IMG/VR virus record: IMGVR_UViG_3300020470_001965
From: a virus
DNA: 64,000 nt
Direction: 5' to 3' (one strand)
A program made the position numbers and the translations under genes. The notes under the pieces were generated by a model. The model did not search any database, was not told the DNA's origin, and was given only the letters and a program-made list of their open reading frames with translations. This document shows, one piece after another, positions 1 to 64,000 of this stretch (position 1 is the first letter of the stretch; the number at the start of each line of letters is the position of its first letter).

Positions 1-308
1 AAGACAATCCTTATAATAAGATAAGGTATAATTGGAAACAGGTAGATGAAAACATCGTCTATAGTGAAACTTATAATCTTATTCATGATTGTCCTTCCTG
101 TCCTTTCCTATGGGTTTGGGATGGGCAATGGTGGACAGGGACTACAGATGGAGAATGCATCCAAGACACAACAAGGATAGTAACCTCTATCAGATTTAAT
201 GGTATGGAGTATCGTGTCAAAGATGTAGGATATAATATAGATACGGGTAAGCAAGTTTATGGAAAAGACCCAAGTGAAGGTGAATTCTTCTTTCAAAGTA
301 TACAATGA
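1..308 (+). CDS. cpeT: CpeT/CpcT-like (T-type) phycobiliprotein lyase, 3' part (truncated by window start)
   Basis: Frame 3 is open from the window start to TGA 306-308: DNPYNKIRY...CPFLWVWDGQWWTGTTDGECIQ...DVGYNIDTGKQVYGKDPSEGEFFFQSIQ*. The C-terminal D-x-G-Y-x3-G-x-Q-V-[WY]-G...F-x-F pattern resembles T-type lyases. Not in the ORF track. Confidence 0.65.
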   Translation, partial: DNPYNKIRYNWKQVDENIVYSETYNLIHDCPSCPFLWVWDGQWWTGTTDGECIQDTTRIVTSIRFNGMEYRVKDVGYNIDTGKQVYGKDPSEGEFFFQSIQ

Positions 309-816
309 TTTCCTACCAGCTAGTGACTTTAGTTTGGTACAACAAACATTTGCATCAGATTCATTCCCGTGGTATTGGGGACAGAATGTATTAAGTGAGG
401 ACTATACGACTAGCGATTCGTATAGATGTAGTGAGGAAGATAATTTTCAATTCGTTCATTGGATATACACAGACGCTAGACCTATTAATGAGTATTTTGA
501 TACAGTGGTACCTATTATTAATAAGTTAAGGGTCGGTGCTATCTGTAAGATTAAAGCAAATCTAAATCCTAGGACTGAAGAGACAGTAGAGCATGGGTTT
601 CATTGTGATCAGGATTGGATTGGTACTAAGACTGCTGTATACTATGTTAACACATGTAATGGATATACTCTCTTTGAGGAGAGTGGTGAGAAGGTATATA
701 GTAAAGCGAATAGATTAGTTGTATTTGATGGTCCTACAAGTCACACTGGCAGCACATGCACAGATGAGAAGAGAAGGATAGTTATCAATTTCAACTACTA
801 TGAAGTAGATAAATAA
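259..816 (+). CDS. 2OG-Fe(II) oxygenase
   Basis: HCD (HxD), TAVYYVN, distal H (SHTGS), RIVINFNY. True start may be slightly downstream because of the overlap with the cpeT-like ORF. Confidence 0.85.
   Translation: MEKTQVKVNSSFKVYNDFLPASDFSLVQQTFASDSFPWYWGQNVLSEDYTTSDSYRCSEEDNFQFVHWIYTDARPINEYFDTVVPIINKLRVGAICKIKANLNPRTEETVEHGFHCDQDWIGTKTAVYYVNTCNGYTLFEESGEKVYSKANRLVVFDGPTSHTGSTCTDEKRRIVINFNYYEVDK
809..815 (+). promoter_or_regulatory. T4-type late promoter (ATAAATA) for gp5
   Basis: ATAAATA 18 nt before the gp5 ATG. Confidence 0.65.
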
Positions 817-833
817 AAGAAAACAATATTATT

Positions 834-3590
834 ATGTCTCAGGTACAAGGTCCAAGTAAGTCGGACTTCCTAGGTAAGGATGGTTACACTTGGTGGGTAG
901 GAGAAGTTGAGGACATCAACGACCCTATGCAACTAGGTCGTGTTCGTGTGCGTGTCCTTGGTTGGTATACTGGACATACTGAGAAGCAAGCATATCTTAC
1001 AGATATTCCAACAGAGATATTACCTTGGGCTACTTGCTTACTACCTTGTGACTCTGCACAAACTAAGTCAGCAGGTACTACAACAGAATTACAACCAGGC
1101 GCATGGGTAATAGGTTTCTTCCTTGATGGTGAAGAAGCACAGTTACCATGTGTCTTAGGTGCATTCCGTGGAATGCAGAAGAAAGAAGATGATAAGAAGA
1201 GGACTACTGTAGCATCTGGTGAAGATGCTGAAGCTAAGAAGACTAATACACCTGGTCAGAGAGACTTATCTGATCAAGATAAGTTTGGAGGTCACCCCTT
1301 CCCTAAGTTACAGAGTGTTACTCCAACAGATGAGAGTGGTGCTCCAGAGGAAGCACGTGGACCTGGTATAAACACAGGAGAGGCAGTTACGCCTGGTAAT
1401 GTTGTAATGAATCCTATCAAGCCACCTGTTAACGCAGAGGGTGTTGCTGATGGTGTTGCTGGTCCTGCTGGTAAAGGATTTGAAACTGACTTAACAAGAA
1501 TGCTCACTGAATTAGGTGAGATGACTGCTATGGCAGCATCTGGACCTGGTGGGTTTATATCAGTTATTACAGGTAATAAGGTAGCAGGTGATAAAGTTAG
1601 AGAGCACCTTGGTAGAATTACTAACTTCCTTGCAGGTGGTATATCAGGTATCCTTGCACCACTCAAGGAGATGCTAGCAAAACTCATTGCAGAGATTGTG
1701 GGTATGCTAGTTAAGATTATATCTCAGTTTATACCTATTGTTGTCATCACTACTGTGATGAAGTTCCTTGAGCAGATCTTTAAGATCTTCTGTATGGATA
1801 CACCTATGTGGTTTGGACTGGTGCAGGCAGCGTTATCGGATACTGCGAACTTTGCGAACCAAATAGCTAGCCTTGCTGTGAACAAAGTAGCAGAAGCAAT
1901 GTCAGGTATTGACTCTGCTGTTAAGGGTGTTACCAACAGAGTATTGAATGGTATTACATCTGCAATGAATCGTGTAAGAGACGTAGCAGGTGATGTCATC
2001 AGTGCTGTTAATACTGCTAAAGGTATGGTAGGGGCAGCAAAGAGACTGGGTGAAACTGTCCAAATGATATTTGAGTTTGACTTTACTTCACTAGACTGGG
2101 GTAGTCTCATTCAGATTCTTATTGCTATACTAGGTTTACTCTTCAAGAAGTCGTGTAATAGGAAGATAAAACGACCGAAGTCGAAGATGTGGTTCCCTCT
2201 CATAGGTACCACGCAATGCGATAATGTAGAAGATGCTATAAAAGGTACGCCATACGAGACTGTTGATCATTTATATGATGGTAGTCCTGCCACCTCTGGT
2301 AAGGGAAGTTTCATTGATAAGTTGTTTGAGAATATCAATCCTTATCTGATGCAATCAGTATCTCATTTGAATGGTGCAAGAGAAATTAATGATGCTACAC
2401 CAGGTAAAGAGAAGCAGATTATATCTGGTCCTGGCGGTGTTTCTACATTCCAAGATGCTTTTGGTAACGAGCACAAGAATGTCCCTAACAATGAAACTAA
2501 GATCATTGCTAAGGACAAGTGTGAGACTATTAAAGGTAACTATTCACTGACTGTTGAAGGTGACATGTATCTTAAGGTCATGGGTAACCTACATGAAGAG
2601 GTAACAGGATCTAAGAATGAGCACAACTCACAAGGTCCACAGGCAGAGGCAGAAGGAGAATCAAAAGCACCAGACTTGAATACTCAAGGTGGGTCTGTGC
2701 AGGCACAGGACACTAATGTTACTGGTTCAGGTGGTGGTGGATATACTGTAGTTGCTGACGCATCATCATTAGGTGGTGGACCATCGTCTGATTCAGGTGG
2801 TGGAGGTGGTGGTAGCAGTGACTCAGGTGGGTCTGCTGACATGTATCGTCATCAAAGAGATAAAGATAGGACTGAGTTACTCAGGTTGAATAACATTGGT
2901 GGTTTCTATCCAGTAGAAGATATTCCATTCGCACCTGGTGCTGACCACATGGGTAGAACACCTACAGGTCCACAGTTGGGTGCAAAGTTACAAGATACTA
3001 AAGAGCAGAAGTCAGCGGCACGTAAGGAAGGTGACCATGACATAGCATATACTGGTGAGGTTAAGATACAGGGTGCTAAGGTTAGTATCGCTGCTATTGA
3101 GTCGTTGATGATTAACTCTCAAAACGTCAAGATAGAAGGTAATACTATTGAAAACATCGCTGACGGTGAGATAGTCAATCAGGCCAACTGGATAACATCA
3201 TTCTTAAATGCTGGTAGGTTTGAGTTTATTGGTCTCTTTAACCCATTTGCAGCATTGACTGGACAATTTACCATTGTCAAGGGTAGTATAATAGATATCA
3301 CATGTGACATGCCATTCCCTGCTGTTGCACCACCTGCACATGTCAGGATAGCAATCGGCACCACTGTCCCTGCTTCACAGATTGACATAATTGCTGGTAG
3401 CACCAGTGGAGCACACGCAGAATTCATCGCAGCACCTAGTGGTGTCATTGGTGAGTTTGTACCACAAGGAAGTATCGTAAACCAGGTAGTGACTGGACTC
3501 TCATCATATTCTGTAGCGTCAGGATACATGGCAACAGGATGCGGTTTCGGACCTCATCAGGTCTATGGCTTGCCATTGCTGCTGAACTAG
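834..3590 (+). CDS. gp5: Baseplate hub/central spike gp5-like protein (no recognisable lysozyme domain)
   Basis: N-terminal OB-fold signature WWVGEVEDINDPMQLGRVRVRVLGWY...LPWA...GAWVIGFFLDGEEAQLPCVLG; beta-helix-like repeats ETIKGNYSLTVEGDMYLKVMGN. Confidence 0.9.
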   Translation: MSQVQGPSKSDFLGKDGYTWWVGEVEDINDPMQLGRVRVRVLGWYTGHTEKQAYLTDIPTEILPWATCLLPCDSAQTKSAGTTTELQPGAWVIGFFLDGEEAQLPCVLGAFRGMQKKEDDKKRTTVASGEDAEAKKTNTPGQRDLSDQDKFGGHPFPKLQSVTPTDESGAPEEARGPGINTGEAVTPGNVVMNPIKPPVNAEGVADGVAGPAGKGFETDLTRMLTELGEMTAMAASGPGGFISVITGNKVAGDKVREHLGRITNFLAGGISGILAPLKEMLAKLIAEIVGMLVKIISQFIPIVVITTVMKFLEQIFKIFCMDTPMWFGLVQAALSDTANFANQIASLAVNKVAEAMSGIDSAVKGVTNRVLNGITSAMNRVRDVAGDVISAVNTAKGMVGAAKRLGETVQMIFEFDFTSLDWGSLIQILIAILGLLFKKSCNRKIKRPKSKMWFPLIGTTQCDNVEDAIKGTPYETVDHLYDGSPATSGKGSFIDKLFENINPYLMQSVSHLNGAREINDATPGKEKQIISGPGGVSTFQDAFGNEHKNVPNNETKIIAKDKCETIKGNYSLTVEGDMYLKVMGNLHEEVTGSKNEHNSQGPQAEAEGESKAPDLNTQGGSVQAQDTNVTGSGGGGYTVVADASSLGGGPSSDSGGGGGGSSDSGGSADMYRHQRDKDRTELLRLNNIGGFYPVEDIPFAPGADHMGRTPTGPQLGAKLQDTKEQKSAARKEGDHDIAYTGEVKIQGAKVSIAAIESLMINSQNVKIEGNTIENIADGEIVNQANWITSFLNAGRFEFIGLFNPFAALTGQFTIVKGSIIDITCDMPFPAVAPPAHVRIAIGTTVPASQIDIIAGSTSGAHAEFIAAPSGVIGEFVPQGSIVNQVVTGLSSYSVASGYMATGCGFGPHQVYGLPLLLN

Positions 3591-3598
3591 TGTATAAT
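3570..3598 (+). promoter_or_regulatory. sigma70-type promoter TTGCCA-N17-TATAAT
   Basis: TTGCCA 3570-3575, TATAAT 3593-3598 preceded by GTG; AGGAG just downstream. Confidence 0.7.
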
Positions 3599-3625
3599 AG
3601 AGGAGTTGTGAGACCCCCTGCACCT

Positions 3626-3823
3626 ATGAGCGACGATACCTATCTTGAGCATGTCTGGGTTAATATCCCGAAACGTGAGGTCAAGATTATGGATGATGAA
3701 GGACGAGATGAAACCGTCCAGTGGAAATTTGATGATGAGGGTGCAGAGGGATTCACCGAGACTGTCTCTCATTTCCGAGAGTTCATCCCAGAAGAAATGA
3801 TTACCTATTTACCACACCGATGA
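3626..3823 (+). CDS. hypothetical protein
   Basis: ATG 3626 (MSDDTYLEHVW...) lies downstream of the promoter; preferred over the track start 3539 inside gp5. Confidence 0.7.
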   Translation: MSDDTYLEHVWVNIPKREVKIMDDEGRDETVQWKFDDEGAEGFTETVSHFREFIPEEMITYLPHR

Positions 3824-4071
3824 ATATAATCGCACTATCACAAGCGGAGTTTGCAGGGAATGTGGACTTCGCTTTTACTTTGGCAGGAAAGGGACATACC
3901 CTCAAAGTAACACTTGATAATGGTAAAGTATTATTAGTGTCACCTGTAGCTACGCAACTACCAGAAGGTGAGGTCAAGATACCTGCACCAGAGGAGTTTG
4001 TTCCTGACCCTGTAGGCACACGTCAGTTTGTGGATGAAGCACTTGCTGACATGACTGGACCAGGGTTCTGA
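3820..4071 (+). CDS. hypothetical protein
   Basis: ATGA overlap with the previous gene, 83 aa. Confidence 0.7.
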   Translation: MNIIALSQAEFAGNVDFAFTLAGKGHTLKVTLDNGKVLLVSPVATQLPEGEVKIPAPEEFVPDPVGTRQFVDEALADMTGPGF

Positions 4072-4592
4072 TGCAGGTATTATTTCCTGACCATTATTAT
4101 TATCAGTACAAAGCTCCTAATGCAGATGATTTTATAGATCGTCTCAACAGAGAGCATAATGTAGATAATAGTCAGTTCCCTTGGGGTAAGGACTGTGAAG
4201 TTGACCTGATTAGGTTGGGGTGGGAGGAGTATTTTAAATACCTGACACCTAGTATGGACCTACTAAGGAAAGACATGTCAGGAATATACGAATTTAGTAT
4301 ATGTGATCCTTGGTTGAATCTATATAAGAAAGGAGGATTTCAAGAGTGTCACGACCACAAGGATGCAGACCTAGCGTGTGTATTCTTTCTGCAAGAGGAT
4401 TATAATTTCTATTTCGTCAATAGAAATGTAAACCTATCACGAGTCTTCAATCAACCAGACAGACAGATGATATCAGCAGAGCGTGGTGATATATTATTTT
4501 TTCCAGCACATATGCTACATGGTGTTACTCCTAACAGGAGTGATGACATTAGGAAAACATTCTCTTGCAATTTTTGGATGAAGACGCTATGA
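4071..4592 (+). CDS. 2OG-Fe(II) oxygenase-like (TIGR02466 type)
   Basis: W-x-N-x-Y...FQECHDH, GDILFFPAHMLHGV, RKTFSCNF. Confidence 0.85.
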   Translation: MQVLFPDHYYYQYKAPNADDFIDRLNREHNVDNSQFPWGKDCEVDLIRLGWEEYFKYLTPSMDLLRKDMSGIYEFSICDPWLNLYKKGGFQECHDHKDADLACVFFLQEDYNFYFVNRNVNLSRVFNQPDRQMISAERGDILFFPAHMLHGVTPNRSDDIRKTFSCNFWMKTL

Positions 4593-4762
4593 TGAGGTTA
4601 AATTCACTTAACGTGATGGTAAGTGTTGCAAGTTGGATCAAACGATGGTTTGATCTATCCGAACCTAGACCTTGGGAGGAACCAAAGGTAACTTGCTATA
4701 TTGACGAAGAGCAAGTAGACTGTGATACATGGGAATACATCAATGAAACTAAGGAGCAGTGA
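4589..4762 (+). CDS. hypothetical protein
   Basis: Small ORF coupled by ATGA overlap. Confidence 0.55.
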   Translation: MMRLNSLNVMVSVASWIKRWFDLSEPRPWEEPKVTCYIDEEQVDCDTWEYINETKEQ

Positions 4763-4916
4763 AAACGTGAAGAAAACTTATGTGATTGAGAAAAAGAATC
4801 CTCAACACAATCAAGAGTGGAGTTGGGAGGAGACTCCTGAGCTCCGTGCATTCATTCAGCGTCAAGCAACCAAAAATTTACATGAGGATATGAAAAATGA
4901 GGGATCAAATAATTAA
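4743..4916 (+). CDS. hypothetical protein
   Basis: MKLRSSENVKK...; tight packing with neighbours. Confidence 0.55.
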   Translation: MKLRSSENVKKTYVIEKKNPQHNQEWSWEETPELRAFIQRQATKNLHEDMKNEGSNN

Positions 4917-5100
4917 AGCACTCCTAGCACATGCACAAGGAGACATTGCCAAGCATAAGGCAAACGTTGAAGTATATCTTACCAGTCCAGTTGGTATTGG
5001 TGAGCATTCAAATATCCTTGAAGCAATCGAAGATGAATTGAATATGATTGCTAAGTATGAGGATCAGATTGAGGTTATCAAGAAGTATTTTAAGTCATGA
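4897..5100 (+). CDS. conserved small phage protein
   Basis: MRDQIIKALLAHAQGDIAKHKANVEVYLTSPVGIGEHSNI...; PVGIGEH motif typical of marine phage small proteins. Confidence 0.8.
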   Translation: MRDQIIKALLAHAQGDIAKHKANVEVYLTSPVGIGEHSNILEAIEDELNMIAKYEDQIEVIKKYFKS

Positions 5101-5258
5101 GTGACATCATACTAGACAGGAATGAGCTCAAGAAACTCGTAAAGGAGGCAATGGATGAATGGGCAGCAGAGTGTAGTTACCTCACTCAAGATACTGGAGA
5201 GGGCCGCTACTATTGTTCAAAACAAGATTGTGAGGGAGTCGAATTCAGTGCTAAGTAA
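5097..5258 (+). CDS. hypothetical protein, 53 aa (not in track)
   Basis: MSDIILDRNELKKLVKEAMDEWAAEC...; ATGA overlap with the previous gene, stop TAA 5256-5258. Confidence 0.55.
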   Translation: MSDIILDRNELKKLVKEAMDEWAAECSYLTQDTGEGRYYCSKQDCEGVEFSAK

Positions 5259-5400
5259 AGACTATAGACTGAGACTTCAAATCATTGCATGTAAAGTCAG
5301 ACTCAAACGAGAGGTGACACTAGAAGATATGACTTGGGCAACCAAGTTAATTGAACATAACAACCACGCACGAGGTATTTGGGAGAGAACTGTACAATGA
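5248..5400 (+). CDS. hypothetical protein
   Basis: GTG start giving MLSKDYRLRLQIIACK...; same frame as track ORF 5155..5400. Confidence 0.6.
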   Translation: MLSKDYRLRLQIIACKVRLKREVTLEDMTWATKLIEHNNHARGIWERTVQ

Positions 5401-6077
5401 AAATTTTTATTGATAGTGCTGATACTGATGCAATCAGTAGATGTTTTAAGACTGGTCTAGTTGATGGTGTTACCACTAACCCCAGTCTTATACTTAAGAG
5501 TGGTAGAGATCCAGAGGATGTCTACGCAGACCTAGCTCGTATGGGTGTCAAGGACATCTCTATGGAGGTTGTAGGCAACGGTGAAGAAATGGTTGCAGAA
5601 GGTAAACGACTTGCACAGAAGTTTGGTGAAGTTGCTACAATTAAGGTACCTTGCACACGTGGTGGACTAGCAGCGTGTAGAATATTATCCAAGGAGGGAA
5701 TCAGAGTAAATGTTACGCTTATCTTTAATGCTGCTCAAGCTATCCTATCTGCAAAGGCAGGTGCTACTTACGTCAGTCCTTTTGTTGGGCGGTTGGATGA
5801 CAATAGCATTGCTGGGCTGGAGGTTGTCAGATCAATCGTAGATGTGTATAGAGCACAAGGACACTTTGAGACACAAGTGTTAGCAGCATCTATCCGTGAA
5901 GTAAATCGAGCAGTAAGATGTTGGTATAATGGTGCTAGTATATGCACTATACCTGTGAAGGTATTTGATGACATGTATAAGCACGTCCTTACTGACAAAG
6001 GACTTGATATATTTGATAGGGATTGGAAAGCTGTCCATCCTACATCACAAATAAACGACCTAGGTTCTCTTGACTAA
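5397..6077 (+). CDS. talC: Transaldolase TalC (FSA/TalC family; auxiliary metabolic gene)
   Basis: MKIFIDSAD...GVTTNPSL...catalytic IKVP...NVTLIF...YVSPFVGRLDD...LAASIR...HVLTDKG. Confidence 0.95.
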   Translation: MKIFIDSADTDAISRCFKTGLVDGVTTNPSLILKSGRDPEDVYADLARMGVKDISMEVVGNGEEMVAEGKRLAQKFGEVATIKVPCTRGGLAACRILSKEGIRVNVTLIFNAAQAILSAKAGATYVSPFVGRLDDNSIAGLEVVRSIVDVYRAQGHFETQVLAASIREVNRAVRCWYNGASICTIPVKVFDDMYKHVLTDKGLDIFDRDWKAVHPTSQINDLGSLD

Positions 6078-6550
6078 TGAGAGTTATTCCTCAATATGCA
6101 CCTGAAGTTAATAAGATAACATGGGTAGACACCATGTTAAAGATTGATTCAGATGTACAAGAGGATAAGTTTATTTGTATCAGACATAATGACGATGCAT
6201 ATACATTACATACTAAGGATAAACTAATGGTTGTTAGGGGAGAAATCCCCACCATAGTATGTGAGAGTGCATATGTCCCTACATCTTTTATACCAGTGTG
6301 TCAAAAGGTGCAGAAGGACTGGAATATGAATGAGTTTCATACATATGTTAGTATGTCCAAGAGGACTTCTACATTTGGTAGACACAACGACACTATGGAT
6401 GTGTTGATAGTACAGGCAATGGGTAAGGTCACTTATAAATTTGACGATGCTGTAGTTAAATTATCTCCAGGTGACGCTGTATTCATACCTGAAGGGGAGT
6501 ATCACGACCCTATAGTCCATGGACCAAGAGTTACTCTTAGTTTTTCATGA
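6077..6550 (+). CDS. JmjC/cupin-type oxygenase
   Basis: FGRHNDTMDVLIVQAMG (HxD), LSPGDAVFIPEGEYH, RVTLSF. Confidence 0.8.
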   Translation: MRVIPQYAPEVNKITWVDTMLKIDSDVQEDKFICIRHNDDAYTLHTKDKLMVVRGEIPTIVCESAYVPTSFIPVCQKVQKDWNMNEFHTYVSMSKRTSTFGRHNDTMDVLIVQAMGKVTYKFDDAVVKLSPGDAVFIPEGEYHDPIVHGPRVTLSFS

Positions 6551-6747
6551 AGAAGTTTACTAAGGAGGAAATAGGTTACAAACCTACTGACAAATTAGCA
6601 AAGATGTGGTTACTCAATCCCCACGACCATCATTTTTTATATCAAAGAGACGATGGTTCTTATTATGGATACTCCCATATTAAGGATGAGGATCCAGAGG
6701 ATTACTTTTGGGAGGCACATGGTATTCAATTAGAGTTGAAACTATGA
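6547..6747 (+). CDS. hypothetical protein
   Basis: 66 aa, ATGA-coupled. Confidence 0.6.
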   Translation: MKKFTKEEIGYKPTDKLAKMWLLNPHDHHFLYQRDDGSYYGYSHIKDEDPEDYFWEAHGIQLELKL

Positions 6748-6920
6748 CAGATTCAAACCCAAGACCCGAAGAAGAGATAGCAGATCAATGGAGTCTGGAA
6801 GACATGAAAAAGTCTATCCTTGACAACGCAGCAGAATATGATAGAATAGTGAGACATCAAAATGAAGAAGAAAAAGATGTTGAAGAAGGAAAGGGCAGCG
6901 AAGGTCAGAGCACAAGTTAA
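6744..6920 (+). CDS. hypothetical acidic protein
   Basis: MTDSNPRPEEE...; ATGA-coupled. Confidence 0.5.
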   Translation: MTDSNPRPEEEIADQWSLEDMKKSILDNAAEYDRIVRHQNEEEKDVEEGKGSEGQSTS

Positions 6921-7080
6921 GAGTCGGTGGTACTACTGGTTCTGGGGTGCTGCTACTGTATCAGTTTTCGCTGGACAAATTTACGTCGGTAGAGGATTTC
7001 ACAGAATGGCCGAATCTTTAGACAACCTTCTTGGTGCCGTTGCTGTTGAAGTATACAAGGATGGAATCCGATACTACTAG
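6862..7080 (+). CDS. small membrane protein
   Basis: Basic N-terminus then hydrophobic WYYWFWGAATVSVFAG; upstream TTGACA(6820)-N16-TAGAAT(6842). Confidence 0.65.
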   Translation: MKKKKMLKKERAAKVRAQVKSRWYYWFWGAATVSVFAGQIYVGRGFHRMAESLDNLLGAVAVEVYKDGIRYY

Positions 7081-7114
7081 GCATAAATTCTTGTTACGGT
7101 ACACTAACAAATCT

Positions 7115-7122
7115 TATAAATA
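7115..7122 (+). promoter_or_regulatory. T4 late promoter TATAAATA
   Basis: Exact T4 late consensus in an intergenic region. Confidence 0.75.
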
Positions 7123-7201
7123 ATAGTAGAAAAAAGGAGAGAACAAGATGACCTGAAACCCAAACTCTTTTAGTATGGTAAACAAATCTTGGAGGACATA
7201 A

Positions 7202-7360
7202 ATGCACAATCTCGTTTCGTTCAATCAACTTGCAGAGTGGAAGCACTTAGAGAAAGCAAACCCTGAGGATGTGACCAAAGTAAGCGATTACTACAGTTGC
7301 ATTATCGAGAACTCAGGAGATAGACAAGCAAAGAAAATGTGTAAAAGGTTGCTAGAGTAA
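7202..7360 (+). CDS. small protein, 52 aa, MHNLVSFNQLAEW... (not in track)
   Basis: GGAGG SD at 7191-7195, ATG 7202, TAA 7358-7360; flanked by its own late promoter and terminator. Confidence 0.8.
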   Translation: MHNLVSFNQLAEWKHLEKANPEDVTKVSDYYSCIIENSGDRQAKKMCKRLLE

Positions 7361-7397
7361 GTGTTTCTAACTTTTCCATCCCCAACATTGAAGAAAC

Positions 7398-7424
7398 GAG
7401 GGCATTTATGCCCTCTCTTTTTTT
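7398..7424 (+). terminator. Rho-independent terminator
   Basis: GAGGGCAT-TT-ATGCCCTC followed by TCTTTTTTT. Confidence 0.85.
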
Positions 7425-7431
7425 GTACCCG

Positions 7432-7439
7432 TATAAATA
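7432..7439 (+). promoter_or_regulatory. T4 late promoter TATAAATA (start of structural block)
   Basis: Exact consensus before 7466. Further (T)ATAAATA copies at 11010, 14612, 16572, 17408, 27078, 40056, 44368 and 46833, each just upstream of a gene start. Confidence 0.8.
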
Positions 7440-7465
7440 AAACTGTAAGAATTGTACTGTAAATA

Positions 7466-8809
7466 GTGGCAACTAAAAGAATATCCCAGTTAGAAACGAT
7501 AGCGGATGCACTGGTAACTGGTGAAGCTATTCTTCCTATTGTAATATCTGACCCTCTTATACCTAACAGGAAGTCAAAGGTTAATCAACTTTTCCGTGGT
7601 GTGAGTGCAGGTAGTCAGACTGCACCAGGACTAGCTTTCGACCTTGACCGAGATTCGGGCATGTATCAGAGTGCTGTCGATGAAATAGGACTCACATTTG
7701 GTAGTGCTGCTCTCTATAATAGTAGAAGAGCGAATACCGATGGGTCATCTACTCTGTTAATCAAAGCAATAGATACGGCATCTGCCACATCTAGTCTTGA
7801 GATACAACCACAGGGTAGTGGTTTCTTTACAGTTGCTGGACCTATAATTCAGACAGACGTACAATTCTATCTTGAAGGTGACCAGAATACTGGTAAGAGA
7901 GCACACTTTAATGTAGATACTATTAGTACACAGTCAGGTACACGTCGTTTTGACTTACCTAATGTTGGCACCGCCACTAGCACAACATTGGTAGCAAATG
8001 ACACCTTCCAGACTATAACTAATAAAACAATTCTTATTAAGGACGCAGAGCTTCAGATTACAGGTTCTACGGATACTTCAAAGATAGCAAAGTTTGAGTG
8101 TGACGCATGGGAATCACCAGGCGACCATACCTATAAACTACCTGACTTTGGTGCTGCACAGACTCAATCAACACTGATTGACGATATTACTGAGCAGAAT
8201 CTATTCAATAAGAATGTGGTCAACCCTACATTCTCGAATACACCAAGTAATGACCCTAATACACCTACTAACTACATTATATTTGATCAAAGTCAAATTA
8301 CGCAGGATAGAAGTGTTGTATGGCCAGACCTAAATATTACGGTAGTAGGTGAGGATTCATCTCAGACTATTACAAACAAGGTTTACAAAGGAGCAGTATT
8401 CTGCGATACTGATCCAGCAGAAGGAGCAGGTAGGAAGATATCTTTCGACCTATCTAATATAGAGGATAATCAGACTTATGTCTTTGGTTTCCCTGATAAT
8501 GATCCTGCTGCACCTCTGAATAATAATAATGCAACAAATATTCTAGTTTCAGAGAGAAAAACACAGACACTCTACAATAAAACGCTAGAGTATGCTAAGA
8601 TAAATAACCCTAACGACGTTAATGGTATCATTACGTTCGAGATGGCAAATATCACGGGTGCTAGGAATATCCAGTTCCCTGATGCTGATGCTACGCTACT
8701 ATCTACTAATAATATTAGTGATGTATCAATTAGTTTCGGTGGTGCAATCGCAGCCCCTGTACTTGGTGGGCAACTAAGACTACAATCCTTTTTCCAATCA
8801 GGTTGGTAA
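7466..8809 (+). CDS. Virion structural protein (tail-fibre associated)
   Basis: Late promoter; PGLAFDLDRDSGMY motif and repeated 'LPD..TL....QT(I/L)TNKT' fibre-shaft units. Confidence 0.8.
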   Translation: MATKRISQLETIADALVTGEAILPIVISDPLIPNRKSKVNQLFRGVSAGSQTAPGLAFDLDRDSGMYQSAVDEIGLTFGSAALYNSRRANTDGSSTLLIKAIDTASATSSLEIQPQGSGFFTVAGPIIQTDVQFYLEGDQNTGKRAHFNVDTISTQSGTRRFDLPNVGTATSTTLVANDTFQTITNKTILIKDAELQITGSTDTSKIAKFECDAWESPGDHTYKLPDFGAAQTQSTLIDDITEQNLFNKNVVNPTFSNTPSNDPNTPTNYIIFDQSQITQDRSVVWPDLNITVVGEDSSQTITNKVYKGAVFCDTDPAEGAGRKISFDLSNIEDNQTYVFGFPDNDPAAPLNNNNATNILVSERKTQTLYNKTLEYAKINNPNDVNGIITFEMANITGARNIQFPDADATLLSTNNISDVSISFGGAIAAPVLGGQLRLQSFFQSGW

Positions 8810-8816
8810 ATAAACA

Positions 8817-11000
8817 ATGACAGCAGGAAAACTAGCCTCGGCAAAACCAGGCGCAACAACAAATACGGTGCTTTATAGGTGTCCGACAACTAAAACTGGT
8901 AGCACAGTATTGAATGTGTGCAATCAGGGAAGCGGTAGTGCTACTTATAGAGCTGCATTGAGAAACTATGACCAAGTTTTACACTTGGATGGTTTAAATA
9001 CCTCAGCATATAAATTCCAGAAGGGTAATCCAGTTAGCGCATATAAACTGACGCTGCTTCCAGGATTACAATTTAGCGGTGCTATACCTGGGACAGAATT
9101 TACAACAACGAATTCCGCATCAGCAAAGATACTTGATGTATTCAAAGCAACTTCGGATGTTACTTATTATGTTGCTGTTAAAGACGTAAGTAGTTTAGCG
9201 TTGGCAGCAGATAGTCTTGCTGGTTCATTTAGTGGTGGTGAGACAGTAACGGGTGCAACTTCAGGATATACGGGTATATTAAGAGGTGACAGTGGCACAG
9301 GTACTGCATTAACGATGGAGTATACTGATGTTGCTAGTGGAGCAACAACATTTAAGGTATCTCGTAACACTGGTCTTGGTGACGGAATGTATCTGACCTT
9401 AGGTCAAGAAGCATCTGCTGATACAGAAGTTGTTACGATTGATGCTAGTGGTATTAATACTTCAAACAATACTCTTACTGTTACACGTGCTAGGTTAGGT
9501 ACAACTGCAAGAGCAATCCCTGGTGGTCTTTCAATCAATGCTTGGTCAGCATCGGCAACGGTAACGACCATTGATGAAGGTGGTACTTATGCTGCTAGTG
9601 ATGCAACTCTAACTGTTGCTGATTCTACTGGATTCATATCTGGTGGTAAAATCCTGATTGATAACGAGATTCTAACCATTGATGCTGTTAACGGTAATGA
9701 CCTAACAGTGCAACGTGGTAGATATGGTACTGCTGACGTTGACCATAACAATGGTGTTAACGTTACTTTACTTACAGATAACGGAGTATACTTAGCAAAC
9801 TATTGGACAGAAGGAGAGAATATTACTGGTGGTACTTCTAATGCATCTGCCACAGTTGATTTCCCTGTATCTACACAAGCATTAATCGAGACAAAGTATG
9901 TCTTGTCTGATACTGGTGTTAATGGCACTGACCATACCCTAAGGACTAACGTCCAAATGACACAGGGTAGGACATATATCTTTAACTTAGAGAATGCTAC
10001 TTGTAATAACCATCCGTTAAAATTCTCATCTGATGATGCAGATGGTCCTAACGGGTCAGGTACTGAATATACCTCAGGTGTTAGTAAGGTAGGTACCGCT
10101 GGTACATCTGGAGCATATACATCTATTGAGGTAACAACATCAACAGAAGTTTCGATGTTTGCCTACGCAGATGGCACACCTGCTGGATCAACTACTGGAA
10201 GAGGTTTTGGAGTCCAGGTACAGTTTGACCCAGTATATGCAGATATCTACATCTATGATGTAGAAGGAGAAGCGTTGGTTGCTGGTGATACATTTACTAT
10301 CAATAATGTTACTCAGACTATTCAACCAAACGGTGTAACTCCTGGACCATATGGATATGTCCAAGCATTCGATGCATCACAATGTCACTTAATGGTTTCA
10401 TTGGGAGAAGGATCACAAGCATTTGCTGCTAATGATGAATTCTATGACAACCCTACACTGAATAATGGTACTCGTACCATGTGTAAGGCAGTCACTGGTA
10501 AAGCATTGACATTAGGATCTCCTAGTGCTGCTGATGCATCAAGGACAGCAGGTACATACACCAATATATCACCTAACTCAACAGGTGGTTCTGGAGACCT
10601 AACAACTACTAAAGTAACTGTAGTGGTTGATGGATCTGGAGCAGCAACTATTACCCTACTCAATGGTGGGTTTGGACATGCTGCATCTGACACTTTAACT
10701 ATCAATGACTCACAACTTGGTGGTGGAGGTGGTGCTAACTTGACAGTTGATGTTTCAACAATTAGCACAGCAATACACACGGATCAAACAACTGTGTATT
10801 CCGATAGTGAGTGGATATTCTACGATAAAGCTATCGCAACCAAGGTAACTGATAAGAATACAAGTATTGTTGTTGGTCCTGGAGAAAATCTGTTGGTGTA
10901 TTCCTCAGCAGCAGACCTTAGTTATGTTGTCAATGGGTTTGAAACAGCGTCTGAAGATTTCCTAGTACTCAATATGAGCAAGGTAAACGTAGGCGGGTAA
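8817..11000 (+). CDS. Virion structural protein
   Basis: Thr/Gly/Ser-rich beta-repeat protein, 727 aa, within the late block. Confidence 0.8.
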   Translation: MTAGKLASAKPGATTNTVLYRCPTTKTGSTVLNVCNQGSGSATYRAALRNYDQVLHLDGLNTSAYKFQKGNPVSAYKLTLLPGLQFSGAIPGTEFTTTNSASAKILDVFKATSDVTYYVAVKDVSSLALAADSLAGSFSGGETVTGATSGYTGILRGDSGTGTALTMEYTDVASGATTFKVSRNTGLGDGMYLTLGQEASADTEVVTIDASGINTSNNTLTVTRARLGTTARAIPGGLSINAWSASATVTTIDEGGTYAASDATLTVADSTGFISGGKILIDNEILTIDAVNGNDLTVQRGRYGTADVDHNNGVNVTLLTDNGVYLANYWTEGENITGGTSNASATVDFPVSTQALIETKYVLSDTGVNGTDHTLRTNVQMTQGRTYIFNLENATCNNHPLKFSSDDADGPNGSGTEYTSGVSKVGTAGTSGAYTSIEVTTSTEVSMFAYADGTPAGSTTGRGFGVQVQFDPVYADIYIYDVEGEALVAGDTFTINNVTQTIQPNGVTPGPYGYVQAFDASQCHLMVSLGEGSQAFAANDEFYDNPTLNNGTRTMCKAVTGKALTLGSPSAADASRTAGTYTNISPNSTGGSGDLTTTKVTVVVDGSGAATITLLNGGFGHAASDTLTINDSQLGGGGGANLTVDVSTISTAIHTDQTTVYSDSEWIFYDKAIATKVTDKNTSIVVGPGENLLVYSSAADLSYVVNGFETASEDFLVLNMSKVNVGG

Positions 11001-11037
11001 TTAGCCCCAATAAATATATCAGTAGGACTCCTAATCA

Positions 11038-14000
11038 ATGGCACTTACTCGTCTTAAAAATATCATCACGTCGAGGACTGGACGTATTATCTACGTCAAC
11101 CCCGACGATTTTGATGCATCGGATGCTTATGATAACCGAGGTAACTCTGCATTGCGTCCATTTAAGACGTTGCAACGTGCATTCCTTGAAGTAGCAAGAT
11201 TTTCATATAGAGTTGGTCTTTCAAACGACGAATTCGACGCATTCTCCATATATCTCTACCCATCTGAGTATGTGGTAGACAACAGACCAGGTTTATCTGA
11301 CTATAATCAGATACAACCATTTAATGAGAATACTAACTTTGATCTCACCTCAGCTGCTAACGAATTGTATAAATTCAATTCGACTCGTGGTGGTGTTATC
11401 GTCCCCAGAGGTTGTTCTGTTGTTGGATCAGACCTTAGAAGAACGAAAATTACACCTAAGTATGTACCTTATCCTACAGTACAAGGATCCCTGGGAATAA
11501 CTGCTGCTAACGAACCCCTACCATCTGCTATATTCAAACTTACTGGTGGTTGCTATTTCTGGCAACAATCATTCTTTGATGGTGATAGCACAGGGGTATA
11601 CTATCGTGATGACTTATCACAGATAGCTCCAAACTTCTCACATCACAAACTAACGTGTTTTGAGTTTGCGAATGTAGAAGACTTAGAATTATATTACCAG
11701 AAGATATCCAAAGGATACGCTGTTATACCAGATACCTCAGGTATTGTTGCACAAGACCAGATGCAACCAAGGGTTGAGGAAAACAGAATCGTTGGTCCAA
11801 TTTCTGATGAATTCGCTGTATCACAGATTATCAGAAATGGACAAACTGCGACTGCTTTTACAGTCGATGAACTTGGCAACCCGAAGAATCATGGATTCTC
11901 CGTGGGTGTCGCTGTTAATATATCTGGCGTTACTGGTCCTACTGACCAAGACGCTCTCCTCTATAATGGATCATTCTTGGTAACATCTGCACAAGGTAAC
12001 CAATTCACCTATCAGATGTCTGCCGAGCCTTCAGGTAATGCACTAGGCAATAACATACTCGTCAAAGTCGAGATTGATACGGTTGATAGTGCCTCTCCAT
12101 ACGTCTTTAACTGTTCCCTACGCTCTGTATGGGGAATTAACGGGATGCATGCTGATGGTAGCCAAGCCACAGGTTTCAAATCGATGGTTGTTGCCCAGTT
12201 TACGGGTATATCGCTACAGAAAGATGACCGAGCGTTCGTACTTTACAACCAGAGCACTGGAGCATATGAGGCCCAAGCTGCGGGAAGCGGTGCTCACATT
12301 AATGGACTCGCCAAATACCGAAAAGGATGGCGACATCGACACATCAAAGCCTCGAATGACGCTTTCATTCAGGTCGTTAGTGTATTCGCTGTGGGCTTCG
12401 GTGACCACTTCTTCTCCGACTCAGGAGGAGACCTCTCAATCACTAACTCAAACTCAAACTTCGGAAACACTTCTCTCCGATCTAAGGGCTTTAAGGCAGC
12501 AGCATTTACGAAGGATAAAGCGGGTCAAATCACGCACGTCATCCCGCCTAAAGACCTGAGTGATGTTGATGAGATATCAATTAACTGGGTTACAGTTGAT
12601 ATCACTAAGACACGAAGTGTTGCAGACCCAACAAAACTATTCCTCTACGGATATACTGTAGAGACAGGCCGACCACCGAGCAAAGTACAGGGATATACTG
12701 TAGGTGCTAGACGTGATGACGTTAACACCCCAGATCGCCTATATGTGCTCTTGATTGCCAGTGGTGCGTCTGAACCAACTACTCATTATGCTGAGATTAA
12801 TCCATCTGGTACATCTGTAACAGGTACTAGAGCAGGTGATGATGATTCACCACTCAAGTGGGATAGTAGTAACAACCAGTGGTATCTACAGGTTGATGGT
12901 AATGCTAATACCATATACACTACACTACAGGCAAACAGTCTGTATCAGAACCTAGGATTTACTCCTACTACATTCATCCGAAGGGTACCCGATGCTAGAA
13001 ACTTGGTTGACAGGATTTACAGGTACCGCTATGTTTTGGACAAGGATGCATTCCCTGTACCAAGAGAGCCTATCACAGGTTTTGTTATCCAACCACGAAG
13101 TAGTGAAACAAACAGTCCAGCATATACCAAGACATATTACGTTTACGCTGTAGAGACACACCAGACATTTGAGAGAGGTGTGACTGACGGTGTATATTAT
13201 TTGACGTTATTGAATGCTTCAGTAGCACCATCAACGTCAAACTTTAATGATTTTGCATTCTCACAGGCAACAGTAGATTTGTATCCTGCATTTGACAGAG
13301 ATAACCCAGTTGCTGACCCTGCTGCATCTGTATCGATAGCAGATAACGAGACACTAGGTGTGGTTACCACTACAGATGGTGCATCACCTACTCCTAATGA
13401 GGATACTCAGAGGTCAATTACTAAAGAAACCTCACAGTTCTTCTTGTTAGAAGCAGAGAATAACCTAGGATATAACACTACATCCAATGTATTGAATGGT
13501 ATCAGTGTTACATCAAGACTAGGTGAAGCAGAAGACCGTAAGATTCCACTGAAGTTGAATGCTGATAACTCAGTACAACCTCTACTCTGTGAGTTACGAA
13601 GATACTCAATTCTCAGAGCATCAGGTCACACGTTTGAGTATCTTGGATTTGGTCCAGGTAACTACTCAACAGCATTCCCATCTACACAGGTAGAAGTATT
13701 ATCACCAGCAGCAGTTAGACTATCACAGTCACTGAAAGAAGGAGCAGGTGTTGCATACTACTCTGGTGTAAACAGTGATGGTGAGTTATTTGTTGGTAAC
13801 CAGGTCATTAACCCTGTTACTGGTCAGATAACTAACGAAGATATTGCTCAACTTAATGTGTTGGGTGAAGAAGGAACAACGATTGAAACCTTCTCAGAGA
13901 TTGTGCTTACCGATAAACTAACAGTTATTGGTGGTGCATCTAACCAGTTAGAATCAGTATTCTCTGGTCCTGTTACATTCCAGAAGAAAGTAACATCACA

Positions 14001-14610
14001 GGATACGATTCAAACACTCAATATGACCTATTCTAACGAGGATGGCACAGTGTTGAGAAACACTTTCCTCGCTGAAGATGATGGTACTGGTACTCCTACC
14101 ATAACTGGTAGTGCTGCATTTAACAGTGGAGATATTGCCTATAATATTGATTGGACTCCTGGTACATTCTTAGGATGGATATATGATACTGGCACTTGGT
14201 ACAAGTTTGGACTGAGTGACACTGCACCTATAACATCTAACAGATATGCAGGTGTAACTCATTATGGTATTGGTGAAGCACCAGATGCAAACAATAGAAT
14301 GAAGATCACAGGTAACGTGAAGGTTACAGGTGATATTGATGTAACTGGTAAGTATGGTTGCGCTGATAAGTATTCTCTCGCAACAGGTGTGAACCTAGGT
14401 AATAATGGGGTTATGTATGCTGGAAATGGGTCAACGACTACGTTTGCTATTTCACCAGGACATAATCAACATTCTGTTTTTGTATTCCTCAATGGTGTAT
14501 GCCAACGACCTGGTACTGATTATACTGTGACTGCTAACGCTGTTGATTTCAGCATTGGCACTACTCCCCAAACAGGAGATAACATCATGATACGTGAATT
14601 AGTTATCTAA
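11038..14610 (+). CDS. Virion structural / tail fibre-like protein
   Basis: MALTRLKNII...IYVNPDDFDASD...RPFKTLQRA N-terminus typical of cyanomyovirus fibre-like proteins; C-terminal VFVFLNGVCQRPGTDY domain; late promoter at 11010. Confidence 0.85.
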   Translation: MALTRLKNIITSRTGRIIYVNPDDFDASDAYDNRGNSALRPFKTLQRAFLEVARFSYRVGLSNDEFDAFSIYLYPSEYVVDNRPGLSDYNQIQPFNENTNFDLTSAANELYKFNSTRGGVIVPRGCSVVGSDLRRTKITPKYVPYPTVQGSLGITAANEPLPSAIFKLTGGCYFWQQSFFDGDSTGVYYRDDLSQIAPNFSHHKLTCFEFANVEDLELYYQKISKGYAVIPDTSGIVAQDQMQPRVEENRIVGPISDEFAVSQIIRNGQTATAFTVDELGNPKNHGFSVGVAVNISGVTGPTDQDALLYNGSFLVTSAQGNQFTYQMSAEPSGNALGNNILVKVEIDTVDSASPYVFNCSLRSVWGINGMHADGSQATGFKSMVVAQFTGISLQKDDRAFVLYNQSTGAYEAQAAGSGAHINGLAKYRKGWRHRHIKASNDAFIQVVSVFAVGFGDHFFSDSGGDLSITNSNSNFGNTSLRSKGFKAAAFTKDKAGQITHVIPPKDLSDVDEISINWVTVDITKTRSVADPTKLFLYGYTVETGRPPSKVQGYTVGARRDDVNTPDRLYVLLIASGASEPTTHYAEINPSGTSVTGTRAGDDDSPLKWDSSNNQWYLQVDGNANTIYTTLQANSLYQNLGFTPTTFIRRVPDARNLVDRIYRYRYVLDKDAFPVPREPITGFVIQPRSSETNSPAYTKTYYVYAVETHQTFERGVTDGVYYLTLLNASVAPSTSNFNDFAFSQATVDLYPAFDRDNPVADPAASVSIADNETLGVVTTTDGASPTPNEDTQRSITKETSQFFLLEAENNLGYNTTSNVLNGISVTSRLGEAEDRKIPLKLNADNSVQPLLCELRRYSILRASGHTFEYLGFGPGNYSTAFPSTQVEVLSPAAVRLSQSLKEGAGVAYYSGVNSDGELFVGNQVINPVTGQITNEDIAQLNVLGEEGTTIETFSEIVLTDKLTVIGGASNQLESVFSGPVTFQKKVTSQDTIQTLNMTYSNEDGTVLRNTFLAEDDGTGTPTITGSAAFNSGDIAYNIDWTPGTFLGWIYDTGTWYKFGLSDTAPITSNRYAGVTHYGIGEAPDANNRMKITGNVKVTGDIDVTGKYGCADKYSLATGVNLGNNGVMYAGNGSTTTFAISPGHNQHSVFVFLNGVCQRPGTDYTVTANAVDFSIGTTPQTGDNIMIRELVI

Positions 14611-14640
14611 AATAAATAGTATTAATAGGGGATATACCAC

Positions 14641-15498
14641 ATGTCCACAAAGATTATAGGAAATCAGATTGATGCCACTACACGTGCCATCATGGAAGCA
14701 CTGCAAGTTACAGAGCAACTGAACCTTCCTAGTCTCAACCAAACTCAAGTAACTGCATTAGGCACACCTGCCTATGGTACTTTGGTGTACAATAGTACAG
14801 AGGACATGGCGCAGATCTACAAAGCAGATGCTGCTCAAGGTGTGCCAGGTTGGACAGACGTAGGTGGAGGTGGTCCTTCAGTTGGTGAGAATAGTATCAT
14901 CAGGACTAACGGTCCTGAGATAGCAGAAAATTTAACTATAGGTCCAACTGCTAACGGTGGTGCTGAGTTTACCAACGGTTTCAGTGGAGGTCCAATAACG
15001 ATTGCAAACGGTTTCACGGTCACGGTTGAAAATGGTGCTAACTGGGTCATCATCGGTGGTGACGATATGGCAATCATGGAAGTTTCCGAAGTTATTACAG
15101 GTGATTTAACTTCGACAGGATTTTTACATTACTCAGAGACGAAAGAGAGCATAACATTTTATGATTCTTCGGGTAATATAACACACGATTTCGAGAATAA
15201 TAACACTATTTGGGTAAGAAAGACAGGTGGTGGTAACTGGACATTGAGTCTAAATAACGTTCCAGGTGACTCTGCTGGTTATGGATTTACTACTATTATA
15301 GAAGATGCAGGTGGTAACGGTATACCATCCTCTGTTAATATCAATGGTACAAATACAACAATTAACTGGGCAGGAGGGTCAGCACCAGGTCATAGCGGTG
15401 GTGAAATTTGTGTAGTTTCTTTTGCTATTATTAAAAAATCTGCAACAGGACAAAACGTCACCTATACGATATTAGGATCTGGTTCTAATTATAGTTAA
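14641..15498 (+). CDS. Tail fibre-like protein
   Basis: LPSLNQTQ...GTLVYNST; GPSVGENSIIRTN...GPITIANGFTVTV; INWAGGSAP C-terminal module; late promoter at 14612. Confidence 0.75.
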   Translation: MSTKIIGNQIDATTRAIMEALQVTEQLNLPSLNQTQVTALGTPAYGTLVYNSTEDMAQIYKADAAQGVPGWTDVGGGGPSVGENSIIRTNGPEIAENLTIGPTANGGAEFTNGFSGGPITIANGFTVTVENGANWVIIGGDDMAIMEVSEVITGDLTSTGFLHYSETKESITFYDSSGNITHDFENNNTIWVRKTGGGNWTLSLNNVPGDSAGYGFTTIIEDAGGNGIPSSVNINGTNTTINWAGGSAPGHSGGEICVVSFAIIKKSATGQNVTYTILGSGSNYS

Positions 15499-15507
15499 GG
15501 AGGTGAA

Positions 15508-16311
15508 GTGATGCCTAAGTTTGGAATGTCAGGACAATTTACTCCAACTTCTTCTGGACCTCGTGCGTCTGGTGGAGGTTCTGGAGGAGGCGGTGGTGGT
15601 GGAGCACCACTAGGTTCAGCATCTAATCCTGCATCCTCAGCAGCACAGATGTATAATGCTGGAGAGAGATCTTCAGGTGTATATTATATTGATCTACCCT
15701 CTGTTGGTGTCCGACAAACCTATTGTGAGATGGGTAGTGGTTGGGCAGGAGGTGGTGGATGGATGCTTGCATGGAAATGTACTAGAGGTAGTAGATTTAA
15801 CTGGAGCTCTAGTTATTGGAGTAATGCTAACACATATAATACTGGTGCTCTCAACAGAAATGATGAGGATGCCAAGTTTGATGTGTTCAACTACTACACT
15901 GCCAGTTCATTCTTAGCAATCTTCCCTGATCTAAATACTGGTGGACAGACTTCTGGATATGGTAGTGGTTGGTCTTGGTTGAAGACTGGAGAGAATAGGA
16001 CATGTTTGTCAAGATTCCAGTCACAGTCACAGATTTCAGGTAACCCACGTGGTCAGAATATGTGGCAAGGTAGTGGATTCTCATCTCAAGGTGGTTTCCA
16101 GTGGTACGGTTTCTACTATACTGGTGGTGGTCACTCATCCGAAGTTAGGTGGGGATTTGGTTGGAATAATGAAGGTGGTCCTGGATCAAATGATGTGGTA
16201 AGTGGAATTGGTACCAACCGAGCAGGTACATCAGCAGGTGATCACATCTGGTGTTGTCAAAACCATACTGGTGTAAATAGAAGTATAAGAGCAGAGATTT
16301 GGGTACGATGA
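15508..16311 (+). CDS. Fibrinogen-C-like/lectin-like fibre-associated protein
   Basis: LGSASNPASSA...SGVYYID...TYCEM...GGGWMLAWK pattern; SD AAGGAGG upstream. Confidence 0.7.
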   Translation: MMPKFGMSGQFTPTSSGPRASGGGSGGGGGGGAPLGSASNPASSAAQMYNAGERSSGVYYIDLPSVGVRQTYCEMGSGWAGGGGWMLAWKCTRGSRFNWSSSYWSNANTYNTGALNRNDEDAKFDVFNYYTASSFLAIFPDLNTGGQTSGYGSGWSWLKTGENRTCLSRFQSQSQISGNPRGQNMWQGSGFSSQGGFQWYGFYYTGGGHSSEVRWGFGWNNEGGPGSNDVVSGIGTNRAGTSAGDHIWCCQNHTGVNRSIRAEIWVR

Positions 16312-16571
16312 CAGTATACGAAAACTACATCGAATTTGCTAAACGTGAGATAGGAACATCCCTAGGTGCTCATGTATCTGACTATGCTAAGAAAGTTGTA
16401 GAGGAAGCAGAGAAACTCAAAGCAGGCACTATAACTAAAGATGAGTTCAGAGCAGCAACACCTTATCTCGATGATAATAACCTTGACTTAGCACATGCTA
16501 GGACTGCAAGGGATCAACGTATGGGTATCAATTATCTTAGAGATAGGATAGTAGACTGGTATCCGAACTAA
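16308..16571 (+). CDS. hypothetical protein (possible fibre chaperone)
   Basis: ATGA-coupled MTVYENYIEFAKREIG... Confidence 0.65.
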   Translation: MTVYENYIEFAKREIGTSLGAHVSDYAKKVVEEAEKLKAGTITKDEFRAATPYLDDNNLDLAHARTARDQRMGINYLRDRIVDWYPN

Positions 16572-16601
16572 TATAAATAAAACAGGAGATTTAAGAGAAG
16601 C

Positions 16602-17411
16602 ATGGCACAGTTAAACGTTGGTGCTATTAAGGATTTAGGAGGTATTGGTGGATTTACCTTATCTTCTGGTGGCGTAACGGCAAACGGCACACTGAATGTC
16701 ACTAATCTTAAAGTTGATGGCACTATTTCAGGGTCGTCAAATTATCTAATTCCTAATCCGTCAGGTAATGCAAATAAGTATCTTTCTACGGATGGGTCAA
16801 ACTTAACATGGGCAGAGGTTTCAACCAATGCTGGTGTTAGGTCTATGCAAGTATGGACCTCTAACGGTACTTGGTATCGACCAAGTGGTGTTAAAACCAT
16901 CAATGTCACCGTAACAGGTGCAGGTGGAGGTGGATCTGGTTTCTGCGAATCGGGTGGTTCAGGTGGAACTGCTCAGAGACAGGTGGATGTTACTAATGTT
17001 TCATCAGTTTCAGTCTCAGTAGGAAATCCAGGTGGAGGGTCTAACTATTCAGGTTGCGGTGGCAACGGCAATACTACTAGCTTTGGCGGGTACTGTAGTG
17101 CTAGCGGAGGTTACGGAGCAAACTGTCGTCAGCAACACGCAGGTGGAATCGGTGGTAATGGATCTGGTGGGTCACTCAACGTATATGGTGGAGGAGGTAA
17201 CGGACACGGTTCTTACCACTCTTATGGTAACCATTCCTCTGGAAGAGGATATTGGGGTGGAGGTCAACCAGCGTCTCACGCTCAAAGAAACTATGGACAC
17301 CATCACCAAGGGCATGCTGCCTGGGGTGCTGGAGGAAATGGAGCAAGAGAGGGCAACAGAGGTGCTGCTGGAAGACAAGGAGTGGTCGTTATTCATGAAT
17401 ATTACGGATAA
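16602..17411 (+). CDS. Gly/His-rich tail fibre tip/adhesin-like protein, paralogue 1
   Basis: RSMQVWTSNGTW.RP.GVK.I.VTVTGAGGGG...GVVVIHEYYG; late promoter at 16572. Confidence 0.8.
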   Translation: MAQLNVGAIKDLGGIGGFTLSSGGVTANGTLNVTNLKVDGTISGSSNYLIPNPSGNANKYLSTDGSNLTWAEVSTNAGVRSMQVWTSNGTWYRPSGVKTINVTVTGAGGGGSGFCESGGSGGTAQRQVDVTNVSSVSVSVGNPGGGSNYSGCGGNGNTTSFGGYCSASGGYGANCRQQHAGGIGGNGSGGSLNVYGGGGNGHGSYHSYGNHSSGRGYWGGGQPASHAQRNYGHHHQGHAAWGAGGNGAREGNRGAAGRQGVVVIHEYYG

Positions 17412-17419
17412 ATACTAAC

Positions 17420-18229
17420 ATGTCACAGATTAAAGTATCATCTATAATGGATTTGACTGGTGCTAAGGGTTTCACCCTTGGTGGCGGTGGTATTGCCACG
17501 ACTGGTACTCTGACTGTTTCCAACTTGGTTATAAATGGTGAATTGTATGGAGAGTCGAATTATATAATTCCAGCACAAGGTGGTAACGCAGACAAATATA
17601 TTAAATCTAATGGCACTAACCTAGAATGGTCAGAAGTTTCTGGTGGTGCTGGTATCAGGTCCATGCAAGTCTGGACATCTAACGGGACTTGGAATAGACC
17701 AACAGGAGTTAAATCTATCATCGTAACTGTAACAGGTGCAGGTGGTGGAGGTTCAGGATATACTGAATCAGCAGGTGCAGGAGGCACCTCAGAAAGAGTA
17801 ATTGACGTAACTAATACTTCATCGGTATCAGTTTCAGTCGGCAACCCAGGTGGTGGTTCAAACTACTCAGGTTGTGGAGGCAACGGCGGTACATCTTCCT
17901 TTGGAGGTTGGTGCTCTGCTTCTGGAGGATATGGTGCTAACTGTAGGCAGCAGCATGCAGGTGGCATTGGAGGTAATGGTTCAGGTGGTAACTTGAACAT
18001 CTATGGTGGAGGTGGTAACGGTCACGGATCTCACCACTCTTACGCTAACCATACTTCAGGATCCTCAATGTATGGTAATGCACAACCTGCATCTCATGGA
18101 CAGCGGGACTATGCCCATAGGCATCAATCTCACGCAGCATGGGGATCAGGTGGTAACGGAGCACAGCACGGAGGTCGTGGTGCTAGAGGTCGTGAAGGTG
18201 TTGTCGTTGTACAGGAGTTTTACGGATGA
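17420..18229 (+). CDS. Gly/His-rich tail fibre tip/adhesin-like protein, paralogue 2
   Basis: Near-identical C-terminal domain to paralogues 1 and 3; late promoter at 17408. Confidence 0.8.
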   Translation: MSQIKVSSIMDLTGAKGFTLGGGGIATTGTLTVSNLVINGELYGESNYIIPAQGGNADKYIKSNGTNLEWSEVSGGAGIRSMQVWTSNGTWNRPTGVKSIIVTVTGAGGGGSGYTESAGAGGTSERVIDVTNTSSVSVSVGNPGGGSNYSGCGGNGGTSSFGGWCSASGGYGANCRQQHAGGIGGNGSGGNLNIYGGGGNGHGSHHSYANHTSGSSMYGNAQPASHGQRDYAHRHQSHAAWGSGGNGAQHGGRGARGREGVVVVQEFYG

Positions 18230-19038
18230 GCGTTCTTAAAGTATCTGGTTGTAGAGACATTGCTGGACTTGGTGGATTCGATTTTGCCTCAGGTTCAATT
18301 ACTGCACGTTCAACCCTAAAAGTAAATGATATAAACATCAACGGAACTATTTCTGGTTCGTCCAATCACATCATACCTAGTATGAGTGGACAATCAGGCA
18401 AATTCTTGTCTACTAATGGTACCAACCTACAATGGGTACAAGGTGCTGGTGGTACGGCAGGTATGAGGTCTATGCAAGTATGGACTTCAAATGGCACGTG
18501 GAATAGACCTGCTAATTGTAGATCAATTATGGTATCTGTTACAGGTGCTGGAGGAGGCGGGTCAGGTTATACTGAATCAGCAGGTGCTGGTGGTACATCC
18601 CGTCGAGTCATTGATGTTAGCAATACATCATCAGTCTCAGTTTCAGTAGGAAACCCTGGTGGTGGTAGTAACTATTCAGGATGTGGAGGTAATGGTGGAT
18701 CATCTTCCTTCGGAAGTTGGTGCTCTGCCTCAGGTGGATATGGTGCTAACTGTCGTCAACAACACGCTGGAGGCATCGGTGGAAATGGTTCAGGTGGTAA
18801 CCTGAATGTGTATGGTGGAGGTGGTAACGGACATGGTTCGCACCACTCTTATGGAAATCACCAGTCTGGTGCATCATACATGGGTGGTGGACAACCATCA
18901 TCACACGGTCAAAGAGACTATTCTCACAGACATCAATCTCACGCAGCGTGGGGTGCTGGAGGAAACGGGGCTCAGCATGGAGGTCGTGGTGCTAGAGGTC
19001 GGGAAGGCGTAGTAGTCGTTTTTGAATACTACGGTTAA
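18226..19038 (+). CDS. Gly/His-rich tail fibre tip/adhesin-like protein, paralogue 3
   Basis: As above; overlaps the stop of paralogue 2 (ATGA). Confidence 0.8.
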   Translation: MSVLKVSGCRDIAGLGGFDFASGSITARSTLKVNDININGTISGSSNHIIPSMSGQSGKFLSTNGTNLQWVQGAGGTAGMRSMQVWTSNGTWNRPANCRSIMVSVTGAGGGGSGYTESAGAGGTSRRVIDVSNTSSVSVSVGNPGGGSNYSGCGGNGGSSSFGSWCSASGGYGANCRQQHAGGIGGNGSGGNLNVYGGGGNGHGSHHSYGNHQSGASYMGGGQPSSHGQRDYSHRHQSHAAWGAGGNGAQHGGRGARGREGVVVVFEYYG

Positions 19039-19069
19039 CTAAATAAATTTACGGAGATTTATCACTATC

Positions 19070-19492
19070 ATGGCAAAGTACGCTATTGTTAATAAAGAGA
19101 CAGGACAACTGTCAGACATCTGTGACGAGGCAGATAAGTTTGATATCTATGAAGGTGCGGACGCAACTATGAAGTGGTGTGAAGTACCTGATGATACAAC
19201 TTATGAGCACTCTATGATTAATGGAGTCATTGTTCACAGGGACGATACAGAAGATTTAAGAATCAACAAGGAACTTGAAAGGTTGAATGCTTATGGTGAC
19301 ATAGGTAATCAATTAGATATGCAATATAAAGACGCTATTAATGGTACTAATACATGGAGAGACCATGTTGCTAATGTCAAATCATCTATAGCAGCACCAA
19401 GCACTATTGCAGAATTTGTAGAAGATCCTAAAAAGGTACAACTCGAAGGAAGAGCAGCATGGGATCCATGGGTTGACAACTGGGTGCCATAG
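19070..19492 (+). CDS. Putative tail fibre assembly chaperone
   Basis: R..AYGDIGNQLDMQY.D....T.TWRDHVANVK pattern seen in marine phage fibre-associated proteins; follows the fibre genes. Confidence 0.6.
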   Translation: MAKYAIVNKETGQLSDICDEADKFDIYEGADATMKWCEVPDDTTYEHSMINGVIVHRDDTEDLRINKELERLNAYGDIGNQLDMQYKDAINGTNTWRDHVANVKSSIAAPSTIAEFVEDPKKVQLEGRAAWDPWVDNWVP

Positions 19493-19521
19493 TCATATAA
19501 TACATTTGGTCGTATTTTATT

Positions 19522-20958
19522 ATGAAGGTTGTTATTGTTGGTGGCGGTAGTGCTGGATGGATGTCCGCATGTACCCTCATTAAAGCATTTCCTGATTGGG
19601 ATATTACTCTCTACGAGTCTCCCAATGTACCATCTGTTGGGGTAGGAGAATCTACAACACAATTCTTTAGACTGTGGACTCACTTCCTTGGATTAAAGGA
19701 TTCGGAGTGGATGCCGTCTTGTGATGCCACGTATAAGTGTAGTGTAAGGTTCCACAATTTTCACAAACAAAACGACACGCCTTGGCAGTATCCATTTGGA
19801 TTGCCAAGGCAATCTATTTGCAACCCAGATGAGTGGTTATATTATAGTTCCAAGCAAGGATGGGGTAGAGATAAATTTGCTAGGGACTATTGGTTATCAG
19901 CAGAAGCAATTCACAACAATAAAATACCAGTCGGTCACGTTGGATTTGATTTCAATCGTGAGACTGGTTTTCATTTTGATGCTGTTAAGTTTGCTCATTG
20001 GTTGAGAGATAATTATGCTAAACCAAGAGGTGTTAAGCATAAGGTAGAGCATGTTAATAAATTTAACATGGAGTCTGCTGACCTATACTTTGACTGCACT
20101 GGATTTAGGTCACTATTAAATAATTCACTGTGGGTAGATTATAGTCATTACCTACCAAATAATAGAGCATGGGTAACTAGACTACCATACACTGATAAGA
20201 AGACACAGATTAAAGCAGTAACAGATTGCACTGCATTGTCCTCTGGATGGGTCTGGAACGTCCCAACATGGGATAGAATAGGTACAGGATATAATTTCTG
20301 TAGTAAGTATATTTCAGAGCAGGATGCACTCAATGAGTTCAAAGAATACTTGGGTGTAGACCATGACGATTTCAGGATGATCAGTTATAATACAGGTCGT
20401 AGAAGTGAAATCTGGAATGGTAATGTCATTAGTATCGGATTGTCTGGTGGTTTCATTGAACCATTGGAATCCAATGGTCTATTATCTGTACATGAGTTTC
20501 TATTAAACTTTGTCAGAGTCATGGATACGAGGACACATGTCACTCAATTCATGAGAGATACATTTAATAATCATTGTAACTTTAGTTTCGATGGTTTCTC
20601 ATCATTCGTAGGACTACACTATGCATTGACACAGAGAGATGACTCACCATACTGGAAGGCAGTTAGTGAGATTAGATATCCATTGAAGCAGGGTTTACAT
20701 TATAATATGTTCCAGAATTGTCAGATAACATTCATGGAAGAGTCACACAACCTTGAGAGTAAAATCAACTGGGCATTTGGTGATTCACTATGGTGTGTCA
20801 TGGCAGGTCATGGATGGAATCCATTTACTCAACCTATTTACAATACTATTGCTATGTGGGATACTGAACCACCTGACTATTCTGTACCACCTTGGGAGGG
20901 TATAGATAGTTTACCAACACCTTATGAATATTATATGAGAGGGATGTATGCAAGTTGA
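19522..20958 (+). CDS. Flavin-dependent (tryptophan) halogenase, PrnA-like, copy 1
   Basis: GGGSAG FAD motif, GVGEST, DATYK (catalytic Lys position), DCTGF, GWVWNVP, GFIEPLESNG. Confidence 0.9.
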   Translation: MKVVIVGGGSAGWMSACTLIKAFPDWDITLYESPNVPSVGVGESTTQFFRLWTHFLGLKDSEWMPSCDATYKCSVRFHNFHKQNDTPWQYPFGLPRQSICNPDEWLYYSSKQGWGRDKFARDYWLSAEAIHNNKIPVGHVGFDFNRETGFHFDAVKFAHWLRDNYAKPRGVKHKVEHVNKFNMESADLYFDCTGFRSLLNNSLWVDYSHYLPNNRAWVTRLPYTDKKTQIKAVTDCTALSSGWVWNVPTWDRIGTGYNFCSKYISEQDALNEFKEYLGVDHDDFRMISYNTGRRSEIWNGNVISIGLSGGFIEPLESNGLLSVHEFLLNFVRVMDTRTHVTQFMRDTFNNHCNFSFDGFSSFVGLHYALTQRDDSPYWKAVSEIRYPLKQGLHYNMFQNCQITFMEESHNLESKINWAFGDSLWCVMAGHGWNPFTQPIYNTIAMWDTEPPDYSVPPWEGIDSLPTPYEYYMRGMYAS

Positions 20959-22549
20959 ATCTATTACTATTGTCGGTGGTGGATCATCAGGATGGATGAC
21001 AGCAGCACTGTTATCTAAAGTATTCCCAGACATGCAGATTGCTCTGATAGAATCAGAGAAAGTTAAGAGGATAGGTGTAGGTGAGTCAACACTAGGACAT
21101 TTCAACAGGTTCCTTCGTAGGTTGGACCTTAATGATAAGGACTGGATGCCTAAGTGTAATGCCACCTATAAGACATCTATTGCATTTAAGAATTGGAGAG
21201 ATGGTAGGAATGAGAGGTTCCAATATCCATTTGGTAACTTTGATTTGTTCAATGACTATAAAGGGACACCAGTAACATTCTTTGAGTTACAGTCTGTCTA
21301 TGGTGATAAATTATATCCTAATGATGAGTTTGCAAGGTATGTTAATCATCAGACATTCTTAGCAGAGAATTGTAGGTTACCTATGCCTGATGAGCAGAAT
21401 AATAGGAAGGTAGGTAATTTTGTATTTGATGATGACACAGCATATCATTTTGATGCTGACCTATTTGGTGAGTATCTCAGAGATGAGATAGCACTACCTA
21501 ATGGTGTGGTACACATCAAGGGTGATGTTGAGCAGGTAATGAAGAGACCTGATGGTTCTATATCAGCAGTAGTAACACAAGAAGGTGCAGCAGTACAATC
21601 TGATTTGTATGTTGATTGCACAGGGTTTAAATCTCTATTACTTGAGCAGCACATGGGTGTGCCGTTTAAATCATTTAAAGATAAACTATTTAATGACAGA
21701 GCAATAGCAACACAGATAGATTATACTGATATCAATAGTCAGTTACAGAACTATACTGACTGTGTAGCACATGATAATGGTTGGTGTTGGAATATACCAT
21801 TGTGGAATAGAGTTGGTGCTGGTTATGTATACTCTAGTGACTATCTTGATGACCAGCAAGCACTGCTAGAATTCAAGAGATATTTAAGTGACCGTTATTC
21901 GCCTGAAAATGTCCAGAAATGCCAGTTCAAACCCATTAAGATGAGGCATGGTAAGCATGAGAAGGCATGGTGTAAGAATGTTATTGGTATTGGTCTAGCA
22001 TATGGTTTCTTAGAACCATTAGAGTCTACTGGATTGATGACCACACATGAGTCTGCTATACTATTAGCAGATGGATTAGCAAGGAGACATGGATTTATAT
22101 CAAAGGTTGATATAGATACATTTAATTTCGTGACAAATAATATGATGGAGGCAATGAAGAATTTCATTGTTATGCACTATACATTGTCACAACGTACCGA
22201 TACAAAGTATTGGAGAGATTGTCTTGATGTTGAAATGGATGACGGTGGACATCTATGTGAATCTGATAGAATAGCAATGAAACTGGTCTGGGCAATCCTA
22301 GATAGTCTTGACGGTGGAGCATTCCAGAATTCTGGATACACTGGACAGATGTATATTGCTGCTGGTATGGGTTGGAGACCTATTACTGAGGGATTATATA
22401 AAGAACGTGCCTCATTCTCTGGTAGTTCTAATCATCCAGATTTAGATGAGTGTCACGATATGTGGCAGAAAGATAAGAAGAGTATTATGGAGTGGGTCAA
22501 CAGACAACCAACGCATTATGAATATCTTAAAAAATATATTTACAACTAA
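20948..22549 (+). CDS. Flavin-dependent (tryptophan) halogenase, PrnA-like, copy 2
   Basis: GGGSSG, GVGEST, NATYK, DCTGF, GWCWNIP, GFLEPLESTG. Confidence 0.9.
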   Translation: MQVESITIVGGGSSGWMTAALLSKVFPDMQIALIESEKVKRIGVGESTLGHFNRFLRRLDLNDKDWMPKCNATYKTSIAFKNWRDGRNERFQYPFGNFDLFNDYKGTPVTFFELQSVYGDKLYPNDEFARYVNHQTFLAENCRLPMPDEQNNRKVGNFVFDDDTAYHFDADLFGEYLRDEIALPNGVVHIKGDVEQVMKRPDGSISAVVTQEGAAVQSDLYVDCTGFKSLLLEQHMGVPFKSFKDKLFNDRAIATQIDYTDINSQLQNYTDCVAHDNGWCWNIPLWNRVGAGYVYSSDYLDDQQALLEFKRYLSDRYSPENVQKCQFKPIKMRHGKHEKAWCKNVIGIGLAYGFLEPLESTGLMTTHESAILLADGLARRHGFISKVDIDTFNFVTNNMMEAMKNFIVMHYTLSQRTDTKYWRDCLDVEMDDGGHLCESDRIAMKLVWAILDSLDGGAFQNSGYTGQMYIAAGMGWRPITEGLYKERASFSGSSNHPDLDECHDMWQKDKKSIMEWVNRQPTHYEYLKKYIYN

Positions 22550-23405
22550 AAAACCTTGGGTAAGGTGGTACTCTGTTGATCCAGGTGTCAGTGACTTGCA
22601 TCCTTGGTTTCCTGCACGTAAGTTGCATAGGAAATGGAGGACACAAGCACTAAAGGATCAAGGTGATAGGAATAGTGAAGAGCGTAGGTGTCCTTATCTT
22701 AAAGCATCACGCATGTGGGATAGACTAGCGACTGAGATGAGAGGAGAATCTAAACCTCAACCACAAAATTATACTCATGGGGTCACATGTCCTGCTGTTA
22801 CTAAAGTGATGGACACAGGGTACATTCTGCCCCTTCCTGCCGATATACTCATACAGACAGATGGTAGTGGTGTCAATTTTGAATGGATGTCACAGGCATT
22901 ATTTAATTATGGACAGAATTATGTTAAGGCACATATACCTGACCAGACTACAGGTATGAGAGAGACATTTAATAGACCAGTATTAGATTGGACTATTAAA
23001 TTAGAGTTACCTTGGAGAGTGCAGGCACATAAGGATGTAGTATTCATGCAGATGCCTATACCATACTGGGAGGAGGATAGATTCTCAGTACCTACAGGTA
23101 TTGCTGACCCTTCATACTCTTATGAGATTAATCTACAGTTATTCTGGCATAAGGTTGAGGCAGGTGAGTATCTATTGAAAGCAGGTACACCACTATGTCA
23201 GTGGGTACCCATGCATCGAGATTTCTTGACAATGAAAGATTGGAATGTTATGATAGAGACTGCTAATGATGCAGACCAGGAGAATAATCAAATTATGGAG
23301 TATCAGAGGAGGAAGAACTTTCTCGAAACTAATAACTTGAAAGAGCGTATAGAATTACAGAAGGATATTCTGAAACTAAATAAAAACATCGAGAGGTTTA
23401 ATTAA
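22518..23405 (+). CDS. hypothetical protein of a family often adjacent to phage oxygenases
   Basis: CPAV..VMDTGYILPLPAD...KAGTPLCQWVP; ATG 22518 preferred over track start 22446. Confidence 0.7.
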   Translation: MNILKNIFTTKKPWVRWYSVDPGVSDLHPWFPARKLHRKWRTQALKDQGDRNSEERRCPYLKASRMWDRLATEMRGESKPQPQNYTHGVTCPAVTKVMDTGYILPLPADILIQTDGSGVNFEWMSQALFNYGQNYVKAHIPDQTTGMRETFNRPVLDWTIKLELPWRVQAHKDVVFMQMPIPYWEEDRFSVPTGIADPSYSYEINLQLFWHKVEAGEYLLKAGTPLCQWVPMHRDFLTMKDWNVMIETANDADQENNQIMEYQRRKNFLETNNLKERIELQKDILKLNKNIERFN

Positions 23406-23848
23406 TGGCAGACAATACATCCATAAGGCAGAAGAGTACTACTACTCCTGCTATTGCAAAACAATTGAATGATCCATCTGAGGTTACTGAGGTAGATCTT
23501 AAAGAGATTGCAGGTCTTGAGGTAAAAGAAGAGAAACCATTGGAAGAGGGTCAACTAATTACATTTGATCAACTTACAATGAATTTCTTGCAGCAGCATC
23601 ACGATACTATGGAAGAGTACGTTAAACTGCAAGAGGCATTAGATAATATGCACTATACTAGTACTATTACTAGAATATCATTAGAAGACTTACAAGATAA
23701 GAAAGACCATCTTAATAAGTTGACTGGTGCTATTGAAGCAATGGCATTATATAAGAAGCATGTAGATCCTAACTGCACTGATAGAGATTTCGTATTTAAT
23801 GATGAAGACAACACTCCTGTTCCCGACACCACTGTGGACTCTGAATAA
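23405..23848 (+). CDS. hypothetical protein (coiled-coil)
   Basis: 147 aa, helical central region. Confidence 0.7.
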   Translation: MADNTSIRQKSTTTPAIAKQLNDPSEVTEVDLKEIAGLEVKEEKPLEEGQLITFDQLTMNFLQQHHDTMEEYVKLQEALDNMHYTSTITRISLEDLQDKKDHLNKLTGAIEAMALYKKHVDPNCTDRDFVFNDEDNTPVPDTTVDSE

Positions 23849-24479
23849 AGTAGGTTGTACTAAAGAACCTCTCTTAGAGTTTATCAGACATGTACAGAAG
23901 GAAGACCCCAATGGTCGCATCTCATCTAATGAGGGTGGATGGCAGTCGTGGGACTTCATGGAAGATATATGCGACACTAATCCATTAAAAGAATTAAAAG
24001 ATATCATCATGCGTCATGCTTATGCAGTGTGTGATGAATGGTCATTTAAAGATTATAGTCTTAAGATGACTAACCTATGGATTAATGTGAATAAGAAAGG
24101 AAATTATAATATAGTTCATACACATCCAGGTAGTGTATTATCTGGAGTTTATTATGTTGATCTACCAAAGTGTTGCCATGGTCCTCTTACATTTCTTAAA
24201 CCATTTGAACAGATACACTTGAAGGAAGCATGGGGATGTAATGCAAACTTCAATAGAGCACATCATAATGATTATAATGATGATGAGTTAGATCATTATC
24301 CTGAAGAGGATGACTTGTTATTCTTTCCATCATGGTTGATGCATAGGGTGCATCAGAATAGTAGTGATGAGGATAGGATATCTATATCATTTAATATATC
24401 AGCATACTCACGACATTATTATGGAATTTATCCAAGCGAAGGAAATAGTAACAAAAACGTACCTATCAAGGTTAAATGA
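23799..24479 (+). CDS. 2OG-Fe(II) oxygenase-like (TIGR02466 type)
   Basis: LLFPTP, SNEGGWQS, WINVN...HTHP..LSGVYY, FFPSWLMHRV, RISISFN. Confidence 0.9.
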   Translation: MMKTTLLFPTPLWTLNKVGCTKEPLLEFIRHVQKEDPNGRISSNEGGWQSWDFMEDICDTNPLKELKDIIMRHAYAVCDEWSFKDYSLKMTNLWINVNKKGNYNIVHTHPGSVLSGVYYVDLPKCCHGPLTFLKPFEQIHLKEAWGCNANFNRAHHNDYNDDELDHYPEEDDLLFFPSWLMHRVHQNSSDEDRISISFNISAYSRHYYGIYPSEGNSNKNVPIKVK

Positions 24480-25083
24480 TTTAGTATCAGGTATGAATGG
24501 ATTTCCTTGGTATTTTTTATCAGAGGATGTTGCCATTGATACCACTGGATATAAATTTGGTGGTGATGAGATACTTGAAATACCTGATAGACAGAAATCA
24601 TGTGGTTTCACTCATCTTTTATTAGATCAAGGGGGTGTAGAGAGTCCTTTCTTACCCTATTTTTATGGACTACTTGATAACGTTAAGGACATGTTTGGTG
24701 TACCTGTTGAGATATTTCGTTTAAGATTAGCGTTGCAGTTGAATAATGGTAATGACCATCACAACGCACCACATACTGACAGTGAACAAGACCACTATGC
24801 TGGTCTATTTTATTTTCATGATTCATCTGGTGAAACAGTATTCTTTGATCAGTATGATGATCCCAATAGTGGTACCATAGATGATAGATGGTTGAGAGGT
24901 AGACAGCAGCAATATACTGAGTGGAAGCGTGTAACACCTGAAGCAAATAAGTTTGTATTCTTTAATGGTCACAGATATCATGCTTCATCAAATCCTACTA
25001 CTAATCCTTGGAGGGTAGTATTAAACTTTAATATCAAATCAGATTATGATCTCTTCGCTGCTTACGAAACTAACAACAACTAA
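24421..25083 (+). CDS. 2OG-Fe(II) oxygenase
   Basis: FPWYF, PHTD, GETVFF, HASSNP, RVVLNFN. Confidence 0.85.
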   Translation: MEFIQAKEIVTKTYLSRLNDLVSGMNGFPWYFLSEDVAIDTTGYKFGGDEILEIPDRQKSCGFTHLLLDQGGVESPFLPYFYGLLDNVKDMFGVPVEIFRLRLALQLNNGNDHHNAPHTDSEQDHYAGLFYFHDSSGETVFFDQYDDPNSGTIDDRWLRGRQQQYTEWKRVTPEANKFVFFNGHRYHASSNPTTNPWRVVLNFNIKSDYDLFAAYETNNN

Positions 25084-25768
25084 GCAGTGGCACACTGATG
25101 ACTCTCCACAGTATTGGGAGGGTATAGTTGATAACCCCAGTATATTCTGTAACTGGAAGGATGTAGAGCATTGTATTAATAACCCATGGTTCTATGACCT
25201 GAAGTATGTTAATAAGGATGATAATAGTATCCTAGAGTTTCCACGATTCGGTAGGATATGGTCTGATCCACCATGTGGTGAGCAGAGTATATTAATGGAC
25301 ATGTTTAAGGATGGTCACACCCTTATCATTAATAATGCTGAGTTTATACACAGGAAGAATCAAGAGATACTAGCAGAGGTAGAGAAATACTTCCCAAGAG
25401 TATGGGCAGCGATGCACATATATTGTGGGTGGAGTGCTAGTAGATCATTTAATATACATGAGGACTTAGCACAGAATTTTATATTACAGATAGAGGGTGA
25501 AACCCACTGGATAGTATATAATAATAGAAGCAGTCAACTCATGGGACAAGAGAGGCAGTGTCCCATACCACCTGAGGACATGGATGTAGCACTAGATGTT
25601 ATACTCAAACCAGGTGATATAATATACATACCTGCAAGGACATGGCACTGTGCCAAACCTGCCAGCAAACGCCTGTCAATGAGCATACCCATGCAGGATA
25701 TTATGATTGACATGCCACACATCAGGAGAATAGACAGACAATACTATGAGTTACCTAGAACCTCTTAA
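25046..25768 (+). CDS. JmjC/cupin-type oxygenase
   Basis: SFNIHEDLAQNFILQIEGETHW, LKPGDIIYIPARTWH, RLSMSI. Confidence 0.85.
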   Translation: MISSLLTKLTTTKQWHTDDSPQYWEGIVDNPSIFCNWKDVEHCINNPWFYDLKYVNKDDNSILEFPRFGRIWSDPPCGEQSILMDMFKDGHTLIINNAEFIHRKNQEILAEVEKYFPRVWAAMHIYCGWSASRSFNIHEDLAQNFILQIEGETHWIVYNNRSSQLMGQERQCPIPPEDMDVALDVILKPGDIIYIPARTWHCAKPASKRLSMSIPMQDIMIDMPHIRRIDRQYYELPRTS

Positions 25769-26375
25769 TCCTAATCCATACATCTTTAAGGACTCTTATG
25801 ATTTCAAGTTTGATGATATCAAAGAGAGGGTGGATGAGTATTGTGAGATGGCACATGATATGACTGTGACCAAGAAGTTTGACACATTAGAAATGGATGG
25901 TGGTATCACCACGGTGGTGTGTAGTAATATACATCCACCACATGACTGGGAGCATTTCCATGACTTCAGAGATAATTTCTTATACCCACGTGTCAATGAG
26001 ATATGGGAAAGGTGGCGACTGATGCCATTAGGTAAACATATATCACAAGGGTGGATTAACAGACATCCTAGAGGAGGGTGGACAAAGGAGCACCACCATC
26101 AAAATGTACAGGTAGCAGTCAGTTGTTATCTTAAAGTACCAGAGAATAGTGGTAGATTTATGGTAAAGAATCCATTAGAAGTTCATAAGATGGGTGAACC
26201 ATTAAACTATTATTATTATGATCAAGAGATGGATTATACACCAATAGATGTTAAAACTAATGATGTATTATTCTTTCCAGGTTGGTTGAAACATAAGACT
26301 GAGAAGAGTAATGCAGATGAGAATAGATATATTATGTCACTGAATATAATGGGACGTATGGAGTTTAACCCATGA
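25746..26375 (+). CDS. 2OG-Fe(II) oxygenase-like (TIGR02466 type)
   Basis: WINRH..GWTKEHHH, YLKVPENSG, LFFPGWLKH, RYIMSLN. Confidence 0.85.
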   Translation: MSYLEPLNPNPYIFKDSYDFKFDDIKERVDEYCEMAHDMTVTKKFDTLEMDGGITTVVCSNIHPPHDWEHFHDFRDNFLYPRVNEIWERWRLMPLGKHISQGWINRHPRGGWTKEHHHQNVQVAVSCYLKVPENSGRFMVKNPLEVHKMGEPLNYYYYDQEMDYTPIDVKTNDVLFFPGWLKHKTEKSNADENRYIMSLNIMGRMEFNP

Positions 26376-27085
26376 GTGGAATACAAATATATGATACTAA
26401 ATTAGTATCGTGGGAGATGTTTGAAAAGATAGTACATCTACCCTATACATTTACACGTGTTGATGTTCCACCAACCAATCAACAACCAGAGGTAGAACAT
26501 GCTGGATTATATTGGACGCATCAGTTCTATAATTTCACACCCATTGATGATCCTGAATGGTTTCACAACGTAGGTGTACCAGGCAGTGACGACCCTATTT
26601 ACTTAGATATACTGAATTATTTGGAGCAAGTTTGCCCAAAAATGCCCCCTCGTGCCAACCTCTACGCAGCATATATCAATGTGTTAAGAGAGGGGAATGA
26701 TCCTGGAATCCACGTAGATGCCCCATATTTTTGCCCAGACAACAAAACTGTGCTAGTATACATGAACCCTGCGTGGGATCCACAATGGGGTGGGGAGACT
26801 ATATTTTATAATGATGATTTAGATGCTGTCAGGTTAGTTCAACCTAGACCAGGCAGAGTGGTTATATTTGACGGTAGGATACCCCATACAGGTAGACCAC
26901 CAACACCCAAGTATAAGCACAACAGATACATCCTCTCGTATAAGTATATGGATCCAGCGACACGACAGAAACTATTTACTGACCATGAGATGAATGGAAT
27001 GCCACCAGTGCATGACAGAGGTATCGCAGGGTTTAACCCTGAAACGGTCAAGGAGATATGGGAGTCGTATCGTACCAATAAATAA
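26372..27085 (+). CDS. 2OG-Fe(II) oxygenase (prolyl-4-hydroxylase-like)
   Basis: IHVD, YMNPAWDPQWGGETIF, PRPGRVVIFDGRIPH, RYIL. Confidence 0.9.
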   Translation: MSGIQIYDTKLVSWEMFEKIVHLPYTFTRVDVPPTNQQPEVEHAGLYWTHQFYNFTPIDDPEWFHNVGVPGSDDPIYLDILNYLEQVCPKMPPRANLYAAYINVLREGNDPGIHVDAPYFCPDNKTVLVYMNPAWDPQWGGETIFYNDDLDAVRLVQPRPGRVVIFDGRIPHTGRPPTPKYKHNRYILSYKYMDPATRQKLFTDHEMNGMPPVHDRGIAGFNPETVKEIWESYRTNK

Positions 27086-27111
27086 TACTTTATATCACAA
27101 AAGGGGATGTG

Positions 27112-27282
27112 ATGTCATCAGCACCTATGCCAAGTACCGCACTACTTAACAATCAAGAGAAACATTTATTGAAGAAAGCATTATTTACTTTCGCTAAAAC
27201 TGCCTACACTAATGAAGGCAAACTACCTAAAGATCAGCATGATATAATATATCATATCGCTGAAAAATTACATTTAAGATGA
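27112..27282 (+). CDS. hypothetical protein, 56 aa (not in track)
   Basis: MSSAPMPSTALLNNQEK...; late promoter at 27078; TGA overlaps the next ATG. Confidence 0.6.
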   Translation: MSSAPMPSTALLNNQEKHLLKKALFTFAKTAYTNEGKLPKDQHDIIYHIAEKLHLR

Positions 27283-27905
27283 AACAAACTGGACAAGTAT
27301 TACCACTGTTTAGTCAACCAGTCTACATTGATATGTTTGAACTAACAGACCAAATGGTACGAGATGTTGTTAACACCGAGTATCATTTTCTCAACAATGT
27401 TGAGAACAATGGTGGCATGTCCAAGAATACTCAGTGGTTACAATCACAACCAGAAATTAGAAACATTGCAGAAGAATATCTGTATGTTTATCTCACTCAG
27501 GTGTTAGGAATTAGCATGGAGAGACATACTTTATGTCACCAATCTTCATGGGTTAATATACATCACAAGGGTGATCAAGGTGCTGGTCATTCACATACTA
27601 ACAGTATGTTTAGTGGGGTTATGTATTTTAAAATACCTAAAGATAGTGGTGAGATATTATTTCATGTCCCTGCTATGTTTCCCACTTATGTAACACAAAC
27701 TGTGTTACCTGATATTGTAGAATCTAATATCTATAATATGCGTGAAGCAGTAATAGAACCTGTAGACGGAATGATTATACTATTCCCATCACATTTACCT
27801 CATACTATTAACGTTAATAATAGTGAGGAAAAAAGATATAGTATGGCATTTAATTATTACTTAAAGGGTGCATTCGGTTGGGACGACTGTGCATTAACAC
27901 TATGA
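27279..27905 (+). CDS. 2OG-Fe(II) oxygenase-like (TIGR02466 type)
   Basis: PLFSQP, SWVN...HSHTNSMFSGVMY, LFPSHLPH, RYSMAFN. Confidence 0.9.
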   Translation: MKQTGQVLPLFSQPVYIDMFELTDQMVRDVVNTEYHFLNNVENNGGMSKNTQWLQSQPEIRNIAEEYLYVYLTQVLGISMERHTLCHQSSWVNIHHKGDQGAGHSHTNSMFSGVMYFKIPKDSGEILFHVPAMFPTYVTQTVLPDIVESNIYNMREAVIEPVDGMIILFPSHLPHTINVNNSEEKRYSMAFNYYLKGAFGWDDCALTL

Positions 27906-28240
27906 CTATTCCTATATTCTTAGCGGAGGCAATTCCATTGGAGATAAGAAACATCCTCAAATCTTTAGAGAAAGGTATGAAAGTACGACTGAAATCAGGT
28001 GATGAAGGTGTTATTAACTTCATTGGTGATGAGTATATAACAGTGACTACACATCAATGGGAGAAAGAAGATACATTGCACGGATATCAACAGACAAATG
28101 TATTAGTTTATCCTAGTGAATGGGAAGATATGGAGATAGAAGATGAGCACTTTTATAATAAAAAGAATTATAAAGGTGTTATAAAAGAACATCCTGGTAA
28201 TGAAGATTTACCAACAGATATTACAGGTATTCCAGATTAA
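27902..28240 (+). CDS. hypothetical protein (SH3-like)
   Basis: MTIPIFL...GMKVRL...EGVINFIGDEYITV. Confidence 0.65.
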   Translation: MTIPIFLAEAIPLEIRNILKSLEKGMKVRLKSGDEGVINFIGDEYITVTTHQWEKEDTLHGYQQTNVLVYPSEWEDMEIEDEHFYNKKNYKGVIKEHPGNEDLPTDITGIPD

Positions 28241-28242
28241 CT

Positions 28243-28410
28243 ATGAAAATAACACAAAAGATAATTGATGATTTAACTATTGCTCTAGCACATACTAAGA
28301 AGGATGGTACAGAGAATTGGAAAGATGGTGATGAGATAGATGTCTGTCTAGGTGGGACATTTGCCAATGATAAGTTTATATCTTTAATCAATAGGAGTAA
28401 AGATAAATGA
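28243..28410 (+). CDS. hypothetical protein, 55 aa (not in track)
   Basis: MKITQKIIDDL...; fills the gap and its TGA overlaps the next ATG. Confidence 0.6.
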   Translation: MKITQKIIDDLTIALAHTKKDGTENWKDGDEIDVCLGGTFANDKFISLINRSKDK

Positions 28411-28658
28411 GTGATAAGAAATATGATGAGGAAGGTAATGAACTAGATAAGCATGGATTTAAGGTTCAAGTATATCCTAATGGTCTTGAATCTGTGCGTA
28501 AGAGTGTAGAGAATTGTGTGCAGATGTGTGGATTAGATAAAAGATTGATGGAAGATTTACTCAAAGGTGAGTGGTCAGAATCTACAACATTGAATAGTAT
28601 GGGTAGACAATCACAAAAGATTGTGATAGAGTATAACATTAAGCAGAAAGATGATTGA
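28407..28658 (+). CDS. hypothetical protein
   Basis: 83 aa, tightly packed. Confidence 0.65.
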   Translation: MSDKKYDEEGNELDKHGFKVQVYPNGLESVRKSVENCVQMCGLDKRLMEDLLKGEWSESTTLNSMGRQSQKIVIEYNIKQKDD

Positions 28659-28827
28659 GAAATATATTATACTCTCGTTGTTATATCTGGAGTATATTAC
28701 ACAGAAACTATTATGTTTACCCTATCATCTTTATATTAAAATCAGTAATTGGAATTTTAATAGAAACTTAGACCAAAGAAATCAGGAGTTAGCAGCACAA
28801 ACACCACTAATAATGAAAGATGATTGA
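28651..28827 (+). CDS. hypothetical protein, 58 aa (not in track)
   Basis: MIEKYIILSLLYLEY...; overlaps both neighbours by 8 nt. Confidence 0.5.
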   Translation: MIEKYIILSLLYLEYITQKLLCLPYHLYIKISNWNFNRNLDQRNQELAAQTPLIMKDD

Positions 28828-29617
28828 CACAGTATTATATGGTGATTGTCGTGAGACACTACCACAAATAACAACTAAATGTAGGATGTGTGTAACATCT
28901 CCACCTTATTATGGACTGCGTAATTATAAGTCAAGTGATAAACAAATAGGACTTGAACAATCACCTGAAGAGTATGTTGATGAGTTAGTTGGTGTGTTTA
29001 GATTAGTAAGAAATATACTAACTGATGATGGTACATTATGGGTGAATATTGGTGATAGTTATTATAACTATCGTGGTGGTAAAGGTCAGGCATTACCTAA
29101 TCAATCATTTGGTGGTGATCAAGATTTACCACAGATTAACCCACGTAGAGGTAATAAATTAGAAGGATTAAAAGAGAAAGATCTAATCGGTATCCCTTGG
29201 ATGTTAGCATTTGCATTACGTGCGGATGGTTGGTACTTACGACAAGATATTATATGGAGTAAACCAAACCCCATGCCTGAGAGTGTAAGGGATAGATGTA
29301 CTAAGTCACATGAATATATTTTCTTATTGAGTAAGAATCAGAATTATTATTTTGATGTGGATAGTATAAAAGTACCAACGGTTGATGGTAGACAGTTGAA
29401 ACGTAAGAAATCAGTATGGGAAGTCAAGGTCAAACCTCATAGGTCAACAGGACATCATGCAACATATCCTGAGGAGTTGATAAGACCTGCTATTCAAGCA
29501 GGCAGCGAGGTCAATGACGTTATACTTGATCCCTTCATGGGTAGTGGCACCACTGCTGATGTTGCATGGTCACTAGACAGACATTATATGGGATGTGATT
29601 TAGTGGACAGTTGGTAA
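28820..29617 (+). CDS. DNA amino-methyltransferase, beta class (SPPY, likely m4C)
   Basis: Motif IV TSPPYY near the N-terminus, motif I DPFMGSGTT near the C-terminus; WYLRQDIIWSKPNPMPES. Confidence 0.92.
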   Translation: MIDTVLYGDCRETLPQITTKCRMCVTSPPYYGLRNYKSSDKQIGLEQSPEEYVDELVGVFRLVRNILTDDGTLWVNIGDSYYNYRGGKGQALPNQSFGGDQDLPQINPRRGNKLEGLKEKDLIGIPWMLAFALRADGWYLRQDIIWSKPNPMPESVRDRCTKSHEYIFLLSKNQNYYFDVDSIKVPTVDGRQLKRKKSVWEVKVKPHRSTGHHATYPEELIRPAIQAGSEVNDVILDPFMGSGTTADVAWSLDRHYMGCDLVDSW

Positions 29618-29663
29618 AAGTGTCACAAGGTGTGTTGCGTCCCCATTTTATCTCATGTATATT
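29605..29663 (+). promoter_or_regulatory. Early promoter with upstream GGACAGTT...AAGTGTCAC motif
   Basis: TTGCGT(29635)-N17-TATATT(29658); AAGTG 40 bp before the -10. Confidence 0.7.
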
Positions 29664-29689
29664 AAGAGAGTCAAAAACGACACAGCATT

Positions 29690-30271
29690 ATGACACTAAC
29701 AACAGACCTTGACCGCCTCACCACTTGGACAATCAAAGAAACCAACAGGTATCTAAGTGAGTTCACCATTTATGGAAAGACTCTTCAGGATTATAAGGAC
29801 ACAATGTCCACTGCTGATTTCACCAAGTTCTTTCAATATATTGTCAATGACATAATTGAAGAGGGTATCAAACAACTCGGTATCGATGGCAGGAGAGAGG
29901 AAGTTAGTGGGTATGATTATGTCTTTAGTGATACTAAAGTAGAGTTCAAACTACTTGGTGGCACTGAGAAGGCATCATTCGCAACTGGTAACAAGACCAG
30001 TCACTTCGGTGGTGCTAAGACCAACATAGTGTGGGCAATCAAGTATACTTTCAATAACAATCAGATTGATTCATTTGGGTCTGTAGTTATTGATACAAAC
30101 TTGACTGAATCTAACGTTTGGAAGTCATCTTCAGGACGTAAAGATTCATTCTCTACATTGAAACTATTAAACAATGAAGAGGACTGCATACTATCACAAT
30201 TAGGGATAGTAAAACCTGCACAAAAGTATCTACATTTCATCCCATTACCAACTGACACTCTAGTCGCTTGA
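29690..30271 (+). CDS. Putative PD-(D/E)XK endonuclease
   Basis: GYDYVFSDTKVEFKL gives a D-x7-E-x-K arrangement, preceded by an acidic helix (DIIEE); lies between two MTases. Confidence 0.5.
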   Translation: MTLTTDLDRLTTWTIKETNRYLSEFTIYGKTLQDYKDTMSTADFTKFFQYIVNDIIEEGIKQLGIDGRREEVSGYDYVFSDTKVEFKLLGGTEKASFATGNKTSHFGGAKTNIVWAIKYTFNNNQIDSFGSVVIDTNLTESNVWKSSSGRKDSFSTLKLLNNEEDCILSQLGIVKPAQKYLHFIPLPTDTLVA

Positions 30272-30314
30272 CAAATTGTAGAGGATATGGTTATAATGAC
30301 TGTATCCTCTTTTT
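30268..30314 (+). promoter_or_regulatory. sigma70 promoter TTGACA-N18-TATAAT overlapping a terminator-like hairpin
   Basis: TTGACA 30268, TATAAT 30292; hairpin AGAGGATATGGTTA/TGACTGTATCCTCT (30280-30310) followed by TTTT. Confidence 0.7.
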
Positions 30315-30322
30315 AATGTTCA

Positions 30323-31171
30323 ATGTTAGATATTGATAAGACTTATCATCTTAACTGTATTGCTGGCATGGAGAAACTTGATGAGGATTGTATTGATTTG
30401 GTGGTAACATCTCCACCTTATGATCAATTAAGGACATATAATGATAGCAGCAAATGGTCAATGGACATATTCTATTCTGTGGCAGCACAGTTAAATAGAG
30501 TCTTAAAACCTGGTGGTGTTATTATGTGGAATGTGAATGATGCTACTGTTGACGGTAGTGAGACAGGCACAAGTTTCAGGCAAGCATTACATTTTAAGGA
30601 TGTATGTGGGTTAAGGTTACATGATACCATGATATATGAAAAGACTGGTATAGCATTTGCTAGCGGTCCAAAGAGTGTTAGATATAGTCAGGCATTTGAG
30701 TATTGTTTCATATTATCTAAGGGTAAACCTAAGACAACAAATATTATATGTGACAAACCAAATAAGTGGGCAGGATCTACATCATGGGGCAAAGCACGTA
30801 GTAGAAAGAAGACAGGTGAATTAGATATTAGAGAGAATAAGACTAATCCAATCAAGGAATTTGGTGCTAGAAATAATATCTGGAGAATCAAGAACTGCGG
30901 TGGATTTGGTCAATCAAATAAAGAGAGTTACAAGCATCCTGCAACGATGCCTGAAGAGTTGGCACGAGGTCACATTCAAACTTGGACAAATGAAGGTGAT
31001 TTAGTATTAGATCCTTTCATGGGTAGTGGCACAACTGCACAAGTAAGTTTAGAGGAGAAGAGACATTTTATAGGGTTTGAGATTGATGACACATATTATG
31101 ATATGTGTGTAAATAGAGTGAGACCAATGCAAGACAATCTTCTTACTAGATTAAATGACATTAAGACGTAA
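30323..31171 (+). CDS. DNA amino-methyltransferase, beta class (SPPY, likely m4C)
   Basis: VVTSPPYD, RVLKPGG, HPATMP, LDPFMGSGTT, IGFEID. Confidence 0.92.
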   Translation: MLDIDKTYHLNCIAGMEKLDEDCIDLVVTSPPYDQLRTYNDSSKWSMDIFYSVAAQLNRVLKPGGVIMWNVNDATVDGSETGTSFRQALHFKDVCGLRLHDTMIYEKTGIAFASGPKSVRYSQAFEYCFILSKGKPKTTNIICDKPNKWAGSTSWGKARSRKKTGELDIRENKTNPIKEFGARNNIWRIKNCGGFGQSNKESYKHPATMPEELARGHIQTWTNEGDLVLDPFMGSGTTAQVSLEEKRHFIGFEIDDTYYDMCVNRVRPMQDNLLTRLNDIKT

Positions 31172-31358
31172 AGTATGGGTAACACCCATATCACAACAAA
31201 GCAAACTTACATTTGTTCAGTATCTCAATTCAAAGAATATTGTGAGACTAGAGCATAAACGAGAGGATAAGATATTCCTTTCAAGTTTAGATAACCCAGA
31301 TTATTGGTTTTGGATTAATGTAAACAATGACCCAAATTGGGAGTATAAAGAACTATGA
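31155..31358 (+). CDS. hypothetical protein
   Basis: 67 aa, ends YWFWINVNNDPNWEY. Confidence 0.65.
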   Translation: MTLRRKVWVTPISQQSKLTFVQYLNSKNIVRLEHKREDKIFLSSLDNPDYWFWINVNNDPNWEYKEL

Positions 31359-31678
31359 CCAACTCATACTTTAGTAAAACAATGTTAGATACAAACGCTA
31401 GTTACAACGAATCTCCAGACGTAGGTCACAGGAGTATACAAGATCATAGAAATGATATTAATTGTTGTATAGATAACCTGAAGGACATATTGCACGACTA
31501 TGTTGAAAACGAGGTGCTTACACCTGGTGAGTTTGTGTCATGTGTCAAAGACGCACTTAATGACAATATTAGGCATCACAATGACCGACTTAAGTTGCTC
31601 AAAGATGCTGAGTCATTGCTTGTTAATGTACAACAACCAGAGTTACTAAATGAACAAGAAAGGCAAACAAGAGGGTGA
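31355..31678 (+). CDS. hypothetical protein
   Basis: 107 aa, helical. Confidence 0.65.
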   Translation: MTNSYFSKTMLDTNASYNESPDVGHRSIQDHRNDINCCIDNLKDILHDYVENEVLTPGEFVSCVKDALNDNIRHHNDRLKLLKDAESLLVNVQQPELLNEQERQTRG

Positions 31679-31868
31679 TGCAGCATCAGCAGCACTTGAT
31701 AGAATTATTGAATTAAATAATAAACTAGCAGGTGGTGATTTGGGTGTTGATGATATCGAAGATAACATCAGCGATAGAATAAATGCTTCCGAAGATCTCA
31801 AGAAGATATTAGAGAAAGCACGAGAGAATCAACGTAAATCTTATCATCAATGGAGAGCAAGTGACTAG
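31650..31868 (+). CDS. hypothetical protein
   Basis: 72 aa. Confidence 0.55.
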   Translation: MNKKGKQEGDAASAALDRIIELNNKLAGGDLGVDDIEDNISDRINASEDLKKILEKARENQRKSYHQWRASD

Positions 31869-32412
31869 AGTTATAGATGATTATTTCCCTAAATGGTTAG
31901 TTGATATAGTATCCAAAGACACGGAGACTATGCCTGTTAAGTATACGAACTCACCGTATGCTGATTTTGATAAGGCACGATTCTTTGGTTCAATGTTATA
32001 CTTGGACGACAAATTTCAAGATATTCATTATTACTGGTTTTGTGAATATTTCAATCGTTGTGTATACAATGATATTTGCAAAGATGATAACATTGAGCAC
32101 TGCCATCGTATCCTATTAAATGCACAATTACCAGGTATGAATGGGTGTAATCATTGTGATGCAGACTCGGAAGATTATCTCACTGTTATATACATGGCAC
32201 ATGGTAATAGTGGGGATACAGTTATAGTTGATAAAGAGGGAAATGATGTAGAAAGAGTATCATTTAAGGAAGGACGGATGGTTATATTTAATAGCGCAGA
32301 ATACCATAGAGGAGAAGCACCAGAATCAGGGTACAGAGTATCACTTGGTGCAGTATATCCTCTCAAACCTATACAAGAACTGTATTCACCATTTATAACA
32401 CCATTAACATGA
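31861..32412 (+). CDS. 2OG-Fe(II) oxygenase
   Basis: RVIDDYF, NHCD, TVIYM, GDT, GRMVIFN...YHRG, RVSLG. Confidence 0.85.
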   Translation: MTRVIDDYFPKWLVDIVSKDTETMPVKYTNSPYADFDKARFFGSMLYLDDKFQDIHYYWFCEYFNRCVYNDICKDDNIEHCHRILLNAQLPGMNGCNHCDADSEDYLTVIYMAHGNSGDTVIVDKEGNDVERVSFKEGRMVIFNSAEYHRGEAPESGYRVSLGAVYPLKPIQELYSPFITPLT

Positions 32413-32639
32413 AATATAACATGAATGAGCATGAATCAATCGTCATTAATAGGAGAACAACTATTAAAGATTTAATCTCAAATTATATGACATCTGATCT
32501 ATCAGCAGATGAAATATACACTGAGTTCTTATCAGAATTGCAAGATTACGTTAAATATCATGAAATAAGTCAGGAGAAGGCAACACGTTTGCATCTATTG
32601 TTCAGTGGTGCTAAACTACCCTTAGGCAACAGGTTATGA
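32409..32639 (+). CDS. hypothetical protein
   Basis: 76 aa. Confidence 0.6.
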   Translation: MKYNMNEHESIVINRRTTIKDLISNYMTSDLSADEIYTEFLSELQDYVKYHEISQEKATRLHLLFSGAKLPLGNRL

Positions 32640-33050
32640 ATGAGACTGAATCTTAAACAACTGAAATATTTGAGAGGAGTCCTGTCCATAGCAAGGATGT
32701 ATAAACCCTATGAGGATAGAGGGGATGTCAACGCACCTAAGGGCAGTCTGTGGAATGATGACCTGCACGATTTATTCGTGCAAATAGAGGCAGAAATAAG
32801 CAGACGGTTTCCAAAGTGTCCACCATGGTCCCCATACGGTCAGTTTTCTGATATTATAGAAGAGTCAAAGAAATTAAACGAATCCATGACACTGACCAAA
32901 GTCAACCAACTCACTCTCACTGACGATGAATTGAGAGTCGTTGAAGACCTTCTCACCTTTGTTACTGACATCGGTCTTCCATCCGATATCGAGGATAATG
33001 AGGCAGCGTATGATTCATTATTCAACAAAGTATTTGGGGAGTATGAGTAA
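32640..33050 (+). CDS. hypothetical protein (internal early promoter; probable second in-frame start at 32886)
   Basis: 136 aa; see findings. Confidence 0.55.
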   Translation: MRLNLKQLKYLRGVLSIARMYKPYEDRGDVNAPKGSLWNDDLHDLFVQIEAEISRRFPKCPPWSPYGQFSDIIEESKKLNESMTLTKVNQLTLTDDELRVVEDLLTFVTDIGLPSDIEDNEAAYDSLFNKVFGEYE

Positions 33051-33209
33051 ATGAGTTGCTTGCAGAATGAAATGATTCTCGAAAACCTATTTGATGAGGT
33101 GCTCGCAGAATTAGAATCAAAAAACTTTCATCTTCTCTTCACACCTGCTGAAATAGAAGATACCGCTTCCAAAATCGCACAACAACGCTTTGAGGACTTA
33201 TGCCAATGA
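33051..33209 (+). CDS. hypothetical protein, 52 aa (not in track)
   Basis: MSCLQNEMILENLFDEV...QQRFEDLCQ*. Confidence 0.65.
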   Translation: MSCLQNEMILENLFDEVLAELESKNFHLLFTPAEIEDTASKIAQQRFEDLCQ

Positions 33210-33535
33210 CTTTAACACCTCTCGACCTTGAGGACTGCCAACGTAGAAATCATGTTGAGGGATATGTTGAAGACATCTGGATCACATACGATAGTATATG
33301 GGAAGGTGACAAACGCCTTCCCACTTTTGTGATCACTAATAAAGATGACTCAACCTATAAAGTATCACAACGACACAAGATTCAATACAATAATATTGAT
33401 AGATGGGATTATGCACAAGTGGGTGAATTTCCTACAGTTAACGAGTGTAAATACTTTATATTTGATTATATCAATCAAATGGATACTCAACTTCAATTAA
33501 AAGAACATGGCATCAATAACATCAGTAAGTATTAA
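33200..33535 (+). CDS. hypothetical protein (paralogue of next gene)
   Basis: WDY...F.TVNECKYFIFDYIN motif. Confidence 0.65.
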   Translation: MPMTLTPLDLEDCQRRNHVEGYVEDIWITYDSIWEGDKRLPTFVITNKDDSTYKVSQRHKIQYNNIDRWDYAQVGEFPTVNECKYFIFDYINQMDTQLQLKEHGINNISKY

Positions 33536-33887
33536 TTCAGACTATCCATATCATCATGAAAGTGTATTCATTAGTGATGATAATATAGTGGTTGATAGTG
33601 TACAATTACCTGCATATACTATCACAGAAAATAATACTAAATTTGAGATAAATCAACGTCTTCCATGTGTACTTAACAACCCATTAGGTATGAAGAGATA
33701 TTATGAAACTAGGGTAGATAACAAGCATTTGTATAAGTTTGACAGTAAAGATGTGTTATGGACGTATGAAAGAATTGATACATATAATACTATCACTGAG
33801 TGTAAACAATTCATTGAAGGGTATATAAATGAAGAGGTAACGCAACGCATCCTCGCATCACAAGCAGAGAGAAATCAGGACAGTTGA
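33507..33887 (+). CDS. hypothetical protein (paralogue of previous gene)
   Basis: WTY...Y.TITECKQFIEGYIN motif. Confidence 0.65.
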   Translation: MASITSVSINSDYPYHHESVFISDDNIVVDSVQLPAYTITENNTKFEINQRLPCVLNNPLGMKRYYETRVDNKHLYKFDSKDVLWTYERIDTYNTITECKQFIEGYINEEVTQRILASQAERNQDS

Positions 33888-33980
33888 CAAACTGGACTTT
33901 TTTGTGACAAACGCTTAACATTTGACTATATTGTCAAGTGTAGGTCTGTATACTGTAAGGGTAATCACGCATCGTATTGA

Positions 33981-34313
33981 ATGCCAGCAACACGCACCCG
34001 CAGACCTCGCAAGTCAACTGCTAAGAAACCAGTTGCACCCAAGAAACCCACTGCTAAGGTAATCGTGACTGAAACTACTACGACTGTGACACCTGACACA
34101 CCTGTCAGACCTGACACCCTACTAAAATTTGAAGACTATCAAAAAGACTTCAAAATTAGATGGGAAATCCACCTCTATGAGTGGAATGCCTTGATTCAAG
34201 ATTGCAAATGGGTCTATAAGCAATCACGCCCATACGTGCTCAAAGCGTATGAGTATTGCAAAGACTCTTACGACAGAGCATTCAATCAAGACACACCCCA
34301 ACCAGTCAAATAA
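33981..34313 (+). CDS. hypothetical early protein with basic N-terminus
   Basis: MPATRTRRPRKSTAKKP...; TATACT at 33949 upstream. Confidence 0.7.
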   Translation: MPATRTRRPRKSTAKKPVAPKKPTAKVIVTETTTTVTPDTPVRPDTLLKFEDYQKDFKIRWEIHLYEWNALIQDCKWVYKQSRPYVLKAYEYCKDSYDRAFNQDTPQPVK

Positions 34314-34322
34314 GTGTCACAC

Positions 34323-34346
34323 AACCCCTCTCACGAGGGGTTTTTT
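34323..34346 (+). terminator. Rho-independent terminator embedded in the next early promoter
   Basis: AACCCCTC-TCAC-GAGGGGTT then TTTT; the -10 TATACT follows at 34351. Confidence 0.8.
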
Positions 34347-34360
34347 AATGTATACTAATA

Positions 34361-34402
34361 GTATGGGAAACAAACCTAGTCACTCACTGGGTTTTGTTTC
34401 TC
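34361..34402 (+). repeat. 42-nt 5' hairpin repeat, copy 1
   Basis: GTATGGGAAACAAACCTAGTCACTCACTGGGTTTTGTTTCTC; 41/42 identical to 36247-36288. Confidence 0.9.
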
Positions 34403-34424
34403 TCACCCTCTATTTCTTTTCATC

Positions 34425-34613
34425 ATGACTACACAGTATGCATGGGGTGGTGATAACAATTTCACCACAGATGAGTATGAAGAACTCATCACTATGGTAC
34501 ATGATAAAATCAAGAAAGAATATAGTGATGATGAAACTTGCAGATTTTATTCACAACTTCTCGGCAAACTGCTTGTCGCTGCTAATCAAGAAGTTGGAGA
34601 TGTTTCCTTTTAA
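34425..34613 (+). CDS. hypothetical protein
   Basis: 62 aa, downstream of an early promoter. Confidence 0.6.
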   Translation: MTTQYAWGGDNNFTTDEYEELITMVHDKIKKEYSDDETCRFYSQLLGKLLVAANQEVGDVSF

Positions 34614-34615
34614 TT

Positions 34616-34762
34616 ATGACAAAACTCACACGATTAGAGTACGGTGTAGTACTCAAAAGCATCATGAATCAGCGAGTATTTCTTGAAGATAACGAGAAAG
34701 ATTGCATCGATTCATTGTTAGATAAACTCTACAATCAGGAGGTGCTAAATGAAACAAATTGA
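34616..34762 (+). CDS. hypothetical protein, 48 aa (not in track)
   Basis: MTKLTRLEYGVVLKSIMNQR... Confidence 0.5.
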   Translation: MTKLTRLEYGVVLKSIMNQRVFLEDNEKDCIDSLLDKLYNQEVLNETN

Positions 34763-34958
34763 ATTCAGTTGTCGCATCGTTTGTGATGATGACGATGGCA
34801 TAAATGCTTATCATTTATGTGAAGAAATCCAGGCATATTTGAATTCTAATCATCACTTATATGATGAAGATTCTGACGAATATGCTAATGCTAAGGTCAC
34901 AGGATATAAGGTCTTAATTGATAACTATGTCCCTTTCATTGCACAAGATGAGTATTAA
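34749..34958 (+). CDS. hypothetical protein
   Basis: 69 aa, SD AGGAGG upstream. Confidence 0.65.
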   Translation: MKQIEFSCRIVCDDDDGINAYHLCEEIQAYLNSNHHLYDEDSDEYANAKVTGYKVLIDNYVPFIAQDEY

Positions 34959-36192
34959 ACTAAGACCACATCAATCACGTGCTTTGTTATCAATGAAGCA
35001 CCACAATAAAGGTCAAATTGTTGTACCTACTGGTGGTGGTAAAACATTCATTATGATACAAGATCTCATCGCAAATTGTGATGAAGGTGATGATCAAGTG
35101 AATGTAATTGTGGCACCTCGTATTCTATTAGCACAGCAATTATGTGATGATTTTAGATCATTTACTGATGAAATCATCAACCCTTCATTAAACATATTGC
35201 ATGTGCATTCTGGTAGAACACCACATAAATCAACAACAAAATGTGATGAGATAATATCATTTATTGATGAAAATCCATTCAATAAAATGATATTCACCAC
35301 ATATCATAGTTTACATCGAATCGTTGAATCTGGTATCAAAATTGATACAATCTATTTCGATGAAGCACACAACAGCACTGCAAGATCATTCTTTGAAAGT
35401 GTTAGTAAGGTGAGTGAATATGCATCACGTTGTTATTACTTTACAGCAACACCTAGAGTGAGTTATAAACATGAAAGAGGTATGAATAATGCTGAGGTTT
35501 ATGGTACTATTATTGAAAATGTGCCTGCACCTGAGTTAATTAAGGGTGGAAGTATTCTACCACCTACAATCGTACCTTTTGAGCATGATGTACATTATAG
35601 CAAAGAAAATGCACACGTGCATCACTCTGAAACTGTGCAATCTATTCTTGATAGTATAGATGAAACACACGATGCAAAAGTGTTAGTTAGTGTCCCAAGT
35701 TCTAGGGTATTAAATAACATGCTTGGTCGTACATTATTACTCAAAGAGTTAGGAACTCGTGGGTATGATGTATTACATATTACCTCTAAATTTGGTGCTT
35801 ATGTCAACAAAACAAAAGTTAATCGCACGAAGTTCTTTGAAACTCTCAAAGAATGGGGGCAAGAAAGTAACAAGAAATTCGTTATCTTTCATTACTCGAT
35901 CTTATCGGAAGGTATCAATGTTAGTGGACTCACTCATACAATCTTCTTGCGAAATCTTAATGTCATCGAGATGGCACAATCTATCGGTCGTGTTATTAGA
36001 CTTGATAAATCAGATTCCAAGAATATTCAGGCAGGCAATATTCCTGCTGGCGTTGTTAGTTTGTATCGCAAATCCACTGGTTATTGTGTTGTACCTGTTC
36101 ACAAAGATTATGGCACAAAGTGTATTAAAAGATTGAATCGCATTACTAATGATATATTTGTAGAGGGGACGCACACCCATGCGGTGTGCTAG
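34948..36192 (+). CDS. Superfamily 2 (DEAH/ResIII-like) helicase
   Basis: LRPHQ, PTGGGKT (Walker A), FDEAH, TATP, LSEGI, QSIGRVIR. Confidence 0.9.
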   Translation: MSIKLRPHQSRALLSMKHHNKGQIVVPTGGGKTFIMIQDLIANCDEGDDQVNVIVAPRILLAQQLCDDFRSFTDEIINPSLNILHVHSGRTPHKSTTKCDEIISFIDENPFNKMIFTTYHSLHRIVESGIKIDTIYFDEAHNSTARSFFESVSKVSEYASRCYYFTATPRVSYKHERGMNNAEVYGTIIENVPAPELIKGGSILPPTIVPFEHDVHYSKENAHVHHSETVQSILDSIDETHDAKVLVSVPSSRVLNNMLGRTLLLKELGTRGYDVLHITSKFGAYVNKTKVNRTKFFETLKEWGQESNKKFVIFHYSILSEGINVSGLTHTIFLRNLNVIEMAQSIGRVIRLDKSDSKNIQAGNIPAGVVSLYRKSTGYCVVPVHKDYGTKCIKRLNRITNDIFVEGTHTHAVC

Positions 36193-36246
36193 TCCGCAAA
36201 GTGTCCACTAAATGCGGACAACGTGCGGAAATGCCCTATAATACAT

Positions 36247-36288
36247 GTATGAGAAACAAACCTAGTCACTCACTGGGTTTTGTTTCTC
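36247..36288 (+). repeat. 42-nt 5' hairpin repeat, copy 2
   Basis: GTATGAGAAACAAACCTAGTCACTCACTGGGTTTTGTTTCTC, just after the -10 TATAAT (36237-36242). Confidence 0.9.
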
Positions 36289-36312
36289 CCACCCTTTACC
36301 CCACTGACTCAA

Positions 36313-36636
36313 ATGCGTAAAATCGAATCTGAAATGAATTCAGCAATTCGCCAGCGTCGCAACTGGAGCAAAGCAAACACTTCAGTCACAGTAACGGATC
36401 GAGTGGTAAATGTTCATCTACACGGCAACCTAATTGCACGTATTGGTGATACATTCATTCAAATCTTTGACGGTGGTTGGCAATCAGTCACCACAAAATC
36501 AAGACTAAATGCTATTTTGGATGAGGTAAGTTATGGTGCTGGTGTATTCCAACAAAACTGGAATTGGTATCTAAATGATAACAAGTTCGGCACAGTTCCT
36601 TTCTTCTCAGGCATTGAAGTTTCAGCAGATAGTTAA
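36313..36636 (+). CDS. conserved cyanophage early protein
   Basis: MRKIESEMNSAI...WSKANT...HLHGNLIA...GGWQSVTTKSRLNA. Confidence 0.75.
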   Translation: MRKIESEMNSAIRQRRNWSKANTSVTVTDRVVNVHLHGNLIARIGDTFIQIFDGGWQSVTTKSRLNAILDEVSYGAGVFQQNWNWYLNDNKFGTVPFFSGIEVSADS

Positions 36637-36702
36637 CAACTATCACGACCTGATTATGTCGCTAAACTAATCATTTTTCATGTCAAATTGCATCCACTAA
36701 TT

Positions 36703-36819
36703 ATGTCACAGTCTTACAATGTTGCCTCTGTTCGTTATCTAACTGAAGACCTCAGTAAGTGTCAATCAGGCAACGAATTACTCAGAGTTATTGATGCTTG
36801 GATAGCAAACAATAACTAA
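36703..36819 (+). CDS. hypothetical protein, 38 aa (not in track)
   Basis: MSQSYNVASVRYL...GNELLRVIDAW. Confidence 0.5.
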   Translation: MSQSYNVASVRYLTEDLSKCQSGNELLRVIDAWIANNN

Positions 36820-36826
36820 CATTTAT

Positions 36827-36852
36827 GGGGGTGCAATCACACCCCCTATTTT
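36827..36852 (+). terminator. Terminator-like hairpin
   Basis: GGGGGTG-CAATCA-CACCCCC followed by TATTTT. Confidence 0.6.
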
Positions 36853-36872
36853 AATACTTTGCGAGCATAATC

Positions 36873-37061
36873 ATGTCTTTTTCAGTTGCACTCAGTCCAG
36901 CACACTTTCAGGCACTTAAGAATCATTTAGTGGACGAATATGGTTATATGTCAGCATATCTAAATAATCTTACTATTCATCAAGTATGCGAAGAAATTAG
37001 GAATAGAGATGATATTGATTTTATCAAATTACTTGACCAAACTAATCCTTTAATCCCCTAA
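36873..37061 (+). CDS. hypothetical protein
   Basis: 62 aa. Confidence 0.55.
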   Translation: MSFSVALSPAHFQALKNHLVDEYGYMSAYLNNLTIHQVCEEIRNRDDIDFIKLLDQTNPLIP

Positions 37062-37069
37062 ATCTCCAC

Positions 37070-37228
37070 ATGCAAATTAACACAAACTCAATCAAAGATA
37101 CAGTCCACGGTGACACATTGCAACGGATCTATCATTCAGTTACTAACAATCAACCAACTCAAATCATCCGTCCGCAAAGTGTGTACAATCCACCCAGATC
37201 ACGCAACTTGAGTATACTTAATGACTAA
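37070..37228 (+). CDS. hypothetical protein, 52 aa (not in track)
   Basis: MQINTNSIKDTVHG...; contains a copy of the early-promoter motif. Confidence 0.4.
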   Translation: MQINTNSIKDTVHGDTLQRIYHSVTNNQPTQIIRPQSVYNPPRSRNLSILND

Positions 37229-37277
37229 TACATAGTTTACACAGTATTACACAGTACGCGCTAATTTTTTCCACATC

Positions 37278-37916
37278 ATGTCAACAACTGACCCACTATC
37301 TGACACACTAAGTGACAAGATCCAACATGAAACTTATGGTCTATTTCCTATACCTGTCACCAAGTATTCTGTCCCAAATCATTCACATTTAAAAGAGCAA
37401 ATCTTATTGTGGATGAATGAATCTAAAATACTAGAAAAGCATGGGAGAGAAGCAATTTGCCACAATGTTGCCCAGATAGGTAATAACAATGAGGTTGTAA
37501 ATGCAATTCCTGAGTTATATCGTACAATCATAGATGCAGTCGAGAAACATAACAATAACAGCATCAAATATAAGTCTAAGTTCTCAATTAATGATAGTTA
37601 CCTTGAGTTAGCATCAGAAGGGGCAATTTACGCACCCCACGAAGTTAGTAACTGTCTCTACAGTTTGTGTTACTTTATCAACTACAATCCTGCCGACCAT
37701 TCTTTTATGAAATGGAGACGCAATATAAGTTCTAATCATTACCCCATAATTCAAATCGATTCTTTAGAACTTACACCCTACAATATGACAGAAGCAACAT
37801 TTGAAATTAGTGAAGGAGATATTGTTATTTTTCCCTCTAATCTTACGCATGGTTATGATACTAACCCTAAGAATGAGAGAATAACACTTACTGCCAATAT
37901 TACACCATCTAATTAA
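37278..37916 (+). CDS. 2OG-Fe(II) oxygenase-like (TIGR02466 type, atypical HEV motif)
   Basis: LFPIPV, YAPHEVSNC, EGDIVIFPSNLTHG, RITLTAN. Confidence 0.8.
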   Translation: MSTTDPLSDTLSDKIQHETYGLFPIPVTKYSVPNHSHLKEQILLWMNESKILEKHGREAICHNVAQIGNNNEVVNAIPELYRTIIDAVEKHNNNSIKYKSKFSINDSYLELASEGAIYAPHEVSNCLYSLCYFINYNPADHSFMKWRRNISSNHYPIIQIDSLELTPYNMTEATFEISEGDIVIFPSNLTHGYDTNPKNERITLTANITPSN

Positions 37917-37923
37917 CAATGAG

Positions 37924-37968
37924 TTTTCCACACAGTTATTCACACTTTTCCACAGTAATTGTTGAAAA
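37924..37968. promoter_or_regulatory. Cluster of DnaA-box-like 9-mers (candidate origin / DnaA-binding locus)
   Basis: TTTTCCACA 37924-37932, TTATTCACA 37936-37944, TTTTCCACA 37946-37954, inverted TTTTCAACA 37960-37968. Confidence 0.6.
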
Positions 37969-38052
37969 CAGTGTATATTTTAAATGTCGAAATAAATGTA
38001 GTTGTGTGATATTTAATTCGAGTTAAATGCAGCGGAGTTGTTGTTATCTAAG

Positions 38053-38081
38053 AGCGTAACACATCGCCAGATTTTTGTCAA
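38053..38081 (-). promoter_or_regulatory. Minus-strand sigma70-type promoter TTGACA-N17-TACGCT (extended -10)
   Basis: Plus strand TGTCAA 38076-38081 and AGCGTA 38053-38058; points left at the DnaA-box cluster with no convincing minus-strand gene. Confidence 0.55.
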
Positions 38082-38100
38082 CAACTCACAGACATATTAC

Positions 38101-38146
38101 AAAGTGTCCACTATCACTTGACTTTGCCCAATTTTTCCACTATTAT
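38101..38146 (+). promoter_or_regulatory. Early promoter AAAGTGTCCAC...TTGACT-N17-TATTAT
   Basis: Motif 38101-38111, -35 at 38118, -10 at 38141. Confidence 0.7.
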
Positions 38147-38168
38147 ACATCTATCGCAACTAATTCCA

Positions 38169-38357
38169 ATGGGAAGGACTTACAAACGAAATGACCCCTA
38201 TTCATCACATAGGGCGAAAAGTTTGAGAGAAAAGCGTAAACAATCGAGAAGCAAATCTCGAAGCGTTGATGATACTTTTTCCACAGATTATGCGGATAAG
38301 TATCACAAACCCCGCACACAGTTTGATTCACATACGGAGGACAATCGTCATGGATGA
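38169..38357 (+). CDS. small basic hypothetical protein
   Basis: MGRTYKRNDPYSSHRAKSLREKRKQSR..., downstream of the promoter. Confidence 0.65.
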   Translation: MGRTYKRNDPYSSHRAKSLREKRKQSRSKSRSVDDTFSTDYADKYHKPRTQFDSHTEDNRHG

Positions 38358-38488
38358 GACTAACTACAACCCACTCGAATCTGACTGGGTTGATGATATG
38401 TTATACGAGGACGATTACTCCACTGATTGTGAAGAATTGCCCACAGATTAACCCCCCATTCTTTGCCCTTTCTTGCCCCTTATTTGCC

Positions 38489-38662
38489 ATGACCAAAGTA
38501 ACAACAATTCAATCACAATTTCCCTCAGTAGATGTTAAATTGTGGGAAAGAGGTAAGCGATACTTTTGGGCGTATAATTACGATGGATGTAATAAGAATG
38601 GACCGTTTAAATCTGAGAAGTTAGCATTAGCGGACGCACAACGATTAACGGAGGGAAACTAA
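38489..38662 (+). CDS. hypothetical protein
   Basis: MTKVTTIQSQFPSVDVKLW...YFWAY...GPFKSE..A..DA. Confidence 0.6.
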   Translation: MTKVTTIQSQFPSVDVKLWERGKRYFWAYNYDGCNKNGPFKSEKLALADAQRLTEGN

Positions 38663-38850
38663 TGTCAATTCCAACCAAATTCGCAGCAATTCTTGATAAT
38701 TATGATAAAGGATTACTGGGGATAAATGATACAATCGAAATGGCACAGTTGTTGATAGATACGGGGTTAAATGAGACCCTGCTACAGTATCAACAATTAT
38801 GTGATTATTACATCGCTGAGGGTTTATGTTATGATGTGCAATATGAGTGA
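38662..38850 (+). CDS. hypothetical protein
   Basis: 62 aa, ...AQLLIDTGL...CDYYIAEGLC. Confidence 0.65.
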   Translation: MSIPTKFAAILDNYDKGLLGINDTIEMAQLLIDTGLNETLLQYQQLCDYYIAEGLCYDVQYE

Positions 38851-39015
38851 TTAAGTATTAAATAGTATACACACAGTTAGTAACACATATGGGCAGTGAT
38901 TTGCCGTCCATTTGTGTTACTTAGCGTCCCGTTATATTAAAAACATCCCTATCGCTAACCTACAAAAGTATCACAGCGATAGAAAAATATTTCTCAGTAA
39001 AAAAATTTCCCAGGT

Positions 39016-39501
39016 ATGTCGAGTCCCCAGAGGTTGAAAGAAAAGCAAGCACTAGAAGAGTTGCACAGTGACTTGGTAGGTCGCCCTTGGCCTGGTAGAA
39101 GATATCCAGGGTGCTACGAGGTGATTCAACTATATGCGAAGAAAGTATTAGACAGGGACTTGAAAAACTTCAGTGGATTATACACAAGTTTCAAAGATGA
39201 AGCAGTGGCAGAAGAGAATGGGTTGTGGATAACCAAACCAACATGGGGAGAGCCATTAGACTTCTCAGTAATACAAGAGAATGATTTACTGCTTTATAAG
39301 ATTTACACAGACGACCTCGGAGGCGGTTACTCTGCGAAGCTAGCAGACCGTGCTCCGAATCATGGTGCAGTTTATCTTGGCAATAAGTTTATCCTTCATC
39401 AGGTATGGCAGGAAGAAAGTAGAATAGATGATTTGACACATCCTTCATGTTATCTCTATCAGACTAACTGTATAGGTGTAGTTAGGGAAAACACTACATA
39501 A
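39016..39501 (+). CDS. NlpC/P60-family peptidase-like protein
   Basis: LVGRPW...GCYEVI (Cys), NHGAVYLG..FILHQ (His/His). Confidence 0.75.
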   Translation: MSSPQRLKEKQALEELHSDLVGRPWPGRRYPGCYEVIQLYAKKVLDRDLKNFSGLYTSFKDEAVAEENGLWITKPTWGEPLDFSVIQENDLLLYKIYTDDLGGGYSAKLADRAPNHGAVYLGNKFILHQVWQEESRIDDLTHPSCYLYQTNCIGVVRENTT

Positions 39502-39527
39502 TGTAATTACAACTGAATACTAATGAT

Positions 39528-39692
39528 ATGAGCAAAAGGTATACTCTTACTATCATGGAGGATGAATACGGGGATTCATATCTTCAATTATCAGATGAAT
39601 TGCTAGCAGAGTTTGACTGGGAAGTCGGAGATATGTTAGAATATAGTGAGGAGACTGATGGGTCTCTATGTTTGTTTAAGGTGGATGAATGA
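39528..39692 (+). CDS. AbrB/MazE-like small protein, 54 aa (not in track)
   Basis: MSKRYTLTIMEDEYGDSYLQLSDELLAEFDWEVGDMLEY...GSLCLFKV fits a swapped-hairpin pattern. Confidence 0.6.
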   Translation: MSKRYTLTIMEDEYGDSYLQLSDELLAEFDWEVGDMLEYSEETDGSLCLFKVDE

Positions 39693-39797
39693 GATATAAT
39701 CAAATATGTCTTACGCTACTTGTGATTATTAACTTGATTAATCTAATAAAAAATTAGCGTCTGAAAAAATCCGAAAAATCCGCGAGGTGAATCTCTA

Positions 39798-40088
39798 ATG
39801 GGAAAATATGTGCATGGTGATGTGGTTGAAAAGATTGAGAAACCCATCCCTGAATTTAAGACTGATGCCGAATTCATAAACTGGGCGTTTCAACAGCAAG
39901 CAGAAGCACTAACGAATCTTGCTAAACGTGTCGAGAGGGTAGAAATGGCACTACAAAAAATCCCTCCCCCTGGTGCCGATATGATTAAATATAAAATACC
40001 AGGTCAAGACGAATACTCTAACCTAAAAGAATTACTGGATAATCTGTTTGAGAGAATAAATACTATCGAGACTGTAGTCGGTATATAA
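39798..40088 (+). CDS. hypothetical protein (coiled-coil)
   Basis: 96 aa, GAGG SD upstream. Confidence 0.7.
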   Translation: MGKYVHGDVVEKIEKPIPEFKTDAEFINWAFQQQAEALTNLAKRVERVEMALQKIPPPGADMIKYKIPGQDEYSNLKELLDNLFERINTIETVVGI

Positions 40089-43000
40089 TGGCAGCCTATG
40101 TCCAGGAGACTGGTAGAAGTTTTCCCAATCCTACCACATCAGGTAATTTCACTCAAGTGTTTAAAAGACCCCAGAGTGGAGATTACAGGACTCATGGCGA
40201 CTATCCTAATGTAGGTAGTGGTGCAAATGATTATAGGATAACCTTTGAGGGTGCTGGTGCAGGAAGCATGCCACTCGGCAAAGATATTGTCCATTACCTA
40301 GGGGATGATGACCCAACGGTCATCGGTGGCACGAGACAAGCGATATACAGGCATTACAGAGGGTCTAAGGATGACCACAAGTATACCAATACTCCTGAGA
40401 TACAAAAACAGGATATGGGTTGCGAGAATGAATCATGGAAGAAGGCAGCAAGAGGATATAATAAAGAGCCAAGGTCAGGAAGACCAGTATTCTGGTTGAT
40501 GAGGGAGCAAGTAGAGAATGCTATACCTATCAAACAGTTTTATTCCTATTGGCCTGATGATACACAACTATGTGCTGGTAGTAACGTCCCCACTGGATTA
40601 AATGGGGTAGGTTGTGGTAGAAACAAATATGTCGAATGTAATACCCTTGGGTATGCCTTTGCTACAGAAGCACACGCACAGGAGTATTGCACAGGGTCTG
40701 AGGTGCCTGTACCGTTGTATGAGTATCTTCACCCCGACCCAGACCATTTTTATACTGTAGACCCTGCTAGTGAGGTAAACCTCGCTGACAACAGTCCTAT
40801 ACCTCCTCTGGACCCTATTCATAGGCAATACAGTTATTTGGGTATCCTTTGTTGGGTTTTTGCTGATGATGTCAGGGACCAACCTAATAAATTAGTAGTC
40901 GATATTGGTAAAATAGGTCCAACTGGTCAATGTATTGATAAATCTGGTTGGTATGACTATACAGATGACGACCAATACTCCTATGGAGAGCCTGGATGGG
41001 GTACAGGAGGGTGGTCTGAGTTCATGTATCGTCAAATGCGTGACTCAAATGGTAATCATGTCGAAGGTCCACCAGCAATTAATGGTTGGGGTAACCCAGA
41101 TAACGTAGAAGCACTGTCAAATGATGCATTTTTCGAGTGGTCCTATGGTTTAAGTGGTGCTGTGAAGGCATCTGTACCTAGATTCTTAGGTTTTGAGGAT
41201 AGTTACGACTCACAATTCCTATATTATCTCTACGATACGACGTATCCGTGGAATGGACCCATATATTCAACGCAATATATCCTCTCAAACGCTCAATGTT
41301 GTCCAAATACGACTGACCCTGAGGGTTGTCCGCAGTGTGCTCCTGAATGGACCTACCATTCTCACTTCTATGAGATACATGAGGACACTTGGGAGACCAC
41401 AAAGTCCCGCATTACCATCTCAGACCAGAGTTCAGTCGGTGTAAAAGAGTCATTTTTCACTTGTGACACTGAAAGTAGACGTATTTTCTTCCGCTATATG
41501 ACACGAGATGGTGATTTTAACAGCGGAGACCAGATAAATGGGTGGGATATTGTCTCAGTTTACTATTTTGGAGACCAATTGAAGTGCGGAGTAATGGAAT
41601 TTACTCAATTTGGTGCCGTAGGAAACACATTTTCCTATGAACAGCAGTTCACATCCTCTGATGGAGGTCAAATTAAGGTTCTTGCTGGTTACGGTATAGC
41701 AAATAAGGTTGCATTTACGGGTGTTTACGAATTTCCAAAGAAAGTTTCATACTGGAAAGTGCAAATTAACCCTAAAGCACTCATTCCTTGGCGCACATTA
41801 GACGAAGCAGTGCTTGAAGCAGTCGTAGATGACGACGGAAGCATACATTCTGTCAATATTATCAACGGAGGACGTGGATATATCGAGCCAACCATAGCGG
41901 TATTGCATCCTAGAGAGATGGAAGACTTCTCTCCTAACGATACTGCTAAGTTTATGGGTGATTCCGTCAGTATGGATGAGGACTGGAAGAAGACATTTAA
42001 GACACCAGAGTCCTCTCAGACGGTCATGGACAGCACGAGAGACACCCAGAAGACCTTTGGTGTCCATACAGGGGTAATTCCTATCCCAGAGGATAAGAAT
42101 AGAGAAAGATTTCAGATGCGTAAGGCAATTCTTGAGATATCTGAGCTCAATGAGTTAGGTATAATCAAGGCAGTACGTGTTGTAGACGGTGGTGCGGGAT
42201 ATTCACAGGCAGATTTACCTAAAGTTATCGTTGCAGAGCCTGAGCACATCAAGTGGGATAGTGCTAAAGAGGACGGTGCGCCTGACCCACAAGCATTTGG
42301 CGCAACTAATACACAACTTACGGATGGTATTGGTGGTGGTATCGAAGGAGGCGCACAAGGATTCGATGAAGACGGAGATAATATGCAGTATATCAACTCC
42401 TCATTTGACTTAATTAAGTCAGGTAAGGCAGTTGACGTACCTGATAGTTACATACGCGCAGCAGAATTGTCAGAGGACACCACATCTTACTGTATGAATC
42501 TGCCAGCAGCGTGTATTGAGATTGGTCCTGGTGTAGGTTTGATATCTAATGCGATGCCTGACAGGGAACAGTTTAGTCAAGTTTCCTCAATGTCCCCAGG
42601 TATAGCGCAATTTGAAAAGGATGTAATGCCTTTCGCTATGCAAGGAGCGCAACAGGTAGACAGCTATGTTGAGAATCAGTCTCACCTGTATGGTCCTTTC
42701 GGAAAGGATAGATGTATAAAGACAGGGCAACCAAAACTCTATAACATTACTCGATGGTTTGATATGCCCTGTGCGTATTTAGATGTCGGTGATGATGGTG
42801 TGCAGAAAGCATTTGGTTGGTTACCTTACAAGTATTGTGCATCCAAACAAGAATTAGCATCATACAGAGTATCCATTGAGTGTGAGGGTAAGATTACAGG
42901 ATCTCAAGGTGAGGACTGTATGGATTGGATTCAATCCCTACCTAAACCACACATGATGCGGAGAAGAGACCCACAGGGTAATGCTGGTAAGAGGACTTGG

Positions 43001-43669
43001 AATTGTAGACGAGGAAGTATACAAGGTAGATGTTATAGAGATCCTAATAATAGCGCAGATATTATCTTTGTCCCCGTAGGACTAGATGAGAATACGTGGG
43101 ACTATAACAGAAGTAACTTCACAGAGCTCGAGCAATTGCAGATGTGGGCTGGTAGTAATATTAGTAGTAGCGCAGCAGTGCAGACATGGTTAGGACACCC
43201 TACGGCACAAGACCCTGCTGGTACTCCGCACTCGGTAGACTATACTGCGCTTACGGTAGCATCGTGTAGTAACGGACAACCACCTAATGATTGTTGGGAT
43301 AGGTATGTGCGCGGAGTGGTTGCTAATGATGGTCCGTTGAGAGTGTATTGCGGATATGATAATGACGGTAATGGTATAGCAGGTAATACATTCTGTGGTA
43401 CTCCTGAACTATATGATGCCTGCGTAGCACTGGATAAGTGTATGGATGCATCTATTGCTATCAACCCTAACAGGATGAAGGGGACTGGTTCAAATAAAGT
43501 AATGATGATGGGACCATATAATGGTACAATGACCGTGCGGAATAATCTGACAGGTAGTATAAATGCACTAGACAGAGCAATCCGTAACTATGGTAACCCA
43601 TACTTCGATGAATGCAGTCAAACTGACTCTTGGACTGATGGCACTACATTGAATGAGGAGTTTAAATAA
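40088..43669 (+). CDS. Virion structural (baseplate-associated) protein
   Basis: 1193 aa, Cys-rich; late promoter at 40056; IINGGRGY / VVDGGAGY repeats as in cyanophage baseplate proteins. Confidence 0.75.
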   Translation: MAAYVQETGRSFPNPTTSGNFTQVFKRPQSGDYRTHGDYPNVGSGANDYRITFEGAGAGSMPLGKDIVHYLGDDDPTVIGGTRQAIYRHYRGSKDDHKYTNTPEIQKQDMGCENESWKKAARGYNKEPRSGRPVFWLMREQVENAIPIKQFYSYWPDDTQLCAGSNVPTGLNGVGCGRNKYVECNTLGYAFATEAHAQEYCTGSEVPVPLYEYLHPDPDHFYTVDPASEVNLADNSPIPPLDPIHRQYSYLGILCWVFADDVRDQPNKLVVDIGKIGPTGQCIDKSGWYDYTDDDQYSYGEPGWGTGGWSEFMYRQMRDSNGNHVEGPPAINGWGNPDNVEALSNDAFFEWSYGLSGAVKASVPRFLGFEDSYDSQFLYYLYDTTYPWNGPIYSTQYILSNAQCCPNTTDPEGCPQCAPEWTYHSHFYEIHEDTWETTKSRITISDQSSVGVKESFFTCDTESRRIFFRYMTRDGDFNSGDQINGWDIVSVYYFGDQLKCGVMEFTQFGAVGNTFSYEQQFTSSDGGQIKVLAGYGIANKVAFTGVYEFPKKVSYWKVQINPKALIPWRTLDEAVLEAVVDDDGSIHSVNIINGGRGYIEPTIAVLHPREMEDFSPNDTAKFMGDSVSMDEDWKKTFKTPESSQTVMDSTRDTQKTFGVHTGVIPIPEDKNRERFQMRKAILEISELNELGIIKAVRVVDGGAGYSQADLPKVIVAEPEHIKWDSAKEDGAPDPQAFGATNTQLTDGIGGGIEGGAQGFDEDGDNMQYINSSFDLIKSGKAVDVPDSYIRAAELSEDTTSYCMNLPAACIEIGPGVGLISNAMPDREQFSQVSSMSPGIAQFEKDVMPFAMQGAQQVDSYVENQSHLYGPFGKDRCIKTGQPKLYNITRWFDMPCAYLDVGDDGVQKAFGWLPYKYCASKQELASYRVSIECEGKITGSQGEDCMDWIQSLPKPHMMRRRDPQGNAGKRTWNCRRGSIQGRCYRDPNNSADIIFVPVGLDENTWDYNRSNFTELEQLQMWAGSNISSSAAVQTWLGHPTAQDPAGTPHSVDYTALTVASCSNGQPPNDCWDRYVRGVVANDGPLRVYCGYDNDGNGIAGNTFCGTPELYDACVALDKCMDASIAINPNRMKGTGSNKVMMMGPYNGTMTVRNNLTGSINALDRAIRNYGNPYFDECSQTDSWTDGTTLNEEFK

Positions 43670-44202
43670 TGGCATTTGGTTTCCTAAGACCTGTATCCTC
43701 ATTAAATGGATTACCGTGTAGTGGTCACGGACTTTGTTTGCCGTCTACAATCCACTCTGTACAGGCATGTGGTACTCCACCCATACCTTATAGTATTACA
43801 ATTAAGAATTTTACATGTTGGTGGCCTCCACAACCATTGATTCCAATATTCCCAGTTACTCCTTTGAGAGCAACTGTATTGGTTAATGGTATTCCCATCA
43901 TGTTAATGGGTGATACATTCACACCACACATTTCAGTATGTACCAATATTGTTGTGTACATTTGTCCTTGTGGTAAAGCGATGTGTCCCACCCCAACTCC
44001 TATACCGTGTAGCACTCTAACCATAGAAGATGCTGGAGGAGTTGGTCATATTAGGGTTTTACAAGCAACGACCGTAACGGTATTTGCTCTTAAACGACCT
44101 ATAGCAAGGATACTAGACCCATTAGGGGTTGGATTCCCTGGATTTAGTTACCCTTGTTCATCTGTAGTTGCCTGGGGGCATGCAACTGTGCTAGCATCAT
44201 AG
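43669..44202 (+). CDS. PAAR-like spike-tip protein (gp5.4-like)
   Basis: Cys/His-rich; TVLVNGIPIMLMGD and TVFALKRPIARILD repeats; upstream of gp25. Confidence 0.65.
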   Translation: MAFGFLRPVSSLNGLPCSGHGLCLPSTIHSVQACGTPPIPYSITIKNFTCWWPPQPLIPIFPVTPLRATVLVNGIPIMLMGDTFTPHISVCTNIVVYICPCGKAMCPTPTPIPCSTLTIEDAGGVGHIRVLQATTVTVFALKRPIARILDPLGVGFPGFSYPCSSVVAWGHATVLAS

Positions 44203-44217
44203 AAACTTGAGGTTAAA

Positions 44218-44364
44218 ATGGCAAAATCGACAACTGGAGCATGGGGAACTGGGTCATATGTGACTCCAAACCCGAAAAAAACACGTCAAGGTAACAGCAA
44301 AAACACAAAATATGCTGCTACTTCTCGTAATGGTGCTAGAAAGAAGTACAAAGGTCAAGGTTAA
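44218..44364 (+). CDS. small basic protein, 48 aa (not in track)
   Basis: MAKSTTGAWG...PKKTRQG.SK.TKY.ATSRN...KKYKGQG*; GAGG SD. Confidence 0.75.
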   Translation: MAKSTTGAWGTGSYVTPNPKKTRQGNSKNTKYAATSRNGARKKYKGQG

Positions 44365-44402
44365 CCCTATAAATAACTTTATACTTGCACTAAATATAAG
44401 GA

Positions 44403-44816
44403 ATGCCCGCCTATCGGTTTAGATCCGAGAAATATGTCTCCAGAGGATTTAAGGACTTAGCAGTCTCATTCAAATCAAATCCTAATACTGGAGATTTTGG
44501 TGTGGTTAAAAATGAAAATGCTATAAAGCAGTCAGTTCGTAATCTAATCTTGACCCAATTTGGTGAAAGACCTTTTCAAGAGGAGATTGGATCACGAGTT
44601 ACTGCACTTTTATTTGAACCATGGGATCCATTTAGCGTGGATACTATGAAAGGAGAGATATTTAACTGTTTACAAAGACTTGAGCCTCGTATTGAATGTA
44701 CATCTGTGAAAATTCGTGATGAATCTGACACCAACGCTGTATTTGTTGAGATAGATTACACTATTGTTGGAGAAGAGTTAACCCAAACCGTAGACTTTCT
44801 ACTAGAAAGAGCATAA
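44403..44816 (+). CDS. gp25: Baseplate wedge subunit gp25
   Basis: FKDL.VSF...KNENAIKQSVRNLILT..GERPF...GS...LLFE...EPRI. Confidence 0.95.
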   Translation: MPAYRFRSEKYVSRGFKDLAVSFKSNPNTGDFGVVKNENAIKQSVRNLILTQFGERPFQEEIGSRVTALLFEPWDPFSVDTMKGEIFNCLQRLEPRIECTSVKIRDESDTNAVFVEIDYTIVGEELTQTVDFLLERA

Positions 44817-44817
44817 A

Positions 44818-46896
44818 ATGGCAGCAATACCATCACAATTAACGTCGTTAGACTTCTTTGAAATCAAAGAATCCATCAGATCATATCTAAGGACTCGAAA
44901 AGAGTTTACTGATTATGATTTTGAGGGATCTTCTGCCAGCTATTTGATTGATATTCTTGCGTATAACACATATTATACTGCTTTCAACGCTAATATGGCG
45001 TTAAATGAAGCTTTTCTTGAGACAGCAACCGTTAGAGATAACATTGTAAGGATTGCAAAGCAGTTAAACTATACACCTAGGTCAATAAAAGCACCTAGAG
45101 CATGTCTAAAAATCATTGCACAGACTACAACTTCATTAAATGGCACAACTTTCCCTGAATATGCGACTTTACAGAAGGGAGATGTCTTTGTAGCAGAGAA
45201 TGATACAGACGATTTTACATTTACAGTAACAAATGACATCAAAGTACCTGTTAATACTACTACAGGACTAGCAACATTCGATAATGTACTGGTTTATCAA
45301 GGTAATTTGATGCAATTCCACTATACAGTGGACTATACTAAGAAACAAGACTTCATTATACCCTCTGAAAATGTTGATACTGGTCTTTTGACTGTTGATA
45401 TCAGTCCAAATGCCCAATCTTCAGAGATTGATACCTATAATTTGGTATCAAATGCTACAGCATTGAATTCTACTTCCAGAATTTACTATTTGGAAGAGAC
45501 AGATGACCTCAGATACCGTCTTTTATTCGGAGATGGGGTATTAGGACGTAAATTGATTGATGGAGAATACATTACAATCAATTATGTGACCACTTATGGT
45601 GTTGATGCTAACGGATGTCGCAATTTTGACTACATTGGTAACATAATTGACTCTGATGGTAGGGTAATATCACCTGGAGCAATCTCCATAGAGACAAAGG
45701 ATGCCTCACAGGACGGCGAAGAGCGTGAAACAGGTCTATCCGTCAAGTTTAGAGCACCTAGAGCGTATGCAACCCAAAATAGGGCAGTTACAGAGTCCGA
45801 TTATGAGCATATTGTCTCGGAAATCTATCCTCAGGCAGCATCAGTGACTGCTTATGGTGGTGAGAAGTTATCTCCACCCATTTATGGTAAGGTTTACGTC
45901 GCAATTCGACCAAAAACAGGAAATAAACTAAACGCTAGCACCAAACAGAAGATTAAAAACGATTTGAAGAAGTATTCGGTTGCTTCTATCGAGCCAGTCA
46001 TCATTGACCCAACAAGTTTCTACATTATTCCGAAATCTTACGTTTACTATAACGGTGGAGAGACTAATTTGACTGGTGCTCAACTTGGTACTAAGGTTTT
46101 ACAAGCAATTGATGAATTTAACACTAATGGACAGAATAATAGGTTTGGTAATCGTTTAGATGGGTCTAAATTTGGCTCTATGATTGATAATGCTGATACT
46201 AGCATTTCTGGTAACGTTACTCAACTCACATTAGGTCAAAATCTTGACCAATTTACGTTTGGAAACGTATTTACTCAATGTTTGGACTTTGGAAACCCAT
46301 TATTCGACCCTTCAGACCTAGCAGGCAACAAAGATGGTGATGCATGTGCTCCATCATTCTCTGTAGTCAAATCTGGGACATTTTATGCCACAGGATACAC
46401 TGAGGATCTTGTGAATTTGACATTAGCGGATGGAACTACCGATGCTTCGGTATCAACTCCCACTATATCAACCAATTCTGCAAATACAGTGTTAGTTGCA
46501 GTAAATATTAGAGATGATGGTAAAGGAAACTTGATTTTGGTTACTAAGAGAGATGAGACTGAGGTAATCCTCAATCCAGCTGTCGGTACCGTTGATTATG
46601 GAAGTGGAAAAGTCTGTGTAGGACCTATAGCAATACAAGGTACTCCTGATGGCACCACAAGACTTCCGATACAGGCATATCCAGCAGGTGGATCACTTGT
46701 AGTTCCTCCTGGTGTTGACCCAACAATCTTTAACCCCGTAGTCAATCCAATTGACTATACAATCAACGATGTTTCAATCCCCAACTTCGATCCTAACAAC
46801 TTTAGTGGTTATAATTATGGTAACGTAGGGGGTATAAATATCATTGATTATCCAACAGATACATTCACGTATCCAGTCAGCGAATCTTGTTTCTAA
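44818..46896 (+). CDS. gp6: Baseplate wedge subunit gp6
   Basis: LDFFEIKESI..YL....FTDYDFEGS....LIDILAYNTYY; FGDGVLG; QNRAVT..DY; YGKVY. Confidence 0.95.
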   Translation: MAAIPSQLTSLDFFEIKESIRSYLRTRKEFTDYDFEGSSASYLIDILAYNTYYTAFNANMALNEAFLETATVRDNIVRIAKQLNYTPRSIKAPRACLKIIAQTTTSLNGTTFPEYATLQKGDVFVAENDTDDFTFTVTNDIKVPVNTTTGLATFDNVLVYQGNLMQFHYTVDYTKKQDFIIPSENVDTGLLTVDISPNAQSSEIDTYNLVSNATALNSTSRIYYLEETDDLRYRLLFGDGVLGRKLIDGEYITINYVTTYGVDANGCRNFDYIGNIIDSDGRVISPGAISIETKDASQDGEERETGLSVKFRAPRAYATQNRAVTESDYEHIVSEIYPQAASVTAYGGEKLSPPIYGKVYVAIRPKTGNKLNASTKQKIKNDLKKYSVASIEPVIIDPTSFYIIPKSYVYYNGGETNLTGAQLGTKVLQAIDEFNTNGQNNRFGNRLDGSKFGSMIDNADTSISGNVTQLTLGQNLDQFTFGNVFTQCLDFGNPLFDPSDLAGNKDGDACAPSFSVVKSGTFYATGYTEDLVNLTLADGTTDASVSTPTISTNSANTVLVAVNIRDDGKGNLILVTKRDETEVILNPAVGTVDYGSGKVCVGPIAIQGTPDGTTRLPIQAYPAGGSLVVPPGVDPTIFNPVVNPIDYTINDVSIPNFDPNNFSGYNYGNVGGINIIDYPTDTFTYPVSESCF

Positions 46897-46901
46897 GATA
46901 G

Positions 46902-49900
46902 ATGCCTACGAAGAATATTAACGTCTCGGATAGGGTAGAATATCAACTACCCGATTTTATTCGGCAGGAAGACAGACAATTAGTCAATTTCTTGTTTGAG
47001 TACTATAAGTCTCAAGAGAAGACGGGTAGACCGTATGATATCCTAAACAACCTTTTAGGATACTTAGATCTTGACCAATATAGCTCAACAGAGTTGTCTA
47101 GTAGTACTCTGTTGCTGAAGGATATTGGTGTTTATGATAAGAAGATAGAAATTGAGTCAATTGATGGATTCCAGCAGAAGAATGGATCCATAATGATTGA
47201 CAATGAGGTCATCTACTACGAGGATGTGACTCGTGGTCCTGATGTCATCATTACTCCAGGTATTTCGTTTGAACAGTTTAATAAGAAGAAGCAACAGTTA
47301 GAAAATCCATTCCAACTGTTTGATGGCGTAGAAACAATATTCCCATTATCATTTTTAGGCACTCCAGTTGCCCCACCTTCTGCTGAACACCTCATTGTAA
47401 TCACTTACAATGAAATGAAGGTTCCTGGAGTTGACTATTTCATTGAAGGTACAAATATCCGTTTCCAGGAACCTCCTAGAATGAGGACTGGTGCTGATGA
47501 CTCAGAATTTACTCAACTTACATATCTAATTGGTTATTCTGACCAAGATATCATTACGACCGATGCGATTCCGTTTGAAGAATGGCAGAATACTAAAAAC
47601 TACCCGCTAAGAGTAAACACACAACCATATACTCCAACATCAGAGATTGGTCTTGTAATTAAGAAGAATAATCGTCTTCAAGTCCCATATACTGATTTCA
47701 CAGTATTCCAAGATAGGGTTGTCTTCAAGAATCCTATTGGTGCTGCTGATAATATCCATATTCGCTCTGTAGAGTATATTGCACCCGCATATGGTTCAGG
47801 TGCTACTGCAATCGCTTCTGTGGACGACGCAGGACAGATTCAAGCACTCATTCCTAAGAAGGGTGGTAGCAAATATAGACTAGATTTCAATCCTAAGGTA
47901 ACTATCCTCTCAACTAGCGGTGGTGGATCTACTGCTAGGTCTCTTATTGGTGGTATTAAGGATGTTACCCTAATTGACGGTGGTCAAGGTTATAGTTCCT
48001 ATAATCCACCTGTTCCTGTTTGTGCTCCTCCGACGAATACCTTCGGAACACCTGCAAAACTGGCACTAACCGTTGATGACACCACTGGAAAGATTGATAC
48101 TGTAACTATTACCAATAGTGGTAGTGGTTATGACTTCATTCCTGCTATTTCCTTCCAAAATCCAGGTGGTGCTACTATTAGTGCTCCTACTATTGATGGT
48201 GAGGGAAGAGTTAACATTGGATCTATCTCTGTATTGACGATGGGTCTGAATTACAGCAATCCACCAACTGTTTACATTGATCCAGCACCTGATGACGGTA
48301 TCAATGCTCAAGCAATATCAAAAATTAACCAAGATGGTCAAGTATACGAGATTAACATAGTTAATCGTGGTAAAGGTTATACTTCCGTCCCTAGAGTCCA
48401 AATTATTGACCCAATTGGTGCTCAGGTGCTTGACGTAACAGTTGCATCTGGTTCAGTTACCAATATTGAGATGTTAACAGGTGGTCAAGGTTATACTGAC
48501 GCTCCATCTGTCTATATTGTTGATGATCGTAAGGATTCCTACGGTGTACCAATCGGAGGCACGGGTGCAACTGCTGCTGCCACGATTTTCAACGGAGAAA
48601 TCACTGATATCAACATTACTAACTTTGGTACTGGATATTCGACTGAATTCCCACCTAAAATCTACATTGCTGAGCCTCAGAAGGCACGTGCATCAGTAGA
48701 TGTAGGATTTGACGAAGTTACTGGTTTTGACATCTTAGAAGAGGGTATAGGATACTCTCCTAGCGCATTCCTAGAGTGCTCCAGGGGCGTTTCTGGACCT
48801 GTTGCTTACGATAACCTTCATAATGAGATATATGCTGGTGAATCTGCTCTGAGGCAGTCAAATCACCTTGCTGGACAAACAGTTATCAATTTAGACTCCT
48901 TATTCATCAAGGAAGTCTTTGATAAGTTCAGAAGACAGTATTTGCCGACTATTGACGTTGATTTTTCGTCAGTTGACCCAATTCAGGTCATTAAAAACAT
49001 TACTGACTTCTATATCAGTAAAGGTACTAAATTAGCGACTCAATATCTCTTCAAAATCCTATTTGGCGAAGATGTTGACCTTTATTATCCAAAAGATGAG
49101 ATTATTAGTCCATCTCACGCTACTTGGGTTGTAGATACAGTTTTAAGGGCAGAATTGATTTCTGGAGACCCTTCAAACCTTATAGATTCGCAAGTTAACC
49201 AATATGCCGATGAAGTAGACCTTAATGTCGCTGCTGCAAGTGCATTAATCGAAAATGTCATCACAATCATAGAAGGAACTGATACAATCTACGAATTGGC
49301 GATTTCTGAAGAAACTTTGGAAGGATCCTTCGTAATTCCTTATAAAACCAAACTTGTAGAGCCATTAACGACTACAGGGCAAATTATTACCGTTGACTCG
49401 ACAATTGGATGGCCTGAGAGAAACGGCACCATCTTAATTGACGATAATGAGACTGTTCAGTATAAAGAGAAGAGTTTAAACCAATTTATCGAATGTACTC
49501 GCTCTAAAAACGGAGTTGTCGAAGATTGGGATCCTGGTACTGTTATTCAGTCGGATATCTTCGTTTATACCAATAAAGGCACTTCTGAAGAGTGTAAATT
49601 AAGAATATTAGGAATTGCTGAAGCAGGAACAACAGTTCTTAACGATACTGGGTCATATTACATAAAAGGCGATAAATTGAAGGTTGCCAACCTTGGATCT
49701 ACTGCTGAAGACCAAAGGTTGTCATCTTGGTTATATAACGTCAAAAAACTGATTCAAGTTACCAGTATTACTCCTGGTGGTGTTAATAACCAAACTGCGA
49801 CTGTAGTTTGCGATAATCCTCATGGATTATTGGTTGAAGACACTGTTACCGTATATGGTGCAAACCCAGTTGTCTATAACGGCACATTTGTCGTTACAGC

Positions 49901-52900
49901 ACGTCTTGACCAATATAGCTTCTCATATGAGATAGCAACCCCTACTGAGATACTTCCTCAAGGTAATATCTTATTATCAGTTGACCTTAACAGAGGTAAG
50001 TCAACTATTGCCTCAATTAATAAGGTCGTTAGTGAATTTACGACTAATATACAAAATGCGTTTTTTAATGATAATTATGTTTATGTTGCTGCTAGTGGCT
50101 TACCCAACTACAAGATTGGTCCTTTCACTGGGTCGGCACTCATCCCAGGAAACCAAAGAAAACTCTTAAGGTTCCCTCGGACAGTACAAACTATTTCAGA
50201 GAGACAAGACGTTTCACCAGGTACCGCAATCGGTTCTTGGATTAACGGTGTTTCTATATGGTCTTATAAGTCAAAAGAATATATTCAATATGGTCCATTA
50301 ACCAATATCAGTGTTGATAACGTTGGTATTGGATATGACGCTGGAGCAAAACCAAACCTAGAAATTACAGGAGGTGGTGGAATAAACGCTGCTGCTGAGG
50401 TAGTAGTTAATGGTGCATTAGAAAGTTTCGATGTAACTGAAGAAGGTAGTGGTTATACTGAGTCACCTTTGGTATCAATCGTTGGTGGCGGTGGTGTAGG
50501 TGCTACTGCACAAGCAGTTATTACTGGTGGTAGAGTAACAAGAATTCTAGTTGAGCAACCAGGCTCAGGTTATACTTCACAACCTAGTGTTTCTATCACA
50601 GGTGGTGGAGGTAGTGGTGCAACTGCAAATGCTAATGTCCGTGGTCCTATTTCTGGCATTACCATTACTAATGCAGGTACTGGATATACTTCACTTCCAG
50701 CTGTTAAGGTTAACTCTGGTGAAGGTGCTTTAGCACAACCAATCGTTATTAACGGTAGAATCGTATCTATCGCTATTATTAACTCTGGTGAGTCCTATAC
50801 GACTGCTCCTAACGTAATCATCAATGGTGATGGATTTGGTGCAATCGCTAAAGCAACTATCGGTCTCACTGGTGAGGATAAAGGGCGTGTATTGGGTGTA
50901 ACCATTACTAACAAGGGTATTGGGTATACACAGGGTATGACGACCGTCAGACTCGAATCAGTGGGTCAATTAGCGACCTTTACACCTACTGTATATCAGT
51001 GGAATAGAAACCTACAATATGACCTTGTTGACAATTATGACATTGCAAGAGGTTATGTCTTTACAGGATATAACAACCAGTTTGGTGGTGAATATGCTCA
51101 CCTATCAGACCCTAAAGAATTAAGATATGTTGTTGGTGATAACGTCTTCTTAGACCCAGTTACTCAACAATTCCAAGAATTAGTAGCTAACTTTAAGCAC
51201 TCTCCAATTATAGGTTGGGCGTTTGATGGTAACCCAATTTATGGTCCTTATGGATATATCGATCCTACTGACCAGAATAGTGGTATCAGAAGGATGCGTA
51301 CATCCTATAAACTTAAATCTAACATCTTGTATGATGAAGCAACTAACCCAAATCCTGCTCGTATAGATGGTCCTGACCTTGAAACTTATCCACCAGGACA
51401 ATTTGTTGCTGACTACTACTATGACTTCCAGTCTGGTGATTTAGACAACTATAATGGACGTTTCTGTAAGACACCTGAGTACCCAGATGGTACCTATGCT
51501 TACTTCATTACAGTTGACTCATCTGATGCTGGTGTCGCTGAATTCCCATACATCATGGGACCACAGTTTAACTCATTACCAGATAACTGGAACTTCTCTC
51601 AAGTAGCAACACAAGAGAATATCCCATCTGGTGTTGTTAGATATAGAGACCCTTATGTTGAGGTTGATATTGACGTTGAGCGTCAACCTAACCAAGAGGC
51701 AGATGTATTAACTACTGAGATTGAAGGATATCCTTTAATCTTTGAAATCCAAGACTCGAATAACGATGGAATAATTGATGCTGATGAGCAGCAAGAAATT
51801 CTGGAGATGTCCGAGGAGGCAACGCTACAGATATATGATTACTTTCCTTCTGTATCAGCAGAATCAAGAGTTGACATCGAAGTTGAAACAACGACCCAAT
51901 TTGAAAACGCTCAAATCGACGGATTCGTAGTTGAGAACCCAGGTGAATCTTATCAGGTAAATGACACCGTATTCTTCGATAATGAAGGTACTGGTGGTTT
52001 TGGTGCATCTGCACTTATTGAATCTGTTAAGGGACAGAAGATAATTGGATACTCTAAGGAGATGATTGGTGACCGTCCTTATGGTCACATCACTACTGAA
52101 ATAGGACATGAGTTACGTCAACAAGACGAAATCATTGTAAATTCTCGTCCTATCATTGATAATACCAGTAAGATATACAGAGTTAAAGTTGTTGCTGGTG
52201 TTGAAAGAATTAATCTAATTCAAGAAGGTACAGGATATGTTGAAGATATCCCACCAACTTTTGAAGTTATAACTCCACAGGGTCAGGATGCTCAACTGGA
52301 GATTATTCGTGAATTGACAGGTCAAGTTAAGACTGTCAATATTATCAACTCTGGTAATGGATATGATGAGGATAATCCTCCTCAAATTAGGGTATCACAT
52401 CCACAGCAATTCAAGAAGACCCGTTATTGGTTATCTGAATATATGGAGGCTGCTGGAGTAATTGATATCCATCATACTGTACAGTCATCTCTGAGATATA
52501 CTTACATTTGTGGTAGTATCACCGAACCTGATGGTGATATGTCAGGTCTTCTTGCTAAGTTTGACGACTTAGGTCAGTTAATCTGGGAAAGGACTCTTAT
52601 ACCTCAGAACGTAGGTCAGAAGAAACTTGAATTCGTCAGGATGCATCTTGATGAGTCTTTAGAAAACGACATGATATATGTCGCAGGTCAGTATTATGAT
52701 CCAAACAACTCTACATTTAATCCAGATGTCTGGATGGCACAGTATGAGTCTGGATTCAATAATGCCAATGCTCCTGACGGTATATTAAAGTGGCAGAAAG
52801 CAATTGCAGGTATATCTGGTAGTACAAGAAGAGACTGGGTAACAAGCATCTGCTTAGACCAAGATAAGAATATCTACCTTGGTGGTTATACTGATAGTAA

Positions 52901-55900
52901 TTCACCAGATCCTAATGATATCTGGATTGTCCAGTGTGATATTGATGGTGACCTTGTAGAGAAGAGAAAGATTGCATCTGCTGATGGATCAGAAGAATTA
53001 TATCAGTTACAGTATATCTCCCAAGATACCTTCATGTTTGTTGGTATCAATAAAGAGAATAATGATGTAATGTATGGTGTATTCTACTATGATGGTGCAA
53101 ACCTAGAAATTAGTTGGATACGTCAAGTCCCTGTTGCTGGTGGATATGTAAGAAACCCACAATTCATCATTGATGAATATGATGATGTTGTCTTGATTTG
53201 GGACATCTATAATAATGGTGCTGCCAAGTATGACAAGATTCAGATTAACAAGTTCCCATTAGCAACTGCTAATACTCAGTGGGAATGGACTAAGACTGTA
53301 ACTGTTTCTGGTAGTCCAGATAGTGTCAGACATGCTGGTATCAGTGTTGATAACTTTGGTAACTATACCCTTGTTACTGATGTCATAGAAAGTCAGAATC
53401 AGCGTTATTCTATCGTTCATTACATGAAGTATGATGGTAGTCTAATTGCTGAGACTAAAGTTGATGATACTGTCAATATTGGTTTCCAAGCAAAAGACCA
53501 TGTTGTTGATAACTCTGGTGATTGCATCCTTACTGTTAATAGGCAGCAATCTGACCAAATGGCAGCATATCGTTTCAACGATGTTCTTGACCTTGACTAT
53601 GACTTCACGAAGCAGAATTTAGCAACATTTAACATCTATTCTCCTTCAGATGCATCAGTTGATACTTCATTCTACAGATTCGGCACTTCAGCACTAAAAC
53701 TAAGTGCAGTTTGCCCAATTAAGCTTTCTGGTTACAATTTATCCAATCCTGAGTTTAGTTTCCAAGGTTGGTTCTCTATGGCGACTGCACAACAGTCTGC
53801 ACAGAATACCAAACCACTATTCTTTGATTTAACTCCCATAACAGGAGATTCCATTCAAGTTGAGCTTGATGGTGATTCAAATAGTGCAAACTTTGAGAAA
53901 TGGGTAATGTATGTTAATAGCGTTGAGGTTGCTACTTCTACCTCTGCTACTAACTGGACTACCTTTGCAGGTGGTGCTTGGTGCCATGTAACCTTCCAGA
54001 AGAGAGAAGAGTCACTTGGTTTATACCGTTATGAGGTATTCATCAATGGTAACCAGCAATTAAGTTATCAGAGCACATCTGATATCAATATGGCAGATAT
54101 GACCATTGCTGGTAAGTATTCTGCTCCTGTATCTGGCACATCCTTTATTGGTTGGATTGATGACCTTGTAGTTGATGATAATGCTCCATATGCTACTGCT
54201 GCATACACTTTACCTACAGATGAGCTTCCAGTAACAACATCTAACTCTGATGTTGCTCTAATTAAGTTTGATAGACTTCATAGTAGAAGAGATTCATATA
54301 CTGCTACAGGTCTAACAAAATATACAGACTTTGCCTTTACTGATGCTTCAGTACAGACTACATGGGTTGCCCTCGCTGCTGGTGCTATAACACTTTGGGA
54401 AACAGGTCCAGGTGGTCTTCAGATATTGGATATGTCTCAGGCACCTTCTACTTACATTCCTGGTACATATACACTAACTGAAAATAATTATGAGTATGCA
54501 ACCAAGACTTCTACGATTCCATCACCTGCTGGTAAGAAATTATTGATTACTGCTGATGTAATCAGTAAGTTCTACATGCGTGATGCTCTATATCAGAAGA
54601 TTGATAATGTAATGGAGTTTACCTTCAGTCAGGATATTAAACTGACTAAGGGTGCTATCTTAGAACAATTCAATGACGCTGGTGTAACTCAGGCATATGG
54701 TACTATTGTTAAAGTGCCTGAAGGCACACTTCTTAACCCTGGTTACGGCACTAAGTACCAGGTTGGTAAGATTTTTGGTACTTTCAATAACACTGATCGT
54801 TACAGGACTACTGCTAATGATGTCAACCAAATAACTGGCACATACTTTGACACAGAAGAGCCAGAAGAGCCTTGGGAAGCAGGTAAGGCATATCTAGCAA
54901 ACGATAAGGTATATTCAGATAAGAAGATTTACCAAGCACAGGGTGCTGGTACATCAGGTAATATTGCACCAACTCATACTGCTGGTGTTGTTAGTGATGG
55001 TGTAATTAACTGGGCATTCATCGATGATGCTGGTAAGTTTACTATTGACTTAACAGAGCATCCTCATCCTAGACCTCAATATCTTGGACTTGATATGCCT
55101 GAGTGGGTAGATGGTCTTCTATATGTTGAAGGACAGCAAGTTTGGCATAAACTCAATGTATATGAAGTAGCAGTAGGTGGTGCTGGTGTTGCAGGTACAA
55201 CTCCTCCTACACATACTACTGGTAGTGCTTCAGATGGTGGTGTAACTTGGGATTATAAGTCAACCAGTGAAGCAATTGGAACCTATGCTAGAAACATGGG
55301 TTATGACCAAGGTAACAACTATTCAGTCCAGATTGTAGAGATTCATCCTGGATCAACATTCATTCCAGAAGACGTTGTAAGTCTTAATGCAGATAACATT
55401 ACTGTTGCTGAAGATGAGAAGAGTGTTGTTGTCTCTGGATTCGCTTCTGTTAAGAAGATTCGTGTTACTGCAAGATTAGAGAAAGACTTAATAAGGACTG
55501 GTGAGGTTAGGACTAAGTATGTCTATGCCACATCAAATAGTGCTCATGGATTTGCAGCAGGTGATATTCTATTCACTGAAGGATTCCAAGGTATTCAATT
55601 CAATGGTAGTTTCTTTGTAGACCAAGTAATTGGTACTAGAGAGTATACATTTGGTATTAGGGATACTGCTGTAAGTGATCCAACATTCAATAACAATGCG
55701 ATTAATAATGTCAACATATATGCCAAGCACCCAACATTAGAATTTACTAGAAATCATCAGTATGTCTTTGACATATCTGATACTTCAAACTTTGGTTATT
55801 ACCTATCCTTCTCTCAGGATAACCAGTATAAACTGGAATACTCATTTAACAATATCACTAGGTCTGGTACTCCTGGAGTTCCTCTTGGTGGTGGTAGCTA

Positions 55901-58900
55901 TCCATTTGTTAAATTCTCAGTATTAGGTGATGTAACTAATATCTCATACTACTTTGACCCATCTAGGGTTGGTGCTAATTCACCTGTTGGTGATAATTCA
56001 TTCATTGATGTTATTACTACTCCTTATCAGGGTACATTTAAGATATCAGAAGTCATTGGTGACTATGAGTTTAAATTCCCTCTACTTAAGGAACCAGAAA
56101 GACAGAATGCTGAGATAATTAATGACGAGTTTGATAATCCATATTCTTACTATTCAACTACTTCTACAAGAGCAGTTGGACCTATAAACAGCATTAAGTT
56201 AGTTGCTGCTGGTGGATTCTATCAGAAACTACCAATCATTAGTGATATAGCATCCTTCAGACAGATTGAGAAGTGTGTTATAACCTCTGGAGGTACTGAA
56301 TATGCTCCAGGTGTCTATTATGACGTTCCTATTGATGGAGATGGTGAAGGTGCTAAATGTACTATTACTGTTGAAGTTGATGATGAAGTTGGGTCAGGCA
56401 CACTGACTGATGTTGCTGTAACCGACCCAGGTAAAGGATATACTATTGCATCTATTGATATTGATGCAATACCAGGAATACTTGGTAGTCAGTTAGCAGG
56501 ATCTGGTGGTACTGTTGATGTTATCATTCCTGATGAAGGTAGCGGTGCTTCTGTCTTCTTAACAGGTACTAATATTGGTAAGATTAAGAGACTGAAGAAT
56601 AATGAGTTTGGTTTCGGTTATTCTCACGATTATACCCTGAAACCTGAAATTACCTTCCCAGTTAACCTTCAGTTATTCAATACTTCAATACTTTCCGAAA
56701 TTAAGATAACTGACCCAGGTGCTGGCTATACTTCAACTCCTGCTGTCGTAATCGAAGGTGGTGGAGGTAGTGGAGCAGAAGCAGAGGCAGTTATTAAGAA
56801 TAACCGTCTAAACGAGATTATTATTAAAAACCCAGGCGCAGGATACTCATCTGAGCCTACAGTAACTTTAAAGTCTGAATTTAACTATGTTGTTAACTTA
56901 GACCTTAATTATCTTCAATTTAACTTCCCACATGGTATTACAACTGGTGCTGAAATTACATTCCGTGCAGATAACGTAGGAAGCACAGTTGGTGAATTAC
57001 CTAAGCCATCTACCGCAGGTTTGACAAGTTTGGTAGAAGGACAGGTTTATTATGCTATTGCTGGTGAAGCAGCTGGTTTAGAGTCTGACCAAATCAGATT
57101 TGGTTTAACTTTACAATCTGCACAGGCAGGTGATTATATTACCTTCCTGACCCAAGGTAGTGGTCGTCAGACACTTCTAACTGAGGTATTCGGTGGTAAA
57201 GCAACTGCTGTTGTAGAAACCTCCAGATTCCTCGAAGGAGAGCAAGTATTCCAAGGATCTGCGATAGAAACACAAACTGCAATTGGTACTGTATCTACAA
57301 ACACTGGTTGGCAGATTGGACCTAAGATTCTTAAGATTGTTGATTATACTGGTGATTGGATTGCTGGAGAGAAAGTAACAGGTGTTATTTCTAAAGCATC
57401 AGGTCTTATTGATAACCTGAGCATTGCTCGTGGTGTATTAAATATTGGCTCCCTAACGAAGACACCAGGCCGATTTATTGATGACGTTGGTAAGCCTTCT
57501 GAGATTGTCCAGAAGATACAGGATAGTTTCTTCTATCAGAACTTCTCATACGTTATTCAGTCACAGACTCCTATCACAGAGTGGAAGACTCAAGTATTAG
57601 AGAATAACCACCCTGCTGGTTTCAATATGTTTGGTCAGTTACAACTGACTGGTGGTAAGGACGTATCTGGTCGTAAGATTGGTACTGAGTTTACTAAGCA
57701 GGTAAACATCAACAACTACAGTAATGTTAACCAGATAACCTCATTTGGTGCAGCACAACCAATATACACTGATTATAACAATACTGAGGTTCTTTTCCGT
57801 AAGAAGCGTTTGACATCTTCTGAGGAAATTCTAACTTCTATTGTTAAGAAACTGGATGATATTTCACCACAGTTTAATGGTATAGACAAGCAATTCCCAA
57901 TTACTGTTGAGGGTGAGCAAGTTATTGTCCAACAGAATCAGTTGATGATTACACTTAACGGTGTTATTCAGTCTCCTGGTGAATCTTATCAGGTTGTTGG
58001 TCCTAACTTAGTATTCTCTGAACCACCTAAACCAGCATCTAAAGTTAACTATAGAATCTTAGGAGTTACTCCTACACCTATCTACAGAATTGCACTTTAC
58101 ACTTCTGGTGGTGGCACTAACTTTGGTATCTTCCCAACAATGGGACAGCAAGTCCAAGGTGTATTCTCAGATGCTGTTGCAACTGTTATAGATTCTGGAT
58201 TAGCACATATTGATGTTATTAACGTAACTGGTGGTACTTTCCAACTCAATGAAGAGATTGTAAGAGGTGAAATCTTCTCTGCTCTTATCGAATCTGTCGA
58301 ATTGGTTAATACTGAAACTATCTTTGAGTTTGGTGAGACTATTACTAACCTTGAAGGTGATACTGCTATTATTGAAGAAACTAACGTTGTTGACGGTGTT
58401 GTTAATGACCGTTTAGTTGTTTCTAAGACTTCAGGTACTGCTAAGTTTGAAACTGGTATATTTGACCTTAAACTCAACGAATACGTCTATTCTGCCTCAT
58501 CTAAGATTGCAGGACAGATTACATTCATTTCTCCATACATTGACCCAATAACAAGTGAAGTTGTTGACGAATTAATCATCAACAGAGGGTCTACATTCTT
58601 CGGATTGCTATTTGAGCGTCTTGTAAGTTTGGAGAATCCTAATGTCATCCTAGACGACATTTCACAATCTTCTATTACTCCTACTGAGCTTTATAACCCA
58701 GATGAGCGTATTAACGCTGATTTCCTTGATTTTGAAGAAGTAAGGACTACAGAAATCACTTATACCAATCTTGCCAATGGTACGATTGAAGTTGGTGATA
58801 GAATCGTTTCTAAGGACGTAGATTACGGAAACCCAGTTTCTACCTTCCACGGTATTGCTGCAAACCGATTCTTAGACGCAAAACGCAACGTTGCTAATAA

Positions 58901-61900
58901 TAAGCAAGAAATCATCGATTTCGCTGAAGGAGCGATTGCGGTACAGTTTGAAGACTATTATTTCCCATCTGACGTTATTACTAACCCTTGGAGTCGCTTC
59001 AAGGACGCATATCGCCTAATTCAGAAGAATAAGGCAATGATTGCTGGTATGGCGTTTGATGACATGAAGACGCAGTATCCTAGCTCTTCTATTCCTTCAG
59101 ATTCCAAATGTAAGCGAGATATCGAATATTTAATCGATGCAATCTCGATTGACATGTATGCAGGTGGAAACCGCTATACACGTAAGTTCTGTCAGCAATA
59201 CTTCGATGCAAACGGCACCTTTACATACGTTAACGGCCAGAGTGCAGAAACTAAGTTTGCTTACGAAAAAGCAGTTGAAAGGATGAATGCTGCTCTTGCT
59301 AACCAGTATTCAGGCACAATTAACGCAGTTAACTCTGGAGACTCCTGGACTGCTTATCAAGACACTACAATCACTGCTGACCCTTCTCCTGGCGATGATT
59401 ACGGCACAAACGGTAGTAACACTTCAAATACCGATGCTGCTAACTGCTCAGACGTACAATCAGCAATTACGACTTTAGGTAACATTGTAGACACTACTCT
59501 TACTAATGGTAACTTAGGTGAGCTTCCTGATGAAACAGAAGGCACATATTCACCTCACCAAGAGAAGTGCCGTCGTGACCTTGGATATTTCGTAGATGCA
59601 CTTGCTAACGACTTAGGATCTGGTGGTAACTTCAATATAGTCGAATTTACTAAAAAATTCTTCGATGATGCTGGTGTTCCTTTAACTAACGGTATTGTTG
59701 GTGAAGAAGCAGAAGCAGTCCATGCTTTCACTCAAGCAGGTGAATTATCGAAACGTGCCATCAATAACTTGATGTATTGGAAGGATCTAAGTGGTATTGG
59801 ATATAACCTTAATGATCCTACTACTTACACTGGTGGTACTGCTCCTGCTCATCGTTACGATGCAAACTACGATACAGGTAATAATCAGGATATTGCTAAC
59901 TGTGCAAACGTTAAGACCTATATTGACACTTTAAGTGGTATTGCAACAACTGCAATGACTGCTGGTAACTTAACCAACATTAATGCACTTGCTAGCATCA
60001 CAGACGGCACATTCCAAGATGGAGAGACCATCAGGACGATTAAACTCGCATATAAGGATAAATCCACTGGATTGTTTGCTACAGGCGATTCTATCAAGGG
60101 TGTAACTTCTGGAGCGACTTGTGAGTCAATTGGTGCAAATAGCGGTCTTAAGTGGATATTTACGGGTGCTATAACTGGTACATTCCAAGCAAACGAATAT
60201 ATCACTAATTCCACTTTATCTGTCCAAGGTGCTGTTACACAGTCAGTAATCGTTAAAAAGGCAGAATTAAGTGGATCTAAGTCAATTTACATTCCTGCTG
60301 CTGGATATCTGAATGCTGCTGATAGTTACGACTTTAATTTCGGAACTGGCGACTTTACAGTTTCTGGTTGGTTTAGACCTGCTGTAAACGTTGGCACACA
60401 ACATTTATTTGATTTCCGTCGTTTAAGTGCTGCTGAAGGACTTAATATCAGATTTGACGGTCAACAACTTAAAGTATACAATGGCACAACTTTAGGTATT
60501 AGTAGTGGTAACGTATTCGCTAATACTGGTGAATGGTATCATATTGAGGTTGTTAGGTCTTCTAACGTTACTCAGGCATATGTAAACGGTGCTCAGGTTG
60601 GTAGTAACTGGACTGACAATAATGACTATGCTTATGCTCCTTGTGCAGTAGGTACATCATTCCAGCAATTACAAGGTTGGACAGGTCATATTGATAACGT
60701 ATATGTTAAGAAGGGAGTAGCAGACCATACTTCTGGATTCACTCCATCTAACATCTTTGACCCAGATGCTGTTGATATGGTATTGGGATTAGATGGTGAA
60801 GCACCATTTGTTGTCTCTACTACTTCTGTATATGCTAAGTATACTGGTCAGAATACATCATCTGCTACTGCTAAGAAAGTTGATTATGATGAAAGAGACA
60901 TCATCATTGAGGATGTTGACCTAGGTCGTCAGGAATACAGAAACTGTGCTGATATTCTTGACCTTAATGCTGCATGGATTGCTGAAGAAGCAGTCGGTAT
61001 GATGAAGGCTACGTTTAGTGACTTCACTATTCGTGGTGACGATCCTGCTTCAAACTTCTACGGTGGTACCAATACATGTATAAGAGATACTAAGGACTAT
61101 ATCCTTGGTGCTATGATTAAAGACCTTCATGAAGGTGGAAACTATCATACTCTCTATACTGCTAGGACTTATCTAACTGCTTCAGGTAAATTAGACCATA
61201 TTGAAGAAGAGGTACTACAGGCACTGTATACATGGGATAAGGTAATTGACCTTTGCAACCTAGTCCTTACAACTACAAGCACAGACCTTTCTGGTACATA
61301 TACAACTAAATTAAGAATACCTAATAACTTCTCTACTCCTGCATCACAGGCAGTACAGGATTATATCACTCAATTAGGCACAGACCTACTTGAAGTTGTT
61401 GCTCCTAAGGATGTTAGGTTTAGGGATTCTGGCGTATTAATCTGGAAGAATAGAGATTATATTGCAGAAGAGACTGCTGAGTATATTCAGAACAAGTATC
61501 AGCAGACAATCAATTCTACAACATATGACTTCCTTGAGATGCCTGGATATGGACAACCATATTGTGAGAGGGACATCAAGGATCATATACTACCTGCTGT
61601 AATTAATGACCTTGCTACAGGTGGTACATATCAGACACAAGCTGTCATAGACAATTATCTTGATAGCAACCAAAACATCCTTCATGTTGAGCATGAAATT
61701 AATCCAATGCTCGATGCTATTGATTTTGCAAGGATGCTTTGCTTAAAGGCAATTAACAACTTACTTCTATCACCAGGTGAAGTTGCTGCTGAGTTGGGTG
61801 CTCCTGCTCAAATGCAAGATGAGTATTACACACCTCTATACACAACTAATACTGCATATAGAGATGATACAATCGTAATTGACCCTGAAGGATATCCTCA

Positions 61901-64000
61901 GACAACAAGGACTTCTAATGACAGATACCTTGATGCTGTTGAAATGATTCAGACTAACAAGCACGTTATTGCTAAGGAAGTTGTTGCAATAATGAATGAC
62001 TTGTCTAAGTTTGAAGGACTCAATATTCCTGGTGGAGCAATCAACTGTGAAGATGACGTTATTGACATGATTGACTCAATCAGTCATGATATACAGTATG
62101 ATTGTAACGAGAAGACATACGATGCAGCAGCATTGTATATTGAGCCTGAAGATAACTCACTGAAGCATATCGAAGGTGAGTGGGAAGCATCTATCACTGT
62201 TGTGAAGATACTTCGTGATGTCTGTGCTTTGACTATGCGTAATGCATTTGGTAGGGACTACCATGATGGTGGTGAACCTGATATCAAGCCAGTTCAGACT
62301 TATGAGCAGAATCCAAGAGAGACAGTCTATAAATTATGTGGAGATGCTATTGATGGAAACATACGCTATATTGCGGAGCAAGCGGTTGCAGCAGGAACTA
62401 AGCAATTCCCTTCTCTTAACATCCCTGGCGGACCTATTAACTGCGTCCATGACGTTACTGATATCCTTAGGTCATTAGTATTCAACTTGAAGTATGGTGG
62501 TAACAACATGCTTCAGTATGGCACAGAATACTATGTTAACTCTGGTGGTAACCTAATTCACGTAACCTCACAGTCTACAGAGTCTGTCTGGATAATGAAT
62601 AAGGCAAAAGAGTTTGCTATTCGTGCTATGAAGGACCAGGTTATTACTAATGATGCTGGTCATAGCGTTGGACAGAGATTCTATGATGCAGTTCCTAAGC
62701 CTACTAACCAACTATTAATATCTGAGCCTGCTGGTACTGGACAAGGTGCTGGTGGTGGCGGTGGTATAACAACCACTATGAATAATATTGTTACTAGAGA
62801 ATTTGACTTTGGTGACACATTAATATCAACTACTGACAGCTCTGTTGGTTTGGTACCTGATGAGGATGCTGTATTCCGTTGCATCACCACTCTTCCAAGT
62901 GGCACACCTACAGATTGTACCCTCTTTGAATGTGGTAGTGCTTCATCTGGTGTTTGGTTTGGTATTAGAGACAATGGTACATATCTGAGACTACGTGCAG
63001 GTACTGCAACTCAGTCTTATGCTGGCGGTGCTTCATATACTTCTGATACTGGTCTTGCAATGCTTGACTTACAAATCAGTAGTCTATCAACATACTTTGA
63101 TGGTGGAGACCATGAATTAGTTTGGGAAATCAGAGTTGGTGGCGATATTGGTACTGGTCCAGGACGTGTTAAGTTGTGGATTGATGGTGTGCCAGTAGGT
63201 GAAGCGGTTACTCCTGGTCTTAACAGTGTTACTGGTTTGACTGGTGGTCAAGGAATGTTTGCTGATGCCAACTACGGTGGATTCGGAATGTCATCAACAA
63301 CATGGCCTTCAGGTGAGCCTGGTGCTAAGAATGTATTTACTGTTAACGTTGGTGCTACACCTAAGATTGCATATGATGTTTCTCATGCTGATTATGATGC
63401 CAGCACTGGTGACTTAGTACTTAATGTTGGACATCATGACTTTACTAATAATACTAAGATTCAACTGAAGACTAACTCTTTAATCTTCACTTGTACTCAA
63501 GACGACAACGCAACTAATCATTCTTATCCTAGGTCTGGTGACCCCGCAGGTAATACTGCTGTAGATATTATTGATGTTGGAGTCGTACCTTTCACTGCAA
63601 CTGACGCTGCTTACGACCCCAACAGTGGCATCATGACAGTGACAGTCCCAAGTCACAACTTCGCTGATTCAACAACCCATACAGCGTCTGATGCCACTTA
63701 CGATCCTAACACAGGGATACTCGAAGTGACCGTCAATAATCACGGTTTCAAGACAGGGGAGCAGGTTAAGATTCATCAAGGGTCATTAATATTCACTTGC
63801 TCACAAGATAATCATGCTTCTAAGCATGGATATCCAAGGACAAAGGATCCTGCTGGAGACCAGTGGTTAGCAATTGAAGAAGTAACCATGCACACCTTTA
63901 AGGTGCAGGTTGGTCAAACTGCTAAGAGAGAATATGATGTATCTGATGCAACATATGACCAAGCAACTGGTGAATTAAAATTAGAAGTTGGTAATCATAA
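46902..64000 (+). CDS. gp7: Giant baseplate wedge protein (gp7-like), >5,690 aa, truncated by window end
   Basis: ATG 46902 MPTKNINVSDRVEYQLPDFIRQED...FL.EYYKSQE; FYISKGT...YLFKILFG; KIQDSFFYQNFSY. Frame reads ...YDQATGELKLEVGNH at the edge; absence from the track fits a frame with no stop. Late promoter at 46833. Contains YHYH-like, LamG-like, CBM-like and helical CxRD repeats. Confidence 0.85.
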   Translation, partial: MPTKNINVSDRVEYQLPDFIRQEDRQLVNFLFEYYKSQEKTGRPYDILNNLLGYLDLDQYSSTELSSSTLLLKDIGVYDKKIEIESIDGFQQKNGSIMIDNEVIYYEDVTRGPDVIITPGISFEQFNKKKQQLENPFQLFDGVETIFPLSFLGTPVAPPSAEHLIVITYNEMKVPGVDYFIEGTNIRFQEPPRMRTGADDSEFTQLTYLIGYSDQDIITTDAIPFEEWQNTKNYPLRVNTQPYTPTSEIGLVIKKNNRLQVPYTDFTVFQDRVVFKNPIGAADNIHIRSVEYIAPAYGSGATAIASVDDAGQIQALIPKKGGSKYRLDFNPKVTILSTSGGGSTARSLIGGIKDVTLIDGGQGYSSYNPPVPVCAPPTNTFGTPAKLALTVDDTTGKIDTVTITNSGSGYDFIPAISFQNPGGATISAPTIDGEGRVNIGSISVLTMGLNYSNPPTVYIDPAPDDGINAQAISKINQDGQVYEINIVNRGKGYTSVPRVQIIDPIGAQVLDVTVASGSVTNIEMLTGGQGYTDAPSVYIVDDRKDSYGVPIGGTGATAAATIFNGEITDINITNFGTGYSTEFPPKIYIAEPQKARASVDVGFDEVTGFDILEEGIGYSPSAFLECSRGVSGPVAYDNLHNEIYAGESALRQSNHLAGQTVINLDSLFIKEVFDKFRRQYLPTIDVDFSSVDPIQVIKNITDFYISKGTKLATQYLFKILFGEDVDLYYPKDEIISPSHATWVVDTVLRAELISGDPSNLIDSQVNQYADEVDLNVAAASALIENVITIIEGTDTIYELAISEETLEGSFVIPYKTKLVEPLTTTGQIITVDSTIGWPERNGTILIDDNETVQYKEKSLNQFIECTRSKNGVVEDWDPGTVIQSDIFVYTNKGTSEECKLRILGIAEAGTTVLNDTGSYYIKGDKLKVANLGSTAEDQRLSSWLYNVKKLIQVTSITPGGVNNQTATVVCDNPHGLLVEDTVTVYGANPVVYNGTFVVTARLDQYSFSYEIATPTEILPQGNILLSVDLNRGKSTIASINKVVSEFTTNIQNAFFNDNYVYVAASGLPNYKIGPFTGSALIPGNQRKLLRFPRTVQTISERQDVSPGTAIGSWINGVSIWSYKSKEYIQYGPLTNISVDNVGIGYDAGAKPNLEITGGGGINAAAEVVVNGALESFDVTEEGSGYTESPLVSIVGGGGVGATAQAVITGGRVTRILVEQPGSGYTSQPSVSITGGGGSGATANANVRGPISGITITNAGTGYTSLPAVKVNSGEGALAQPIVINGRIVSIAIINSGESYTTAPNVIINGDGFGAIAKATIGLTGEDKGRVLGVTITNKGIGYTQGMTTVRLESVGQLATFTPTVYQWNRNLQYDLVDNYDIARGYVFTGYNNQFGGEYAHLSDPKELRYVVGDNVFLDPVTQQFQELVANFKHSPIIGWAFDGNPIYGPYGYIDPTDQNSGIRRMRTSYKLKSNILYDEATNPNPARIDGPDLETYPPGQFVADYYYDFQSGDLDNYNGRFCKTPEYPDGTYAYFITVDSSDAGVAEFPYIMGPQFNSLPDNWNFSQVATQENIPSGVVRYRDPYVEVDIDVERQPNQEADVLTTEIEGYPLIFEIQDSNNDGIIDADEQQEILEMSEEATLQIYDYFPSVSAESRVDIEVETTTQFENAQIDGFVVENPGESYQVNDTVFFDNEGTGGFGASALIESVKGQKIIGYSKEMIGDRPYGHITTEIGHELRQQDEIIVNSRPIIDNTSKIYRVKVVAGVERINLIQEGTGYVEDIPPTFEVITPQGQDAQLEIIRELTGQVKTVNIINSGNGYDEDNPPQIRVSHPQQFKKTRYWLSEYMEAAGVIDIHHTVQSSLRYTYICGSITEPDGDMSGLLAKFDDLGQLIWERTLIPQNVGQKKLEFVRMHLDESLENDMIYVAGQYYDPNNSTFNPDVWMAQYESGFNNANAPDGILKWQKAIAGISGSTRRDWVTSICLDQDKNIYLGGYTDSNSPDPNDIWIVQCDIDGDLVEKRKIASADGSEELYQLQYISQDTFMFVGINKENNDVMYGVFYYDGANLEISWIRQVPVAGGYVRNPQFIIDEYDDVVLIWDIYNNGAAKYDKIQINKFPLATANTQWEWTKTVTVSGSPDSVRHAGISVDNFGNYTLVTDVIESQNQRYSIVHYMKYDGSLIAETKVDDTVNIGFQAKDHVVDNSGDCILTVNRQQSDQMAAYRFNDVLDLDYDFTKQNLATFNIYSPSDASVDTSFYRFGTSALKLSAVCPIKLSGYNLSNPEFSFQGWFSMATAQQSAQNTKPLFFDLTPITGDSIQVELDGDSNSANFEKWVMYVNSVEVATSTSATNWTTFAGGAWCHVTFQKREESLGLYRYEVFINGNQQLSYQSTSDINMADMTIAGKYSAPVSGTSFIGWIDDLVVDDNAPYATAAYTLPTDELPVTTSNSDVALIKFDRLHSRRDSYTATGLTKYTDFAFTDASVQTTWVALAAGAITLWETGPGGLQILDMSQAPSTYIPGTYTLTENNYEYATKTSTIPSPAGKKLLITADVISKFYMRDALYQKIDNVMEFTFSQDIKLTKGAILEQFNDAGVTQAYGTIVKVPEGTLLNPGYGTKYQVGKIFGTFNNTDRYRTTANDVNQITGTYFDTEEPEEPWEAGKAYLANDKVYSDKKIYQAQGAGTSGNIAPTHTAGVVSDGVINWAFIDDAGKFTIDLTEHPHPRPQYLGLDMPEWVDGLLYVEGQQVWHKLNVYEVAVGGAGVAGTTPPTHTTGSASDGGVTWDYKSTSEAIGTYARNMGYDQGNNYSVQIVEIHPGSTFIPEDVVSLNADNITVAEDEKSVVVSGFASVKKIRVTARLEKDLIRTGEVRTKYVYATSNSAHGFAAGDILFTEGFQGIQFNGSFFVDQVIGTREYTFGIRDTAVSDPTFNNNAINNVNIYAKHPTLEFTRNHQYVFDISDTSNFGYYLSFSQDNQYKLEYSFNNITRSGTPGVPLGGGSYPFVKFSVLGDVTNISYYFDPSRVGANSPVGDNSFIDVITTPYQGTFKISEVIGDYEFKFPLLKEPERQNAEIINDEFDNPYSYYSTTSTRAVGPINSIKLVAAGGFYQKLPIISDIASFRQIEKCVITSGGTEYAPGVYYDVPIDGDGEGAKCTITVEVDDEVGSGTLTDVAVTDPGKGYTIASIDIDAIPGILGSQLAGSGGTVDVIIPDEGSGASVFLTGTNIGKIKRLKNNEFGFGYSHDYTLKPEITFPVNLQLFNTSILSEIKITDPGAGYTSTPAVVIEGGGGSGAEAEAVIKNNRLNEIIIKNPGAGYSSEPTVTLKSEFNYVVNLDLNYLQFNFPHGITTGAEITFRADNVGSTVGELPKPSTAGLTSLVEGQVYYAIAGEAAGLESDQIRFGLTLQSAQAGDYITFLTQGSGRQTLLTEVFGGKATAVVETSRFLEGEQVFQGSAIETQTAIGTVSTNTGWQIGPKILKIVDYTGDWIAGEKVTGVISKASGLIDNLSIARGVLNIGSLTKTPGRFIDDVGKPSEIVQKIQDSFFYQNFSYVIQSQTPITEWKTQVLENNHPAGFNMFGQLQLTGGKDVSGRKIGTEFTKQVNINNYSNVNQITSFGAAQPIYTDYNNTEVLFRKKRLTSSEEILTSIVKKLDDISPQFNGIDKQFPITVEGEQVIVQQNQLMITLNGVIQSPGESYQVVGPNLVFSEPPKPASKVNYRILGVTPTPIYRIALYTSGGGTNFGIFPTMGQQVQGVFSDAVATVIDSGLAHIDVINVTGGTFQLNEEIVRGEIFSALIESVELVNTETIFEFGETITNLEGDTAIIEETNVVDGVVNDRLVVSKTSGTAKFETGIFDLKLNEYVYSASSKIAGQITFISPYIDPITSEVVDELIINRGSTFFGLLFERLVSLENPNVILDDISQSSITPTELYNPDERINADFLDFEEVRTTEITYTNLANGTIEVGDRIVSKDVDYGNPVSTFHGIAANRFLDAKRNVANNKQEIIDFAEGAIAVQFEDYYFPSDVITNPWSRFKDAYRLIQKNKAMIAGMAFDDMKTQYPSSSIPSDSKCKRDIEYLIDAISIDMYAGGNRYTRKFCQQYFDANGTFTYVNGQSAETKFAYEKAVERMNAALANQYSGTINAVNSGDSWTAYQDTTITADPSPGDDYGTNGSNTSNTDAANCSDVQSAITTLGNIVDTTLTNGNLGELPDETEGTYSPHQEKCRRDLGYFVDALANDLGSGGNFNIVEFTKKFFDDAGVPLTNGIVGEEAEAVHAFTQAGELSKRAINNLMYWKDLSGIGYNLNDPTTYTGGTAPAHRYDANYDTGNNQDIANCANVKTYIDTLSGIATTAMTAGNLTNINALASITDGTFQDGETIRTIKLAYKDKSTGLFATGDSIKGVTSGATCESIGANSGLKWIFTGAITGTFQANEYITNSTLSVQGAVTQSVIVKKAELSGSKSIYIPAAGYLNAADSYDFNFGTGDFTVSGWFRPAVNVGTQHLFDFRRLSAAEGLNIRFDGQQLKVYNGTTLGISSGNVFANTGEWYHIEVVRSSNVTQAYVNGAQVGSNWTDNNDYAYAPCAVGTSFQQLQGWTGHIDNVYVKKGVADHTSGFTPSNIFDPDAVDMVLGLDGEAPFVVSTTSVYAKYTGQNTSSATAKKVDYDERDIIIEDVDLGRQEYRNCADILDLNAAWIAEEAVGMMKATFSDFTIRGDDPASNFYGGTNTCIRDTKDYILGAMIKDLHEGGNYHTLYTARTYLTASGKLDHIEEEVLQALYTWDKVIDLCNLVLTTTSTDLSGTYTTKLRIPNNFSTPASQAVQDYITQLGTDLLEVVAPKDVRFRDSGVLIWKNRDYIAEETAEYIQNKYQQTINSTTYDFLEMPGYGQPYCERDIKDHILPAVINDLATGGTYQTQAVIDNYLDSNQNILHVEHEINPMLDAIDFARMLCLKAINNLLLSPGEVAAELGAPAQMQDEYYTPLYTTNTAYRDDTIVIDPEGYPQTTRTSNDRYLDAVEMIQTNKHVIAKEVVAIMNDLSKFEGLNIPGGAINCEDDVIDMIDSISHDIQYDCNEKTYDAAALYIEPEDNSLKHIEGEWEASITVVKILRDVCALTMRNAFGRDYHDGGEPDIKPVQTYEQNPRETVYKLCGDAIDGNIRYIAEQAVAAGTKQFPSLNIPGGPINCVHDVTDILRSLVFNLKYGGNNMLQYGTEYYVNSGGNLIHVTSQSTESVWIMNKAKEFAIRAMKDQVITNDAGHSVGQRFYDAVPKPTNQLLISEPAGTGQGAGGGGGITTTMNNIVTREFDFGDTLISTTDSSVGLVPDEDAVFRCITTLPSGTPTDCTLFECGSASSGVWFGIRDNGTYLRLRAGTATQSYAGGASYTSDTGLAMLDLQISSLSTYFDGGDHELVWEIRVGGDIGTGPGRVKLWIDGVPVGEAVTPGLNSVTGLTGGQGMFADANYGGFGMSSTTWPSGEPGAKNVFTVNVGATPKIAYDVSHADYDASTGDLVLNVGHHDFTNNTKIQLKTNSLIFTCTQDDNATNHSYPRSGDPAGNTAVDIIDVGVVPFTATDAAYDPNSGIMTVTVPSHNFADSTTHTASDATYDPNTGILEVTVNNHGFKTGEQVKIHQGSLIFTCSQDNHASKHGYPRTKDPAGDQWLAIEEVTMHTFKVQVGQTAKREYDVSDATYDQATGELKLEVGNH

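Follow-up and report, generated by a model that had tools for sequence, protein, structure and literature searches.

Sequence comparison indicates that positions 37920 to 38300, approximately, of the DNA analysed here form a single control module, some 400 bases long and mostly gene-free, which T4-like cyanophages conserve in one copy and in which two clusters of cyanobacterial-type DnaA boxes bracket a conserved AT-rich block and two predicted, back-to-back sigma70-type promoters. The DNA, a stretch of 64,000 nt from IMG/VR record IMGVR_UViG_3300020470_001965 (hereafter the window), comes from a T4-like cyanomyovirus (Kyanoviridae) that is widespread in marine metagenomes (at least 11 studies) and whose nearest isolates are P-RSM6, S-SZBM1, S-WAM1 and P-TIM40. 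To our knowledge, the origins of T4-like cyanophages have never been mapped, and we regard this module as the best candidate either for that replication start or for a switch that responds to the replication state of the host.

All called genes lie on the + strand of the window, which starts with gp5 and continues with transaldolase, tail fibres, halogenases and many 2OG-Fe(II) oxygenases and methyltransferases. These are followed by UvsW (34918-36192), a Kyano_Gp96 protein (36280-36636) and a 2OG-Fe(II) oxygenase (37278-37916) that ends directly before a 252-bp gap at 37917-38168. Beyond the gap stand a gene for a small basic protein (38169-38357; 62 aa, N-terminus MGRTYKRN, phrog_3226), a series of small ORFs and the baseplate block, with a 1193-aa protein at 40088, PAAR, gp25 at 44403 and gp6 at 44818. 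The small gene can be taken to code for protein, because its first codons vary synonymously among relatives. Elsewhere in the window we note at least seven 2OG-Fe(II) oxygenase paralogues scattered over 4-38 kb, three tail-fibre-assembly-like paralogues in tandem, each of 269-270 aa, a tandem pair of tryptophan-halogenase-like genes (16602-19038, 19522-22549), and, after gp6, a single frame (46902-63998) that stays open for more than 5,699 aa, runs off the window and would encode a giant putative structural protein.

With the small gene as a marker, 141 IMG/VR stretches were gathered which, together with the window, S-WAM1 and P-TIM40, gave 63 distinct upstream regions; since the gene and not the boxes served as the marker, the sample is unbiased as to boxes. 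Throughout these regions, and whichever gene stands upstream, a single non-coding module is conserved over the 300 nt that precede the small gene, and in the clade of the window's relatives that carry phrog_3226 this gene always follows the module. At the head of the module are direct boxes, one to three in number, with an inverted one; these are succeeded by the AT-rich block, conserved in sequence, and by a variable stretch in which many relatives hold a true late promoter. Next come a minus-strand TTGACA, 17 nt (often with TG) and TAnnnT, and, about 40-55 nt beyond this block, a rightward TTGACA-17-TATAAT promoter and the start codon.

The left cluster of boxes (37924..37968, both strands) comprises three direct boxes on the + strand, namely perfect copies of TTTTCCACA at 37924-32 and 37946-54 with TTATTCACA at 37936-44 between them, and one inverted box, TGTTGAAAA, at 37960-68, which has one mismatch to the consensus and makes a convergent pair with box 37946-54 across a 5-nt spacer. 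Every box and every TAAATG motif (37981, 37993 and 38024) listed in the initial annotation was recovered at its place. The 9-mer TTTTCCACA is the DnaA box of cyanobacteria, a site that serves in oriC and to which DnaA domain IV binds in vitro, as shown for the Cyanothece oriC (PMC4674748), and its assignment here as a host-type box holds well: it matches the published box, lies far above background, and is conserved and phased at about 11 or 21-22 bp. The comparison with shuffled background, which the initial annotation had proposed for TTWTNCACA, gave a divided answer, in that the loose consensus is not in excess over the window (12 against 9.8 expected), whereas the exact cyanobacterial box occurs four times in 64 kb (37267, 37924, 37946 and 38277) against 0.85 expected, a count equalled or surpassed in one of 100 shuffles. 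All four exact copies are confined to 37267-38285, and chance would place three consensus boxes within 45 bp about 1.4e-4 times per window. Conservation in relatives, the other check proposed, is nearly complete: of 63 distinct homologous modules, 62 contain one or more perfect boxes, 115 in all against 0.24 expected. Several host-consensus 9-mers above chance, in the window with four exact copies gathered in 1 kb, are what a DnaA-binding locus should present.

The variation among these boxes is itself informative. One-mismatch variants mostly change T3 to A, towards the general DnaA consensus, or else affect the first two T's, and the core TCCACA is nearly invariant. Among the modules compared, direct boxes are spaced by 11-12 or 21-22 bp and the spacers of convergent boxes run from 5 to 48 nt; this combination of variable spacers and 11/22-bp phasing is more easily reconciled with monomers that bind independently along one helical face, as DnaA does, than with an operator for a dimer of fixed geometry. 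The outlying boxes of the initial annotation fared unequally. That at 38277 is conserved and is discussed below. The perfect box at 37267..37275 (+) is solitary, stands just 5' of the 2OG-Fe(II) oxygenase start codon, has only four perfect counterparts at the equivalent distance in 46 loci, and probably falls outside the module. The box-like 9-mer TTTTCCACT at 38133-41 was not seen in the relatives inspected.

The right cluster (38277..38299, both strands) lies inside the small gene, and its conservation goes beyond what had been annotated. In it a perfect box (38277-85, +) faces, across 5 nt, an inverted box with one mismatch (38291-99), and this convergent arrangement mirrors the left pair (37946-37968), 331 bp away. 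In 46 loci, 39 perfect boxes fall at +100 to +199 from the start of the small gene, with a pile-up at +99 to +125, and every other 100-bp bin, the left cluster aside, holds at most four. Among relatives the intragenic box faces either way and occupies three reading frames, and it encodes FST, VFHK, YVEK/SVEN/HVEN or LWKT, residues that are missing from the small proteins encoded without a box (P-TIM40, S-WAM1). The use of both orientations and of three frames implies that selection acts on the DNA, and we regard the intragenic cluster as a conserved element under DNA-level selection. Across relatives the two clusters are 307-375 bp apart, without strict helical phasing, and both promoters lie between them.

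Beside the left boxes is the AT-rich block (37970..38014, both strands; consensus about TTTAAATG..TTAAATAAAYATA), a candidate unwinding element of the AT-rich kind to be expected next to such boxes. The stretch with TAAATG motifs had been noticed before for its composition; the 63-sequence alignment, in which it has high information content, indicates in addition that it is a block conserved in sequence, and the 40-mer from 37974 ranks in the bottom 0.7% of the window's 40-mers for stability. As a late promoter of the window the block was considered and rejected: it has AATAAATG about 175 nt upstream, whereas the true late promoters NATAAATA, all of them on the + strand of the window phage, stand 26-35 nt before start codons.

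Two promoters are predicted to the right of this block. The leftward one, P_left (38046..38081, minus strand), has its -35 TTGACA at 38081-38076, a 17-nt spacer with TG at 38061-38060, its -10 TACGCT at 38058-38053 and an expected start near 38046. It is present as an exact TTGACA-17/18-TAnnnT in 53 of 63 modules, with the 17-nt spacer in 46 of these; only the middle of the -10 varies (TACGCT, TACACT, TACGGT, TACAGT and others), with TA...T kept throughout and the TG extension found in 35 of the 53. P_left points toward the AT block, 45-70 nt downstream, and the left boxes, at 80-120 nt, and no gene follows it. It escaped a single-sequence promoter scan because its -10 matches the consensus at only three of six positions, and we infer from the alignment that it is a conserved putative promoter on a gene-less strand, an element absent from the initial annotation. 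The contigs of two metatranscriptome runs cover the flanking genes and not 37917-38168, which has no bearing either way on a leftward transcript. The rightward promoter, P_right (38118..38146, plus strand), is a predicted early promoter of the small gene, with TTGACT, 17 nt (the spacer that holds TTTTCCACT) and TATTAT, which match the consensus at 10 of 12 positions; it is an exact TTGACA-17-TAnnnT in 39 of 63 relatives and recurs in Syn9 and Syn19. We also note that two loci (L172 and L180) have a perfect DnaA box in place of the P_left -35, about 119 nt before the small gene, and that a few base changes lead from TTTTTGTCAAC to TTTTTCCACAA.

The module extends well beyond the small-gene clade. 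When 60 IMG/VR modules were made into a profile that omitted the window, S-WAM1 and P-TIM40, it gave exactly one strong match in each of five genomes: at 37908-38180 in the window (E 9e-46), 48559-48829 in S-WAM1 (E 2e-43), 1016-732 in S-SZBM1 (E 5e-41), 52545-52777 in Syn9 (E 1e-22) and 50626-50823 in Syn19 (E 4e-19). By this measure it is single-copy and common to at least four genera. Among isolated phages, neither blastn with positions 37000-39000 nor tblastn with the small protein returned a match, and a different copy of the module matched S-SZBM1 and S-WAM1 only. Box clusters in syntenic position ahead of gp25/gp6 or other baseplate genes, which the initial annotation had suggested seeking in other cyanomyoviruses, do exist, 1.3-2 kb before the baseplate genes. 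A tight cluster is found once per genome in S-WAM1, S-SZBM1, Syn9, S-PM2, S-SM2, S-SM1 and Syn19, and genome-wide scans found none in the Synechococcus-phage genomes S-RSM4, S-SSM7 and Bellamy or in P-TIM40, P-RSM6, P-SSM2, P-SSM4, P-HM1, P-RSM4 and MED4-213. Of the Synechococcus-phage genomes checked, 7 of 10 hence have a tight cluster, against 1 of 8 from Prochlorococcus phages (Fisher p = 0.025, in a test that ignores kinship and with labels that denote isolation host only). The sole cluster-bearing Prochlorococcus phage of the eight, P-SSM7, has two clusters about 630 bp apart (record 45973-46004 and 46602-46631) in the syntenic place, 0.7-1.3 kb before a baseplate wedge gene. The cluster of S-PM2 (record 19231-19264) lies amid annotated tRNA-Asn/tRNA-Leu genes, away from the usual pre-baseplate place.

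Cyanomyovirus genomes without a tight cluster (three of the ten Synechococcus phages and seven of the eight Prochlorococcus phages) imply that DnaA is not generally required. P-TIM40 keeps both promoters and the AT block and has zero boxes, and the boxes and the leftward promoter are thus separable. In Syn9 and Syn19 the boxes persist, as do the AT block and the rightward promoter, but a counterpart of P_left is doubtful in Syn19 and not evident in Syn9. In Syn9 the annotated ORFs gp86 and gp87 (record 52477-52797) overlie the module, which is non-coding in relatives, and both are probably mis-annotations. A further arrangement was seen at L048:2313-3525, from the lineage of the S-SM2/Bellamy relatives, where a rightward TTGACA-17-TAGAAT promoter, four boxes (a direct series of three, spaced by 21-22 bp, plus an inverted one), an AT block and a GIY-YIG homing-endonuclease-like gene follow one another in this order.

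We tentatively suggest, as a reading that is quite possible and still short of probable, that the module is an early (theta-type) origin fired by transcription in the manner of T4 oriF and oriG, with host DnaA as a helper or gate. Under this proposal, host DnaA would occupy the two box clusters that bracket the AT block and the promoters, and unmodified host RNA polymerase would start at the gene-less P_left and transcribe into the AT block. The RNA would be kept hybridised there as an R-loop and would prime the phage replisome, as at oriF and oriG, and DnaA on the boxes beyond the AT block might hold the DNA open, stall the polymerase and so set the end of the primer, or gate firing by the replication state of the host. 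From an origin of the T4 R-loop type one would expect a conserved promoter without a gene, firing into an AT block that is conserved as well, within a single-copy syntenic module; by sequence, the predicted P_left, exact in 53 of 63 modules, lies 45-70 nt upstream of the block, though it is not evident in Syn9.

The likeness to known origins is partial in each case. T4 oriF (uvsY) and oriG (gene 34) are units of about 100 bp in which a promoter with a sigma70-type -10 is combined with an AT-rich unwinding element and the R-loop transcript primes synthesis; oriE relies on an early promoter, and UvsW later removes R-loops (PMC3016281). For the cyanomyoviruses, which lack MotA and use host-type early promoters, a single theta origin is reported to have been predicted in Syn9 (PMC2984593). 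By its sequence the module resembles oriF and oriG in offering, within about 100 bp, a putative promoter of sigma70-type -10 ahead of an AT-rich element, and oriE in that its predicted early promoter would need no phage factor. It also shares what we take to be the map place of oriF, between uvsW and the baseplate genes. The T4 origins, however, have no DnaA boxes and use MotA-dependent promoters, whereas the cyanophage module has a predicted promoter of plain host type and two flanking box clusters, and its AT block is conserved in sequence as well as in composition. In phage lambda, host DnaA boxes lie downstream of pR, a promoter whose transcription activates ori-lambda, and box-bound DnaA can halt RNA polymerase; lambda nonetheless has its own initiator (the O protein) and iterons, and neither a phage initiator nor iterons were seen for the cyanophage module. 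Cyanobacterial oriC (PMC4674748, PMC8287927) has in common with the module the type of box, several boxes clustered at one- or two-turn phasing and an adjoining AT-rich tract. Unlike oriC, the module has no above-chance run of DnaA-trios, is not beside dnaN/dnaA, and belongs to a virus with its own helicase, loader, primase and polymerase.

The initial annotation had proposed that the phage recruits host DnaA to open its first origin. The host-type boxes and their syntenic clustering speak for a part of this idea, and opening by DnaA itself finds no such backing. Under the criterion of at least three NAN trios within 16 bp of a box (PMC8287927), DnaA-trios beside the proximal box were not enriched in 62 modules, at 53% against 55% in shuffled sequence for the top strand and 24% against 47% for the bottom; the runs in the window are two trios on the top strand and three on the bottom. 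Neither does the genome-wide GC skew switch sign at the module in the complete genomes of Syn9, S-WAM1, Syn19 or S-SZBM1, and P-TIM40, as noted, does without boxes altogether. We did observe a local dip in GC skew just upstream of the module (-0.12 in the window at 36000-38000, -0.12 in S-WAM1 at 45-50 kb and -0.05 in Syn19 at 45-50 kb), with positive values after it.

Docking of DnaA on these boxes is a candidate interaction, and the 9-mers might instead only resemble DnaA boxes and be the target of a phage-encoded protein, for instance the small basic one next door, or of a different host factor. The constant linkage of the small gene with the module in its clade would suit such a reading, as would the fact that some sites are 23-bp palindromes compatible with a dimer. 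Against this, the spread of convergent spacers (5 to 48 nt) and the presence of direct repeats are ill matched to such a protein; Syn9 and Syn19 bear boxes, yet the gene after their module lacks the MGRTYKRN start, and P-TIM40 has the small gene and no boxes. The box is not known to agree with the site of any other cyanobacterial regulator (NtcA, RpaB/HLR1, LexA, PhoB, CRP). Arrays of TTTTCCACA occur moreover in over 118 unrelated viral contigs, GC-rich ones included, and, among the matches listed, in genomes of many bacterial phyla, which argues for a universal binder, DnaA, over a clade-specific phage protein, and we judge binding by another protein to be unlikely. It is extremely improbable that a small coding gene, a structured RNA or chance accounts for the boxes. 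A 35-aa ORF (37919-38026) does run over the boxes and is open in the window and in one relative (L002) with an identical C-terminus; it was rejected as a gene, with many relatives having a stop codon directly before the box and no start codon. RNAalifold on 24 sequences found no conserved structure in the module or in RNA from P_left (0 pairs, with non-compensatory changes in stems), Rfam families gave no match over the whole window, and the surplus of perfect boxes over expectation is far too large.

DnaA acts in bacteria as a transcription factor and as a roadblock, and it stimulates lambda pR from downstream boxes. The module could accordingly be a DnaA-gated transcription switch with no origin role, at which DnaA on both clusters stimulates, blocks or loops out transcription, so that expression of the small basic protein, of the genes downstream and of the leftward RNA would track the level or the ATP/ADP state of host DnaA. 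The clusters bracket both divergent promoters, each about 80-125 nt downstream of one of them, the distance between convergent pairs would suit looping, and P_right and the boxes, but not P_left, are common to Syn9 and Syn19, all of which would be natural in such a switch. On the other hand, that same distance is not helically phased, a roadblock within the small gene would shorten the gene's own mRNA, the gene-less promoter and the sequence-conserved AT block would go unexplained, and single copy with fixed synteny across genera exceeds the needs of an ordinary operator; on balance we hold a pure switch, the main rival of the origin reading, to be possible but less likely than not. The other proposal of the initial annotation, a datA-like sink whose boxes only soak up or inactivate host DnaA and halt host initiation, fits poorly and seems to us very unlikely. 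The E. coli datA is a high-affinity cluster of DnaA boxes outside oriC that needs IHF and acts by DnaA-ATP hydrolysis, and the cyanophage boxes are likewise clustered outside oriC. As perfect boxes they would be high-affinity sites, and the phage copy number presumably rises during infection. Yet a genome has about 5-7 of them, all in one place and never apart from promoters and an AT block, in a single-copy, syntenic cassette whose map position is fixed, where a sink should work independently of promoters and position, many cyanomyoviruses lack them, and phasing and a bipartite layout would be needless.

The origin that we tentatively favour, started by host RNA polymerase and assisted or gated by host DnaA, would set these phages apart from T4, the textbook phage that starts replication without the host initiator. 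A literature search found no publication linking cyanophages or T4-like phages with DnaA boxes; new here are the evidence that the intragenic cluster is under selection as DNA, the single-copy match of the profile across genera and the host-linked distribution. The module also prompts an annotation correction, as Syn9 gp86/gp87 are drawn over an apparently non-coding module. T4-like cyanophages kill a large share of the ocean's picocyanobacteria, and a single-copy, conserved module with sites for host DnaA offers a precise place to test how they begin DNA synthesis. If DnaA does act there, the timing of phage replication would be wired to host physiology. We would go further only with reserve, to a view that is conceivable but in our estimation less likely than not, namely that abundant marine T4-like cyanophages license a single origin with host DnaA and so couple the start of DNA synthesis to the replication, growth or light state of the host, with a dependence commoner in phages isolated on Synechococcus than on Prochlorococcus. 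Were this true, it would bear on the dependence of infection on light, diel cycle and growth rate, on host range between Synechococcus and Prochlorococcus, and on how RNA polymerase and DnaA of the host are shared between the cell and its virus.
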